A DNA stretch of 63,440 bases, counting the filler, from Licmophora abbreviata (lineage: Eukaryota): assembly GCA_900291995.1 (NCBI GenBank). It is 12 parts of 12 records of this genome, joined end to end, with 100 filler letters (N's around TTAATTAATTAA, not from the genome) between each part and the next. Parts side by side here need not be neighbours in the genome. Positions count along the whole stretch, not along the records: positions 17,603 to 26,429 come from OLMU01004624.1; 11 more parts are not named here. One strand, given 5' to 3'. Under the pieces are notes generated by a model. That model did no database searches, had not been told where the DNA came from, and saw only the letters and a list, made by a program, of their open reading frames with translations. Both the position numbers and the translations under genes were made by a program. Shown here in pieces: positions 1 to 63,440 of this stretch; the first letter of the stretch is position 1, and each line of letters opens with the position of its first letter.

Positions 1-115
1 TCGACTATTTCCCCATCATTCGAAGCAAAGGCCTCACTTTTCCAGCCTCGAGGCGTTGAAATTTTGACAAGAACTCTTTTTTTCCCCGTCCCGCTCGTGA
101 ATTGACACGCTCAAG

Positions 116-1702
116 ATGGCCATCATGATGACCGTACGCTCGCTGCTCGATCGCCTGTACGACTCTTCTGAATCGTCCTTTCACACTGACAATCTGTCGA
201 CGTTTTCCCTACTTCTTGGTCGTCGTTGGCTGGAAGAGCCTACGACAGAAGAGAGCGACGACACAGACCTGACTTCTCTCATTATCACCAATTTCTTCTT
301 GTTCTGTCTCATCTTTGGACTCTCCGCCTCCGTCGATGCCAAGAATCTAATCTCCCAGCTGCACAACAAGTGGGCTATACTAACTGGAATTTCCATGCAG
401 TTCTTCATCATGCCGCTACTCGGATTTCTGAGCGTCATGGTCTTCAAGCCAAGCGATGCCCTCACACACGCCATGGGAATCTCGTTGCTTGTCGTCACAT
501 CGTCGCCTGGCGGCAGCTACAGCAACTGGTGGTGCAGTACTTTCAATGCGGACTTGGCACTCAGTGTGGCCATGACAGCAGTCTCCACGATACTCTCTGT
601 CGGGATGCTGCCTGCTAATCTGCTGCTCTATAGCTTTCTGGCCTTTGGCGTGTCCGAAGAAGAGAGCATCGTAGATGCACTCGACTTTGGTGCCATCTTT
701 CTTTCCTTGGGCATTGTCATTGCAGCGATACTGAGTGGACTCTACGCCTCCTACAAGATGCACTCTCGAACCTTTCAGCAGTGGTCGAATCGTATTGGAA
801 GCATCAGCGGCATTGTCTTGATTTTGGTCAGTGCGTTCCTTAGCAGCGGTACGGGCGACGCCGAGACCAACTTTTGGAGTCAGCCGTGGGAATTCTATGT
901 CGCCGTGGGGATTCCTTGTCTGGTGGGTATCGTATTGGCCAATCTACTCTCCAGATGCTTTCGATTGAGCCGACCTGAATGTGTGTCGGTCTCGATTGAA
1001 TGTTGCTATCAAAATACCGGCATTGCGACATCTGTGGCGGTGAATATGTTTTCTGATCCCACGGAACGTGCCCAAGCGCTGGCTGTCCCACTCTTTTACG
1101 GGCTTCTGGAGGCTGTTGTGATTGGGGTGTACTGCGTGTGGGCCTGGAAGGTTGGTTGGACCAAGGCTCCGGCGGGCGAGAAGCTCTGCGTCGTCGTCAC
1201 ACACACGTATGAGCTGGATCGACCCACACCGCGAGCGGCCTTGACAGAATCTCAAGAGACTGTCGACGAGATTGAGGAAGAAGGAGAAGACGAAAACCTC
1301 GAGGACCATCGAGATGAAACTGTACCGCCTCCTCACGAAAAGGAAGACGACGAAAGACGGGCTGAAGAAACTCCGCACGTCGAACACGAAGCAGCGTTGG
1401 TGTCGCTCACGGGCTGGCGCCGATGGTACCGTACTCTCTTCGAGCCGCGATACCCGTACGGCCATTCTCGCAGTACGCGCGAGACGGCCGTCGAGCCCGA
1501 CGAAGACTCCCAAGAGGACGAGGATATCGAAGCGGCAACTCCCAAGAAGAAAGGCGACATTCGCGATCGATTTGTCAGCGAAGACTACACGGCCGCGACG
1601 AGCGGATCGGCGTCGGTGAGCTCTCCTCCGGCGACTCCAGGCAACTCGATCGAAGTTCTTCCCGTCTTTGAAGAGCCGATACCAGAAGGACTGAATCTCT
1701 AG
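116..1702 (+). CDS. Bile acid:sodium symporter (BASS/SLC10) family transporter with acidic C-terminal tail
   Basis: Intronless 528-aa ORF with SBF motifs GISMQFFIMPLLGF, SSPGGSYSNWWC, ADLALSVAMT and SIECCYQNTGIA; about 9 hydrophobic segments. Confidence 0.9.
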   Translation: MAIMMTVRSLLDRLYDSSESSFHTDNLSTFSLLLGRRWLEEPTTEESDDTDLTSLIITNFFLFCLIFGLSASVDAKNLISQLHNKWAILTGISMQFFIMPLLGFLSVMVFKPSDALTHAMGISLLVVTSSPGGSYSNWWCSTFNADLALSVAMTAVSTILSVGMLPANLLLYSFLAFGVSEEESIVDALDFGAIFLSLGIVIAAILSGLYASYKMHSRTFQQWSNRIGSISGIVLILVSAFLSSGTGDAETNFWSQPWEFYVAVGIPCLVGIVLANLLSRCFRLSRPECVSVSIECCYQNTGIATSVAVNMFSDPTERAQALAVPLFYGLLEAVVIGVYCVWAWKVGWTKAPAGEKLCVVVTHTYELDRPTPRAALTESQETVDEIEEEGEDENLEDHRDETVPPPHEKEDDERRAEETPHVEHEAALVSLTGWRRWYRTLFEPRYPYGHSRSTRETAVEPDEDSQEDEDIEAATPKKKGDIRDRFVSEDYTAATSGSASVSSPPATPGNSIEVLPVFEEPIPEGLNL

Positions 1703-2332
1703 TAGGGGCCTAGCGAGGGGGTCGGGGAATGATTGAATACTAGTGCGTGGCGCGATACCGGCATTCGGTGTCTCTGCCATGGGACTTGTAAGAATATGCT
1801 TACACTGGTAATGTAGAAGAACTCTTTATAGCGAATTACAGTAGTGAAACAATGAATCGATGATTAGCGTCCATAGAATGAGTCCACTTTGAACTGGAGG
1901 AAACGAACCTGCGTTTGAAACTGCATCACGAGTGTCTTTTCTCTTTTTTCCATACCATGTTGAAGTGTGACGTCACCTACTGTGTGTTGTGCAGAATGCT
2001 ACACCAGTACATGCTCTACGAGTTTTTACGTGATGAAAGATACGCGCACGTCACGCCCGAGCATCGGATCCATCGGCGGGAGGATCTCAAAATGGCGTGA
2101 GCAGAGTGTCGTGTCGATCTCTATCCGCAGGCAATCAATTTTGGTAGACCTGGCAAGCTCACTCTCGGTACTTTCGAGAGTAAGAGAGGATCGCAGGGTA
2201 AGCGGCGATGAGTGTGCTCAATTTGGCTTTCGAAGTGTCAAACCTGGCCAATTTCAGTTTTGGCTCCAATGACTTTCGATGACAGCAAGATCTGACCGTA
2301 TCTTTGCTCTATTTCCTCCTTTAACAGTCATC

Positions 2333-5300
2333 ATGTTGCGTCTGGCGTCCTCCAGGGTAACTCCATGGAAACGTCCCCTGGTGTCGAGTGTCAGATGTTT
2401 CTCTACGGCCGATACTAGCAAGGAGAGCAAGCCCAAGGGCACTCACTACTCCAAACTCACCGTCGGTATCCCTAAAGAGTACTTTCCTCTCGAGAAGCGA
2501 GTCGCAGCCACTCCGGAGGTACGTTGGTTGACTTCGCAAATTTCCCATGCGATGTATCGTTCGCTCGATCTGACAAATCGATTACGCTTGTTATAGTCCG
2601 TCCAACGGCTCGTCAAGCCGGGTTTCAACGTCTTGGTAGAGGACAGTGCAGGAATGAACTCTCACTTTTCCAATGCCGACTACGAAGGCAGTGGCGCAAC
2701 GGTTGTACCCAAGGAAGACTTGTGGAAGAAGAGTGATATTGTCTTGAAGGTGAGCAACTCATACATACTCGTATCCACTGTTACTGTATGAGTTCGTCAT
2801 AGGGAAGGAGCGCTCACTTCACTCGCCACTGCATCCCCACAGCTACGCCCTCCGACTCCCGAAGAAGCTGCTTCCTTGGAAGATCGTACGATAGTGTCGT
2901 TCTTGTATCCCAAGCAAAATCCTGAACTGGTGGACCAACTACAGAAGCAGGGCGCCACAGCTTTTGCAATGGACTGCATTCCTCGTACACTCTCGCGTGG
3001 TCAGACGTACGATGCATTGAGCTCGCAGGCCAACATAAGTGGTTACCGTGCGGTATTGGAAGCTGCCAATGAGTTTGGTCGCTTCTTTGCGGGTCAGATG
3101 ACTGCAGCGGGTAAGGTTCCGCCAGCCAAGGTGCTTGTGCTGGGTACAGGTGTGGCGGGACTCGCTGCCGTGCAGACGGCCAAGAATATGGGAGCCATTG
3201 TGCGGGCGTTTGATGTACGACCCGTCACTAAGGAACAAGTTGAAGCCATGGGCGGCCAGTTTCTCGAAGTAGACTTTCAGGAAGATGGTAGCGGCTCGGG
3301 TGGGTACGCCAAGGAAATGAGCAAGGAGTGGCATGCGGCGGCGGCTAGGATGTTGGCGAAGCAGTGTGAGGAGGTGGATGTCATCATTACGACTGCGCTC
3401 ATCCCGGGACGACCCGCACCCAAGATGATCACCAAGGACATGGTTGCAAAGATGAAAAGTGGCAGTGTCACGGTTGATCTTGCCGCTGAGACGGGAGGCA
3501 ATGTCGAAACGACGGTCGCAGACAAGAAGATCGTCACCGACAACGGTGTCGCATGCATTGGATACACCGACTTACCCAGTCGTCTACCGACGACGAGCTC
3601 GTCGCTGTACAGCAACAACATTTCCAAGTTTCTGCTGAGTGTGGGTCCCCAGACTACCCATGAAAAGGAATACTTTTACATTGACCATGACGATGAAGCG
3701 GTCCGCGGAATGATTGTCTTAGAGAATGGCGAAATGCTTTTTCCGGCACCGGCTCCTCCTCCGCCACCCCCCGCCAAGGAGGCGGAAAAGAAAGAGGTGG
3801 TTGCACCGCCACCCGATTACCGCGCTCCATTTGTACAGGGCGCGAAGACAGCGGGCTACGTGTCGGGCTCCATTCTTGCAATGGGTGCCCTCGCTCCGAA
3901 CCCCGCGTTCAGTTCTATGTTCACCACATTTGCCTTGTCCAACGTGATTGGTGTGCAAGTCGTCTTGGGTGTCTCTCATGCTCTTCACAGTCCGCTCATG
4001 GCGGTTACGAATGCGATCAGTGGTACCACGGCACTGGGTGGCATGCACCTAGTGGCGAACAGCAACTCTGCAATGGTTACCTTGCTTGGTGCAACTGCGA
4101 CTACACTTTCAACTGTCAACATTGTCGGTGGGTTCATTGTCACAACCAAGATGTTGGATATGTTCAAGAGGCCTGACGATCCTCCAGAATTCTACCATCT
4201 TNNNNNNNNNNNNNNNNNNNNNNNNNNNNNNNNNNNNNNNNNNNNTTAATTAATTAANNNNNNNNNNNNNNNNNNNNNNNNNNNNNNNNNNNNNNNNNNN
4301 NATTGTCACAACCAAGATGTTGGATATGTTCAAGAGGCCTGACGATCCTCCAGAATACTACCATCTTTATGGCATCCCGACTGGTTTGGCCTTGACCGCT
4401 TACGGAATCGGATCCTTGTCTGGAAAGTTTCCAGAGATCGATGCTGCGGCAGCAACTCTCTCCGGTTTGCTCTGCATTGGCGGAATCGGCGGTCTGGCCT
4501 CCCAGTCCACCGCTCGTCTAGGAGCTGTGTCTGGACAAGCCGGCGTTGCGTTTGGTGTTGCGTCCACACTTGGTCACGTATCGCCAAGTCTAGGGACGAC
4601 AGCTAGCATCGGTGGACTAATGGCCGTTGGTGGCGTCGCAGGAAACTACATTGGAAACCGCGTCGAGCCGACTTCTCTACCACAAACGGTAGCCGCGTTT
4701 CATTCGTTGGTTGGTATTGCTGCTAGCACCGCAGCGGTTGGTGACTACTTGAATGTGCCTGACGCAGCACAGCTGGATTCGGTTCACTTGGCTAGTATCT
4801 ATCTTGCCACTGTGATCGGAAGCGTTACGTGCACTGGATCACTGGTCGCTTTCGGAAAGCTAGACGGAAGGATGGCATCAGCTCCGTGGCAGCATCCTGC
4901 GAAGGATAAAATCAACGCAGGCCTTGCGGCCGCCACGCTCGGCGCGGGTGCTGTTGTAATGGGCGCACCAGAGCTTGGTGTGGGTATGACTGCTCTCACG
5001 AGTGCGCTGACCACGAGCGGGATATTGGGGTACACTATGACGGCGGGTGTCGGAGGCGCAGATATGCCAGTTGTGATCACTGTCTTGAACAGTTACTCTG
5101 GATGGGCCCTTTGTGCTGAAGGCTTCATGCTTGACATGCCGCTGCTTACGACAGTTGGTGCACTCATTGGATGCTCTGGTGCTGCTCTTACAAAGATCAT
5201 GTGCGATGCAATGAATCGCAACATCGTCAGCGTCATCCTTGGTGGATATGGCACCAAATCAACTGGAGGGGGTGAGGCCGTTCAGTTTGAGGGAGAGACG

Positions 5301-6007
5301 ACAATGACAAGTGTCGATGAAACTGTCAACCTTCTCACAGAGAGCGAAAGCATTATCATTGTGCCAGGTGAGTCGTTGTTTTGTGCTATGTGAATGCCGT
5401 CTCGACTGTGTTTATCGTCTCACCTCTACTGTATTTGTCTGACAATCTACAGGATACGGTTTGGCTGTCGCGAAGGGACAATACCCTCTGAAAGAAATGG
5501 TCGATTCGCTATTGAATGCTGGAAAGAAAGTGCGTTTTGCGATCCATCCTGTTGCTGGTCGCATGCCTGGACAGCTGAACGTCCTTTTAGCAGAGGCGGG
5601 TGTTCCTTATGACATTGTGTTTGAGATGGAAGAGATTAATGAAGACTTCGAAACGACTGATTTGGTGCTGGTGATTGGCGGTAAGTGATTGATAGTGCTC
5701 GAGTCCCATCAAAACTTGGAAGGGCCGATTTCAGCTCTGATGTTCCTTTTATCTTTTCTCAAATATAGCGAACGATACCGTCAATTCTGCCGCCATTGAC
5801 GACCCAAACTCCCAGATTGCTGGTATGCCTGTCTTGAGGGTGTGGGACTCGAAGCAGGTCATTGTCATGAAGCGCTCGCTTGCCGCAGGTTATGCAGGCG
5901 TGGACAATCCAGTGTTCATCAAAGACAATACTGACATGCTTCTCGGCGACGCGAAGGATACGTGCGAGAAGCTCGCTGCTGGCGTGAAGGTATTCTATAG
6001 TAGGTAG
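2333..6007 (+). CDS. NNT: Mitochondrial proton-translocating NAD(P) transhydrogenase (alpha-beta fused)
   Basis: R/S-rich presequence ([12 protein letters not shown]); motifs [84 protein letters not shown] introns at 2519-2596, 2750-2842, 5368-5452 and 5681-5768 keep the frame; crosses gap 4202-4301, whose flanks overlap. Confidence 0.96.
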
Positions 6008-6117
6008 GGAGACAATCCAGTGTTCATCAAGACAATACTGACATGCTTCTCGGCGACGCGAAGGATACGTGCGAGAAGCTCGCTGCTGGCGTGAAGGCAT
6101 TCTATGGTAGGTAGGGA
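5903..6117 (+). repeat. Tandem direct duplication (108 + 107 bp) of the NNT 3' end
   Basis: 5903-6010 is repeated at 6011-6117 with one A deleted and two substitutions; GAC microhomology at the junction. Confidence 0.92.
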
Positions 6118-6235
6118 GACCGGCCAGTATTTGGAATCGTTGACGGTATTATTACGACTTCTGGTTGGAATGAGCTTTTAAGTACAGACTCTCAATATTT
6201 TAACTTAGTTGTGCATGGTGCATCTACATAAATTC

Positions 6236-9200
6236 TTACACATTTTCACTGACTGGTTCCTCCATGTTGAAGTCGCTGATGTTGAGCTTTTTGTGGAACT
6301 CGAGGTCCTCTAGTCGTTTTTCCAATTCGGCGATTCTTCGAGCTTGTGCTTCACTTTTCAACTCGGCCCTCTGCTCGTCTCGTAGGGTGTCGCTCAGGCT
6401 GTGTTCCTTTGCAAACGCATCGAGTTTCTCCTCACCGGCACTTGATGTCCAAAGCGAGGCCTCTCCATTCGTCACTCGCTTCAAATCACAAAACGAGCGC
6501 TTCGGGTCTTCCTTTCGAAGAAGAGTTTGGAAGAATCGAACGCCATCCGTACCGTTGAAGCCAGCAGCATCGGAAATGGCTTGCTCAAGAACCCTTGTCT
6601 CCCTGAGAATTTCCGTCTCATCTAGACGATGCGTCAATCCGGAAGAGGCCGCTGCCCAAGACGGTGGAACGAGGGGGTATGCTCCTTCGAAGATGAGCTT
6701 TACCAGACCAGCGACACCGCCCGCTAGGCCTCTCATGTACAATCCGCAAAGGTGCATCAAGGGCAAACCACGCTGCACGACTTCCGAAACATCATCCTTG
6801 ATTTCGACAGGGTATGCACTGTTTGCGTTCCCAGTGACGGGCACGCCTTCGTTCTCATCGATTAGATAGAGGAACGCCCGTCCTGATTCTTCGAAATAGT
6901 CAGTGATCGCCAAGACTCGCTCCTGCACGATAAGTCGAGCAACGATCATGGGGTCATCGCGAAAGCGTTCTACTTCGGTTGCGGCGAGCCGTATCATGGC
7001 TTCGTCGAGTTGGCGAAAGTCCTCCGATAACCGTAAGGACTGCAATAAATCTTTCGAAGACCAACGGAATGACTGATCTTTGTTGAAGACAGCGTTCTCA
7101 ACCAGACAAGCGTAATGGCACGCTTTCGAGAGGGCAAGAAGTTTGATGCCCATTCCTTCTGCGAGTTCGACATCCTTCTTGGTCGACGGGGTGAGTTTGC
7201 CAGATTTATTTTTCGACAGCTTATATGGAATAAGAACAAAGCTGCTTGGAGTCTCTAGCAGCTGCCGGTCACTAGAAAACTCCTTCCTGATGAGTTCTGA
7301 CGGGGACATGTAGATACGCCGCTGAAATCCCAGGTCCCAGCAAACTATACGTCTCGTCCGTTGCTGTAGCCATGCTTCGTCTGCTCGGGATGTTAATTCC
7401 TGCTCCTCTTTTCGTCGATGGGAAGCGCAGTCTTGAATTCGCTTGTCGACAATTCGCTTCGTCATCTTCTCCAACTTCGGTGAATGGTCATTGGCGAAGA
7501 AAGGATGGCTCAAAACGGTTTGCATATTGAGCTCGGCGCGCTCCTCAAAAGGTGAAAGGAGATGAAGGAGGATGTCCTGCGCCAGAGGATCGTCCACATT
7601 TCCATATATGAGCGCCTTTGCACGACTTCGACTCCAACAACCAATCTGCCAATGATCCAGTAGATGCCCCGTTCGCACATTCGTAGCAAACAAAGGATGT
7701 CCGCCACTGCATAGCGTGAAGAGAATCTGACCAAAAGACCAGATATCAGCGGCCTGGCGTACGGGGACCAACTTGTAAGGCAACTCGGGAAGCTTGTCTT
7801 CTTCATTTGAATCTTCGAGGAAGTGACAACGAAGAACATATGCATCACCGGTCGCCGGGTCGAATTGAGGTTCAATCAAACCCCTTTCAATGGCGACGTT
7901 GCCGGTCGACATAACACAGTCCCAGTAGTTTGAGTATATTTTCAACTCTGCTGGGTTGAGCTTTACGAACATCTCTGGAGGAAAGGTGCCTGTTGCGAAG
8001 TGGACGGTCCCAGTGGCGGAAATTCCAGCCATATAGCTGGCGGATGCCTGAGGACGGGCGCAGGAAAGGTCGGATAGTGCCCAGTATCGTGTGCCCCCTT
8101 TTTCTTCCGAGGATTGAAGAGACTTTACTCCACGAAAGGAGACGTTGCCGTGCAACAAACCTGCAATCGAAACAAGAAAACGTGAGAAGGTGCACATTAT
8201 TCTGTACTCTGGGCAGCAAATTGATGGGAGTTTCTCAGCTTACCATTTTCATGGATTCTCTTCAGCGACATGGCAATCTCAGCTCCAATGCCCCGAACTT
8301 GATCAGTCTTGAGAACTCCATGATGGTAATAATACTCTTGAAGATCGCCATCATCGCGGTGATGCATGACTACGGCGTACGGAAAGTTTGCAATATTCAC
8401 AGAATTTTCGCCGTCTTGCTGGGCAGCACTCGAATCAAAACTGACAATACGAAATCTTTCATCTTGAATATCCCGCTTGTATAGCTTGTCATTGTCCGTG
8501 TCCGCGTTGGCGCTGAAATGGTTTATCAAAGGGACGATGCTGCTCTCTTCTAGCTCGCCATCAAAAACTGGGATGCCAAGCATTTTTCTGCACTCTACTT
8601 CGCTCTTGTATGCCTGCTCGCTGCGCATGAACTTGAAACAGACCGTTCGCTTCGTTACACTAAAGACTGCCTTCGGCGTCTGCAGCTTCAATGGGTGCTC
8701 GCCAGTTTCCCAGATTCTCTCTTCGACATTGCCTGATGCCGCTATGACCTCCTCCTTCACGTCTTCGGTGGACACAATATGTTCCGTCGCGCGCAACAGC
8801 ACCGACTCGCCGTCACCGTTCCTGTGAATCAGTAAATTCTCATTTGGTCCAGCGAGAAACTCATAGCGACCCACAAAATAAAACATGCGATGGATGGCTG
8901 CTCGGCACTGTACATGTGCGACATCTCGTATGCTACTGCTTGCAGTGTAAGAGCCAATCTCGAGGTAACCAGTCGCGAAGGAAGGGAGTGTCCCAGAAAC
9001 AAGCGATGTAGTCGACGATATATCGACCCCATCCAGGATCTCAGTCACCTGTCTCGCATAGTGATCTTCTAGCGAGTCCGGATTCCTAAAGAGTGCGAAG
9101 AAGAGCCAAAGACGTCGTGCGACTTCGCTTAAAGCGTACACCCCAGAAACATTTTCTTTTCCCGTCGGCACGGATTCGCTTGGTGCTGGCTCCCTGCTTG

Positions 9201-12057
9201 TGTTCAACTCAGCGCCGTCATCATATGCATCCTCAAATGTGCGGGTTGATTGCGAAGAAAAGTCATGTGACTGACTCTGCCGTGTCGCGTCGTCGTTTGA
9301 AACATCCTGCCTCGTCGCGTCATCCACTGTTTTCATCGTGTCATCGTCAAACATAAGCTCGTCATCATATCGAGAGTCGTAATCATCGCTGCGGTATTCC
9401 CGATCGCTCCCTTCTTCTTCTGAGAAGTAGTCATCGTCCTCATCGTCCTCATCATCTTCATCATGGGTTGCGGTGGGGCTCAACGTATATCCAGCGTCCA
9501 GATCCTCGTCGTACATGGATTTCAGCTGGTCCTTCTTCGACGGACTTAACAGATTCTTCGGTGTTATCTTCTTGCGAGAGAATCGTATGTCCTGCTTTGG
9601 GGCTTTCGGAGTCTTTGAGTTCTTTGGCCTCTTTGAGCTCTTCGGTTTGTTGGGAATTTTCGACTTCTTGGGCTTTACCGCGAGATCAATACTGGGCGCT
9701 TCAATCGAAGAGAGCGTTGTCGTAAGCTGAAGGTCAGCGGAACTGTATTTCACCACTTCCTCTTGCGCAGCCAAGTGAAGACTCCCCTTTCCTTCCAGCT
9801 CATCTCGAATAACCTTCACGCAACGGTCGAGCAAAGCCTCTTTGCGACGATGAGCATCGAGTGTGGGACAAAAACTGAAGAGCAGCTCTCTCACCATGTG
9901 CCACGATTCTGCGTCTTCCGCCATCGAACGACGCTGTTCATGTAAATCAAGCGGTGTGTATCCGTGATCTTCGACCGCAGTAGTCAATTTCAGCGCCTTT
10001 GGGTAGGTCTCAACCATGCGATAGAGCTGACCATAAGGCAAAACGTCGAATGCCACTGCGATGTGGAGAGGCGTCATGCCGTGGTGAAGGCTAGCAATCT
10101 TGAGCGAAGCCTTGTCGTGTACAAGCGGCTCCATCAGAAGCCTCATCTTTTGCTGCAGCGCATTGAATTGTTTCTCACGGAATGAGACCTCGGCATCCGA
10201 CACCCATTCCGACGACACCGCCAGAGTGGCCTTCCTTGCCGGACTACTGGGTCCTGCCTTCTCTTTTCCGAATAGCTTGGTCTCCAGAAGTGAATGAATT
10301 GGCAAGTCACCATTTTCGCTCTGGAACCGCGCAGCCTTGGGATAACTGCCCAGCAATGCTTGTATGACCTCAAGCGAAGCCAGATTCTCGCAAGCCAAGT
10401 GCAATGGATACCTTCCACAAGAATCCTCCATTTTCAACGCCAATCTACCATTGACAAACGTTCCATGCCTGGATGTCACGTAGGCCTCTAACATGACATT
10501 CACAGTTTCGGCCGTAACGAGTGGTGTTGCAAATGGCGAACTCAGGAGCATGTGAAGAGGTGTCTGCAATGTCTCTTCTGTGGTATGGACAAGTCCAAAG
10601 GGATGCGATTGAATCAACGCCTTGACGACTTTTGGATTTGTCGCCACATGCAAGGCACAGTGCAAGGGCAAACGCCCCTGCTCATCCTCCATGTGTGCCG
10701 CACACGCTGGTCGCTCACCGACGGCGTGTACCATTTGGCTGTTGGGCGCTGCTCCCGGCGACTGCAACAAGAGTTCCAATAAGGCTTCTGGAGGTGCGAA
10801 CGCCCCGGGACCGCCGCCCTTGATCAAATCAACTTTGTCCCTCACACTCTTGTTGCGGCAAAGACGTTGCCATTCCAGCTCTTGCTGCTTGGCAACAGCG
10901 TCAAACAAAACGTGCAGAGGCGTTCGGCCTTGAGCGTCTTGAAGCGTCAACACTTCAAAATGATTGTCCAAGACAATTTGAAGCGCCTTGAGTGACATAC
11001 ATTCCGGAATCGACTTGTTGTCTTCGGAGAGTCCCTTGTGATAGAAACATCGCGCCAAGAGATGGATGGCCCAATGAAATGGAAAGCTACCACTGTCATC
11101 TGCCGTACGCGCCACCTTACTGCTCACCAGTGCATGAATGACAGTGGCCGAAATGTGCGTTTCGTACAGGGGCGGCGCGTTCGGGTTCGGCGCTTCTCCC
11201 GAAACATGCGAGGCCTTTTCGTCCGGGACAAACGTTCCGGCACCCAAGTACCACGCTAGCGCCGTCCGTCCTTTTCGATCGGTCTTGGTCTTGCTGTCGG
11301 GATAGGCCTGCAGCAACGCCTTGATGGCATCCTTCGACGCACCTTCCATGACGGCATAATGCAAGGGCAACGCACCGTGCTTGGCATCCGGAACAATGGC
11401 CGCAGTAGGCGGTATGCCCTCCTCTCCCGGGGAGGGAATGTCTGGAAGCGGTCCTTCTTCCCCCCTCTTGCTGGGATACTGCGTCACTCCGTGAAACGCA
11501 GAGGTCGGTAGTTGCTGACAGAACACTTCCACCAATGTTGGACTCCTCGTCTTGCCATGAAACCAGAACAAATAGTGCAAAGGCGTCCTTCCACCCTCAT
11601 CCCGATGCAAGAGGGCTTCCGGATATGCCAGAACAAGAATCTTGAGAACGTTTTCACTATCCTTGTTGTTCGAGGCATAGTTCCGACAAGCGCAGTGGAG
11701 CGGCAGTCGGCCTTTGCTATCCGCCATGCGTACAGCCTCGGGTCCTAAATGACAGAGTGCGGCAATGATATAGGCCGGTGCACTCTTACATGCAATCCGA
11801 AGAGGCGTATCTTCCTGTTTGGGCCCTTGCCCATCCAGAAGCTCGCGGGCCAAGTCGTCCGACGGTCCCGTGCAGACTGGGAGCGGCGAGTCAAAGTCGG
11901 GAGTGGGAGTATTGGCGTTGGTGACGCTGTGGCCTTCGAGGAAGTTCAAGATTTGATTCCAATGCGAGCGCTTGTGGGCGCCCCCGACCAGCTTGTGAAG
12001 CGTTCCAGCATAGCGACCCATGATGGCACGATGGTGATGGCGCGAACGAAAGAACAA
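6236..12057 (-). CDS. Large ankyrin-repeat protein with a C-terminal (pseudo)kinase domain and coiled coil
   Basis: Many (G)RLPLH/TPLH ankyrin motifs. A phase-1 GT-AG intron at 8161-8243 joins the two ORFs (IHENG|LLHGNVS). Kinase landmarks VCFK, FPPE, ADIWSFG, VLSHPFF. Confidence 0.85.
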
Positions 12058-13304
12058 AACTGGGCAGTATCACCAGTGAAGCTACCGTCCTGTGCCTTGC
12101 TTCTCTTGTAGTCTCGCTTATTTCTGTCTTTACCTACAGGTGAAGCCTCAGCCACTTTCTCTCTGTTGACTATTGCTCAATGGTTGTGCGAGAATGGATC
12201 TTGTGAAGGAGGATCCTCAACAGTGCAATAGCGAGAAGTGTGAGACAGAAGTCCCCGTTGGCGAAGCGAGTCGTGTGATGCGATCGAAGAAACAGACTCA
12301 ACTCGCAGAAATGGCGCGCCTCGCGTTTTGGCGAGCACCTCTTAGAGCAATGATCATCCTAGAGTATAAATGCATCAAATGTATACCCACCTATGGACCT
12401 GCATATGATATATGTCACAACGGAAAATCCACCTTGGGCGTTCTTGGCATTTATGGCAGAAGACACGATGCCGAAACGTGTTTTGACACGCGAAACACAA
12501 GCACAAAAAACATCACTCTGTGTCCATCATGAGACGAGGCAAGGCCATCATCACGACTGTCTACTAGACTACAATCAATCCACACAGAAAGCCAAGAGGG
12601 TGCAGAGGCAGAAAGGTGAGTGATATCTTAGATGTGTGATGATGCATCTTCATGGCTGTGACAGAAGAGCGGACGAGATTGTTTCGTAGCGCGTTCGTTT
12701 TCAAATTATCACGTGAGTGCGGTTGATGGCCGCTTGGAGAATTCCGACGAAGATGCGTGACGGAGCCAACGGGGTACATGGTTGTGCACCTACCTTTCTC
12801 TAGGATGTCAAATCGCATTGCGTTTTGCTATTAGTTCTGCTGTCCACTATCACAAGCATATCCATCACATCCATCACACATCATCGCGTGATTGGTCGGA
12901 ACTTCGAGCAGAAGGTCTGCCCAGATGATTTTCACTCGTGGGCTAAGCTTGCGTGTCAGTCGTGCTTGTTGTGTTGAATTTTAGGCGAATCTTCTGAGAT
13001 GTTTGTCTATCATCCGTCACTCAATCTTTGAATTTTTATAATACTCCTCGTAATCTCTTAGATACATATACACACTTCCTAAGTAAGTTCTGTCACTCGC
13101 CCGGCAGTTGCAAAATTTGACTGGGACACTGCAACGACCAACACGCTGCTGCAACCAACACAACAGCAACTACGCAGAGAAAAAGCGACCTGACTCATCA
13201 CTCAAACAACAGGCATTTAGGCGAAGGACACAGCTGCTCTTTCTGACCAAGAGAAAAAGAGGTGCTCAGTTTCGCTTCCTCTCATAACTTGCGTCGACTC
13301 ATAC

Positions 13305-14733
13305 ATGGACCACGCGGTCGTTCGGAATGAGCAGAACCGACGAGAGACGACCAACGAAATCATGGCGCCTTTGAGTCACTCTTCGTCTACTGCCACCGCC
13401 AACGAATCTCCGTCGCTCTGGCGAAAGTCCCTTTCCGACTTGATCCTCCTGCAGCAAAGAGGTGACACCACGTTTGAAACAACGGCACACAAAAGATCGG
13501 CAATCCGTACCGAGAGACACCATGATTCTTTGTATGAACTACGAGAGACGGACAGTCTTTCGTCGAGTTTCAATAGTAGCGTCGTGAAGGCCGAGTCATC
13601 CGCAGCAACAGCAGACAATGCTTCGCCACCGAACAATAGCAGCAGCACTCTTCTCTNNNNNNNNNNNNNNNNNNNNNNNNNNNNNNNNNNNNNNNNNNNN
13701 TTAATTAATTAANNNNNNNNNNNNNNNNNNNNNNNNNNNNNNNNNNNNNNNNNNNNCAGCAGACAATGCTTCGCCACCGAACAATAGCAGCAGCACTCTT
13801 CTCTCGTCACACTCTGCCGTTCGGCAACGAACACCGCGCTCGGGTCTTAGACGCTCGTCACCTCGGCCAAGGAGTACTTCACCTCCCACTACAAACAACA
13901 ACCCGCTACGCCGCTCTCGCTGGCTCATTCCTGCGGACCATCCCTTGAAGGTTCTCTGGGATGTCATCACCATGCTGCTGTCCTTTGTCGCTGCCTACTT
14001 GACACACACTGCCATTCGAGATCGTTCGTTTGGGACTGTCACCTATGCCACCAACAATTACGGACGACTCCTCATGGACGTCTGGTTTGTCCTGGATATT
14101 TTGTTGAATTTCGTCACGGAACACAAGAACAGCGATGGACTTGTCTTGCGGGACGGAACGGCCGTGTGGGCGCGGTATCTAACGACATGGTTTGTTGTAG
14201 ATGCGCTCTCTCTCTTGCCGTGGGAGAGTGTCTATGTCAAGCCAATCATTGATCGGCAGAATCGCAGACACTTTCTCAAAAAATACTTTTTTCGGACGCG
14301 CGCTGTCATTCGTGTGTCTCGGTTCTTGCGAGGCCGACATGTACGGTTGTTTGGACAAGTGGCCAAGCATACGAAGCATGCAGGGGTGGGAGCGCATCGG
14401 TTGTTGCGACTCTTGATCAAGTATGTTCCCAAGTATCTACTCTTTTATCGCAACATGAAGGGAGTCCTGGCGGTGCGGGTACTGCGACAAGTTCATTGGA
14501 TACGAAAAGTCATCAAGAACTTTTGGGTGAGGGAGAAGGCAGATGATGCGACGGACTCGCTCACGCAAGACTACAATGAAGACGACGACGACTCCGACTA
14601 TCGCTTTGTTGTGGGGTCGTCCGATGACGACGAAGAGGAAGAGCAGGACGAGTGGGAGGAAGAAGTGATTTTTGTGTTTGATGATGAAATTGACGATTAC
14701 GATATCTATGATGATGATGGATCCCCGTTTTGA
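13305..14733 (+). CDS. KCNH/HCN-type S1-S4 voltage-sensor protein lacking a pore domain
   Basis: Frame is continuous across the overlapping gap flanks. WLIPADHPLKVLWD (S1), DVWFVLDILLNFVT (S2), ARYLTTWFVVDALSLLPWE (S3), Arg-periodic S4, then an acidic tail and stop. Confidence 0.8.
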
Positions 14734-15252
14734 TGTGATGAGAGGGTAGAAGAAGAAGGAATGATGTCTCGCGTATCATGCCAGCCGATGCGGATGAACC
14801 GCAGTGGCGCGTGTAGAGAGACTGTAACAAGAAACACTGTACCATACTAACTATTAAAAATACTATATAGAAGAAGAAGAATACCACTGANNNNNNNNNN
14901 NNNNNNNNNNNNNNNNNNNNNNNNNNNNNNNNNNTTAATTAATTAANNNNNNNNNNNNNNNNNNNNNNNNNNNNNNNNNNNNNNNNNNNNTATATAGAAG
15001 AAGAAGAATACCACTGAAACTGTTACTGCCATGATAGGATCAATCAATCGCTGGCAGATGAATAGAGTGAATGAAGTCTACAGGTAGAGGGCTCAATCGT
15101 CGGTCTCATTCTCGCTGTGGTCCTGTCTCATTGTCTTGCTGACGTCGGCAAAAGGTATCCTTTTTTCAAACGGAACTTCGTTTTCGAGAGTTCATCATCA
15201 CAGTTTCAAGTTTGAAACCAATTTCACACATTGCTCTTGCTTCTTCATCAGT

Positions 15253-17337
15253 ATGATGATGCCACGACGCAACTCCCGGCGCTCTTTGCCAACCCGTGCC
15301 GCCAAGGCGTCGTTGCCAAAGGCAGACGATGACCATGGTGATGGACTGCCGATGATCCAGGCGGCCGTGAAACCCGCGACTGACCAAGACAGACGTCGTC
15401 GCGTGAGATCCGAGTTGCCTCCAAAAAAGCGACCGCAAGTGCTGTCACAGTCGCCGTCTCGCGGGAAAGATGCAAGTCGTCTGCAGGTCATCCACGAAAA
15501 GCTGCAGTCGATCAAGACGGAGTATGTTGAGGAGGAGAGAAAAGGAGAGGAAGGAAAGAGTCAAGAGGTGAGTGGATTTTCTCAATTTTGAGTTTCGTCA
15601 TGATGAGCAGGATGCACCGTGCGCTCACGCAGGTCTTTTACACACTTTTTTCTATTGATGATGCATTGACTGCAGCCTTCTCTGGTGACAGAAGAATCGA
15701 ACTATGACGCGGCTTCAAAGAAACAGGTAAGAAATCTCCTCATCATTCGATACGACTCTCTGTCATTCAGAAAGCCTCTCACTTTCGTTCTTTCGCGGTG
15801 CTTGTTCTCTAGAGCAACGGAGTTGGCTGGGATGGGTCAGTCTCCAGTAAAGCGATTGCTCTCGACGACGGTCCCTCGGCAGATCGTTTGCTCGCCGCGT
15901 CCAGTGCCATCGTGAACCTTCCATCGCCACCTGCCGACTTTCCGTCGATCCCCACCCCTCTTCCAGCGCTATCGAACGGAACACTTGGTGTCGCGACGGG
16001 CACAGAGACGAACACTCCGTCCTTTGCTCCGGCGACAGGTCGGGCTGATGTCAAACGTGCTGCGGCGGCGGCCTCTATGATGTCCAGCTGGAATTCATCC
16101 TTTCCTTTTGACTGGAACCCCGATCTTCCGTACCACCACACGCCCTCCGACATGTATGGGTACGCCTTTGGATTCGACGCACACCGAGATGTCGAGATGG
16201 AACAGAGCGGCGACGAGGAAATGTCTCACCGGGAAGAAAGCGACGCCAAGCAAGCCGCTCTCAGCGCGGTGGCTTCTCGTCCTCGCGAAACGCTACAAGG
16301 CGAGGATCGTGAGCCATCGTCGGACGTCTTGTGGACTCCCAGAGATCATTTTGGCGCCGTCGTCCTGTCACTCGTAGACGGTACACCGCTTGCCTTGCTG
16401 GAGAGCGTTGATGTGGACGTTTCGGAACTCTTTCGCGCGGGCGCCATTCACGCGACGACTCCTGTGAAGAGTGCGAAGCACGGACCTACTAGCTCTGCTA
16501 CACCGACAACGCCGGCCCAGTTTCAGCCGGGCCGAAAGTACTTGCGCTGGACCGACGAAGAAGACGACGTGTTGCGCCAAGCTGTCGATGGACAGGGCCC
16601 TCCTCCCATCAACTGGAAGCGTATCTCGCGCAAGTTCTTTCGTGGAATGCGAACGTCGATGCAGTGCAAAAATCGTTGGAAGAAGGTATGTTTTTTTTCC
16701 AATGTGTGAAAGTCGACTCTTTATATCATACGCTGCTCCGCCGTCTTTCTCACTCTTTTATATTTCTCGCCTACTTGTCTCGTCACTGCAGGTTCTCATG
16801 CCCGGTCTTCGCCGCGATCCGTGGAGCAAGGCGGAAGACGCGATTGTCTTGGATGGCGTGCGCAAGGGCCTCAAGTGGAGCGATATTTGCAAGAGTCTCA
16901 AGGGACGAATCCCCGAACAGGTCCGCGACCATTGGATGAATCAGCTCGACCCGAGCATCAAGCGGGACCCGTGGACCGAAGAGGAAGTGGAGATTTTGTT
17001 TCGTCGCCAAGCCCAGATGGGAAACAAGTGGTGTGAGATTGCCAAGTGCCTCCCGGGCCGATCGGAGAACGCCGTGAAGAATCGCTGGCACAATGCCAAG
17101 GTCGCACAGCGACGCAAGATGAAGAAACTAGCCAAGGAAGCTGAAATGGCGCAGCGTCTCAAGGAGGCGCGCAGTCAAGGCGAACTTACGGAACAAGAAG
17201 AAGCGGCCATGGCAAAAATGGAGTCGCATCTCGTGACGGAGGTTCCGACAGAGGCGGAAATTGCCATGTTCAAGACCGAGTCGCTCAAGACGGCAGTGGC
17301 AGCATCGAATGACGACGACATCATTTGCGAGATTTAG
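15253..17337 (+). CDS. R1R2R3-Myb transcription factor
   Basis: Three Trp-spaced Myb repeats (WTDEED, WSKAED, WTEEE..LPGRSENAVKNRW); GT-AG introns at 15568-15675, 15727-15812 and 16686-16791 preserve frame. Confidence 0.9.
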
Positions 17338-17602
17338 TGTGATACGAGTACGAGCATACCCAATTTTTGACTTAGAAGTACTATAGTACTGATTGTAGAA
17401 TGAATAGCATGTTCTGTGTTGTTACGATGCCGCGATAGAGTGGTGCTACTCCCTTATGCAATATAATATATAAACCCCAACAAGCCAACAAGAGACCTCT
17501 GANNNNNNNNNNNNNNNNNNNNNNNNNNNNNNNNNNNNNNNNNNNNTTAATTAATTAANNNNNNNNNNNNNNNNNNNNNNNNNNNNNNNNNNNNNNNNNN
17601 NN

Positions 17603-18085
17603 ATCCACCGGCATTGGATAGTGGTGTTGTTGCGGCATCATGAGCATCCCGGGTGCTTCAGGTGCCGGATAGGAGGACATCATATTATTATTATTAAAAC
17701 TATTATCATATTGAGAGGGTGGAGCAAAGTTCATCATCATCATCATTTGTTGTTGTTGTTGCATACGATGAAGCATTTGAAGACGTTCCATGTAGTCTGC
17801 ATCCGGGGCGCCAGTAGTAGCAGAGCTAGTGTAGGCAGAGTATGGGTCTGCAGGAGCACTCGTAGTAGAAGTAGTACTGCCCAGAGACAGACGCTGCTCT
17901 GCCATGGAAGCAGTCGCTTGTTGTTGTTGTTGTTGTAAGAGCTGTTGCATCAGCATGGGTGGATAGTACTGCGATGCAGCAGCAGCAGCAGGATTGGTGT
18001 CGCTCAGTTCGTTGTTGTTGGTATTTGGAGGATCGCTGGGGTGATTGGCTCCAGGAGCAGCACCGTAGGGAAAGTAGTTTTGCAT
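17603..18085 (-). CDS. Q/M/N/P-rich protein; only the N-terminal part is visible (probable transcription regulator truncated by gap)
   Basis: ATG ORF with poly-Q/M/N activation-domain-like composition running into gap 17503-17602. Confidence 0.6.
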
Positions 18086-18975
18086 GGCACAGAAGATGAC
18101 TATATACTACCAGAACTGCACTGTAGTAGACTGCTCTTGAAACTGCAGTCCAGAAGGAGAGGATGATATGACAATCGATCCGTCGTCCCTGGTTTGTGTG
18201 ATTGAAAACAAGCAAGATTGCAAGATTGCACTCGCATCTTCCACACGAACGGAGAGAGTGCATTGCCCTTCCTCGTACATTCTACAGCAACGTCCCTACA
18301 TCTCCACCACAGTGCTCACGTTGCTGTAGATGGCTAAAGCAAAACGTTAACAATCAACGGGTATCGATACATGTAGGACTGTTAATTATTGAAATCAAGG
18401 CTCCTAAGAATTCAAATCAAATTTCTCTATGTACTCAACTGGCAGCATAAATCACTCGCACAATGGCACTGCTGGCGTTCGGAAAATGTTTACTTAGGCG
18501 TTTCTTTGAGTATACTTCTATTCAAACACGTATACCCACTGGTAGCTCCATCGCCGTTCTGTCCTTCGAACAGTGTCTGTAGGTTCAGTACTTGCGTCTA
18601 CGCATATGGCACTTCTGTCGGTCTTATGTTTGCGGTTGTTTATCGCTGGCTTGCGCGGGAACGTGTTTGATAAGACCGCAGAATTAGTTCGATCTGGCAT
18701 CAGCGGGTGGCGATAAGGAAGAGGGACACTTGGGGAGAGGCTCTATACTAGTACCTTTGTCTGGACAGTCTGTATGATAGTAACAGTGTGCTCTCACAAA
18801 ATAGGATACTAGCAAACCACAACGAAACGACGAATGTAAGTCCTGGTGTATGATAGTAACAAGGCTCTCTTGCATTGTAGACTACTAGTAGTAGTCTTGG
18901 TACGTACGTCTCTCTTGCCACTCTCTCTCACACTCATGAATGACCCTCTGTTGTCTTTTTTGTGTTTTGCAGACT

Positions 18976-20268
18976 ATGAGTGCTCCTCCTCCTCCCCACA
19001 ACAACAATGCCTTTGGTGGCACGAATCAAGACCCCAACCTCTACAACAACACGGACGAACAGCAACAGCAAGCTGCCATGCGTCAGCAGCAACTGGCCAT
19101 GCAGCAGCAGGCCATGATGGCAGCCTACGGCGGTGACCTCTCTGGATCCTCCAATCCAAACAACAACAACAACAACGCTCTGCTTTCTCAAATGCTCATG
19201 GGACGTACTCCTACCGATACTACTACTACCGATCCGAATGCTGCTGCCATGATGGCTGCTGCTGCCTACGGTACTACTACTACTACTACTCCTATGGATC
19301 CACAACACCAAGGCTTTGGAGCTGCTGCGGGTATGGCAGGAGGATACCCCGGAGCCTACGGCCAAGCCATGTACGGTGCTGGAGGCACAATGATGGGAGG
19401 AACGGACTCCGCGGCAGCAGGAGGTCTCCCACAACAACAACAACAAGGCTCACTCATGGATGGCATCCACCAGAACTCTCTCATTCTGCAGCAACTCCTT
19501 CAACAACAGCAAAGTCTTCAACAAGGTTTCGGAGGCTATCCGCAATACCCCGGTTTGACCGGTCTTGGTCTCTACGACAAGGACAGTCTGGCGAGTCTCT
19601 ATGGCGGCAACCGCATGATGGGTGGTGCGCTGCCGCGCAACATGCATCCCGAGGCCATGGCGGCCCTCCGGCCGGGGCCGGTCAAGTACAAGAGTGCTCC
19701 AAGGAAGAAGAATAAGAATCGACCGCGAAGACCTCTCAGTGCCTATAACATCTTCTTCAAGGAAGAGCGGCAGAGGATTCTCAAGGAACTGCCGGGGAAT
19801 GAAGAAGGAAAAGAAGAACAGGAAGACTCCAACAACAAGAAGCAAAAGGGTGAGGATGGAGAAGCTGTCAAGAAGGAAGATGCAGAAACACTCCAAGACG
19901 ATACCAAAGAAGACGGCAAAAAGTCGGCCAGCCAAGACACCGACTCGTCGACGGACGTCAAGAAGAAGCGCAAGAAGAACCCGCATGGCAAGATTGGTTT
20001 TGAGAACCTTGCCAGAATGGTCGGCAAGCGATGGAAGGCGCTTGACGATGAGTCCATGAAGTACTACAAGGCCAAGGCGGAAGAAGATATGAAGCGTTAC
20101 AAGGAAGAGATGGAAAAATTCGTCACCAAGCAACGACATGAAGAATCCGGTCACGGAGCGGACGTTCGTAAGACGATGAATGGAAGTGAGAATGAGGGAA
20201 GCGTGAAGAAAGAAGACGGGGGAGAAGAGGTCAAGAATGAGGACGCAGCAAACAGTGAGGAAGTGTAG
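18976..20268 (+). CDS. HMG-box protein with Q/G/M-rich N-terminus
   Basis: RPRRPLSAYNIFFKEERQRI...HGKIGFENLARMVGKRWKAL...DMKRYKEEM (split HMG box); probable 5'UTR intron at 18900-18972. Confidence 0.92.
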   Translation: MSAPPPPHNNNAFGGTNQDPNLYNNTDEQQQQAAMRQQQLAMQQQAMMAAYGGDLSGSSNPNNNNNNALLSQMLMGRTPTDTTTTDPNAAAMMAAAAYGTTTTTTPMDPQHQGFGAAAGMAGGYPGAYGQAMYGAGGTMMGGTDSAAAGGLPQQQQQGSLMDGIHQNSLILQQLLQQQQSLQQGFGGYPQYPGLTGLGLYDKDSLASLYGGNRMMGGALPRNMHPEAMAALRPGPVKYKSAPRKKNKNRPRRPLSAYNIFFKEERQRILKELPGNEEGKEEQEDSNNKKQKGEDGEAVKKEDAETLQDDTKEDGKKSASQDTDSSTDVKKKRKKNPHGKIGFENLARMVGKRWKALDDESMKYYKAKAEEDMKRYKEEMEKFVTKQRHEESGHGADVRKTMNGSENEGSVKKEDGGEEVKNEDAANSEEV

Positions 20269-20438
20269 GACTGGTGGAGCAAAGAGGTCGTGGGAGGTTC
20301 GATCTCTCGCTGGTGGGTTTTATTATATGTTGAGTGCTGTAGTGAATGTCATTGTCTTTTAAAAGAAAAAAGTTGATGAATGATAATGCCTTGCTGTTGT
20401 CAAAAGTAGTCTACAGTGCATATACGCAGCACGCCGCA

Positions 20439-21821
20439 TTACGACTGCCACGTCGACTCCTCGAGATCTCTCGTCATGCGGGTTGCCATGCGCCTTGCTT
20501 CGTCAATGTTACCGGGCAGCACTCTTCGACAGGGTGTGCCCTTTGGAAGTGCAAATACAAAGTAAAAGTGGTTGCTGACACGTGCATCTGCCTCCTCGGG
20601 AATGGTCACCCACGCCTCTACTTGCACCATGACGAGCGGCATGCCCTTGTGATCTTCCACGTAGTTGCCCAAGTAACCGCCTTCCGGCATGGTGTACAAG
20701 ACTTTCGAATTGAAGACGAGCAAGTCACCAACGTCCACTGGTGATTCGAAAGAAATGTCGTCCACTTCCAGAAAGAGCGGTCGCGTACCTCCAAAGACGT
20801 AGGCATTGGCAAAGGCCAGCTCAAACGCTCGTCGCATCAAGAATCCTCCAAAGATACGATCGTGCAAGTTTCGAACTTGCGGCTGGGCGACCATGGCATT
20901 CTGCATTCTCGTCTGACGCATAAGTATAGAATGCGGGTCTGCCAAACTGGGCATGCTGATGAGAGCACCTGCCTCTTTGAGCAGCGCGGCTGCCGTACGA
21001 TCCAGCTCGAGGTTCGCTTCGGTGAGGGGCTGTCCGATTTGTACACGGTTCTTGCGCGCGGTCTTTCTCGCCTGGGCCTTGAGCGCCCCCAGTTCAAAGT
21101 GGGCTCGCTCTTCCGGGGTCTCTGGCAGCAAGGCTGGTACTCGCGTGGCCTTTTTGGTTTCTGGGTCCAGCGTGACAAAGGTAACGTATGCCTCGAGCCA
21201 CTCCTCGCCAGCGGCGTCGTTGCACTGCATACGGATTTCCATGGACGACTTGCCCACCCATGTGACCTTGCCCGACAAGTGCTGGTCGCAGTGCATCTCG
21301 GGTCTTCGACGCAATCGAATGCGATCCACCGACGCCGTGACAATGAGAGGGATCCCTTCCACGTGATGAAAGGCAATGTTCCCAGCGAGCGCATCCAGAT
21401 CTTCCAGAATCTTTCCGAAGCGCATCTGTCCCCACGGATTCCGGTAGGTTTCATCGAGAAACTCGTCTGTCGAAAAGGGGTAGGAGATGGACGTTTGACT
21501 CTCAGTGGGCGTCTTGCCGCTGCTATCTTGTTTCTCCTGACGTCGCATTTGTTCCATGGCAGCTGCGGCAGCTCTGCTGACTTCTGTAGTGCTGGCACCA
21601 TCGCCACGCCCATCCAGATCCATCTGCAGTCTCTGTTTGCTTTCTTCGCGAGCCGCCCACAGTTTGGCGACAATGGGATTCTTCAATTGGCCGACAATGG
21701 GTCCCTTGGTCGCATCGTCGTCGACTGTGGATGAAAGCGAGCGTCGTCGACACCATGATCGACGCCGGGCAAAGAAAGAAGGCCCGAGTCGACGAGACGA
21801 AACGCGAGACAAACACTGCAT
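20439..21821 (-). CDS. ACOT9: Mitochondrial acyl-CoA thioesterase 9-like (double hot-dog fold)
   Basis: R/S-rich presequence; RFGKILEDLDALAG, IVTASVDRI, VTWVGKSSMEI, RNLHDRIFGGFLMRRAFELA. Confidence 0.9.
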   Translation of the reverse strand: MQCLSRVSSRRLGPSFFARRRSWCRRRSLSSTVDDDATKGPIVGQLKNPIVAKLWAAREESKQRLQMDLDGRGDGASTTEVSRAAAAAMEQMRRQEKQDSSGKTPTESQTSISYPFSTDEFLDETYRNPWGQMRFGKILEDLDALAGNIAFHHVEGIPLIVTASVDRIRLRRRPEMHCDQHLSGKVTWVGKSSMEIRMQCNDAAGEEWLEAYVTFVTLDPETKKATRVPALLPETPEERAHFELGALKAQARKTARKNRVQIGQPLTEANLELDRTAAALLKEAGALISMPSLADPHSILMRQTRMQNAMVAQPQVRNLHDRIFGGFLMRRAFELAFANAYVFGGTRPLFLEVDDISFESPVDVGDLLVFNSKVLYTMPEGGYLGNYVEDHKGMPLVMVQVEAWVTIPEEADARVSNHFYFVFALPKGTPCRRVLPGNIDEARRMATRMTRDLEESTWQS

Positions 21822-22382
21822 CGTCCTAAACAGTCCAATATATAAGTACTGCCCCCGTCTTGGTGTAGCTTTAATAGAGGAAAGGGCGGGAGAGAGACGA
21901 TATTCGATATTCGAATATCATGGAAATTGAAAAATACCAGAAGCTGTGAGATGGAACTTTGAGTGATTGCAATGATTGTTTAACAGTTAAGGTGAAGGTG
22001 CGATGCAAAAATATCATAGCGAGCAGGCGCGCGCCTGCCGACCAAAAGACCGCGTGAGACCCGGAAATGGAGTTTCAATTGAAGTTCTGGCGCGCCTAAA
22101 AGATACCCGGCGTGTCATACGATACGATAGCGTCGTTCGAAAGGGGCGAGGTACATACCTGATGCTGCTGAACCCTATACTTCTGTTACAGTGGTGTTGT
22201 GGCGTCGCTTGGGAAGTTATGCATGAGGTGGGAGACTTGCTGAAGCTTACAAAGAGAAAGAGCTGACGAAGACGAGAACCGCATCGTGGTTTTCGGCAGT
22301 TCGAAACATCATACGTAGACTTCTTGCGTTTTCTGAAACTTCTTGAGCGCTGACTGGGATACTTGAGTGATAATACACTGCA

Positions 22383-23401
22383 ATGGCTTTCCTACGACGA
22401 TACTGTTTCCATGCCAGGAGTCTCTGGACAGTCGTATTCTTGCTGATTTTGTGGGCCAGCAATGGATACATGCTGCCATCACCTTTCCTGCCACAAGGCT
22501 CCCGTCATCGAGTCTGCACACCACCAAGGCCCAGAGTGGTCCTACTTTGGCAGTCTAGTAGCAAGGAGGACGGTGATATCGCGGTCGACTCCAAAAACAA
22601 CACTGCCCCGTGGTTGAGACCTGGCGAAACGGGCTTTATTGATTTTGAGACCGAGCTACGGTGCGTGCAACGCGTGTCAAGGCGAGTCTCGTTCTAGTGC
22701 TGATATGCGCGCTTACTATACAGTAGTATGCTCTTGTACTCTCTCTCTCTCTCATTATCGACAGAAAAATGGAATCGTATTGGAAGGAGCGTGTCACTGA
22801 AATCCAGGATGCCTACGATAGTTTACGAGCCGAATCGGTCAAGGTCCAGGAGTCGCTCGAGCGAGAACTCGGACAGCAAATTGAGTTGCGGAAGAATGAA
22901 ACGCAATCGTGGCAAGCCAAAATGAACCAATTGACAGATCAAGGCACGGCGGCATACATCAAGTCTCTGGAAGAAGAACGTGACATGCTCGAGGCGGAAC
23001 TGAACGAACTGACAGAAAAGTATGTGCAAGAGAGTATGGACTGGGAGGATGCGTACGAATCTCAACAAGATGAACACTTCAAGGAAGTGAAAACTCTTCA
23101 AGAGCAAATAGTGGTGATCCGAGACGAAGCAAAAAAGAACTTGGCGGAAATGGCGACGCAAGCCGAGCAAGTCAAGACGAAACTCTTGGACCAGTTGTTT
23201 GTCAAGGACGTGGCGCTGGAAGAATCAAGCATATCGCTAAATATAACGGAGATAGCTCTGGAGGAGAGCGAAGAAACTGTGGTGAAGCTTGAAACGGAAC
23301 GGGAATCGCTAAGGGCGATGGCCGGGATATCGTGGAAGCTAGTCAAAGGGCGAGTCGGGAATCGCGTGAATCGAATACTGCGGAGAAAGAAAGACACTTG
23401 A
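22383..23401 (+). CDS. Probable plastid-targeted coiled-coil protein
   Basis: Signal peptide ending ASNG-Y plus transit-like segment; intron 22661-22764 joins it to the 22769 ORF in frame; E/K/Q heptad-rich. Confidence 0.7.
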
Positions 23402-23568
23402 AGAGCTGTCTGCTCAAAGTAGATGAAGGCAAGAAAGACAAGGAAAGACATTCGGCAAAAATCAGCGCATGGCTCTCGCGATATCGCATCCGAAAAGACA
23501 ACTACTGATACTCAATGCTATCAATTCTTATGACTCTAATCGACTACACTTGTAGCTCGGCAACACAT

Positions 23569-25320
23569 TCACAAATCCCCCGCCTTTGGAACTCCCAATG
23601 CATCCAGCTCCTCGTGGCAGTTGAACGCGTATCCAATGTCGGGGTAGCCATGCGGTCCTGGCTTCAAGGAGGTTTTATGATGAATCGACGCCCACGTGAC
23701 CACATTTCGTCGCCCGGATGTCAAGGACGTGCCAACGGTAAAGGTGAGGCCTCGTTCAAAGGCATACTGAAGTCTCTTCAGCAACTCTTTACCATCGCTT
23801 GGGAGATAGGCGGTACGGGATGCTCCCGCAAAGCGTACTCCAGGATGGTCATGGCAATCACTCTGCACCCCCGAAGGAATCTTGTACTTTATAGTATACG
23901 TCCCGTTCATACCATTGCATCGCTTGAATGCGTGGTACTCAATCGTCATGGTGCCAGCCGGGCACTTTCCAAAAGGCTCGCCGACCAAAACGCGGCACAT
24001 GGGACACTTGTTGGATCTCTTCAACGCCTCGTCAATACATTCCTTGTGAAAGGCATGTTGGCACTTGATGAGAGACGCGAAAGGACCGTTCACAGTACAC
24101 ATGCAAATAGGACATTCAATCTCCTCCTTGCTATGCGTGTGTATCCAGTAGCACGGTTGACTCGGGCTATTCTCCTGCCACGCCGCAAGAGACTCGGGTC
24201 CCGCGCATTGAACCGTCACAACTTTTGCTTTTCTAGTCATCCAAAACGGTGGTTTTATCATGCGCTCTCGCAGGGAATGCTGAAATATCAAATCCTCAAA
24301 GGACGGAACGACTCGACGAATGGTCGTCGGACGTTGATTCCAAAGTACATCGACGAGACTCTGAAGCTGCGAATGCAGACAGAAAAGCACTTCTGCGTTG
24401 TTGGCGTTCGATCGAGGAAAGTGAAAGAGCGGCAAGACTTGAGGACTGGTTCGAAGAATGATTTCATCAAAGTAGGACGACTTTGGATGTTCCAAAGTGA
24501 CATGACGACCCCCGGTGTCTTTCTTCATGAGCTTGTTCCCGAGCAACGTGTCGGCCGCATCGGAGGCTGCATCCTTGCCGTACTTTGTCATCTGTTCCAC
24601 GATGCCTTGAATGTAGAGCACCACAAGTCCCAAGTCACCGTAGGGCAGAAAGGCATGAGGATTGTTGGCAATGTATATTCCAGAACCAAAGCAGGTGCCG
24701 TGTCGATTTTCTTGATTGTCCCCACCTTCGACCAAGAGACCGTTCTGAGCAATCGAAGTCAAATTCTCACATGAAGTGTAATGAAATCCAACCATGACGT
24801 GAATGGGCCTTTTGGCAGTCCGGAACTCTTGTTGAAGACGCACAAAGTCGTTGGCGAGATAGTAGAGACACCCGGGGGGAAGCATTTGAACGTGAGAAAA
24901 TTTTCCCTGAAACGTTTGAACGAGTCTGCCAACCAGCTGAAACGGGTCCAAGTGATGAGGTTTGTTGTTGGTTGCGGAAAAGACGGGAGATGCCCCTCTA
25001 CTAGTAGAAGCAGTAGCGTTGACCGACATGGGTGGCGTGTCCTTGTCAACGGCGTCTCTCCGGAGACGGGCGACACGTGTTTGAGCTTGCTGTGACAACA
25101 GGAATTCAAGAGAACGCCGAGTCTGATGAGGTTTGCGAGATGACGGTTTCCGATTTCCGAGAGAGCGGATGAGTTTGCCGTTTGCGCAATCGTTTTCAGT
25201 CGGGTTTCTCAATAAAGTGCTCGAGCTTTTCTCGAGGTCTTGACAAAGCTCGCAAAGCATCTTCAAAATATCACTACGCCAGACGGCATCTGTATATCCA
25301 TACGTACTCTCCCCTATCAT
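23569..25320 (-). CDS. PARP-like ADP-ribosyltransferase domain fused to a RING-H2 and Deltex C-terminal (DTC) E3 ligase module
   Basis: ART motifs GFHYTS..SIAQNGL, FGSGIYIA, DEIIL..QVLP; RING CPIC..CQHAFHKEC..CPMC; DTC motifs RTAYLP, AFERGLTFTVGTSLTSG..VTWASIHHKT..HGYPD. First in-frame ATG is at 25320 (the ORF is open to 25542). Confidence 0.88.
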   Translation of the reverse strand: MIGESTYGYTDAVWRSDILKMLCELCQDLEKSSSTLLRNPTENDCANGKLIRSLGNRKPSSRKPHQTRRSLEFLLSQQAQTRVARLRRDAVDKDTPPMSVNATASTSRGASPVFSATNNKPHHLDPFQLVGRLVQTFQGKFSHVQMLPPGCLYYLANDFVRLQQEFRTAKRPIHVMVGFHYTSCENLTSIAQNGLLVEGGDNQENRHGTCFGSGIYIANNPHAFLPYGDLGLVVLYIQGIVEQMTKYGKDAASDAADTLLGNKLMKKDTGGRHVTLEHPKSSYFDEIILRTSPQVLPLFHFPRSNANNAEVLFCLHSQLQSLVDVLWNQRPTTIRRVVPSFEDLIFQHSLRERMIKPPFWMTRKAKVVTVQCAGPESLAAWQENSPSQPCYWIHTHSKEEIECPICMCTVNGPFASLIKCQHAFHKECIDEALKRSNKCPMCRVLVGEPFGKCPAGTMTIEYHAFKRCNGMNGTYTIKYKIPSGVQSDCHDHPGVRFAGASRTAYLPSDGKELLKRLQYAFERGLTFTVGTSLTSGRRNVVTWASIHHKTSLKPGPHGYPDIGYAFNCHEELDALGVPKAGDL

Positions 25321-25488
25321 ATAAATAATATTGTAGAAATCGCTGGATGCTTGTATCTCGGAGAAGGCCACAAGATCAGCGATGAGCTGACGTGTTGAAT
25401 GTCTCGAATTTGTCCCTCCTGCTCGTGTCCCATGAGAGAGAGAGGAGTGTGACGGCCGCGGTCGTGTCTGTTTCCGTGCCACAAGACG

Positions 25489-27911
25489 ATGAAGAACCTC
25501 GACGGCGCGATGCTTCCGTTGCGAGTCTCTCCAAGATGTCAACGACGGCGACGGCCTGCATTCTCTTACTACTGGAATGGCAGTAGCAGTCGTTTTCTGT
25601 CATCGGCAGTACCTATACTTTTCTTGGTTTTTGTTTCGGCTGAGTTTAGCGCTGCTCAGGCTCCCTTTGAGGGCGACCAATCATGCCCTTGCTTACTGAG
25701 CACCGATCAAGGCCTCCCGCCCATTGATCCTGAAGACATTACCGATGATTTAATTCAGCAGATTGGTGGTACGAACAGTAGCGATATCGCTGTCTACGGT
25801 GTCGGCTGTGCACCACACGATGAAACGACTCCGATCTGCACCACGGACGACTGCAGTCTTGGACCGAACTACCTGCCCGCACCGGTCGACTGCGATCGGG
25901 ACTGGTGTCAAAGATCCTTTTGTTGGGTCGATCCTTTGAATTGTGAATTGCTCAATCGACGGTCGGCGTACTTTTCCAAGAGTGGACGTTACTATAGCTA
26001 CGCGACATGCTACGAAATGGATAGCTTCACGGATCAGTATCTTTTGTCCTCACTGCGCGGTAGAACCTTAAAGGTCGGCTTCAATTCCAACAGTGGTGGG
26101 TGGACGGGGGCGTACTCTACTACAGGAGAGCACTTCAAGGGTGGGATTGAAAAGTGGAGTGGGCCCGCCGTGACGTTTGCTCGCGAAGCGGCGCTCGCGG
26201 GAGGCTTTCGACTGCAGCTGACAGAGCCGCCGACCTTTTTGCGAAACGAGTCCTATGACTTTTTCGGAGCAAGTTCCTTCAGCTACTGTGTCTATGCCAC
26301 GGCATTGGGATACCTGGACATGTGTGTATCGCAATATTCGGTGACGGATCAACGAGCGTCAGCGACGGACTGGTTCTTGTTAGGGAACGAACCGCTCTAT
26401 CTCATTGTGCAGACAGATTCAGGAAATGANNNNNNNNNNNNNNNNNNNNNNNNNNNNNNNNNNNNNNNNNNNNTTAATTAATTAANNNNNNNNNNNNNNN
26501 NNNNNNNNNNNNNNNNNNNNNNNNNNNNNGGTATGTGGCCACCATCTTTCAGCCCCTTACTTTGGGTGCCTGGATGTTTATCGTTCTCTTTGTCATTCCC
26601 GTCATGGGGATGCTCTTTGTCTATCACGAGTATGGACGAGCTGGATCTGCCTTTCCGAAACAGGAACAGGTCTTGGTGTCGGACGATCATGAGACGTACG
26701 AAGTACAAGAACATGCAATTCCTCTTCGTACACATCTTATCCACTCCATCTACACGACACTTCTGTCCGTCTTGCATCAGAGCTACGGAGGATCGCTCGT
26801 TACCCCCGGAGCCATGTTTCATTTGCTCGGTTTTGCCTTTTTCATTCTGACCATCATTGCGGTCTACACTGCCAACTTGGCCGCGATATTGACGCAGCAA
26901 GCACAAGTTACGTCGGTGCAGGACTTTGAAGATGCTCTCAGTAGAGGCTATCGCTTTTGTGGCGAACGCACCAATATTGCCGATATGGAACTCATCTATG
27001 GTGTGAAACCTTCCGCCTTTGTGGTGGATCCTATCGAAGAAGGCGGCGACGGCCAACCAGGCTTTACGTGCTCCAACTGCCAGAGTCGGACTCGCGTATT
27101 TGACTTTTTGGATACCGCCAAGGCCGAGTCGGGTGATCCACGCTACTGCCATGCGGCGTTGGCTCCCCTGCAGGACTTGCAAGTGCTCCAGAACGCTGGG
27201 CAACACTGCAACAAGACAGATGTCGGACAACCGATTCGATATATACAGTCAGGCTTTCCAGTCAGCGAGCGAGTGTCTCGTGAGACGATTGCCATGCTTC
27301 TCAGGCTCAAGAATGGCGGGGTGTACGACAGGGAGCTCGTGAATTCTCAACCCGTGAGTCGATGCAGCGTGGAAGGCCCACAGGATTCTGAAGGGAGTGC
27401 CTTGTCGGTAGTGCAGCTCATGGGCATTTGGGTGGTTACCTTTGGATTCGCCTTTGGTGGTGTCCTCATCACTCTCTGTCAGCCATGGTGGAAGAAGGTT
27501 GCCCGACGGAAGAACAAACAAATCGTCAAGAAGGTTCATCGGCGCAATCAGAACATGATCCGGACACAGAAACTGGATCGTTCCGATTCGTTCTTGGGAG
27601 ATAATACCACAATCGTCAATGGTCGGCGTATCTTTACAGGCGTGCTGGACAATGAAAATCAATCGCTGCGGCGGAGCGACCATGGCCCTCTGCACCTAGA
27701 TGGGCAACGAGGCGTCGGTTTTACCGACACAATGAGGGGTGTCACAAGGCATCGCTCCTCGACGCAGACGTCCGCGACCGACAACCCCGTATCTGGAAGA
27801 TCAGAATCTCATCCCCAGGAGAATGGGTATAATCGTAATTTGGAAAGCGGAGCGGCTGACTTTGACGCAATAGATCAGTCTTTACGCTTGGATGTATCGT
27901 TCCACGGATGA
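25489..27911 (+). CDS. Ionotropic glutamate receptor-like (GLR) channel with Cys-rich N-terminal domain
   Basis: Signal peptide; S1 GRTLKVGF..DMCVSQYSVTDQRA; M1 IFQPLTLGAW; M3 VYTANLAAILT; S2; M4 LSVVQLMGIWVVTFG. Interrupted by gap 26430-26529. Confidence 0.88.
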
Positions 27912-28087
27912 CTTGACTCATCTTGAGGATGATCAGGCTATGGAGTCAGTTGGAGGCATCATCCAAACCAAACACCGAGTTACACACAATTCTAATGCTC
28001 ATCATAACTCAGATTTGTTCTACTACAATACAGCCCTATTCTCCGTATCGACCGCCGACCGACTTATACTGGTATAGACTGACACTT

Positions 28088-29203
28088 TCATTCATCAAGC
28101 ACATCACTACTCCATCCATACTGGGTACCATCACAAGTCTTCATAACCATGGGATCCGTACCAACATTGGCGCTCTGCCCACGCCACTCCACGCACAAGT
28201 CTTTTCGAGAGGCCAACTGGATCGGTTCTTCGTCGCTCCACTGAAACTGCTGAAGCGGCTCATTCTTCTTGCAGGGCAAAAGACGGAGTTTGCTGCCATG
28301 TCCTACACTTCCAATACTGCCTCCCGCCTGCATGCACATGTTCGTGTCCATGCCGGCACGAAAGACGACAACTCCACCGCCGCCGTCCATATTGACCACA
28401 TTCCACGCACGATTCTCGTCGCACTCGTCCAGGAAAATTTCAGTAAACTTGGCCGTACTACCGTCCTTGGGTTGCATACACCCACCATTTGCAAAGAAGG
28501 CATACAAGGTCGTGTCATCTTGATCGTTACGTGGATCCTCCATGGAATACGTCCAATGGAATCTAGTAGTACCACTACCATTGCATGTCTTGGCATGAAT
28601 CGTATCACCCACATTGGCGTTGATACCGCGATGGGTAAGACAAAAGTCCGTGTCGGAAGCACCTACATGAATCACTCCCTCGTTGCAGGCAAACTGCCGG
28701 TGCCTCGTTCGGGTCAGATCGCTACAATCCTTGGCAAGCCGCATGCGCATTCCTTCTCGCACCATGGCATTCGTCGGAGCCGTAGCCACTTCCATGCACC
28801 TAGTGTTGCCATTTCCAATATCACTGAATAAGAATCCATTTTCTAGCTTCCACAATTGACCCGGTGGCGCCTTTTGAAAATCGCAAGGCATCAAGCGAAG
28901 GAGATTGGGATCAAGGGCTTTGAGTGAAAACATCGTGTTAGAGGGTGCAGTCAAGCACAACAATAAGGATTGTGTCTCCGGAGCTCCGTTGCTACTTCCA
29001 TCAGCGTTGGTGACGATGGACTCTGCATCATGCTTGCCCAAGACAAAAAAGCCAAATTCGGGCGCTTCTGGCTGCTGCTCAAGACCGCGGTGAAGAGTTG
29101 TACCCGCTTCTTCTTGATGATGACGAGGGAAGATCCTGTGGACTTCCCAAGCTCGAGCGATTCCGAGCATCGCCATCACGAGATGAACATGGAGAAGCTT
29201 CAT
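28088..29203 (-). CDS. Secreted ricin-B/beta-trefoil lectin-like protein
   Basis: Signal peptide MKLLHVHLVMAMLGIARA; repeated C-[LM]...C..Q-x-[WF] units (GQLWKL, RQFA, LQQFQW). Confidence 0.75.
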   Translation of the reverse strand: MKLLHVHLVMAMLGIARAWEVHRIFPRHHQEEAGTTLHRGLEQQPEAPEFGFFVLGKHDAESIVTNADGSSNGAPETQSLLLCLTAPSNTMFSLKALDPNLLRLMPCDFQKAPPGQLWKLENGFLFSDIGNGNTRCMEVATAPTNAMVREGMRMRLAKDCSDLTRTRHRQFACNEGVIHVGASDTDFCLTHRGINANVGDTIHAKTCNGSGTTRFHWTYSMEDPRNDQDDTTLYAFFANGGCMQPKDGSTAKFTEIFLDECDENRAWNVVNMDGGGGVVVFRAGMDTNMCMQAGGSIGSVGHGSKLRLLPCKKNEPLQQFQWSDEEPIQLASRKDLCVEWRGQSANVGTDPMVMKTCDGTQYGWSSDVLDE

Positions 29204-29611
29204 GAGGTCACTGACTCGTTCGAGAGCAAACAAGAGCGAAACGTAAAAAGTAACTCTCTCGCCGGTAAACTTGTGTGCGATAGCCTCTCTGTGCAAGGCG
29301 GAGTGGCAAAAAATCTTTCCCGTCCGTTTCAAACCGAGTCGTATCATGTCACACATGCATGTGGCTCGGCCACGGAGAGCCATATTCCCGGAGCAGCAGT
29401 GGCAGCACCTCCGTGATGCGATCGACCTATCACCGATGTACCCGTCATAGCAGAAAGCCGCGTCGTCGACTCGCGCTCAAGGGCATGGTGGAAGAGACGA
29501 CGGGAAAGAGTACAATAGGGTGCAAGGTGCATCACAGGTATGATGTGTATGATGATACAATAGGTATACACTCCCAAGTTCGACTCTTATGGAATCGTAC
29601 AACTGCTTTGG

Positions 29612-29720
29612 CCTAGACTGACTCGACTCACTCGACTTGACTCACTCAACTCGGCTCAACCCACTCGAGCGATTTGATTCATTCGACTCATGTCCAGTGA
29701 GTCGAGTGAGTCAGTCTAGG
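29612..29720. repeat. GACTC-rich inverted-repeat element (109 bp) with perfect 13-bp terminal arms
   Basis: CCTAGACTGACTC (29612-29624) versus GAGTCAGTCTAGG (29708-29720); interior of ACTC/GACTC units. Confidence 0.75.
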
Positions 29721-29873
29721 AGTCGAGATGAGGGTCGGAACGAAAACGGAAGATCGCAACAACAAAAAATGAACGATGAGGAGGATGTAACATCATCCAT
29801 CGCTCTATTGATTGATTGATTGATTCATTCATTCATTCATTCAATCTCCTCTGGGCGAGAACACCGTAGTGCC

Positions 29874-31744
29874 ATGGTGTATCTAAGCTTAGCGCTTGGC
29901 TGCATCAGCGCTTGGATGGTCCCGAATCTCAGCGTCGAAATTGCCATGTACCGCTACGCACTCACCAAGAGTTCCCATTGGCGCCGCGGACCTCTCATGG
30001 TGGCAGCCAATCAAAGAATCACACAGACGTGTGTATTTAGCATTACGGCATGTGTACTTCTCTATATCCTGACGGCTCTTCTCATCGGTCGATCTACGCA
30101 GACTCTCGATGAACGAGCCATCAAGATTCTCAATGGAATTTCCTTCTTGTTGTCGTCTGTCGCTGTCATTGTCTTTTCCATTGAAACTCCCATGTGGTTG
30201 GGGGTCTACTACTCGAAAAAGAGTCAATTTGGACCGCTTCTTGGGACCTCACTCTACACATTGACTCGCAGTATGTGTCTCAATATCATTCGAATCTTTG
30301 CCCGCGGCTATATTTTGACTTCCGTCTTTTACTGCGGCGCCGAGCCGCTCACCATCCCAATCAGTGTGGGAAGTGGAATCGTAGTGGGCTACTTGATTTG
30401 GGTCGGTGTGTATATCGGAAGGACCAGCTACAAGGCGTACAAGACTCAGATTGCGATTCTCCTGGCAACGCTCCTGAGCATGTTTAGTAGTTACTGCTTC
30501 ATGATGGGATGTACATATATCCACGATGTTTGGGGTGCTGTGGAATGGCAACCCGTTTCGACTTTGGCCTTGTCTTCTTTGGTCTTTGGACTCCTTGCGG
30601 GAGGCACGTGTCACTATTTGACATGGGTCTATTCGCAACATATGTTTGGAATCATTGATCCAGATCAGTCGGTACGATTTCAGACACTGCTCTTTTCGCC
30701 GAATCTCATTGAACGGATTCAACGAGAGTTTAAATCGTTTCAGGGGCAATTGAGTGTTGTCGTGGAAGAAGATGAGGAGGAAAAAGAAGAAGAACCACTA
30801 GTCCCAGTGGAGAGGGAGGAAACTGTGACCGACTATGGCTCCGTGCTTGTACAGCTTCCAGACGAGGACACTCATAAAGAGANNNNNNNNNNNNNNNNNN
30901 NNNNNNNNNNNNNNNNNNNNNNNNNNTTAATTAATTAANNNNNNNNNNNNNNNNNNNNNNNNNNNNNNNNNNNNNNNNNNNNGACACTCATAAAGAGACG
31001 GAAGCAACATCAGCGAGTCCTATGGAACCGTGCTTTCAGCAGACAGTCGCGGTCCTTCGGTGGATTGCTTGGATTGCCATCAACTTATTTCTACTGTATG
31101 TCATTGTGGTGAACATTGGTGCTTCTATCCAGACTTCCGCCGTCATGAAACAGCTGCCGGACAGTTACGCCTTTCTGTACCCTCCCGATTACAACCATGG
31201 GACTGTCTGCGCTTGGGATAAGCCTGGCCCCAATGCTACAATTCGTACGTTTGATACTCCTGCCAAGGCATATGGCGAAAAATTTTCCATTGTACATTGT
31301 GGAGCCTGCGGTCAGTGTTCGAATTGGAACGATCTCACCTTACAATGGACGACGCGACATGATTTGGCACTTCGATCGCAGCACTGTGCAAAGCAATTCG
31401 TCCTTGGCGGGGGTATGGAATCTGTGCAGGCATGCAACCGTGATGAGATTGGATTCACGGATGATTGTGCTCGATGTTGGACGAACGATGAGTACTGCGC
31501 CAAGAGACACTGTGTCTTTATCTTTCTACAAGGGGTCATTATCAACAAATTGACGAGCTTTGAGGTTGGGCCGGGCCAGATTACATCGGCCACGTGCGAC
31601 GAAGCCATGTGTGGGCCCGTGTTCGGGCCCTGTTCGGGGGCAATCCGGAGGCGTATGAACATTGAGAGCAGTATCTCACGGCCAGAGTACCAGCAGTGTC
31701 ACATCATTGAACAAGATTGGGCAAGAGTATTTGACCACCCATAG
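29874..31744 (+). CDS. FTR1-like multi-pass membrane protein (degenerate) fused to a C-terminal Cys-rich extracellular domain
   Basis: About 7 TM N-terminal region, acidic loop, one more TM, then HCGACGQCSNWNDL...CARCW...TCDEAMC...CSGAIRRRMNI. Frame is continuous across overlapping gap flanks; FTR1 likeness is from remembered pattern only. Confidence 0.55.
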
Positions 31745-31795
31745 CCAATTGCTACAACACAATCAGTAACTGTAGGATGTGCTGGGCAACAACTG

Positions 31796-33287
31796 TCAAT
31801 TGAACCACGTCTTGTTCTTGGCGCGCTTGCAGTCGTCGTCGCACTTAATATTATCAGGATCTCTCTCCTCCTCGTTGTCTGGACAATATTCATCGAATTC
31901 GACAAGCCCGCCGACCAATGGATGATTGCACAGCATGTGTTTAACTTCGAGAAAGTGCATGGCAGCAGCTGACCTGCGAATCTGATACACTCCGTCAAAG
32001 GGCCGATTCAAATCAAACGCCATCTCGTAGAGAATCACGTAGCACACAATCAGGGCCGAGAAGAGGATGCGCGCCATTTCATCGGGAACGGCATCGGTCC
32101 GGGATGTATCGACAGCTCCCAGTGCAAAGCCCGTCAATAAGAGTCCCGACAGAAAGGTCATGACATCAAAGTGAGTGGGGGACAGGGCCAGTGCTTCGTC
32201 GGCCATGCGCTTTGATCGCGCTTTGAAGAGTTCCCCTACAGTTCCACGCACCTCCGACAAGAGGTGCTAGTAATAGAAAAAAGGGCACACACAGATGATG
32301 AGTCAAGGAAGCTGTCATCGAACCATCGGCTCCATCCATCCATGAAAGCAGCAGTCATCGTACATACTTACTTACCTTGTCCAGAGTTCCCTGCCGTTGT
32401 TGTTCTGCGAGGAACCGCAGTATCCTCGCGTAGGGATCACTGTACATGACTCCCATAATTTCCCTCGCTCGATTCTCCCGCACCAACGTGCGTATCTGAT
32501 CGGCAACGCACTGCGTCCCCTCCACAGCCGCGTCAGCATGGTCCGAAAAGAGATCCAACAAGTGTTGACACGTCAGTGCCAGGAGAGAAGCCTCGAGCGA
32601 CACTGTTTCTTGAATCCGCGTAAAGCGATCGTACAAAATGCTCAGGGTCAATGAGAAGTAGGTACCCAGGACGATGGACACTCCCGGGAGGAAGGTATTG
32701 ACCAAGGACAGTAGAGCATCGTCGTCCATCGTGCGCGTGGCAGATTGCAGTACATGGAAGATGTATGGAAAGACAGCGTAGGCCATGGTCCCCACGACGG
32801 CGCGGGCGGGGAGCTTGTTCCACGCAAGGAATCGACCGACGCTTCCGTAGAGCGACGGCGGTGGAGCGACGTCGTCAATGGTGGGCGGGACGGCGGTCAT
32901 GTTGGCTTGAAACTGATCTGAGCGAGCGTAGAAGCGAGGCTCGATGAGGCGAGTGACTTGAGAGTAGGGAGATACAGTGTAGTCGATGAAGGAGATGAAG
33001 TTGTAGTCGAGCTGTTCTTCGTCTGGGGCCAAGTGATAGGTGGATCTGGGAAAGGCGGGTTTGCGGCGTGCGCTCGTTGGGGTGGTGCAAGTAGAATTAT
33101 TGCGGATGGAAGTAGCCTCTGTAGTACCACTGCCTTTCATCGACAGCCTGGATGCTGACAACAAGCGTACTCTGTTGGGCACACCAGGGCTACTAGTACT
33201 ACACCGACGTACCGGAGGTGAGAAGGCTATTGCTGTCGGGTTTTTGGCGAAACATATCATCCACGCCATCATCAGCAAAATCATCAT
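31796..33287 (-). CDS. Probable plastid-targeted DUF4239/bestrophin-like membrane protein
   Basis: Signal peptide plus AIA-FSP motif; intron 32267-32375 keeps frame; IQETVSLEASLL and C-terminal MAFDLNRPFDGVYQI. Confidence 0.7.
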
Positions 33288-33705
33288 GGTGAGTCTACCA
33301 AACCGTTCTATCGTGGCTAATACTGTGGGGATTGAAAGTCCGCGATAAACCGCTTTGTTGTCAGGTGGCCTCATGACTGTGTGGTGGTGTGTGATGGATC
33401 TTTCTCGAAACACGATAGTGGAACTGCGTCTCGCCGCGCGAAGATCTTTCGGGCATCGGCGGTTGGCTCGATGATGTCACGCCAATGTCATCCAGTATCA
33501 CTCTCTAGCCCCTTCAGAGTGAAAATTATAAAAGAAATTGGTCTTACGTGATACTTAGAACGCGTAGTATTTCAATAAGTTGCAGATCTTCGTTTGGGCA
33601 TCAAAGAACTGTTCGCAGAACGTCTTGACCTGTTCTCATTTTCACAAACACTCACACCGTGTCATATCTTGCCCACAGAAAACAATCGACCACCCTTCTA
33701 AAACG

Positions 33706-34056
33706 ATGAGCAAGGCTGACATGAAACGATTGGAAAAGGCGTTGGGAGAAGAAAAGGACTTCCATGTGGACACCTACCACATTTCCGAGACGGAACGCGG
33801 TGCCGTCTACCTGGTGGAAAAGGGCAACACGTTCTGGAATGGCCTTCTCTGTTGTTGCTTTCCGCGTTATGTCTTCAAGGTTGACATGGCGAGTAAGGAA
33901 GATACTATCACTATTACGAATGAAACCTTTGCCAAAGGATGGTGGAATGGACTTTGTATCGGTTCGGATATGACCAAGGAGGAGATGGACAAAGTAAAGT
34001 TCTTGGTCGAAAGGGAGTTCAAGGATGAGCGGACGGTGGTCTTGGGCGACGAGTAG
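33706..34056 (+). CDS. Small hypothetical protein (116 aa)
   Basis: ATG ORF with protein-like composition; CCC cluster; repeated WNGL-x-C motif. Confidence 0.6.
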   Translation: MSKADMKRLEKALGEEKDFHVDTYHISETERGAVYLVEKGNTFWNGLLCCCFPRYVFKVDMASKEDTITITNETFAKGWWNGLCIGSDMTKEEMDKVKFLVEREFKDERTVVLGDE

Positions 34057-34580
34057 AGAAGCGGATTTTGTCTCCAAGACAGGAACAGGCTGGGATGTAG
34101 GAAGTACACTATTGTTAGTTGTTTTGCCATTGTTATATTGTTTGATGCCGTATCTTTCGTCTCAATCATCATCATCCCACCATCTTGAAAGCCCCCTTCT
34201 TTTAATAAGCAAACGATTTCTCCCATGAGTCATGCTGGCGAAATGCAAATGAGGTTTGATGAGGCCCCTGAGACTGACGAGACGACCAGACAGACCACAA
34301 ACATCATCCGCGTGATGGCTTCTTGTAACGATACTGCGGCTTGTTGTTAGGGTTATGGTACCATTTTCCTCTCGTACCACCACGGCAATAAAAGTATGTA
34401 GAGCTCGCAAGGCGTCTGTCGTTCGCACCTCACAAACTCTCATCTCGACACAGAAAAAGGCGACGCCACGACGACCATGACGCGATGCCGATCGGAGCGC
34501 CATAAGTCTAACCCATCATCCTCTTCCTCCAGCGTGGAAGTCACCAGATTCCTGGCATGCTGAGTGTGGAGTGAGTCATC

Positions 34581-36362
34581 ATGTGTGGCATTGGCGTCTG
34601 GATCGAACGCATCGGAAAACAGCACACTGGAACTTCTAAAATAATTAGTAGTAGTGTGAGTAGCAGTAGTACGGATAATGTGCAAGGCGAGCTCTTATCG
34701 CGCCGAGGACCACACTCGTGTCAGTCTGTGACAGTACGGTCTTTGCGTACTACTTCGAAGAGTCACAACGATGACGACGCGGATCGAATGATTCAAACTA
34801 GTACACGAATTACGTCGACAGTACTGCACATGCGAGGAGACGAGATGACGCCACAGCCTGTCCAGGTGGCAGACGACACGTACTTTTGTTGGAACGGAGA
34901 AGTCTATGAACTACTACCGGTACTACAGATGGACGAACGTCTTGCCGACAACGAGTCGGATACTCGCTTACTGGCAAGACTCTTGAAACACGAGCTCGCC
35001 AAGTCTACTACCACTACTACGGATGCAGTTTCTGTACAACTACTTGACGCAGTCTCGTCGGTTCTAGCAGGAGTCGTGAATGGCGAGTTTGCCTTTGTGC
35101 TGGCGACACCCGACTTTGTCGTGTATGGACGAGATGCATGGGGACGCCGGTCCTTGTTGGATCGAATCTCACCAGTGAATGACAAATCGTCGTGTCATCC
35201 GACATTATTTCAACTGTCATCCGTGGCGACGACAAGTAGTACCGATACTACTACTGCAGATGATTGCTGGACGGAAGTTCCCCCGGGGCAATTGTTTCTC
35301 TTTGATTGTAAGACTGGCAAACGCACGTCACGGCCGCTGTTGACTTTACAACGACCCCAGTGGATGGAATCTGTGTCGCCGACATGCTCAGAAGTAATGC
35401 CAAAACAATTACACCCTGCATGTTCCGAACGCATGTGGCAAGCATCGTTGCAACTGGAACGCGTGTTGTTGGAAGCTGTACGTTGTCGACTGCAGTGCTG
35501 TCGTTCTCCACAAGAGCCTACTGCTGTTGCAATTCTTTTTTCGGGTGGACTGGATTCGGTCGTACTGGCAGCCTTGGCCGCTCAGGTGGTTCCGCATCTG
35601 GACTTGTTGAATGTTGCCTTTGGAGACACTGTGGAGCAATCGGCGGATCGTCAAGCGGCGATTCAATCTCATGACGAATTGAAAGTCCTCTATCCCTCCT
35701 GCACCTTTTCGTTAGTGTGTGTCAATGTGTCATGGGAAAGTGTGCAAGAGCACGAGGCGCATATCAAAAAGCTTATCGCTCCCAAGACAACCTTGATGGA
35801 TCTCAACATTGGTACGGCACTCTGGTTTGCCAGTCGAGGACGGGGAGTAGTGGAAAGAATATCCAAGGATGATGACGAGTCGTCTCCACGTCAGCAGACG
35901 GTAGTAGACGACTACACGTCGACATGTCGTATTCTCCTAGTGGGCATGGGCGCAGACGAGCAAATGGCGGGATATGGTCGACATCGAAATGCTTATCAAA
36001 AGGGGGGCAACGAAAAGTTGCGACGAGAACTCGATCTCGACATGGGTCGACTATGGGAGCGAAATTTGGGACGAGACGATCGTTTGTTGTCAGACCACGG
36101 CAAGGAGGCACGCTTTCCTTTTCTGGACGCTCGCGTGGTGGACCTTATACGTGGATTGCCGCTCGATTGTGTCTGTGACATGGATCTACCGGCTGGGATT
36201 GGCGACAAGCAGATTCTACGATTGATGGCCCAGCGATTGGGACTGTCGACGGCGAGCGGTCTCGTCAAGCGTGCCATTCAGTTCGGTAGTCGAATCGCTC
36301 ATGTGAGTGACAAGCAGCGTTTTGGAAGTCGAAGGAAGGCGAAAGGAACTCTGCAGTGTTGA
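34581..36362 (+). CDS. ASNSD1: Asparagine synthetase domain-containing protein 1
   Basis: MCGI Ntn start; RRGP, LHMRG, WNGE, GRDAWGRRSL, ILFSGGLDS, GMGADEQMAGY, RNLGRDDR, KRAIQFGSR. Confidence 0.93.
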   Translation: MCGIGVWIERIGKQHTGTSKIISSSVSSSSTDNVQGELLSRRGPHSCQSVTVRSLRTTSKSHNDDDADRMIQTSTRITSTVLHMRGDEMTPQPVQVADDTYFCWNGEVYELLPVLQMDERLADNESDTRLLARLLKHELAKSTTTTTDAVSVQLLDAVSSVLAGVVNGEFAFVLATPDFVVYGRDAWGRRSLLDRISPVNDKSSCHPTLFQLSSVATTSSTDTTTADDCWTEVPPGQLFLFDCKTGKRTSRPLLTLQRPQWMESVSPTCSEVMPKQLHPACSERMWQASLQLERVLLEAVRCRLQCCRSPQEPTAVAILFSGGLDSVVLAALAAQVVPHLDLLNVAFGDTVEQSADRQAAIQSHDELKVLYPSCTFSLVCVNVSWESVQEHEAHIKKLIAPKTTLMDLNIGTALWFASRGRGVVERISKDDDESSPRQQTVVDDYTSTCRILLVGMGADEQMAGYGRHRNAYQKGGNEKLRRELDLDMGRLWERNLGRDDRLLSDHGKEARFPFLDARVVDLIRGLPLDCVCDMDLPAGIGDKQILRLMAQRLGLSTASGLVKRAIQFGSRIAHVSDKQRFGSRRKAKGTLQC

Positions 36363-36931
36363 TGAGACTAGAAGAGAANNNNNNNNNNNNNNNNNNNNNN
36401 NNNNNNNNNNNNNNNNNNNNNNTTAATTAATTAANNNNNNNNNNNNNNNNNNNNNNNNNNNNNNNNNNNNNNNNNNNNGGCACAAGCGTAAAAAGAAGTG
36501 GAGTTCCTGCGGGTGGCATATGGGGTAAACAGAAGTTTGTCGGTTCCAACACTGGAGCGGCTCCATACGTTGGTTGTCTCTGCTTTTGTCTTCAGGGGCT
36601 GCTTATGCTCTGTTTCCCCCTTGACAAGCGTGATGCATACAAGGTCCGAGGGTCGGTACGTAACGAAAGGAGCGAAACAGAGTTTGGTTACAGACTTGTA
36701 TTGAGTCATGACATCTGACTGTGTTATTGCAATCTCATTTCTTTTGTCTCCCAGTTTTTCACGGCCGGTGGTTATCAGGTGGAGAGCTCTAACTTCAAGG
36801 CGTATGGCCCTCACCGCATGGAGTGCTGAACGTCGAGAAAAGTCGTGACAAACACGTGACTATAAGTAAAACAACAAACGCTGTCGACACGCACGAAGAG
36901 GTAGACACATGGAATCAACGGTACGTGAGTC

Positions 36932-36986
36932 GAGTCGGCAACGTAGATTTCAACAGTCGATTCCATTTGAGTCGGCAACGTAGATT
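36932..36986 (+). repeat. 18-bp direct repeat GAGTCGGCAACGTAGATT, two copies
   Basis: Exact copies at 36932-36949 and 36969-36986 in intergenic DNA. Confidence 0.8.
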
Positions 36987-37151
36987 GCAACAATGTGATA
37001 GTTTCCTTTTTTACTTTACTCCCCAAGGCTCGTCGTTCATTATAATTCATAATAATCAAATCCCTCGTTCCCCTTGTAAAAACTTGACGCGCCCTTGCCC
37101 CCAGACTGCAATCTGGTCGCGACATGTTTCATCCCCCTTTCTCTGTCCCTA

Positions 37152-37895
37152 TTATTGCCCCATGGGTGCCATCAGTAGCAGTATCCCTCCCCAACTCAAA
37201 GCCAGGACGACTGACGTACATCTGCCGTTTCTGCCAAAAGACCCCGATGTAACGGATGCTTTCGTTGTCGTGCTTTCTGGTAATTCAGCTGCAGTGATAT
37301 CCTCAGACTCGTCACCCAGACTATTGGAAGGATTTCCAGATTGACTTGTGGGATCGTCTCGACTGCCCATGAATGTATCATCGCACTCGATGCACGTGGG
37401 AGCTGAGGTGGTGGTTGGCGCAGCTGGTGCAGCTGTTGGTGTTGGCGCGGGTGTTGGTGCTGGTGTTGGATCTGATGTCGGTTCTGGTGTTGGTTTTGGT
37501 GTCGGTCTGGGTGTCGGTCTGGGTGTCGGTCTCGGCGTTGGTCTGGGTGTTGGTTTCGGTGTTGGCGCCGGCGTTGGTCTGGGTGTTGGTGCGGGTACTG
37601 CTATTGCGGCTGCTGGTGCGCTCGGCCCCTTGGAACTGTCACTTGCTTTCTTTCCTGTAGAAGGTGCCTTAGATCCACTCCCTTGTTTTGATTTCTGTTT
37701 GCCTTGAGAGGGTGAGCTGTCCGCTTCACTGACTCTCGAAAATACGTTGTCCCCTTTCCATGTGTTTCGACGTCCATGCTTGCTGATGCTGTTGGATCGA
37801 GCCTCTGTCGAATGCAAGCTAGTGCACACTATACAAAGTACTACTGGCAGAAGGAGCCTTGGTGCGTTCAGTATCATGATGCCCCTTTTTCCCAT
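37152..37895 (-). CDS. Secreted K/S-rich, (PTPx)n-repeat surface protein with CIECDD motif and hydrophobic C-terminus
   Basis: Signal peptide; K/S/G-rich block; 12-nt tandem repeat encoding [12 protein letters not shown] (about 37430-37595); C-terminal hydrophobic tail. Confidence 0.8.
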
Positions 37896-38440
37896 GACGA
37901 TGATAGTGCGTTCTCGCGGTATTGAGGTGCTTTCATGTACCGGTACGTGGTGCGAACGCTATCATAGACCCGGGAGCCTGCTGATGGTCTCGATAGGGTT
38001 CGAAATTTTCGTCGACTCGTGTGCTGAAACTTGGAGCATTCATTTGTATTCTGCTTTTGGATACATGTATGTACAATTAATGTTACAACCGTTGGAGGTT
38101 TTCCCGCCAAAAATGGGTCCATACAAATCTGCAGAGCACAAACTTGTAGAGTACCAATCGGTGGAGCCCAAATGCGCGAGCTCCGGACACAACTTCTTTT
38201 AGAACCGAGTGAGAGGCCCGGTGATAGGTTTGGTGATGATGATGCTTGGAAGCACATCGAGAAGCAGATGAGCGCCGTACCGGTATCATACAAGGCCGCA
38301 TCATGCATGGTCTCGGTTAGAAAAGTTTAATACGCGAGGCGGGGCGATCCTGATTTTGGGCCTGCTGTGTTGTGTTTTTACGAACAATAGGGACGTTTTC
38401 TGGACTCGTCGAAACATTGGCGTATTCTCACTGAGTCGTG

Positions 38441-40140
38441 ATGAGGACTGGCACAGCTCGATGCAATATCCCACGTCTAGCTTTGGTTTTGACCAGCCTC
38501 ATTGCCACTGTCGCGTCACAGGGCAACTTTCCTCGCTACGCATGCGAGACGGCCATTGAGAAAGTCCTTTTTGGATCAGGAAATTACAGGGGCTCGATTG
38601 TACCCATCGTTTCGGGAGACGTTCTTGACGTGGGCATCCAAATGGAAGCTCAGAGGATTCAAATCTCCAACCATGGCGTCGACGGAGGTAGCGTAGATGT
38701 GTTTGGAAGTATAATTGTGACTTGGAAAGACGAGCGACTCAGGTTTGACGGCATCGATTTCAACAACACTTGCGAGATATCATCCATTCAGTTGGCTCCA
38801 GAGGAAATCTGGGTGCCAGAGCTCGCAGGAAATGTCTTTGAGACGGTACACGGGCCAAGGGTGACATTATCTAGTGATGGAAGTGCCTTGTGGCGTATGT
38901 TGGGTTCGCTGCGTCTTGCTTGTCGTATTACCGGGAGTGGGCTAGTTGAAGATCCCAGCAAGATCTGCGTGGCCGAACTTTCGGACGAAACTGGCACGGT
39001 ACGCTATGTCTCTGGAGGTATCCTCGTGAACGACGGTGTCTCGATTCCCGAGTACAGAGTGAATCGGAACGTTTCCTCTGCAGCACTTGATGGGGCGGTG
39101 CAGCTCGAGCTGGACTTCGATCCACTCTGGGACGATTGCAATGTTTGTGGACACTCGGACGGCGCCCTCCTGGATAAAGTCGTCAAGTATTACCCAGAGA
39201 TTTGGCTGGATCGATTTCCTCATACTCAAGGGTGGAACTGTACGCAGCTTGATCTCATGCTGCAGGCCTTGAACGTGTCTGACGCCACATGTCTGGAGGG
39301 ACGAGCCTACTTTNNNNNNNNNNNNNNNNNNNNNNNNNNNNNNNNNNNNNNNNNNNNTTAATTAATTAANNNNNNNNNNNNNNNNNNNNNNNNNNNNNNN
39401 NNNNNNNNNNNNNCTACATCATTTTTACGTACTTGGCATTTGGGATGCTTTTCGTCGACTATCGCGTTGGGGAGAGGCTTGCCTACGGTAAGCTTGTGCG
39501 CGTTGCTTAGTTGGGGAGACATGGATGCCACTGCTCAACTTCGCTCGCTCCCCACCTAGGTTCCTCTATTCTGTTCGTCATTGTGGCGCAAGACATTACG
39601 TTGGCAGGAAGTACACCAGTTACGCAAGAGTACCTCTGGATCTACAAGCTATCTTTTGGCTCCAAGATGTTCATCGTTTATTCCATTGTATATTCAGTCG
39701 TCATCCTCTACGTGTACGCCCACGATTCATGGGAAGCGGATAAGCCAATTGCTGAAGAGGGGTCTCCTGAAGAGGCGAAACCCTTCATTGGAGAAGGTGA
39801 TGGAGCTGCAAACGATATGGATACTTTCATGGAAGATGGCATGGCCATCAATGAGGCAACCCAGGCAACCCTCGATAACAACAACTTTCGAGAGAGTTCT
39901 GAAATACCAAGCTCTCGTGAGACCGCGTCCGTGGATCGCTCGAAAAAGAACGCACAGAGCCACCTATCATCGCGGCCATACGAAATACTCTGCTCGTTCC
40001 TGTGCTGTCGCGATTTGGAGGAACTAAAGAGCGTGCACAAACTCGCTTATCTCCGAGCCGTGGACCTTCGCATGGCCATCATCTGCATTGCTGCGTATAC
40101 GCTGTTCCTTATCATAATGTTTACTGCTGGGCTGTCCTAG
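38441..40140 (+). CDS. Pentameric ligand-gated ion channel (Cys-loop receptor)-like subunit
   Basis: Signal peptide; VTWKDERLRF, IWVPEL, VTLSSDGSALW; M1, VGERLAYG|SSILF M2 (intron 39488-39559), M2-M3 proline (STPVT), M3, M4 AVDLRMAII. Gap at 39314-39413. Confidence 0.82.
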
Positions 40141-40601
40141 CTGGCTCTAATCGACATTACAACGATACAATTTTGAACGAGTCACTTGTCAGCATCGATA
40201 CTCAAGTAGTAGACTACCTGGTACCCGGTATCCCATTAACTTTTGAGAATTGAATTTCAAAGTTACGGCCAGACTTTCTGTATCGTAGCAAACAAACATG
40301 GCCGTCCCGTTGTATAGTATTGAGGCAGGCCCCCCCAAAGGCGGCAACGAAAACGACGAAATGAGAAAGAGCTCGCACAGAGTTCGTGGCGCCGCAACGC
40401 CGAAAGATCCAAAATAGTCTAATGCAAACTGTCGTCGTGGTGTTGTGGTTGCGCAGGAACGTGAGGCCGATGAGGTGAAACGGTTTGCACTTGGGAGCAT
40501 ACGCTTTGCTACTAGTCTCATATCTCGTCCTTTCACTTTCTTGAAGAGACAACGAAGTGAACGAAACGGCAAAAAATATCTCAAAATACTGGTTCGTCAT
40601 C

Positions 40602-43600
40602 ATGTCTTCTACTTCGTCGTCATGGGGAGACTGGATGGGAGCCTGGAAAGTCAACAACGCCGATGAGGAAGCCGAGCGCATTGATCGTCAAAAGGCTGCC
40701 TTTGGTGGAGACATGGTGGCACGCATCAAAGATTTGAATGTGTTGATTGTGGGGTGCCGTGGAGTCGGAGTGGAATGTGCCAAGAACATCATCCTAAGTA
40801 ACGTTGGCAGCGTGGTGCTGTACGATGTCGAGCCGGTACAAATGTGCGATTTGGGGACGAACTTTTACCTCCATGAGTCGCATGTCGATGATGACACTGC
40901 TACTCGTGCCAGCGCTTGTTTGCCCTCTCTCAAGACGTTGAATCCCTACTGTCGGGTCGAGGCGTGTGATAGCATCGGTGACGAGTACGTCTCTTCTCCG
41001 AATGTACTGGCTACCGGCATGCCTTTTTCGGCCATTGTCGTTACGACACTCCTACCGAAATCCGAATTGTATCGTCTCGACACACTCGCACGGTCCCGCA
41101 ACATGGCATTCATCCTTGCTGTCACGCATGGTGTGACATCGTCCATCTTTAGTGATTTCGGTGACTATCACGAAATTACCGACGTCAACGGCGAACCGAC
41201 CCAAACACTCGCTGTGAGCAACATTGAAGTCATTCCCAAGCCACCTCTACTGAAAGTGGAAGGCGCCAAGGATGGGGATATGCTGGTACTAATTACTGTC
41301 GCTCAGAGCGATCATGGGTTGGACAATGGCGATTGTGTCGTGTTGGATGACATGAGGGATGCACTTGCCTCGCTGAACACTCGTCAGTTTCAAGTACAGC
41401 GAGTCGCATTTCAGTCTCCCTCCTCTGCCAAAGTGGATACGACCGATGTTGCCTTTCAGGAGGCCTTGAAGCAGCCAACGTCTGCCGCCCTCGACAATTT
41501 TCAGCGGCAGTATGATTATTATCATCGTCAATATGAAGCGGAGAGTGAATGTGATGATAACACCAAAAAGAAGAAGTTTGCGGTTCGAACGATTACCATG
41601 TTCAATCGACTGGCGTTGGTATTGACTAATGAGGATGGTGTGTCGCCAGACTTGTTTGGCTCCTATGAAGCGGGTGGACTGCTTCATCAAGTGCGTCCGG
41701 TCGTCGTGAAGCAGTACAAGTCCCTCCAAGAGACATTGGAAAACGGCACGGCCGTACCGCAAATGTTGCGTGGAGAGGATTGGGAAGAAGGAAAGGGTAT
41801 TGAAATTCACCTTTCCGTGATGGCCGCGCTAGACTTTTATGGAGAACTGCAGCGCTGGCCTTGTATTCATGATCCCGACGATGCTAGCAAGATGCTGGAG
41901 CTCGCAAAGTCCATTTCTTCTGCACATAGTTCCAAGGAAGGAGCTTGCTGGGCGCAGAAGGTAGAATTCGGGTTCCCCTCCGGTGACGAACGGGATATCG
42001 ACGAGAATCGCATCAAACGCTTTGCTCGACTTTTTCGAACGGAACTGACCGGCTTCTGTGCCTTTTTGGGGGGAGTGGCAGCGCAGGAAGTCTTGAAGAA
42101 AACTGGAAAGTTCACCCCAATTGATCAATGGATCCATCACGATGAGCATTCCTTGGCGGCAGACGAATGTTCGTCCAACGTGATGCCCTTATTCGGGTCT
42201 CGCTACGACCATCAGATTGCAGTGATGGGAAAAGACTTTCAGGAGCGTGCAGCGAATCAGCGTGTCTTCTTAGTGGGCTGCGGTGCACTCGGTTGCGAGT
42301 ATCTCAAGGGATTGTCCCTAATGGGTGTGGTACGGGACGCAACGGCTCGATTTATGTTACCGACATGGATCGCATCGAAGTCAGTAATCTCTCGCGTCAG
42401 TTCTTGTTTCGTGATGCAGATGTGGGAAGTCCCAAGTCTGTCAGTGGAGCGCGCGTGGTCAAGGAGTGGAATCCTCAGATGAACATCACGGCGTTGGAGA
42501 AGAAGGTGGGACCGGACACGGAGGATTTCTTTGATGATAACTTCTGGGGGTCGCTAGATGTCTGCTGGAATGCTTTGGACAACGTAGTGGCTCGAAAGTA
42601 CACGGACGCTTGCTGTCTCTTCTTCTCTAAGCCATTGCTCGAGAGTGGGACTTTGGGAACCAAGTGCAACCATGAAGTCGTCTTGCCCTATCGTACTTCT
42701 TCGTACAACGATGGGAAGGAGTCGGACGAAAACGAGAATCAGATTGCCATGTGCACCCTTCGCTCGTTTCCTTATCTTCCACTCCACTGCATCGAGTTTG
42801 CCAAGCAGGCCTACTTTTCAGATTACTTTTGCTTCGCGCCTGATCAGTACGAAACTTTCCGAAAGGATCGCGCTTCCTTTTTTGAACAGCTGGACACGAT
42901 GGATGCTGGGGAGCAGCTCAAGAGTCTTCGTATGATTGACTCCTTCATTAAGCTGCAGAACGACGCTGGTGGGAAAATAGACTTTGACACGTGCGTTCGC
43001 ATTGCCTTCGATCGCATGATGGAAGATTTCCGTACTTCTGTTCTCAACTTGTGCTATGCAGCCGACCAGATGGAAAAGTCGGACGGAAAAAAGTTCTGGA
43101 CTGGAACGAAGCGACGCCCTCGTGCCGTTGAATGGTCTGACAGGGCTGTCCCAGAGCTGATGGAATATCTCTACTGCGCCGCCAATCTGTATGCGGTGGT
43201 GTGGGGCCTCGAGCCTGTCCGCGATCGGTCCCAGTTTGAAGAGGTTGTCGCTAGTTTGAAGCTGAAGCAGCCGGACTGGTCGCCTTCGGCGGAAAATGTG
43301 GATCTCAATGAGGAGGACGACACTGGAGAAGGTGGAGATGCTTCCGAGCAAGCGGAAAAGCTCAAGGCAGATCTCTACTCGTTCGACGTATCCACCCTAC
43401 AGCCCGCTTCGGCTCATGACTTTGAAAAGGATGACGATCTGAACTTTCACATTGACTTTCTAACCATCGCTACCAATATGCGAGCCTGGAACTATGATAT
43501 CAAAGAGTCACAGCGCCACACGGTCAAGGTGACGGCTGGCAGAATCATCCCAGCCCTGGCGACGACAACGGCCATGGTGTGCGGTCTTGTCGACATTGAA

Positions 43601-44344
43601 TTCTGTAAGCTCGTGCTAGGACTCCAGTCGATGGGTCGAGAGAAGTTTCTCAACTCAAACATCAATCTGGCGGCAGGATCGGGCAACTTTACGACGTACT
43701 CGCCCGACCCTCCTGTGTCTTTGTCGACGGGTCTCAAATTGCCCCACCCGGAAGTATTCAGCTCATGGGACAAAATCGACATTGTTTCTGTGGCTTCGGA
43801 GAAAAGTGTAGAGCAACTTGTTGCGTACCTCGAACACGCCTTCAATGTGACGGTTGATCGCATCTTTTCCTTTGGAAGCCAGGAGGACAGGGCGATCTAC
43901 AAGGCAACGGACAAGCAGAAATTGGATTGGGAAATCACGTTTGACGAAGGAGGCAAGCCGCAGGTATCGGATGGAGTGTTCGCGCTGTGGCCGCAGATGA
44001 GGATGGCCGTGCAGATGCTCTCGAGGCTCCCCCCATCCAGCGGGCAGCGCAAAGTCTTTGAAGGCCAGGTTGCAAATGTGAAGAAGGCCCTCGACAAGAC
44101 CAAGGAGAGCTTTGCGGATACGTTCCATGGCCCCGTTTCCAAGGCTTATCGGGCCACGTATGAACCGGAAGACGACACCGAGAAGAAGTACTTTGACGCA
44201 GTGTTTGGCCGCAGCGACTACTTGAAGTTAGGAGTCCATTGCCACACGGAGGGCGGTGAAGATATTCACTTGCCGTGCATCAAGTACAACTATTCGAATG
44301 GAGGAAGCGAACCCGCGGTTAAGCGACCCAAGGTAGAGAATTGA
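40602..44344 (+). CDS. Ubiquitin-activating enzyme E1 (UBA1/UBA6 family), divergent, with an apparent 1-nt frameshift at 42329-42330
   Basis: IDRQ..LIVGCRGVGVECAKNIIL; RYDHQI..LVGCGALGCE; DMDRIEVSNLSRQFLF; ALDNVVAR; LESGTLGTK; catalytic IAMCTLRSFP; FEKDDD; AGRIIPALATTTA. One extra G restores MGVGTGRNG. Confidence 0.92.
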
Positions 44345-44784
44345 CTTCGACTAGAGAGAGAGTCAAACGTAGAGAGCAATTGACGTTGATTGTACTACCG
44401 GTAGGCATGATTGATGCGTCTGTCCAATCTATGATTCAAAGGATTAGCTGTTCCTAGGGTAAATAGGGTTATGAGCTACTTGGAGCATGTTCCATACTCG
44501 TACTCACCTTTTGGGCGTGCTGTGAATTTGAAAAACGCTTCCACACGAGTGATCGATATTGAACATCAGTACTTGCTTACATCAGTTTAAAAATGGGTTC
44601 AGTCAAAACTTGGAAGTGAAGCTTCAAATTGAAAATTTTAATATTTCAAAACGCAACACAAGATTCACAAGATGGGACTGGCACTATTTAATATTTCATT
44701 CGTAGTTTTGCCGTCTCCGCGCTTGTTCCAGAGAGGTACTGTGACTGCCACTCCACTCACTCATCATTCTCTAGCAAAAGCACC

Positions 44785-45366
44785 ATGTGGGTCAGAACGC
44801 TTCTCTCATTGTGGGTGTTACTGTTGGCGTTGTGTTTCGCGACCGCCAGCAGCGCAGGACCAACGAGACGACACAACAATAGCAAGGGTTTGACCCAGGC
44901 ACGACAGGCCAGGGATGAAAAAACGAGGCGACGAGCCACGTCAGGCGAAGACGAGCTGTACGACTCTGGTCCGACGAGTAAAGCTTCTTCAAAGAGAGGA
45001 AAAGGATCAGCCGATTCAAAAAAGGGTGGCAAGAAGCATGCCTCCAAAACTCAAGTGACGAGTAAGAAGAGTTCGAAAAAGAGTCATTCCAAGCACCGAA
45101 ATGGATCTCGGAGTAGCGACGACAAGGATGAAAAGTCACCGCAACATCCCACGCCTCCTCCATCAACGGTGTCTCCTACGATTGCACCCACATGCATTGA
45201 GTGCGACGACCTCAACTTTGCCTTTCTGACATCCAATGAGAAGGAAGGTGCCGAACATTCATCAGGGTCGAATAGTAGAAGTCGTAGTAGTATGCAATGG
45301 AGGGGGCTGTGCACATGTGCTGCCATGCTAGCGTCCTTCTCCTTGTTTCTCGGGCGCATGTGGTAG
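44785..45366 (+). CDS. Secreted K/S-rich surface protein with CIECDD motif and hydrophobic C-terminus
   Basis: Signal peptide; KKSSKKSHSK-type KxxK block; P/T stalk; APTCIECDD; hydrophobic tail. Confidence 0.8.
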   Translation: MWVRTLLSLWVLLLALCFATASSAGPTRRHNNSKGLTQARQARDEKTRRRATSGEDELYDSGPTSKASSKRGKGSADSKKGGKKHASKTQVTSKKSSKKSHSKHRNGSRSSDDKDEKSPQHPTPPPSTVSPTIAPTCIECDDLNFAFLTSNEKEGAEHSSGSNSRSRSSMQWRGLCTCAAMLASFSLFLGRMW

Positions 45367-45458
45367 TCGACGGAGGTGTCGCCAGTAGACTCATGATCGA
45401 ATAAAAAGAACTATAGATAGTATTTCACCTCTGCATCGATCCTGCCGTTGTACTACGA

Positions 45459-46454
45459 TCACTTCTTGTTGCTGTAGTCTCGCACTCCAAAGATGGTACT
45501 TCCCACTCGGATATTGGTGGATCCTCTCGCAATTGCATCCACATAATCTCCCGACATGCCCATGCTAAGTTCGAGATTGGACATTGACTTCTCCTCCTCA
45601 CCAGCAACGATCTTGTCTCGACACTCCCGAAGCGTATCGAAACAAGTCAAGTCTCCCGGAGCTCCAATCGTCATGAGTCCCTGCACGTTTAGTCGCGGAC
45701 AGTTGTCCAGGATACTTCGAATCAGTTCCGTCACTTCGTCGGGCGACACTCCCGACTTTGATTCTTCACCGGACGTGTTGACTTGCACAAAGATGTTCAA
45801 TTTCTTCTTCTCGTCCTCATCATTGCTACACACTTCTTCCATGGCCCTGTTGAGTTTGTTGGCCAATTTCAGTGTCGCCACAGTCTCAATCGTGAGTGCC
45901 GCACAGTGGGGCACTACACTCTTGACAAGGAGAGCCGCCTTGTTGCTTTGCAGCGGTCCAATGAAATGCCACGATATATCCTTGGGAAGTTCCGCTGCCT
46001 TTTCGATCAATTCTTGGACATAATTTTCTCCAAAGACACGATGGTCGGCGTTGTTGTAGGCTTCCAATACAAAAGAAGCGGGTTTTGTCTTGCTGACTGC
46101 CACCAAGCGAACAGGAGTCTTCTGAGTGTTGGTACTACTACACGCCTCGTCGATGTTTCGTCGTACGGTTTCCAAATTGGAAGCAATGGTGGATGATGAC
46201 GGTGTTGAAACTTCATTGGCATCGGTAGACATCATCCTCCTAAGCTGTCGTGTGCGCAGGCTTGCGATAGTAGCACTCAATTTTCTTGTTGTGGTATGAC
46301 GAAAGGATGGTAGTGCAGTGGTGCTCCAAGCAGCAGCAAGGAAGGATCCAGTTGTAGTAGTACGTCTTGAGACAAAAGGACGGTGAAAAGTAGGAGGACT
46401 TCCCCAAGCCAAAAGAGCAAGAGAGATGCACGTTCGAGACGGAGGTTTAACCAT
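45459..46454 (-). CDS. PLPBP: Pyridoxal phosphate homeostasis protein (YggS/PROSC) with organelle-targeting extension
   Basis: RLVAVSKTKP, FGENYVQE, WHFIGPLQSNK, QVNTSGEESKSG, GLMTIG, LSMGMSGDY, IRVGSTIFG. Confidence 0.95.
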   Translation of the reverse strand: MVKPPSRTCISLALLAWGSPPTFHRPFVSRRTTTTGSFLAAAWSTTALPSFRHTTTRKLSATIASLRTRQLRRMMSTDANEVSTPSSSTIASNLETVRRNIDEACSSTNTQKTPVRLVAVSKTKPASFVLEAYNNADHRVFGENYVQELIEKAAELPKDISWHFIGPLQSNKAALLVKSVVPHCAALTIETVATLKLANKLNRAMEEVCSNDEDEKKKLNIFVQVNTSGEESKSGVSPDEVTELIRSILDNCPRLNVQGLMTIGAPGDLTCFDTLRECRDKIVAGEEEKSMSNLELSMGMSGDYVDAIARGSTNIRVGSTIFGVRDYSNKK

Positions 46455-46637
46455 TCCTGTGATGGAGGATATAGCTAGACTAGAAGCAAGAGATGTCAGC
46501 AGAAGATAGTTGCTGAAAGCATCGATCTCCACAAGGTCGTTCCACAACCATACACAGAGTCGAGTCAGTCAGTCATCAGATTTTCAATTTGGAATGGTCG
46601 CGTCTTGCCGCGTGTGCGCACCTCTCGTGACTGATGT

Positions 46638-46657
46638 GTGAGTCGAGTCAGTCAGTC
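46638..46657 (-). promoter_or_regulatory. Recurrent upstream motif GACTGACTCGACTCAC (exact copies also at 29616-29631 and 55807-55822; partial at 46557-46574)
   Basis: Exact 16-mer occurs three times, always intergenic and 130-260 bp 5' of a start codon in the same orientation; function is inferred. Confidence 0.55.
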
Positions 46658-46882
46658 CCGGAATCGTGCTTGCGTTGCTAGTGTGGCTGTCCTGTGGGAG
46701 CGTTATACACAGATGGGGAGGCTGTGAAAAGTGGCTGCCGGTGGCTGCCGATGGCTGCCAGGAGCCAGGAGCCATGACCGCGGCAGTCTGCCATTTTTCA
46801 TTTTTCGGTCGCTGTCGCTGCTCCCTCAACTCTTGCTTTTACAGCAAACGTATCCCTGTGAACCACTGTAGTCAACTAAACT

Positions 46883-47533
46883 ATGAGTCCTCGCCGTAGC
46901 GCAAGTTCAATTTCGCTGCAAAGAAATTGGCAACGAAGAGGCCTTCTGACCCTTTTGGCGGTGGCATCTTCCCTGCTCTCTTGCGTCGCAGCGGACAGTT
47001 CTACTACGACTACAGTCTCCTTACAAAGTGAAAATCAAGACTACCTCGCCTACTGTCGCACTCATGGCTTTGATCCGTTCCAATTGAGCTGCGATACGTG
47101 TGCGGTGATTCTCTCCAATGACATTTGCACCAAATGTTGTCAGCCCTACAAGAATGTCAATACGCGTGTCGAGCGACACGCCTATGCACTATTGGTATAC
47201 GTCCCCAACAGCTTTCAGTCGCAACGGATGCGCATGTTTGGAGGAACGCAAGACGATGAAGTCTTGCAACTCTTGGATGACAAGGATGCTCTTGACGAGA
47301 TTCCAGCGGGGCGGTTTCGGTCTGTGCGAATCCAGGAAAGTGAGGCGTACAAGAATCATATGGCGGCGTCGACCTTGTATTGGTTGGATGCACCGCCGCC
47401 CAAGAGCGTGTTGGACAGTCCGCACCAGGCAACGAAAGTCTTGGAGCAGCTTGCTAAGTCACAAGTCCATGTGGATGGGTGGAAGAAGGATGATTTAAAG
47501 GATATGTTGTTGACTCTGTTGGAGAACAAGTAA
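46883..47533 (+). CDS. Selenoprotein F (Sep15)-like ER protein lacking Sec
   Basis: Signal peptide; Cys-rich CRTHGFDPFQLSCDTC...CTKCC domain; C-terminal VDGWKKDDLKDML resembles the Sep15 end; no in-frame TGA. Confidence 0.7.
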   Translation: MSPRRSASSISLQRNWQRRGLLTLLAVASSLLSCVAADSSTTTTVSLQSENQDYLAYCRTHGFDPFQLSCDTCAVILSNDICTKCCQPYKNVNTRVERHAYALLVYVPNSFQSQRMRMFGGTQDDEVLQLLDDKDALDEIPAGRFRSVRIQESEAYKNHMAASTLYWLDAPPPKSVLDSPHQATKVLEQLAKSQVHVDGWKKDDLKDMLLTLLENK

Positions 47534-47682
47534 CTTTGTAACATAGTATCCTTCGAGATATCACAAACAACGAATGATGACTACTACTACTTTAGAAGTT
47601 TATACGGATCGGATACATTCTACAAGATGCATGTTTCACGCCAAACAACCGAGTTGGGGTTTGCCTGCCACCGCCGCAACGA

Positions 47683-48468
47683 CTACATCATGACATGGTG
47701 GGCTACCACTCCTGCGATACAGGAGATTGCAGCGACAGCAACCGAAGGCGTTTCACTGGAACTGCTACTAGTGGAGCCGGCGATGCTCGCTTCCAAGGAG
47801 TTGAAAGACGAGGAGGCTTCGAATGTTGCAGCGTCCGACTGCGGGACTCCCGAGTAGTCGTCAGAATACACGACCATGATGGATTCGTCGTCGTACCTAT
47901 CGTCGTCGTCATCGTTGCACTTGGGGGCCTTGCTGCTACCTTTGCTGCTGCTCTTGCCAGAGTCCAAGCGACGGCCTTTGCTGCCGCCTTTGCCCTTGCT
48001 GCGACTAGAAGTCTTGGACGTCTTGAACTTGGATTCGCCTTTGCCTTTACAGGATGGAAAAAGTGACTCGGAGGGAGTGAGAGAGGCGGAGGGATGACTG
48101 GAAGGCCCAGTGCTGAAGCTTGGTTCTCCCGATGGGCTTGTCGTGGGTGGCTTGGACGGGGCCGATGAAGTGGAGGGAGTGTTCGATGGAGACAAGGAAG
48201 GTTCTTTTGATGGGGCCATAGAGGTGGAAGGGGAAGAAGAAACTGAGGGTGGGGTCGAGGGGACGAGAGTGATGGATGGGGATGCCGTCATCATCATCAT
48301 GCCCCCCTTGCTGTGTTTGCTATTGCCTTTATTTCCGCCTTTGCCGTCCTTCTTCTTGCCGCCCTTCGCGTCGTGAAGCCCACGGATGACTGATCCATAG
48401 GCATGGGCGTCACCCATTCCCCCAATGGACAATGTCAAGATTGTAACGAAATGGCAAAGGAGCTTCAT
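47683..48468 (-). CDS. Secreted silaffin/cingulin-like K/S/G-rich protein with PS-repeat stalk
   Basis: Signal peptide; IRGL and RRL RxL sites; KGGK/KTSK/KSSSK blocks; PSxxPS repeats; poly-D; hydrophobic tail. Confidence 0.75.
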   Translation of the reverse strand: MKLLCHFVTILTLSIGGMGDAHAYGSVIRGLHDAKGGKKKDGKGGNKGNSKHSKGGMMMMTASPSITLVPSTPPSVSSSPSTSMAPSKEPSLSPSNTPSTSSAPSKPPTTSPSGEPSFSTGPSSHPSASLTPSESLFPSCKGKGESKFKTSKTSSRSKGKGGSKGRRLDSGKSSSKGSSKAPKCNDDDDDRYDDESIMVVYSDDYSGVPQSDAATFEASSSFNSLEASIAGSTSSSSSETPSVAVAAISCIAGVVAHHVMM

Positions 48469-48925
48469 GGTGATGATTGCCTTGATCCGATCCGTTGCAA
48501 GTGGTGTTGAAATTGTGAGCGATCGTTGGCACGGGAGTCGTCAGATTTTCTGGCACCAGTGGCGACTCCCTGTGACCGGATTGTAACGGTCGGCTATCAA
48601 GAAACATTCTCCTCGCCAGATTCATCATGGGTGAGTTTGTTGGAGCTCTCCTCGTTTGCATACTTTGGCATCGTCTCACATGAATTTGTGACGGTTCAAA
48701 CACCTTTGTGCGTTGAGTCCAGTCACGCGGATCGCTCATCACGACATATTTTTCGGTAGTATCACTACGTATCATTCTACGTACTCCAGAAAGTTGACTC
48801 ACACAAACGGGATTCGACCGATCATGACAAGACTGGCATCTTACTTTTCTTGGCTTTGTTCTCGCCGTGTGATGATCTCACAATAAATCACAAATCTTCG
48901 ACCTTCTGACCGCACAACGATCCAA

Positions 48926-49744
48926 ATGAATTCTCACTTGATGTCCCCACCTGAGATGGTACCGCTATCTCCAGATAGCCTCGTTGGAAGGGTCGGAACA
49001 GAATGCAGGTGCTACAACCAGAAAGCGCACCAAGACGATGATGATGATGACGTGCCACCTGTCGCCGATGAAAACAACCCAAACTCGTCGTCATCGTACG
49101 GCCACTATGACGCGTCTTTCTGGGGAAATCAAGGGATGCATATTCAAGCTACTACTGAATGTGACCATCACGATCTCTCTGTCGATCCTTGGGGTCGCTA
49201 TGGACATAACGGCGATCCTCCGTACAATTCGTATCAACCGAATGAACACCACGGGGGCAATCATCTTCATGGTCAACACGGCTCGATGCATCCATCGCAG
49301 TATCACCAGACGTTTTGTTCGACGTCGCATGAGTGCAATATGTCTACCTCTGAGTATGATTGTCATCATTTCGATGCCCACACAGCTCGTGATGTGCTGT
49401 GTGGACGAGGAGCCCTCATGGCCTGGCATTCTGGCAACAAAGCCTTTCGAGAGCTCATCAAGCAACACAGGGAAATGTATCTCTTGGCGCGACGCCGAGA
49501 CAAGCCTCGCATTGCTAACTATATTATTGAAGTCATCACATCCAGTGGTGGGAGGTTCTTAAGGGAGATGGACAATCCCAACGGTGGTGATATGAGTGTG
49601 TGGGTAGAGATTGAGAGTATCAAGGCCTACGAGAAGACGACACAGGCACTTCGTGAGGGTGCACCGAAAATGCGACAGCAGTGGAGAGAAGCATTGGCGA
49701 TCCGTGGGAGCGATGTTTCTTCTTATGGTAAAAGGGAAGCATAG
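48926..49744 (+). CDS. DUF6824-domain protein (diatom-expanded); may splice 49728-49798 and extend to 50163
   Basis: DVLCGRG..HSGNKAFRELI..GGRFL..W..AYEKTTQALRE. Confidence 0.85.
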   Translation: MNSHLMSPPEMVPLSPDSLVGRVGTECRCYNQKAHQDDDDDDVPPVADENNPNSSSSYGHYDASFWGNQGMHIQATTECDHHDLSVDPWGRYGHNGDPPYNSYQPNEHHGGNHLHGQHGSMHPSQYHQTFCSTSHECNMSTSEYDCHHFDAHTARDVLCGRGALMAWHSGNKAFRELIKQHREMYLLARRRDKPRIANYIIEVITSSGGRFLREMDNPNGGDMSVWVEIESIKAYEKTTQALREGAPKMRQQWREALAIRGSDVSSYGKREA

Positions 49745-50159
49745 TGAGGTCAGAACATTTTACTAGTTTACAATGAGTTATGAAGCAACTTATGGTAGGT
49801 CATATGTCCCATCACGACGAAACCACACCAACAGACCTCGTCGAATTGTCAGATTCATTCTTTCAAGAGGATGTTGCCGAGAAAGAGTCATGCCGCTTCG
49901 AGAAATCAAGGATAAGAGCGTCTCGTACATTGTATCAGTATCCTCTCATTGCTGGCGATCAATGTGGCTTCATGCCATCGTGTTGTCTCATCATGTCGCT
50001 CATTACAATTCGGATGTCGCGAACACCGTTCGATCTCGCGGCTTTCTTGTTCCATTCATCCCGCCTGTCGGTGCACGCCGCTGTAACGTCGATCACATCG
50101 GAAGAACCATGTCCAATTCGTGATGGCGCTGGTGTGCTTCTTGCCGACCTGATAAAGTC

Positions 50160-50684
50160 ATGACACATTCCCCGTCATTCGGCGCTTTTGCCATCAAGAG
50201 GACAATGAATCGACCTGCGCCGTCGTTGCAAGACTATCAGAACTTTCACGGCATGCTGTGCCATCCCTCTACGGCCAGGCGCTGCATCGATAGTTTTCAG
50301 GGAGGAAGTATCTTGTTCATGCCGACGTTATTGGGCAAGGACCCTAATTCTACCGGTACTTGTGAATCCTTGTCCCGCTACGACTGCTCTGGAGGTGTGC
50401 TGAACGTTTGGACGTACTATGCTCTAGTTCTGGTCAGTTTCACTGGACTTTTGACTCTCTTGGGAAGAACGATGATCCGAGATGCTAAACGGGAGGGAGG
50501 GAGTCCGATATCTTTTGTGAAGACGAACAACAGTACTACAACACCATCATCGTCGGCGTCCGTTTTGACTTCCGACTACGATGACACATTGAGGGTTCAT
50601 CCTTCCGTATTCGACTACATTTGCCGACAGCAGGGCTATGAAACTGACGATAATGTCGAGTTTACGACTCGCGCGTCGCTTTGA
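50160..50684 (+). CDS. Hypothetical single-pass membrane protein
   Basis: 174-aa ATG ORF with one hydrophobic helix (VWTYYALVLVSFTGLLTLLG); no recognised family. Confidence 0.4.
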   Translation: MTHSPSFGAFAIKRTMNRPAPSLQDYQNFHGMLCHPSTARRCIDSFQGGSILFMPTLLGKDPNSTGTCESLSRYDCSGGVLNVWTYYALVLVSFTGLLTLLGRTMIRDAKREGGSPISFVKTNNSTTTPSSSASVLTSDYDDTLRVHPSVFDYICRQQGYETDDNVEFTTRASL

Positions 50685-50940
50685 TTTTTCCTTTGGTCGA
50701 CTCCTTTCGGTCGTCATGTTTCACATTGAAAGTAATCGCGATGATAAGCTGCATCTGGTGGAAGTCTATCGTGTCCAGAATCCACTGCTACGCAGTCTCT
50801 ATCGACGCTTGTTTGATGCAATGGGGTGGGTCTTGCAGCGACTCTCGAGGCAGCAACGGTATAACACAAAAGCGTTGTAGGCTTATTAGTCCAGCGACTT
50901 CATCAAGGTCAACTACTGCCCCATTGTAGCGCTCTATTAC

Positions 50941-52512
50941 CTACAATTTCTCTAACTTTTCATCAATTTCTCGCAGTCGCTCTTCCATTTGTGCTCGATA
51001 CTCTTTCAGAGCTTCAAGAGACTCTTTCTCGTTGAGCTGCTTCTTGGGATTGTTCGAATCGCTATTCGGGGCTGCCTGTTGTTGTTGTTGCTGCTGCTGT
51101 TCTTGCACTAGTAATGTTGTCGGCTTTTCGGTGCTCCACGTTCCATACGGTCCACGTTCTAAAATATATCCCAATGGCTCACTCAGTGGCTTTAACCCAT
51201 GATCCCGCCCGGCCTTTTCAATAGCAAAGATACAGTCTCCAAGGGATCCACCTCGTTCCATGACATCTACCAGTGCCGTGTAGCACGGCTTGTAGTATTG
51301 CATCATTAGCACAGCTTGCATGGCACCCCATCGTGCCTGATTCCGAATCGTCACATCGTCCCATTGCTTCTTGTTGCTGTTGCCATTCAACTGACTCAAA
51401 AAGTAAATGAGAGCCATTTCGTCTCCCGCACCGCCGTCGGCGCGTCCGTATTCGAGCGCTTCGGCCGCAATGCCAGCCATGACGATAATACTATACCGAT
51501 CGACACTGCTTCGCGACAACTTTGAATTGGCATATTCTTGAGACAGTGTCGCGTCAAAGAAGGATGTACCGGCACTGACTTGTCTCTTACCGAACCGTGC
51601 ATCCTGCAAGGCAGCCCAACTGGAGAGGACATAGCCTTCGACGGGACAACCCAGCAAGTATGCGCACAGAAAGTGTCCCGCCTCGTGTTTGGCAATCTTT
51701 TCCGACAATCCCGGTGTCAATACGCGAACCAGACTCTCAAAGACGGCACCGTTGACCACCAACCGATCGACGAAAGACACTAGCAGCGTGGTGAGGACCA
51801 ATAAATTGAAATCGATTCCAAGCTGCATGCTCGCCAGACCCTCCGTGATCGCCAGCAAGATTCCCGCAATCAACAAATTGTTGGTCGGTTTCGGCGTCAA
51901 CGCTTTCATGCCGACTTTTGTAATCTGCTCCAGCAGCATGGGAGTCAGAGTGTGACTCCCCGCCGCCGGAGGTTCCTTGGAGTCTACTGCACCAAACAGC
52001 TGCAAGTACTTCTGTTCCTGTAGGGTCCCGTACATGTTGGTCATGTCCATGCGTGCGGGAGACTGAAGCGGATATTGGCTGTTCGTATCGTCGTTCGTTG
52101 CCATGCGGGTGTTGAGCTGATTTTCTTCGGCAGCGGCTGTGTGTGACTCGATGCAGGCGAAAATACGTTCCCATCGATCGTTCGTCATGTCCAATTTCGA
52201 AGTACTCTGAAGGAAGGAAACAGCCTGACGCAGTTTGCCAGCCGTCAACAGTTCATCCAAGTCTTGTTCGGGGGTAGACAACGATCCATTTGAGTGACTA
52301 GTAGAAGTAGTGGCGGCAGTCGCAGTATCCGAGTCATCGTTGGTGGCCTGTAAGCGATACGGAGCACGGTGGGATTGTGGTGTAGGGACGACGACGCCCG
52401 AGAGCACGGACCGACTCCGAGGCTGGATCTTAGCTGGTGTTGTCGTCGATAGGGGTATGAAACCATGCAATGGCACGACAGCGAGGACAAGTGATAGAAT
52501 GAGAGAGGACAT
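50941..52512 (-). CDS. Plastid-targeted FtsH/M41-like zinc-motif protein lacking the AAA domain (VIR3-like)
   Basis: Signal peptide plus HG-FIP; two TM helices; KHEAGHFLCAYLLGCP; MAGIAAEAL..GRADGGAGDE. Confidence 0.82.
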   Translation of the reverse strand: MSSLILSLVLAVVPLHGFIPLSTTTPAKIQPRSRSVLSGVVVPTPQSHRAPYRLQATNDDSDTATAATTSTSHSNGSLSTPEQDLDELLTAGKLRQAVSFLQSTSKLDMTNDRWERIFACIESHTAAAEENQLNTRMATNDDTNSQYPLQSPARMDMTNMYGTLQEQKYLQLFGAVDSKEPPAAGSHTLTPMLLEQITKVGMKALTPKPTNNLLIAGILLAITEGLASMQLGIDFNLLVLTTLLVSFVDRLVVNGAVFESLVRVLTPGLSEKIAKHEAGHFLCAYLLGCPVEGYVLSSWAALQDARFGKRQVSAGTSFFDATLSQEYANSKLSRSSVDRYSIIVMAGIAAEALEYGRADGGAGDEMALIYFLSQLNGNSNKKQWDDVTIRNQARWGAMQAVLMMQYYKPCYTALVDVMERGGSLGDCIFAIEKAGRDHGLKPLSEPLGYILERGPYGTWSTEKPTTLLVQEQQQQQQQQAAPNSDSNNPKKQLNEKESLEALKEYRAQMEERLREIDEKLEKL

Positions 52513-53174
52513 GGTTCTGCTGATAGTAACAGCAGCTGTCGTACTTCGCGTCGGCGGCATTCTGTGAACTGAATTTAGGGAAGTGTGATCGAAAGCGCAC
52601 TTTGGGTAGTTTTCGTTCCGTATTCTTGAGACTTCCAAGTATCGATCCGAACGAATCAGCAAACAGTGACTACCTGCAGAGAGGAGTCGGTCATGAACTG
52701 GATCTACCTGCTAGGGTGAGAGAGGTACAGAGCCCTNNNNNNNNNNNNNNNNNNNNNNNNNNNNNNNNNNNNNNNNNNNNTTAATTAATTAANNNNNNNN
52801 NNNNNNNNNNNNNNNNNNNNNNNNNNNNNNNNNNNNACAGAGCCCTGACGAAGTCGTACGATGCCACCCTTCATGGACGCGACGACTTTTGGACTGACTC
52901 TGACTCGTCCGGAATTTCAACTCAAAGAGGGCATCAGAGTTCGCTCGCCACGTCACGATGTTCCGTCCAGTCACTAGTGTGACTCGACTCGACAGAGCGA
53001 CGACGAGCGGTTAGGTACGATCGAAGACTAATGCGGGACAGTTGCTATCGCATCAAATCGACTCACTCCTTTCGAAGCCAGGAAGTGAGTCTTCTAGTAG
53101 GGGTGCTTTAACCGACTAACGAAGCGGACAAAGAAACGAAATGGCTCTAATATAAAATGGTAGGACCAACCGCT

Positions 53175-55678
53175 CTATCCCGCGAGCAAGGTCGATTCCA
53201 CACCAATTTCTAGTCCCCCATTCGTCTCGGCATTGGCAGCTTGATCATCATCACCGCCACTACCGATTGGACTCTCTTCCACTGGTTCTTCCTTGGGCTG
53301 CAGTAGACGCGCATTGCTCTTGTCGAGAATTGCACGCCGGAATTCCTCACGCGAAACCTCCCCATTCCCATCCTTGTCCATACTTGAAAACAACTCTTCG
53401 ATTTGATCACAAGTCAACCCTGCCTTGTGCATATACTCCGTAACTTCCCCCTGATCAATCGTGTCGGACTGATCCACATCGACCGCGTTGAAAATCGCGT
53501 CGGCTTCCGCCTCTGTGGATGCTCCGTGAAGAATGGCTTGACGGAATTCTTCCGCGACAGATTCCGGATCATCATCCTTGGTGACGGGCGACGAGTACAT
53601 GCCGTTGCGTCTTCCTTTGGCTCGCTGTCGCTTTTCGTCTGTCTTGAGCTCGTCCTTGCGGGAGCACGAGTCGAACAACGTATCGAAGGCTTGGACGGTT
53701 GCAAAGCCAAACATCAGACCCAAGGCTAGGGAGGTGGAAATGATCATGAGACCCGAGAAGACGTTGTTGGCCGCCTCATCGAGGGCGTACGTTTTGTACA
53801 CAAGGTCCGTGCCTTCGATCGTTGCCTCTTCAATAATGAGCGGAGGAGGGAAGATGTAGTTGAACCAAAGCTTGGCAATCATGGATCCCGGAACGAGCTG
53901 GTAGAGGGCTGGCATAAGGATACTCCAAATATTCATATCTTGCGATCCCACAACCGTCTCAATAATCAAATTCTCTTCGGCAGGCTCCAGCTTGATTTCT
54001 TGGCGGACATGACTAGGATCCTTGAGTTCTCGTTTGGCTGTTCGGAGTTTCTTCTCCAAGTCCAACTTCAAGCGATCACTCTTTCGTCCCACTCCAATCA
54101 TGTTTTCGAATCGCACGCCGCACGCAATACACTTATACATGAAGTTTCCAACACGAGACGTGTTTCCCTCCGGATGCAAGATGCGACCATCACGGTAGTA
54201 GTGGAGCTGGTGGACNNNNNNNNNNNNNNNNNNNNNNNNNNNNNNNNNNNNNNNNNNNNTTAATTAATTAANNNNNNNNNNNNNNNNNNNNNNNNNNNNN
54301 NNNNNNNNNNNNNNNTAGTGGAGCTGGTGGACAAAGTAGGAGACCCCACAAGCAGATACGACCGAGGCCGCAGATGCAAACACGTTGGACGTGGCCGTAT
54401 CCAAGTTGTCACGATTGTACAGGGTGGCAAAGTAGTTGAACAGGACGTATTGCACTTCGTAGCCGACCAGCATGACCACAAGAGCCCGCCAGTAGCGCAC
54501 AACAGGAAATCGGTACTGGCCCAAGACGGCAGCCGAGCACAAAAGGTAGAGCGGGATGCGCCACCACTTGTCGTCCAAATTGATTCTGGCGCAATTGTCC
54601 GCAGATTCGAGCCAGGCCTCGGTGGCGTCGCCCACAACGAGCAAGCCAAAGGAGGCACCGAGACAGAGGACAAAGGTCTTGACGCTGACGGCAATAAAGC
54701 GCGTAACTCCCACCTCAAGCTCCCCGGCGATAATCTCCAGAATGCCAATGACAAAGGCCGTTCCGTAAAAGTACCAATACAACGTTCCGAGAAAGATGGC
54801 AGAGATACAGACGTCTTCGCCACCGTAACGATAAAAGAGGCCGCCAATGATGCCCGTTGTGGTGCCAATCAGTACGTCCGTGAGAATTCCTGCACCCATG
54901 AGGGACAAAGACCATTCGACGATGCCCGCAGCAAAGCCGCAGAGGGCAGCTACGCCAAAATCTGTCCAATCGCCACTGGTGATTTTACAAACAAAAATTG
55001 AGTGAGAAGTAGGGCACGCGGATCAGATATACTATCCTGCACAAGAGTCCCATCGCACACACTATGAAGTGGAGTGATGACTTCATCAATTCGTTCTCCC
55101 CACCACCTGCCACTTACTTGAAGAAGATGACCGCACACGTTGCCGCCACCAGCGGATACAAGACGAGACGACCTGGAAAGTCTCTCAAGAAGCGTCCTGA
55201 CGTGGCCGTGTGTTTTCCTTGCTTGGTTTCCGACTGATAAATAAGAGCCTCGTGGACATTGATTTCCCCATCCATGAGCGCAACTGCAATGCGCATGTAA
55301 ATGTCCTGGTACTCGCTGTCGTAATCGTACGGGACCTTCCGGTAGAGCTCATGGCCTCCGTCTTGGAGCCGAAATTGCATTTGAAAGACTCCCAAATCCC
55401 ACGTCATGCGGATACGGAAGCGCTCCTTGAGCTGCTGCAAGATCTTGGAGGTCAACAGCGTCATATGCCAGGCGCGGTGGAGTTCCACGGCAGTGCGAAT
55501 GGTAAACATGACCCACAAGGCGTACTCGTCTCCGAATTTGGAAGCCAATGACTTGTAGACGCGCTGCATGTCGGCAGGCAAGGTTTTGATATCGAACTTG
55601 CGCTCGCTGAGCTGAATCACATCGCGGATGCTTGAAGTCTCGGACGAATTGTCGGTAGACGATCTAGACTTGGGGCAT
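53175..55678 (-). CDS. ThrE-type (threonine/serine exporter-like) membrane protein with a C-terminal EF-hand pair
   Basis: Intron 54976-55117 gives AVIFFNGDWTDFGVAALCG; EIIAGELEVGVTRF; ILMPALYQLVPGS; EF loops DVDQSDTIDQGE and DKDGNGEVSREE. The start needs one C removed at 55672-55675; gap flanks overlap. Confidence 0.72.
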
Positions 55679-56073
55679 GATGGTGGTGATGGTGATGCAG
55701 TATGGTGCCGTGTGATGCCGACCTTTGCTGTTCACTGTCTGATCCGAAATCGGACTGTGAGAATCCAAAAGTCGTATAGATTGAGTCGTGTGTCCTCCTG
55801 TTGTGTGTGAGTCGAGTCAGTCTTGCCGGGTTTGAAACGCGCGATGCGGGATTGAATTTCTTGGAGCGCTGTTTCCCCCGCAACAGCCTTTCCAATCACA
55901 CACCACACCACATCAGGCAGTATAGATGATCTACACTCCTAGCTACGCGAGAAGCTGTGGACGGATTCGTATGGCAACCATCATGAAGTACAATGCATCA
56001 CTCCAATCCTCACCACATCACTCCGAAAGCTCACAATTTAAGTATACTAGCACAGTATTAGTAGCTAGCAAAC

Positions 56074-57193
56074 TCATACAAACTTTGCCAGATAGGACAT
56101 GCCCAAGAATCCCACCAGCATGCTGGCAAGCTTGAGGACTTCCGATTGCTTTTGCGACAAGGATGACCCACCTTGACTACTTCTGCCAGCATGCCGACGA
56201 CAAATTAGCAACTCCTTCATACCCACTTCCATAATGCTCACATACAGAAAGGTTCCAGCGACAATGGCTTTTATGATGGCGATCGTGCGACTGGAGTCGT
56301 CACTCAAGTCCCACAGCATACCAATGCCAATGCCAGAGGGAGTGGAGAGTGCAAAGAAAAGTCCAAAGAGGATGCATCGATCGTTGGAAATATCGGCTGC
56401 CACCAAAGTGGACCCCAAGGCGTATCCTGCAAAGACCTTGTGTGCGACAATGGCAGTGGCAGTGGAATAAATATCCCTGGTAGAGACCACAACTCCAATC
56501 GAGAGGCCTGCTAGGACCGAGTGTATGCACAGAGCCATGAGGAGCATGAGAGAAGCGACGATGGAACCGTGCAAGTGTGCGGCCAAGTGTTGGTCGTGAT
56601 GATGATGATGCTGCTGCTGCTGCTGCGACGAACGGCTTTCTCCAAAGAGACGAATGGACAGTCTGGAATCACGTCGACTGCTATTGTGCGGTGGGAGGTT
56701 CCAACTCGATGAGTTTTCTTTGTGACTCGCGTGGTGGAGGAGAGGTTGCTTCTCATCGTTCTGCAAGGACGCCGCCGTATCGGCAGATTCGAGGGCGGAA
56801 CGAAAACAAAACTTCCTCGACAGCCATGGGCTTGAGCTTCGCCTTCCTGTACAAGACGCAGTGAGGTGACGCAGTCTTGAGTCTCGTCGTCGTCCGATAC
56901 CAACAAGAGCAAGTGCAAGGACTCTTCCAAAATGAGAAAGAGAATAAACGTCAAGGCACAGAGAAAGAAGCTCCATGGAAAGTCGTCGCTCGTCGTTTGC
57001 AAAGTAGACGCACTGTCGGCCAACTGATGGACGAGAGCTGCTGCAAGGAGCACTCCAGAAGCCATCATGGTGCCGGCGGAGAACAAGACACTGTTGTCTA
57101 CTAGAAGAGGGGAGCCAGCGTCGAGGCGAGGCCGCAGAGGAAAATCACCAAGGCAGTCACGAGTTTTGTCGCTGCAAGTGATACTGCTGTCAT
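56074..57193 (-). CDS. ZIP (Zrt/Irt) metal transporter with two apparent 1-nt frameshifts
   Basis: TM1 KLVTALVIFLCGLASTLAPLF; ASGVLLAAALVHQL; His-rich loop; ALCIHSVLAGLSIG; HKVFAGYALG; AGTFLYVSIME. Shifts at about 57103 and about 56810. Confidence 0.85.
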
Positions 57194-57412
57194 GATGATG
57201 ATGATGAGGGGGAGGAGAAACCAATCAAACCATCAGAGAGGAGCCATACCATGATACAGCGACCATCATCGTCATTCTGAAACGGAGAGATTTTGAGATT
57301 TTCAATTTAGAAGTAAATTTTTGCCATTGTGGACGACGGACAGACTTTCGCGCCCAAAACGCTCAAGACAAAACAAGAAAACCCAAAATTGAAATTGCGA
57401 TCAGGATGAACC

Positions 57413-58535
57413 ATGATGAAAGCGTCTCTTGGCAAGATAACCATCACCATGGTGTTCTCTTGTTCTTATTGCAGTGCCATGACACTACTTTTACTTTTGA
57501 CATTCGGAGAAGCCTTCACGAACAAAGCTGGGATCAATCGCCAACGCACTATTGCTATTTCGCCAAGACGTCCATCCCAAACTACAAGTAGCAGTCGCAT
57601 CCTCATGGTCCGAAACGTGGACTTGCCGGAAGCGGTCGTCTTTTATGGCTTAAACTCCATACTACAGATGGACAAGGAAGAACAACTGCTTCCAGGAGTT
57701 TCAAATATACTGAACGAGTGTCAAGATGTCGAAACACCCGTTGTGGTCGTAGTGGACGAGCCGAAGAAGAATCAGGAGCACACTACTACATCNNNNNNNN
57801 NNNNNNNNNNNNNNNNNNNNNNNNNNNNNNNNNNNNTTAATTAATTAANNNNNNNNNNNNNNNNNNNNNNNNNNNNNNNNNNNNNNNNNNNNCGTAGTGG
57901 ACGAGCCGAAGAAGAATCAGGAGCACACTACTACATCCATACTCCATGAAGCTATTCTGCGGAACTACCCGTTCGTATCGATACGGTCCTCATCACAGCA
58001 TTCATCCTCAGCCCGCCGTGCACTCTATCAAGCACTGAAAGGCACTACCATAGTACCACGGTCGTTTGGTGGAAGTTCTGGCTTTGGTCGTCGTCAATGG
58101 AACGAACCGGAACGTGTCGTGGAGTTCCAACATGTCGTTGTCTTGTGCAGTGCTACCAATGATGATGATAGTCATCCCAATTGCATTGACATTTGTCGTG
58201 CCGCGAGGTTTCTGGGCATGCGTGTTCTGTGTTTGGAGCAATCTTCAACAACAGTAGACAATGATCTTGCCGATGCGATTGTCACTTCGTGGGAAGAAAT
58301 TGTCAGTCTCGAAGACATTGCCACTCCCGGTTCCTTTTGGCTTAATCCACCGCATCCCCGAGACGATGACGGGAATCAAGTGGATTTTAGTATGGACGAC
58401 GATGATGACGATGAGGGGGAGACGAGCGATGGAGACTCTAGCAGTGACTCTCAGGACGAACTTTTGACAGAAGCATCATTGCCCATGGGAGAGGACGAAA
58501 TGTCTCGCATCTTGGCAGATTTGGACTCCTTGTAA
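57413..58535 (+). CDS. Probable plastid-targeted HAD-like hypothetical protein
   Basis: GEA-F presequence motif; LLPGVSNILNEC, AARFLGMRVLCL, DIATPGSFWLNPP; frame continuous across overlapping gap flanks. Confidence 0.65.
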
Positions 58536-58575
58536 TGATATTCATAACATTTGCGCAAAGTTATCGTTCTCTATG

Positions 58576-60210
58576 TCATCTCCCTATTCCCCACATCATG
58601 ACTTGCCACACTGTACTGTTGTTGTTGTGTGCTTGGTCGTGACATGGGTTCGGATCATGTGTGTTAACTCCTGCAACGTTCGTAGACGGCGGTACAAATA
58701 GGGTTGTGTACACTGTGACTGCCGTTGTGACGACTGCCACAACGATTCCTCCCACCAACAAGATCCAAGCCTTGTAGTATCTACTACTACTACTATTGCG
58801 TTGCTGCATCTTGACTCCCACCCATCCTGGAAGGACGAATCCTAATATACTCGACGTACTTCCCCCCAACAAACCAAAGACGACGGTAATGTTGGGGACC
58901 ACTAAGGCGAGTGCCAAGGCACTGCCGGCAATGGCGACTGTCAGAAGGACATGACGTATCCTCTGTTTGGCGTTTCGAGGTGTAGATTCTGTCTCTTGCA
59001 TGGCTTGGTGAGACGCCTCCTCCTCGTCATGAACGTTGTCTTCTTCTTGTTGTTGTTGTTGTTGTTCCTCCATATCCAACAACAATGCTTGTTGCAGGGT
59101 CTCGTTGGCATATCGTGATGGTGACGACGACGACGATGAACACAAGAGTCCCTCCAGGGTCACACGGGCCGGAAAGATATTGAGAGGAAAGGCTACAACA
59201 ACAGCAATCGCCATGCTCCAAAAGGTAAGTTGCCATAGTCCCTGTGGACAGTAGAGTTGCAAGACGTTGGGAGGAATCATGGTTGTAGTACTGCCCGTAG
59301 TATCCAACAGGGTGGTGATGGAAATGGTGGCATAGAGTGCTGTGCAGACAGCCACGGCCGTGTACAAGACAGGTCGAAAACGAGCCTTGTCGGGGTATTC
59401 TTGATAGATGGCACAGACATTGACTTGACAGGAAAAGGCAAAGAGTAGAATGGGACAAGCTTGAATGACTGATATCATGCTGCCATCCTTTGATGACGCC
59501 AAGGGACTGTTGCGAACGAAAAGACTGTCGTCTTTTTGAGAGTCATCATTCTCAGCGTGGCGGTCCATGTCCAAATGCACTATCGCCGATACAATGAGCA
59601 TACAAATAGCAACGATTCCGATCGAAGATGCATACTGCAAGTGTTCCATGCTCCGTAGGAGCGACAATGGCAACATGGCTACACACCATGCCAGCATCAT
59701 GACCGCACCGCGTGAACGAGCATCGCCGACGATTGGTTCCAGTATATCTCCCACGGCCACAACGTAGGCCACCGCGCACCCGATGCAAAAGACCAGCATA
59801 CAGACTTCGGTGAGGCGTCGTGCCGAAACTCCTAGTACCTGCTGAGTGAGACCCTCGTATGTGTACTCTTGCAAGACACTGCAGGCCTCTGCTAGAACCT
59901 CCAGGGACCAGTAGGTGGCGACGGCCGAGCAAAGCAACAAGATCGTGGCCCAAATCCATCCGGCTTTTTGAAAGGCGTAGGGGAGTCCCAGAATGCCAGC
60001 TCCCAAAGTGGCACTGCATAAGTTTGCCACCGCGCCCCAAAACTGCGGATGTGGTAGGACAGAGGACTCTTCTTGTTGTTGTTGTCCCGCTGTCTCCGAT
60101 ACTGCTGCTTCGTCGCCTTCATTGTTCGTAAGATCAGTGATGTCTCTTCTTGTTTCTTCTTTGCTGTCTTGACTCGAGCGGAGAAAAAGCCTAGATGTGT
60201 CTTCCATCAT
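58576..60210 (-). CDS. Amino acid transporter (AAAP/SLC38 family)
   Basis: NLCSATLGAGILGLPYAF; FAFSCQVNV; AFPLNIFPAR; VFGLLGGS; about 11 TM helices. Confidence 0.92.
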   Translation of the reverse strand: MMEDTSRLFLRSSQDSKEETRRDITDLTNNEGDEAAVSETAGQQQQEESSVLPHPQFWGAVANLCSATLGAGILGLPYAFQKAGWIWATILLLCSAVATYWSLEVLAEACSVLQEYTYEGLTQQVLGVSARRLTEVCMLVFCIGCAVAYVVAVGDILEPIVGDARSRGAVMMLAWCVAMLPLSLLRSMEHLQYASSIGIVAICMLIVSAIVHLDMDRHAENDDSQKDDSLFVRNSPLASSKDGSMISVIQACPILLFAFSCQVNVCAIYQEYPDKARFRPVLYTAVAVCTALYATISITTLLDTTGSTTTMIPPNVLQLYCPQGLWQLTFWSMAIAVVVAFPLNIFPARVTLEGLLCSSSSSSPSRYANETLQQALLLDMEEQQQQQQEEDNVHDEEEASHQAMQETESTPRNAKQRIRHVLLTVAIAGSALALALVVPNITVVFGLLGGSTSSILGFVLPGWVGVKMQQRNSSSSRYYKAWILLVGGIVVAVVTTAVTVYTTLFVPPSTNVAGVNTHDPNPCHDQAHNNNSTVWQVMMWGIGR

Positions 60211-60726
60211 GTGATGAGGAGCTCTCTCTCTTTCTCTCTCGTCTAGCTAGGAAATGAGGCAACGAAGAACGGCACGGAGTGGTCTGGCAAAGGACGATGT
60301 CGTGTGTGTCGTGCCCATCGCATGCTGCGGTGCTTTTTGGTGTGGGCCGATCTCGTCTCGTCAGTCCGCGGCCCGTCCCCGAGATGCACCCGTCATCATC
60401 CCCAGCCCTATCATGCATGAAAAAGGCACGGGTGTGTGTGGCTTCCCGGACGAGTAATACCAAAAGGAACAACCGTGTGTGTGTGCTCTGTGCGACCAAA
60501 GAGTCCAACAAGACCATGAGCAATAGAGAGAGAAACCATACATAAATTGTGGTGCGTGAAGCTAAATATCGGCAGCCTTCGCGTTCCGAGTCCGTTTGCT
60601 GTCTACCTATGATGGTTCTTTCACGACGGGTTGCTCTTCTTGTATTATTATTATTATTATAAGAGCCGACGTGTGATTCCTCTTGAGTATCTCATAGCAC
60701 AGTATCTTGTTTCATTCATCCTTTTG

Positions 60727-61655
60727 TTAGAAGTCCTCCTTCTTCTCTGACGAAGACGAATGAAAGAGTGTGTCGACTTCCTCTTCAATCACATGTTCCA
60801 CGGCATGCTCCAATCGTTCTGCGGCATGAAGAGCAGCCTTTTCCACATCTTCCACAGCATGAAAGATCGATCTTCCGCAATGGTATAGTCAGTATCCTTG
60901 TCTTTTTCTTCTGTTTTTTTGTCGGCCTTGAGTCTACGAGAGAGAAAGAGACAAGGCAGGCAACGATGGGTTGATAAGTTCCTTGTGACCTGACAGACCC
61001 ATTCAATGCCTACCGGTGGTAGCGCAAAGTCTCATATATACTGACTGACACTTGCCTGTTTGCCTTGGCTGCGAGTCTTGCCTTTTCTTTGTCTGCCTTG
61101 TCCTTCCATTTGGACTTTTTGAGATCCAAGTCTTCTTCCTTTTTCTTCCGTGGCACCACCTCATGAAACAATGTGTCTACTTCTTGCTCTACAGCATCTT
61201 CCACAGCATGTTCTATCTTTTCGACCGTTTCCAAGACTGCGTGTTCTGCCGTTTCGACAGCCTGGAAGATGCGTTCTTGGGCCATCTCATAGTCGTCGTC
61301 CGTGTGTTGTTGATGATCATGGTTTTGGTTGTTGCTGCCTCCTCTGGAACAAAAGAATGAGAGGAGTAGAGTAAGAATTTGAAAGCACGCAAAACTGGGA
61401 GAATGATCCCGATGGTACAGACTACATGTCTGTAGTAGTCTTGGTGTACGGTGGTAGACACACCACACACACGACCCTCATATAACATTTCGTTAAAAAT
61501 ACACAGGTCATCTGTATTTTCCTCACTCACCGTAGAACAAGTCCAAACGAGAGGAGTCGCGACTGATCATGAAAGGCCACTCCGCACCATGCGGGCACTG
61601 GAAGAGTCAGCAAGAAGAAGAGAGGAAAGGCAGACTGTAGGACACGTCTCATCAT
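60727..61655 (-). CDS. Secreted/ER protein with two His/Glu-rich helical repeats (three exons; not captured as one ORF in the track)
   Basis: Signal peptide plus LRGG across intron 61344-61530; GC-AG intron 60934-61055; one missing A near 60867; repeats IFQAVE..EVDTLFH and FHAVE..EVDTLFH; ends KKEDF*. Confidence 0.7.
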
Positions 61656-61959
61656 TGTCGTCGTCGAGGTGTCAAAAAAATGAGAATCCAAACAAAGATT
61701 CACTACTACTGAGCGTTTTGTTCATTAACTGTGTGTGCACTTTAAAATGTAAAAAGTAATGTGGATGATAGTAGCGCTGAAATTTGGGGTACGTCAGTCA
61801 TGCATGCGAACGAAAACGGATGTGTTGACACCGCCGGCAAACAATGATGACGGCCGATCACACACACACACACACATCTACTTTCGTCCTCGTCGTCTTT
61901 TTCATCAGGTCAGACAAGCATTCCAAAGTTGTGCGACAAACACACAAAAAAGAGACAGA

Positions 61960-63321
61960 ATGGGGTGTACATCATCCTCCGAGTCATCGCCGCCGCCGGT
62001 TCCTACAAAATCACCTGCCGCCAAAACGGAAAAGATCCACCAGCAGCAGAGGACTGTGTCCGCGCCGCCGGATCAATCTACACCAACAACAACAACGCCG
62101 GATGCTGTCCAGAGCACTCCTGAGATTGAGAAACAGGAAGCAGACACGATTACTCTCGAGAAGAAGTTTGGCAACAAACTTCGGATCCGATATGCCGTCA
62201 AGAGTCGAAAGGGTCGCGATCCAGAAGACGCCACGAAAGCGAATCAAGATTGCGTTTCGGTGCACCACAACTTTGGCGATGCGTCGTCCGATAGCTTCTT
62301 TGGTGTATACGATGGTCACGGACCTACTGGAGAAGTCTGTTCTAGTTTTGTCAAAGATCGATTGCCGCAATTGATTGTGAAGAACATCCAGCATCAGAAT
62401 GAGTTTGTGGTATCGACGGATCAGATACAAGCGTCTCTGCATGAGGCGCACACACGGTGCAATGAAGAGCTGCATGCTGCCAAGCATGTCGACGATTCGT
62501 GTTCTGGTACGACCTCCATCACCATGTACATGGAGGGCTCCTACAGTCGAATCACGATATGCAACGTAGGCGACAGTCGTGCTGTATTGGGGACGCATCA
62601 AAAGCAGTCCGCCGCTCCTACGACTGCTGGCGATACTAAGGCCATTATCAAGGCTGTGCCCTTGTCCAAAGACCAAACACCTCATAGAGCCGATGAAGCG
62701 CAACGGTGTATACGTCACGGTGCCAGGATCTTGACTTTTGGACAAGTCAAAAAGGAACACAATACTGCGAATAATTGTACGACGGATGATGACGACGATG
62801 ATAGTGAAACGGAAGATCCACCCCGCGTGTGGGCGAAGCATGGCAAATACCCGGGAACAGCCTTTACGCGATCCCTTGGGGATGCCGTTGCCGAGACATT
62901 AGGCGTCTTTGGGGAACCGGAAATGTTGACTCTGAGAATCTCGTCCAAGGAGAAAGTGATTGTCCTGGCATCGGATGGTGTATTCGATGTAATGTCGAAT
63001 CAACAAGTCGTTGATATGTGCTTTCAATACTATCATGATAAAGATCCATCTCAAGCATGCAGTGCTGTCATTGATCACAGTCACAAGGAATGGTTGATTG
63101 CCGAAGAATGCGCAGACGAGGATGAAAAGGCCAGTTACGATGACATGACCATGGCTTGTGTCTTTGTCTACGACGAGGATGAGATGGAGGACGAGGTCGA
63201 CACAATGAGCGATGGACATGATGCATCTGATGAGCCTGATGCTGATTCTATTGCATCGAAGCCGACACAACGTCGAAAACGAGTCAAACAGAAAACCCTT
63301 CGCAATTTGGATGAGCTATGA
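61960..63321 (+). CDS. PP2C/PPM protein phosphatase with N-myristoylation/palmitoylation motif
   Basis: MGCTSS start; NQD, FFGVYDGHG, SGTT, NVGDSRAV, AFTRSLGD, LASDGVFD, DDMT. Confidence 0.93.
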   Translation: MGCTSSSESSPPPVPTKSPAAKTEKIHQQQRTVSAPPDQSTPTTTTPDAVQSTPEIEKQEADTITLEKKFGNKLRIRYAVKSRKGRDPEDATKANQDCVSVHHNFGDASSDSFFGVYDGHGPTGEVCSSFVKDRLPQLIVKNIQHQNEFVVSTDQIQASLHEAHTRCNEELHAAKHVDDSCSGTTSITMYMEGSYSRITICNVGDSRAVLGTHQKQSAAPTTAGDTKAIIKAVPLSKDQTPHRADEAQRCIRHGARILTFGQVKKEHNTANNCTTDDDDDDSETEDPPRVWAKHGKYPGTAFTRSLGDAVAETLGVFGEPEMLTLRISSKEKVIVLASDGVFDVMSNQQVVDMCFQYYHDKDPSQACSAVIDHSHKEWLIAEECADEDEKASYDDMTMACVFVYDEDEMEDEVDTMSDGHDASDEPDADSIASKPTQRRKRVKQKTLRNLDEL

Positions 63322-63440
63322 TTATGATGGACACAGGTGACACGCTGTTCTCGAGAAAGAAGGACACAACACCATGGCAGTCGCATGAATTTACACTCTT
63401 CTGTGATACAATCATGTCTCGCATACCACTAGAGTAACTC

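Follow-up and report, generated by a model that had tools for sequence, protein, structure and literature searches.

A single-chain protein joining a PARP-clade ART domain, a RING-H2 finger and a Deltex C-terminal domain in Licmophora abbreviata: a candidate ADP-ribose-ubiquitin writer

Animals keep PARP and Deltex activities on separate proteins. A gene of Licmophora abbreviata, in which the domains for both appear within one coding sequence, raises the question of whether a single polypeptide could deposit ADP-ribose and then ubiquitylate it. The gene lies in a stretch of 63,440 nucleotides, filler included (hereafter, the window), made up of 12 parts of 12 records of the genome (GenBank assembly GCA_900291995.1) joined end to end, and falls within the part that comes from OLMU01004624.1 (positions 17,603 to 26,429). 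It is a eukaryotic nuclear gene whose product comprises, in this order, a disordered N-terminus, a divergent PARP-clade ART domain, a RING-H2 finger and a Deltex C-terminal (DTC) domain.

On the minus strand, which carries all of the features described here, positions 23569..25542 form an uninterrupted frame. Its first ATG, at 25320, opens a coding sequence of 583 codons and a stop (23569..25320; stop codon at 23569-23571), and no ATG occurs in the open-frame stretch upstream of it, up to 25542. The ART, RING and DTC modules all fall inside this one frame, as the sequence-only reading had claimed, and a script run on the translation found every motif of that reading (GFHYT, FGSGIY, DEIIL, the RING, IHHKT and HGYPD) at the coordinates it had been given. 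A tblastn search with the protein returned a single copy in the window. The N-terminal residues 1-120 (24961..25320) may in part represent 5' UTR; they gave no alignment to homologues and no Pfam match, and most of their 10-residue blocks were modelled at pLDDT <60, with the exception of two predicted helices. Since this segment is unconserved and modelled at low confidence, translation could actually start at a later ATG, M21 or M98. The gene neighbourhood offered no functional clue, and an E1-like gene located 17 kb away was taken as a coincidence.

The RING-H2 finger (23995..24114; residues 402-443) was matched by Pfam zf-RING_2 with an E-value of 3.5e-10 and has all eight zinc ligands, namely C403, C406, C420, H422, H425, C428, C439 and C442, each of which is kept in 93-97 of 99 proteins of the family described below. 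The DTC domain (23590..23970; residues 451-577) follows directly and was matched by Pfam DTC (PF18102; cut-off 25 bits) with an E-value of 1.1e-35, while a phmmer search retrieved DTX2 (6y22, E 1.5e-27), DTX1 (6y5n, E 7.9e-27) and DTX3L (3pg6, E 2.4e-23). It contains the motifs IHHKT (23671-23685) and HGYPD (23638-23652). When aligned with DTX2, the residues R535, S567, S568, W578, H582, H594 and E608 of that protein all fall on matching columns, and six of the seven are identical. Their counterparts are Arg502 (23815-23817; kept in 81 of the 99 family proteins), Ser532, Leu533, Trp543 (23692-23694; 98 of 99), His547 (23680..23682; 87 of 99), His557 (23650..23652; 86 of 99) and Glu571 (23608..23610; 85 of 99, a further 7 having Asp). 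The sole non-identical column is that of Leu533, and the corresponding S568 of DTX2 is described as touching ADP-ribose via its main chain, with His594 stacking on the adenine (PMC7442474). In DTX2, His582 is reported to be catalytic as well as in contact with ADP-ribose (PMC7615817, PMC7442474), and the pair formed with the catalytic Glu608 to be required for hydroxyl activation (PMC7615817). The RING-H2 and full DTC that had been claimed to keep their functional residues are thus confirmed by Pfam, phmmer, the DTX2 alignment and conservation in the family. So is the reported absence of WWE and KH domains, for which the 583-residue protein gave no Pfam match at E<=1; the same holds for macro and for RRM/KH-like domains. 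As neither the N-terminal WWE pair nor the RRM/KH-like domains are present, the protein is, judged by its sequence, a DTC-family ligase and not an orthologue of any named animal DTX.

The middle of the protein had been proposed to adopt an ART fold, and structure prediction and fold comparison assign it to the PARP clade. The domain as a whole covers about residues 140-350, and the AF2 model of this range has a pLDDT of 90.6 and a pTM of 0.88. Foldseek returned 270 chains at E<=1e-3, the best with an E-value of 2.1e-7, and among the matches listed (35 rows, to rank 49) all were ART domains of PARP1, PARP2 or PARP4. In an unbiased VIA scan of 48,161 PDB chains, the first 16 matches were all members of the PARP family, with Z-scores of 10.5-12.2 over model residues 1-171; these included PARP13 (Z 12.2, rmsd 3.2, 135 aligned), tankyrase 2 (11.9) and PARP1 (11.5), and were followed by an unassigned Toxoplasma chain (8.3), PARP16 (7.5) and diphtheria-toxin-like toxins (about 6). 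The core delineated by the model, Foldseek, VIA and Pfam PARP spans 24391..24903 (residues 140-310). Pfam PARP (PF00644) reaches 27.1 bits, just above its cut-off of 26.7, and covers only 57 of its 199 profile positions (36-92), a part-profile match that spans the region of the triad His and Tyr; the same profile matches 12 of 74 family members at E<=0.01. When the ART fragment was run against PDB sequences with phmmer, no PARP came up, and the top match was DarT1, over 34 residues with a non-significant E-value of 0.13. The 60 matches listed for a profile of the mixed alignment against the PDB were all to RING or DTC and have no bearing on PARP. The core is followed by a family-specific extension of high-pLDDT helices (24259..24390; residues 311-354), which the alignment to PARP structures does not reach and near which N307/N308, Q320, D324, P339 and D343 are invariant in the alignment to eight homologues. 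The stretch between ART and RING contains a small, structured beta-alpha-beta element (24127..24228; residues 365-398) with a predicted strand at 368-372, helix at 375-384 and strand at 391-394, in which P375 is invariant.

Within this fold, the H-Y-E triad that had been read as apparently intact withstood comparison. It consists of His180 (24781..24783) in GFHYT (residues 178-182), Tyr216 (24673..24675) in FGSGIY (residues 211-216; family motif FGxGIY) and Glu286 (24463..24465) in DEIIL (residues 285-289), the last belonging to the motif Y-F-D-E-I-I, where a beta-strand starts. All three residues are located on strands of the predicted structure and, together with Y181, T182, G212 and G214, are invariant among the eight aligned homologues. 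Among the family proteins, the His is kept in 91 of 91 aligned, the Tyr in 96 of 96 and the Glu in 68 of 87, being missing in the other 19; such a signal goes beyond chance. The full triad is present in 64 of 99, and a further 16 have H-Y with another, mostly hydrophobic, residue at the Glu position, H-Y with a hydrophobic residue being the pattern of active mono-ARTs. Both the H-Y-E triad and the DTC His/Glu pair are kept in 54 of the 99. PARPs and diphtheria toxin have the motif HG[ST], with a Gly after the catalytic His; here the residue is Tyr181, giving H-Y-T, and 83 of the 91 family members aligned there likewise have a Tyr. In a weak alignment, the residue that follows the His in DarT1, an active enzyme, is aromatic as well.

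The architecture had been treated as singular, and this did not hold. In a search of 1.8 billion proteins, 95 of the 150 nearest cluster representatives showed the order ART, RING, DTC, and a search with just the ART domain yielded seven proteins, every one of which has a DTC too. Among 125 candidates obtained by a word-index method, which provides weak evidence, there were no ART-only proteins of 116-370 amino acids. The ART adjoins a RING-DTC segment in seven of 16 related metagenomic loci, in two of these seven as a single ORF. None of 120 pattern matches in viral contigs was a relative, and the ESM Atlas gave no usable match to the whole protein or to residues 121-583. The fusion is real, and the Licmophora protein belongs to a large family whose members share this order of modules. 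No description of an ART, RING and DTC fusion was found in the literature searched, which left one relevant review uncovered, and within that scope the statement that no functional description was known stands. Diatom Deltex genes are said to rise during sexual reproduction (PMC12618581); the word 'Deltex' does not occur in the supplements of that paper, which provide no tie from its diatom genes to the present family.

The best-supported mechanism, to which we assign slightly less than an even chance on the strength of sequence, models and analogy, is that of a writer acting in cis. The ART would bind NAD+ and move ADP-ribose, as mono- or poly-ADP-ribose, onto itself or a nearby protein, the DTC pocket formed by Trp543, His557, Arg502 and Ser532 would take up that ADP-ribose, and the RING would recruit a charged E2~ubiquitin. 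The 3' hydroxyl on the ribose next to the adenine would then be activated by His547 and Glu571, leading to esterification of ubiquitin onto ADP-ribose, a reaction reported for human DTX2 (PMC7615817). The outcome would be a hybrid ADP-ribose-ubiquitin mark produced in cis by one polypeptide, whereas animal PARP/DTX pairs act in trans, and candidate roles would include DNA- or meiosis-related, stress and antiviral functions.

The marginal sequence similarity to PARPs, the Tyr instead of Gly after the catalytic His and the 19 of 87 aligned members that have lost the Glu speak against a cis writer. They also favour a rival account, in our view unlikely, in which the ART has no catalytic activity and serves to bind NAD+/ADP-ribose or to regulate; as a pseudo-PARP comparable to PARP9, PARP13, TASOR or plant RCD1, it would recruit or gate the RING-DTC segment in place of WWE or KH while another enzyme would write the ADP-ribose. 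The best VIA match, PARP13, is itself inactive and shares the leading places of the fold ranking with the inactive domains of RCD1, TASOR and SRO1, hence the fold alone is no proof of activity, and the protein has no WWE, KH or macro reader that would supply substrate recognition otherwise. However, the triad His and Tyr are kept without exception among aligned members and the Glu in most of them, whereas known pseudo-PARPs have, to our knowledge, lost the triad, and the weakly aligned DarT1 shows an aromatic residue after the His in an active enzyme.

The cis writer also has to be weighed against an active ART whose output is conventional lysine ubiquitylation, similar to the PAR-dependent ubiquitylation carried out by DTX2 or RNF146. 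ADP-ribose placed in cis would then act only as a degron at which the DTC docks, and the RING would modify lysines of the same target, which would be turned over. The DTC of DTX2 was first described as recruiting ADP-ribosylated proteins for ubiquitination (PMC7442474), and the ADP-ribose-binding residues are retained here, Leu533 excepted. We nevertheless consider this improbable, because the catalytic His/Glu pair, which would be unnecessary for mere docking, is present in this protein as well as in 80 of the 99. The two outputs, lysine and ADP-ribose ubiquitylation, are not mutually exclusive.

A nucleic-acid target is very unlikely; in this account the ART would modify the ends of DNA or RNA, and the DTC would ubiquitylate the ADP-ribose placed there, as DTX3L is reported to do on ADP-ribosylated nucleic acids. 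DTX proteins are reported to ubiquitylate ADP-ribose on nucleic acids (PMC10810221), and the only sequence-level PDB match of the ART, although non-significant, is DarT1, a DNA ADP-ribosyltransferase; the fold match to DarT, however, is weak, with a Z-score of 4.7 that is well under those of the PARPs (10.5-12.2), and no nucleic-acid-binding domain was found with Pfam. That the fusion is unreal, a chance read-through of two genes or a decaying pseudogene, has the uncertain start codon in its favour and can practically be set aside in view of the uninterrupted 583-codon frame over all three modules, the conserved functional residues, the recurrence of the order in the nearest cluster representatives and related genomic loci, and an antisense ORF that has no family match.

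The reading as a cis writer sets the protein beside several known systems. Vertebrate DTX3L-PARP9 likewise combines a RING-DTC ligase, its DTC alignable to the one here, with a PARP-fold protein; PARP9 lacks the H-Y-E triad that the ART here keeps, and DTX3L has RRM and KH-like domains that are absent here. The two are described as separate polypeptides joined via the D3 domain of DTX3L (PMC10955461), whereas here there is one chain. DTX1, DTX2 and DTX4, which have the order WWE-RING-DTC and act on PARP1 or tankyrase products, are the closest in the sequence of RING and DTC and share the ADP-ribose pocket and the His/Glu pair; in the present protein there is no WWE and an ART precedes the RING instead. 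Legionella SidE effectors ADP-ribosylate ubiquitin itself, and a phosphodiesterase then does the joining, with neither E1 nor E2 involved. They are alike in that an ART activity and the attachment of ubiquitin, by a linkage derived from ADP-ribose, are coupled in one polypeptide, but the mechanism is unrelated, the ART belongs to an unrelated bacterial clade and there is no RING or DTC. A PARP and a ubiquitin-system domain are also reported to occur in one protein in the Dictyostelium U-box-macro-PARP and in fungal clade 6A, where a PARP is joined to an E2-like UBCc domain (Citarelli et al. 2010, PMC2964712); these fusions have no DTC domain and therefore no known means of placing ubiquitin on ADP-ribose itself. 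The accessible text of the same PARP survey does not include the combination of PARP, RING and DTC, and reports diatoms and brown algae to be without PARPs (Citarelli et al. 2010, PMC2964712).

Two further sources bear on how ADP-ribosylation and Deltex came to be coupled. An older survey describes Deltex as specific to holozoans, i.e. animals and their closest unicellular relatives, and according to a 2026 preprint it was in the course of metazoan evolution that the two systems became linked. We tentatively suggest, as a possibility with clearly less than an even chance, that the present family is a self-contained hybrid ADP-ribose-ubiquitin writer outside animals and a natural minimal system, that the coupling was not a metazoan invention, that lineages regarded as PARP-less hide divergent PARP-clade enzymes within 'deltex-like' proteins, and that these may have a DNA- or meiosis-linked or antiviral signalling role in protists. 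A widespread single-chain family in which both active sites are conserved would argue, by gene fusion ('Rosetta stone'), for a coupling of greater age or of more than one origin, a divergent branch of the PARP clade that escapes BLAST and, for the most part, Pfam would be gained, and a compact one-protein system would be at hand for reconstituting the reaction.

In the ORF listing, the minus-strand frame that encodes the ART (PARP-type ADP-ribosyltransferase), RING and DTC (Deltex C-terminal) domains is open from 25542 to a stop codon at 23569-23571, and its first ATG, at 25320, gives a protein of 583 residues (P0001). A motif search of the translation located, all on the minus strand, the His of GFHYT at 24781-24783, the Tyr of FGSGIY at 24673-24675, the Glu of DEIIL at 24463-24465, the RING (C403-C442) at 24114-23995, IHHKT at 23671-23685 and HGYPD at 23638-23652. 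These positions agree exactly with those of an earlier sequence-only reading, and the open frame (25542-23569) bears out its description of the three domains as uninterrupted. The observation of the gene is confirmed and the interpretation proposed with it is partly supported. A single copy was detected within the window by tblastn. Antisense to the gene, an ORF of 419 codons at 23515-24774 (+) matched nothing in Pfam at E<=0.1 and is most probably a shadow ORF.

The full-length model of P0001 (pLDDT 80.7, pTM 0.52) is confident from about residue 121 and poor before it, and residues 1-95 have no counterpart in the alignment of homologues, so translation could start at M1, M21 or M98. For the 174 residues ahead of the ART domain, Pfam gave no family at E<=0.1; across the family proteins, the length of the extension before this domain ranges from 1 to 640 residues (median 134).

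The genes around that of P0001 are ordinary eukaryotic ones. One of them, for a glutamate-receptor-like ligand-gated channel (25489-27911, +), diverges from a point 169 bp ahead of the ATG (25320) and contains an assembly gap, a stretch of N near 26430-26580; the others encode an HMG-box protein, a thioesterase, an NAD(P) transhydrogenase and a ubiquitin-activating enzyme E1. The alpha and beta parts of the transhydrogenase lie in consecutive ORFs at 2969-5393 (+) (AlaDh_PNT_C and PNTB_4TM, then PNTB), probably one gene with an intron. The E1 gene (ThiF and UBA_E1_SCCH; 40602-44344, +) occupies two overlapping ORFs in different frames, which points to either an intron or a frame error; the gene is 17 kb away, and its closeness is probably a coincidence. 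In a 1,274-codon ORF at 8197-12021 (-), the only domains recognised are ankyrin repeats, in large number.

The RING-H2 and DTC domains of the sequence-only reading were recovered by Pfam (zf-RING_2, E 3.5e-10; DTC, E 1.1e-35) and by phmmer against PDB sequences (DTX2 6y22, E 1.5e-27; DTX1 6y5n, E 7.9e-27; DTX3L 3pg6, E 2.4e-23), with IHHKT and HGYPD in place. All eight RING ligands are kept, in the order C3H2C3. According to the accessible text of Ahmed et al. 2020 (PMC7442474), DTX2 contacts ADP-ribose through Arg535, Ser567, Ser568, Trp578, His582 and His594; Zhu et al. (PMC7615817) describe His582 and Glu608 as its catalytic pair. DTX2 numbering was mapped as the 6y22 chain index + 387 in the phmmer alignment, an inferred mapping adopted because all seven DTX2 numbers, Glu608 included, then fall on the right residue type. 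The P0001 counterparts, in the same order, are Arg502, Ser532, Leu533 (for Ser568, a main-chain contact), Trp543, His547 and His557, with Glu571 for Glu608.

The Pfam PARP profile scored the ART domain at 27.1 bits (cut-off 26.7), over profile positions 36-92 of 199 only, and a phmmer search of PDB sequences with residues 140-350 returned no PARP (best match DarT1, E 0.13). Taken alone, the sequence evidence for a PARP identity is thin, and the structure of residues 140-350 was therefore predicted from an alignment of 90 homologues (mean pLDDT 90.6, pTM 0.88). Foldseek of this model against the PDB gave 270 chains at E<=1e-3 (best E 2.1e-7), and among the matches listed all were ART domains of PARP1, PARP2 and PARP4. 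In a second, independent scan of 48,161 representative chains, PARP-family domains took the top 16 places (Z 12.2 to 10.5), led by PARP13 (12.2), tankyrase 2 (11.9), RCD1 (11.7) and PARP1 (11.5) and followed by TASOR, PARP15, PARP10, PARP2, PARP4, PARP3, tankyrase 1 and SRO1; next were a Toxoplasma chain of no assigned identity (8.3), then PARP16 (7.5) and, at about 6, diphtheria-toxin-like toxins, while DarT scored 4.7. The ART fold read from sequence thus holds in the model, and by both rankings the predicted fold is of the PARP clade, more than a generic ART. His180, Tyr216 and Glu286 map to predicted strands at the places expected for the triad. Beyond about residue 310, the helices are not covered by the alignment to PARPs and look specific to this family. 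Residues 311-398 (window 24127-24390) form a helical extension, which is conserved, and a small beta-alpha-beta element between ART core and RING; both are modelled with confidence but extend past the region in which the listed PARP-family chains align.

A complete scan of 1.84 billion protein cluster representatives yielded 3,687 matches at E<=1e-3, of which 536 reached E<=1e-30; most were to RING or DTC. An ART-region HMM built from eight aligned sequences and run on 154 proteins (E<=1e-3) matched 99, corresponding to 95 of 150 listed representatives, or to 91 of the 146 proteins not used in building it. The remaining 55 mostly carry two or three RING-DTC units, which from sequence could be either tandem ligases or merged gene calls; P0010, P0012, P0014 and P0016-P0019 are among these relatives, each one predicted protein. 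Of the 99, 74 were put through Pfam: all 74 carry DTC, 73 carry zf-RING_2 and just 12 match PARP, and no WWE or macro domain is among the 25 families listed of 41 matched. With the ART fragment alone as query, seven longer proteins were found, all with DTC; a word-index search gave no protein of 116-370 residues among 125 candidates. ART and RING-DTC segments are adjacent in 7 of 16 related metagenomic loci; two of the seven (L010, L011) hold them in one ORF, and five (L001, L002, L004 and the near-identical L005 and L006) show a frame change inside a domain that looks like a short intron. Unlike these five, the P0001 gene needs no intron to be read as one frame.

The H-Y-E triad, intact in P0001 as first proposed, is complete in 64 of the 99 family proteins; 16 have H-Y with another third residue (L, I, V, F, M, A, S or T), and the rest show gaps or truncations. 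Where aligned, His180 is kept in 91/91, Tyr216 in 96/96 and Glu286 in 68/87. In the DTC, His547 is found in 87, Glu571 in 85 and Trp543 in 98 of the 99, and 54 combine the full triad with the His/Glu pair. Sequence and model together show a three-module anatomy with the putative catalytic residues conserved in both enzymatic modules. In the proposed mechanism, the ART domain would write ADP-ribose either on P0001 or on another protein close by. The DTC would then bind this ADP-ribose, and a RING-bound E2 would, by analogy with DTX2, pass ubiquitin to the ribose 3' hydroxyl via His547 and Glu571. We hold this action in cis by one protein as a tentative reading, at somewhat less than an even chance. 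The main rival, in which the ART is a non-catalytic PARP fold serving as reader or regulator, is rather unlikely. In its favour, the inactive PARP13, RCD1, TASOR and SRO1 tie at the top of the fold list, the triad His is followed by Tyr where PARPs have Gly, and Glu is lost in 19 of 87 aligned members; the invariance of the triad His and Tyr in the family speaks against it. A lysine-directed degron variant is improbable, and nucleic acid as the target still more so. That the fusion is an artefact is very hard to credit.

A full-text literature search that did not take in the review of Aravind et al. (2015), where the architecture may be recorded, found no description of a PARP+RING+DTC fusion. 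The accessible text of Citarelli et al. 2010 (PMC2964712) describes a U-box-macro-PARP in Dictyostelium and a fungal PARP-UBCc, with diatoms and brown algae appearing to be without PARPs. In the portions available, Gazave et al. 2009 treat Deltex as holozoan-specific, with WWE plus RING as the criterion, and a 2026 preprint dates the coupling of ADP-ribosylation and ubiquitin systems to metazoan evolution. Part of a 2025 paper (PMC12618581) reports Deltex-family genes up during diatom sexual reproduction; its supplements contain no occurrence of 'Deltex', so a relation of those genes to the ART-RING-DTC family is only a lead.
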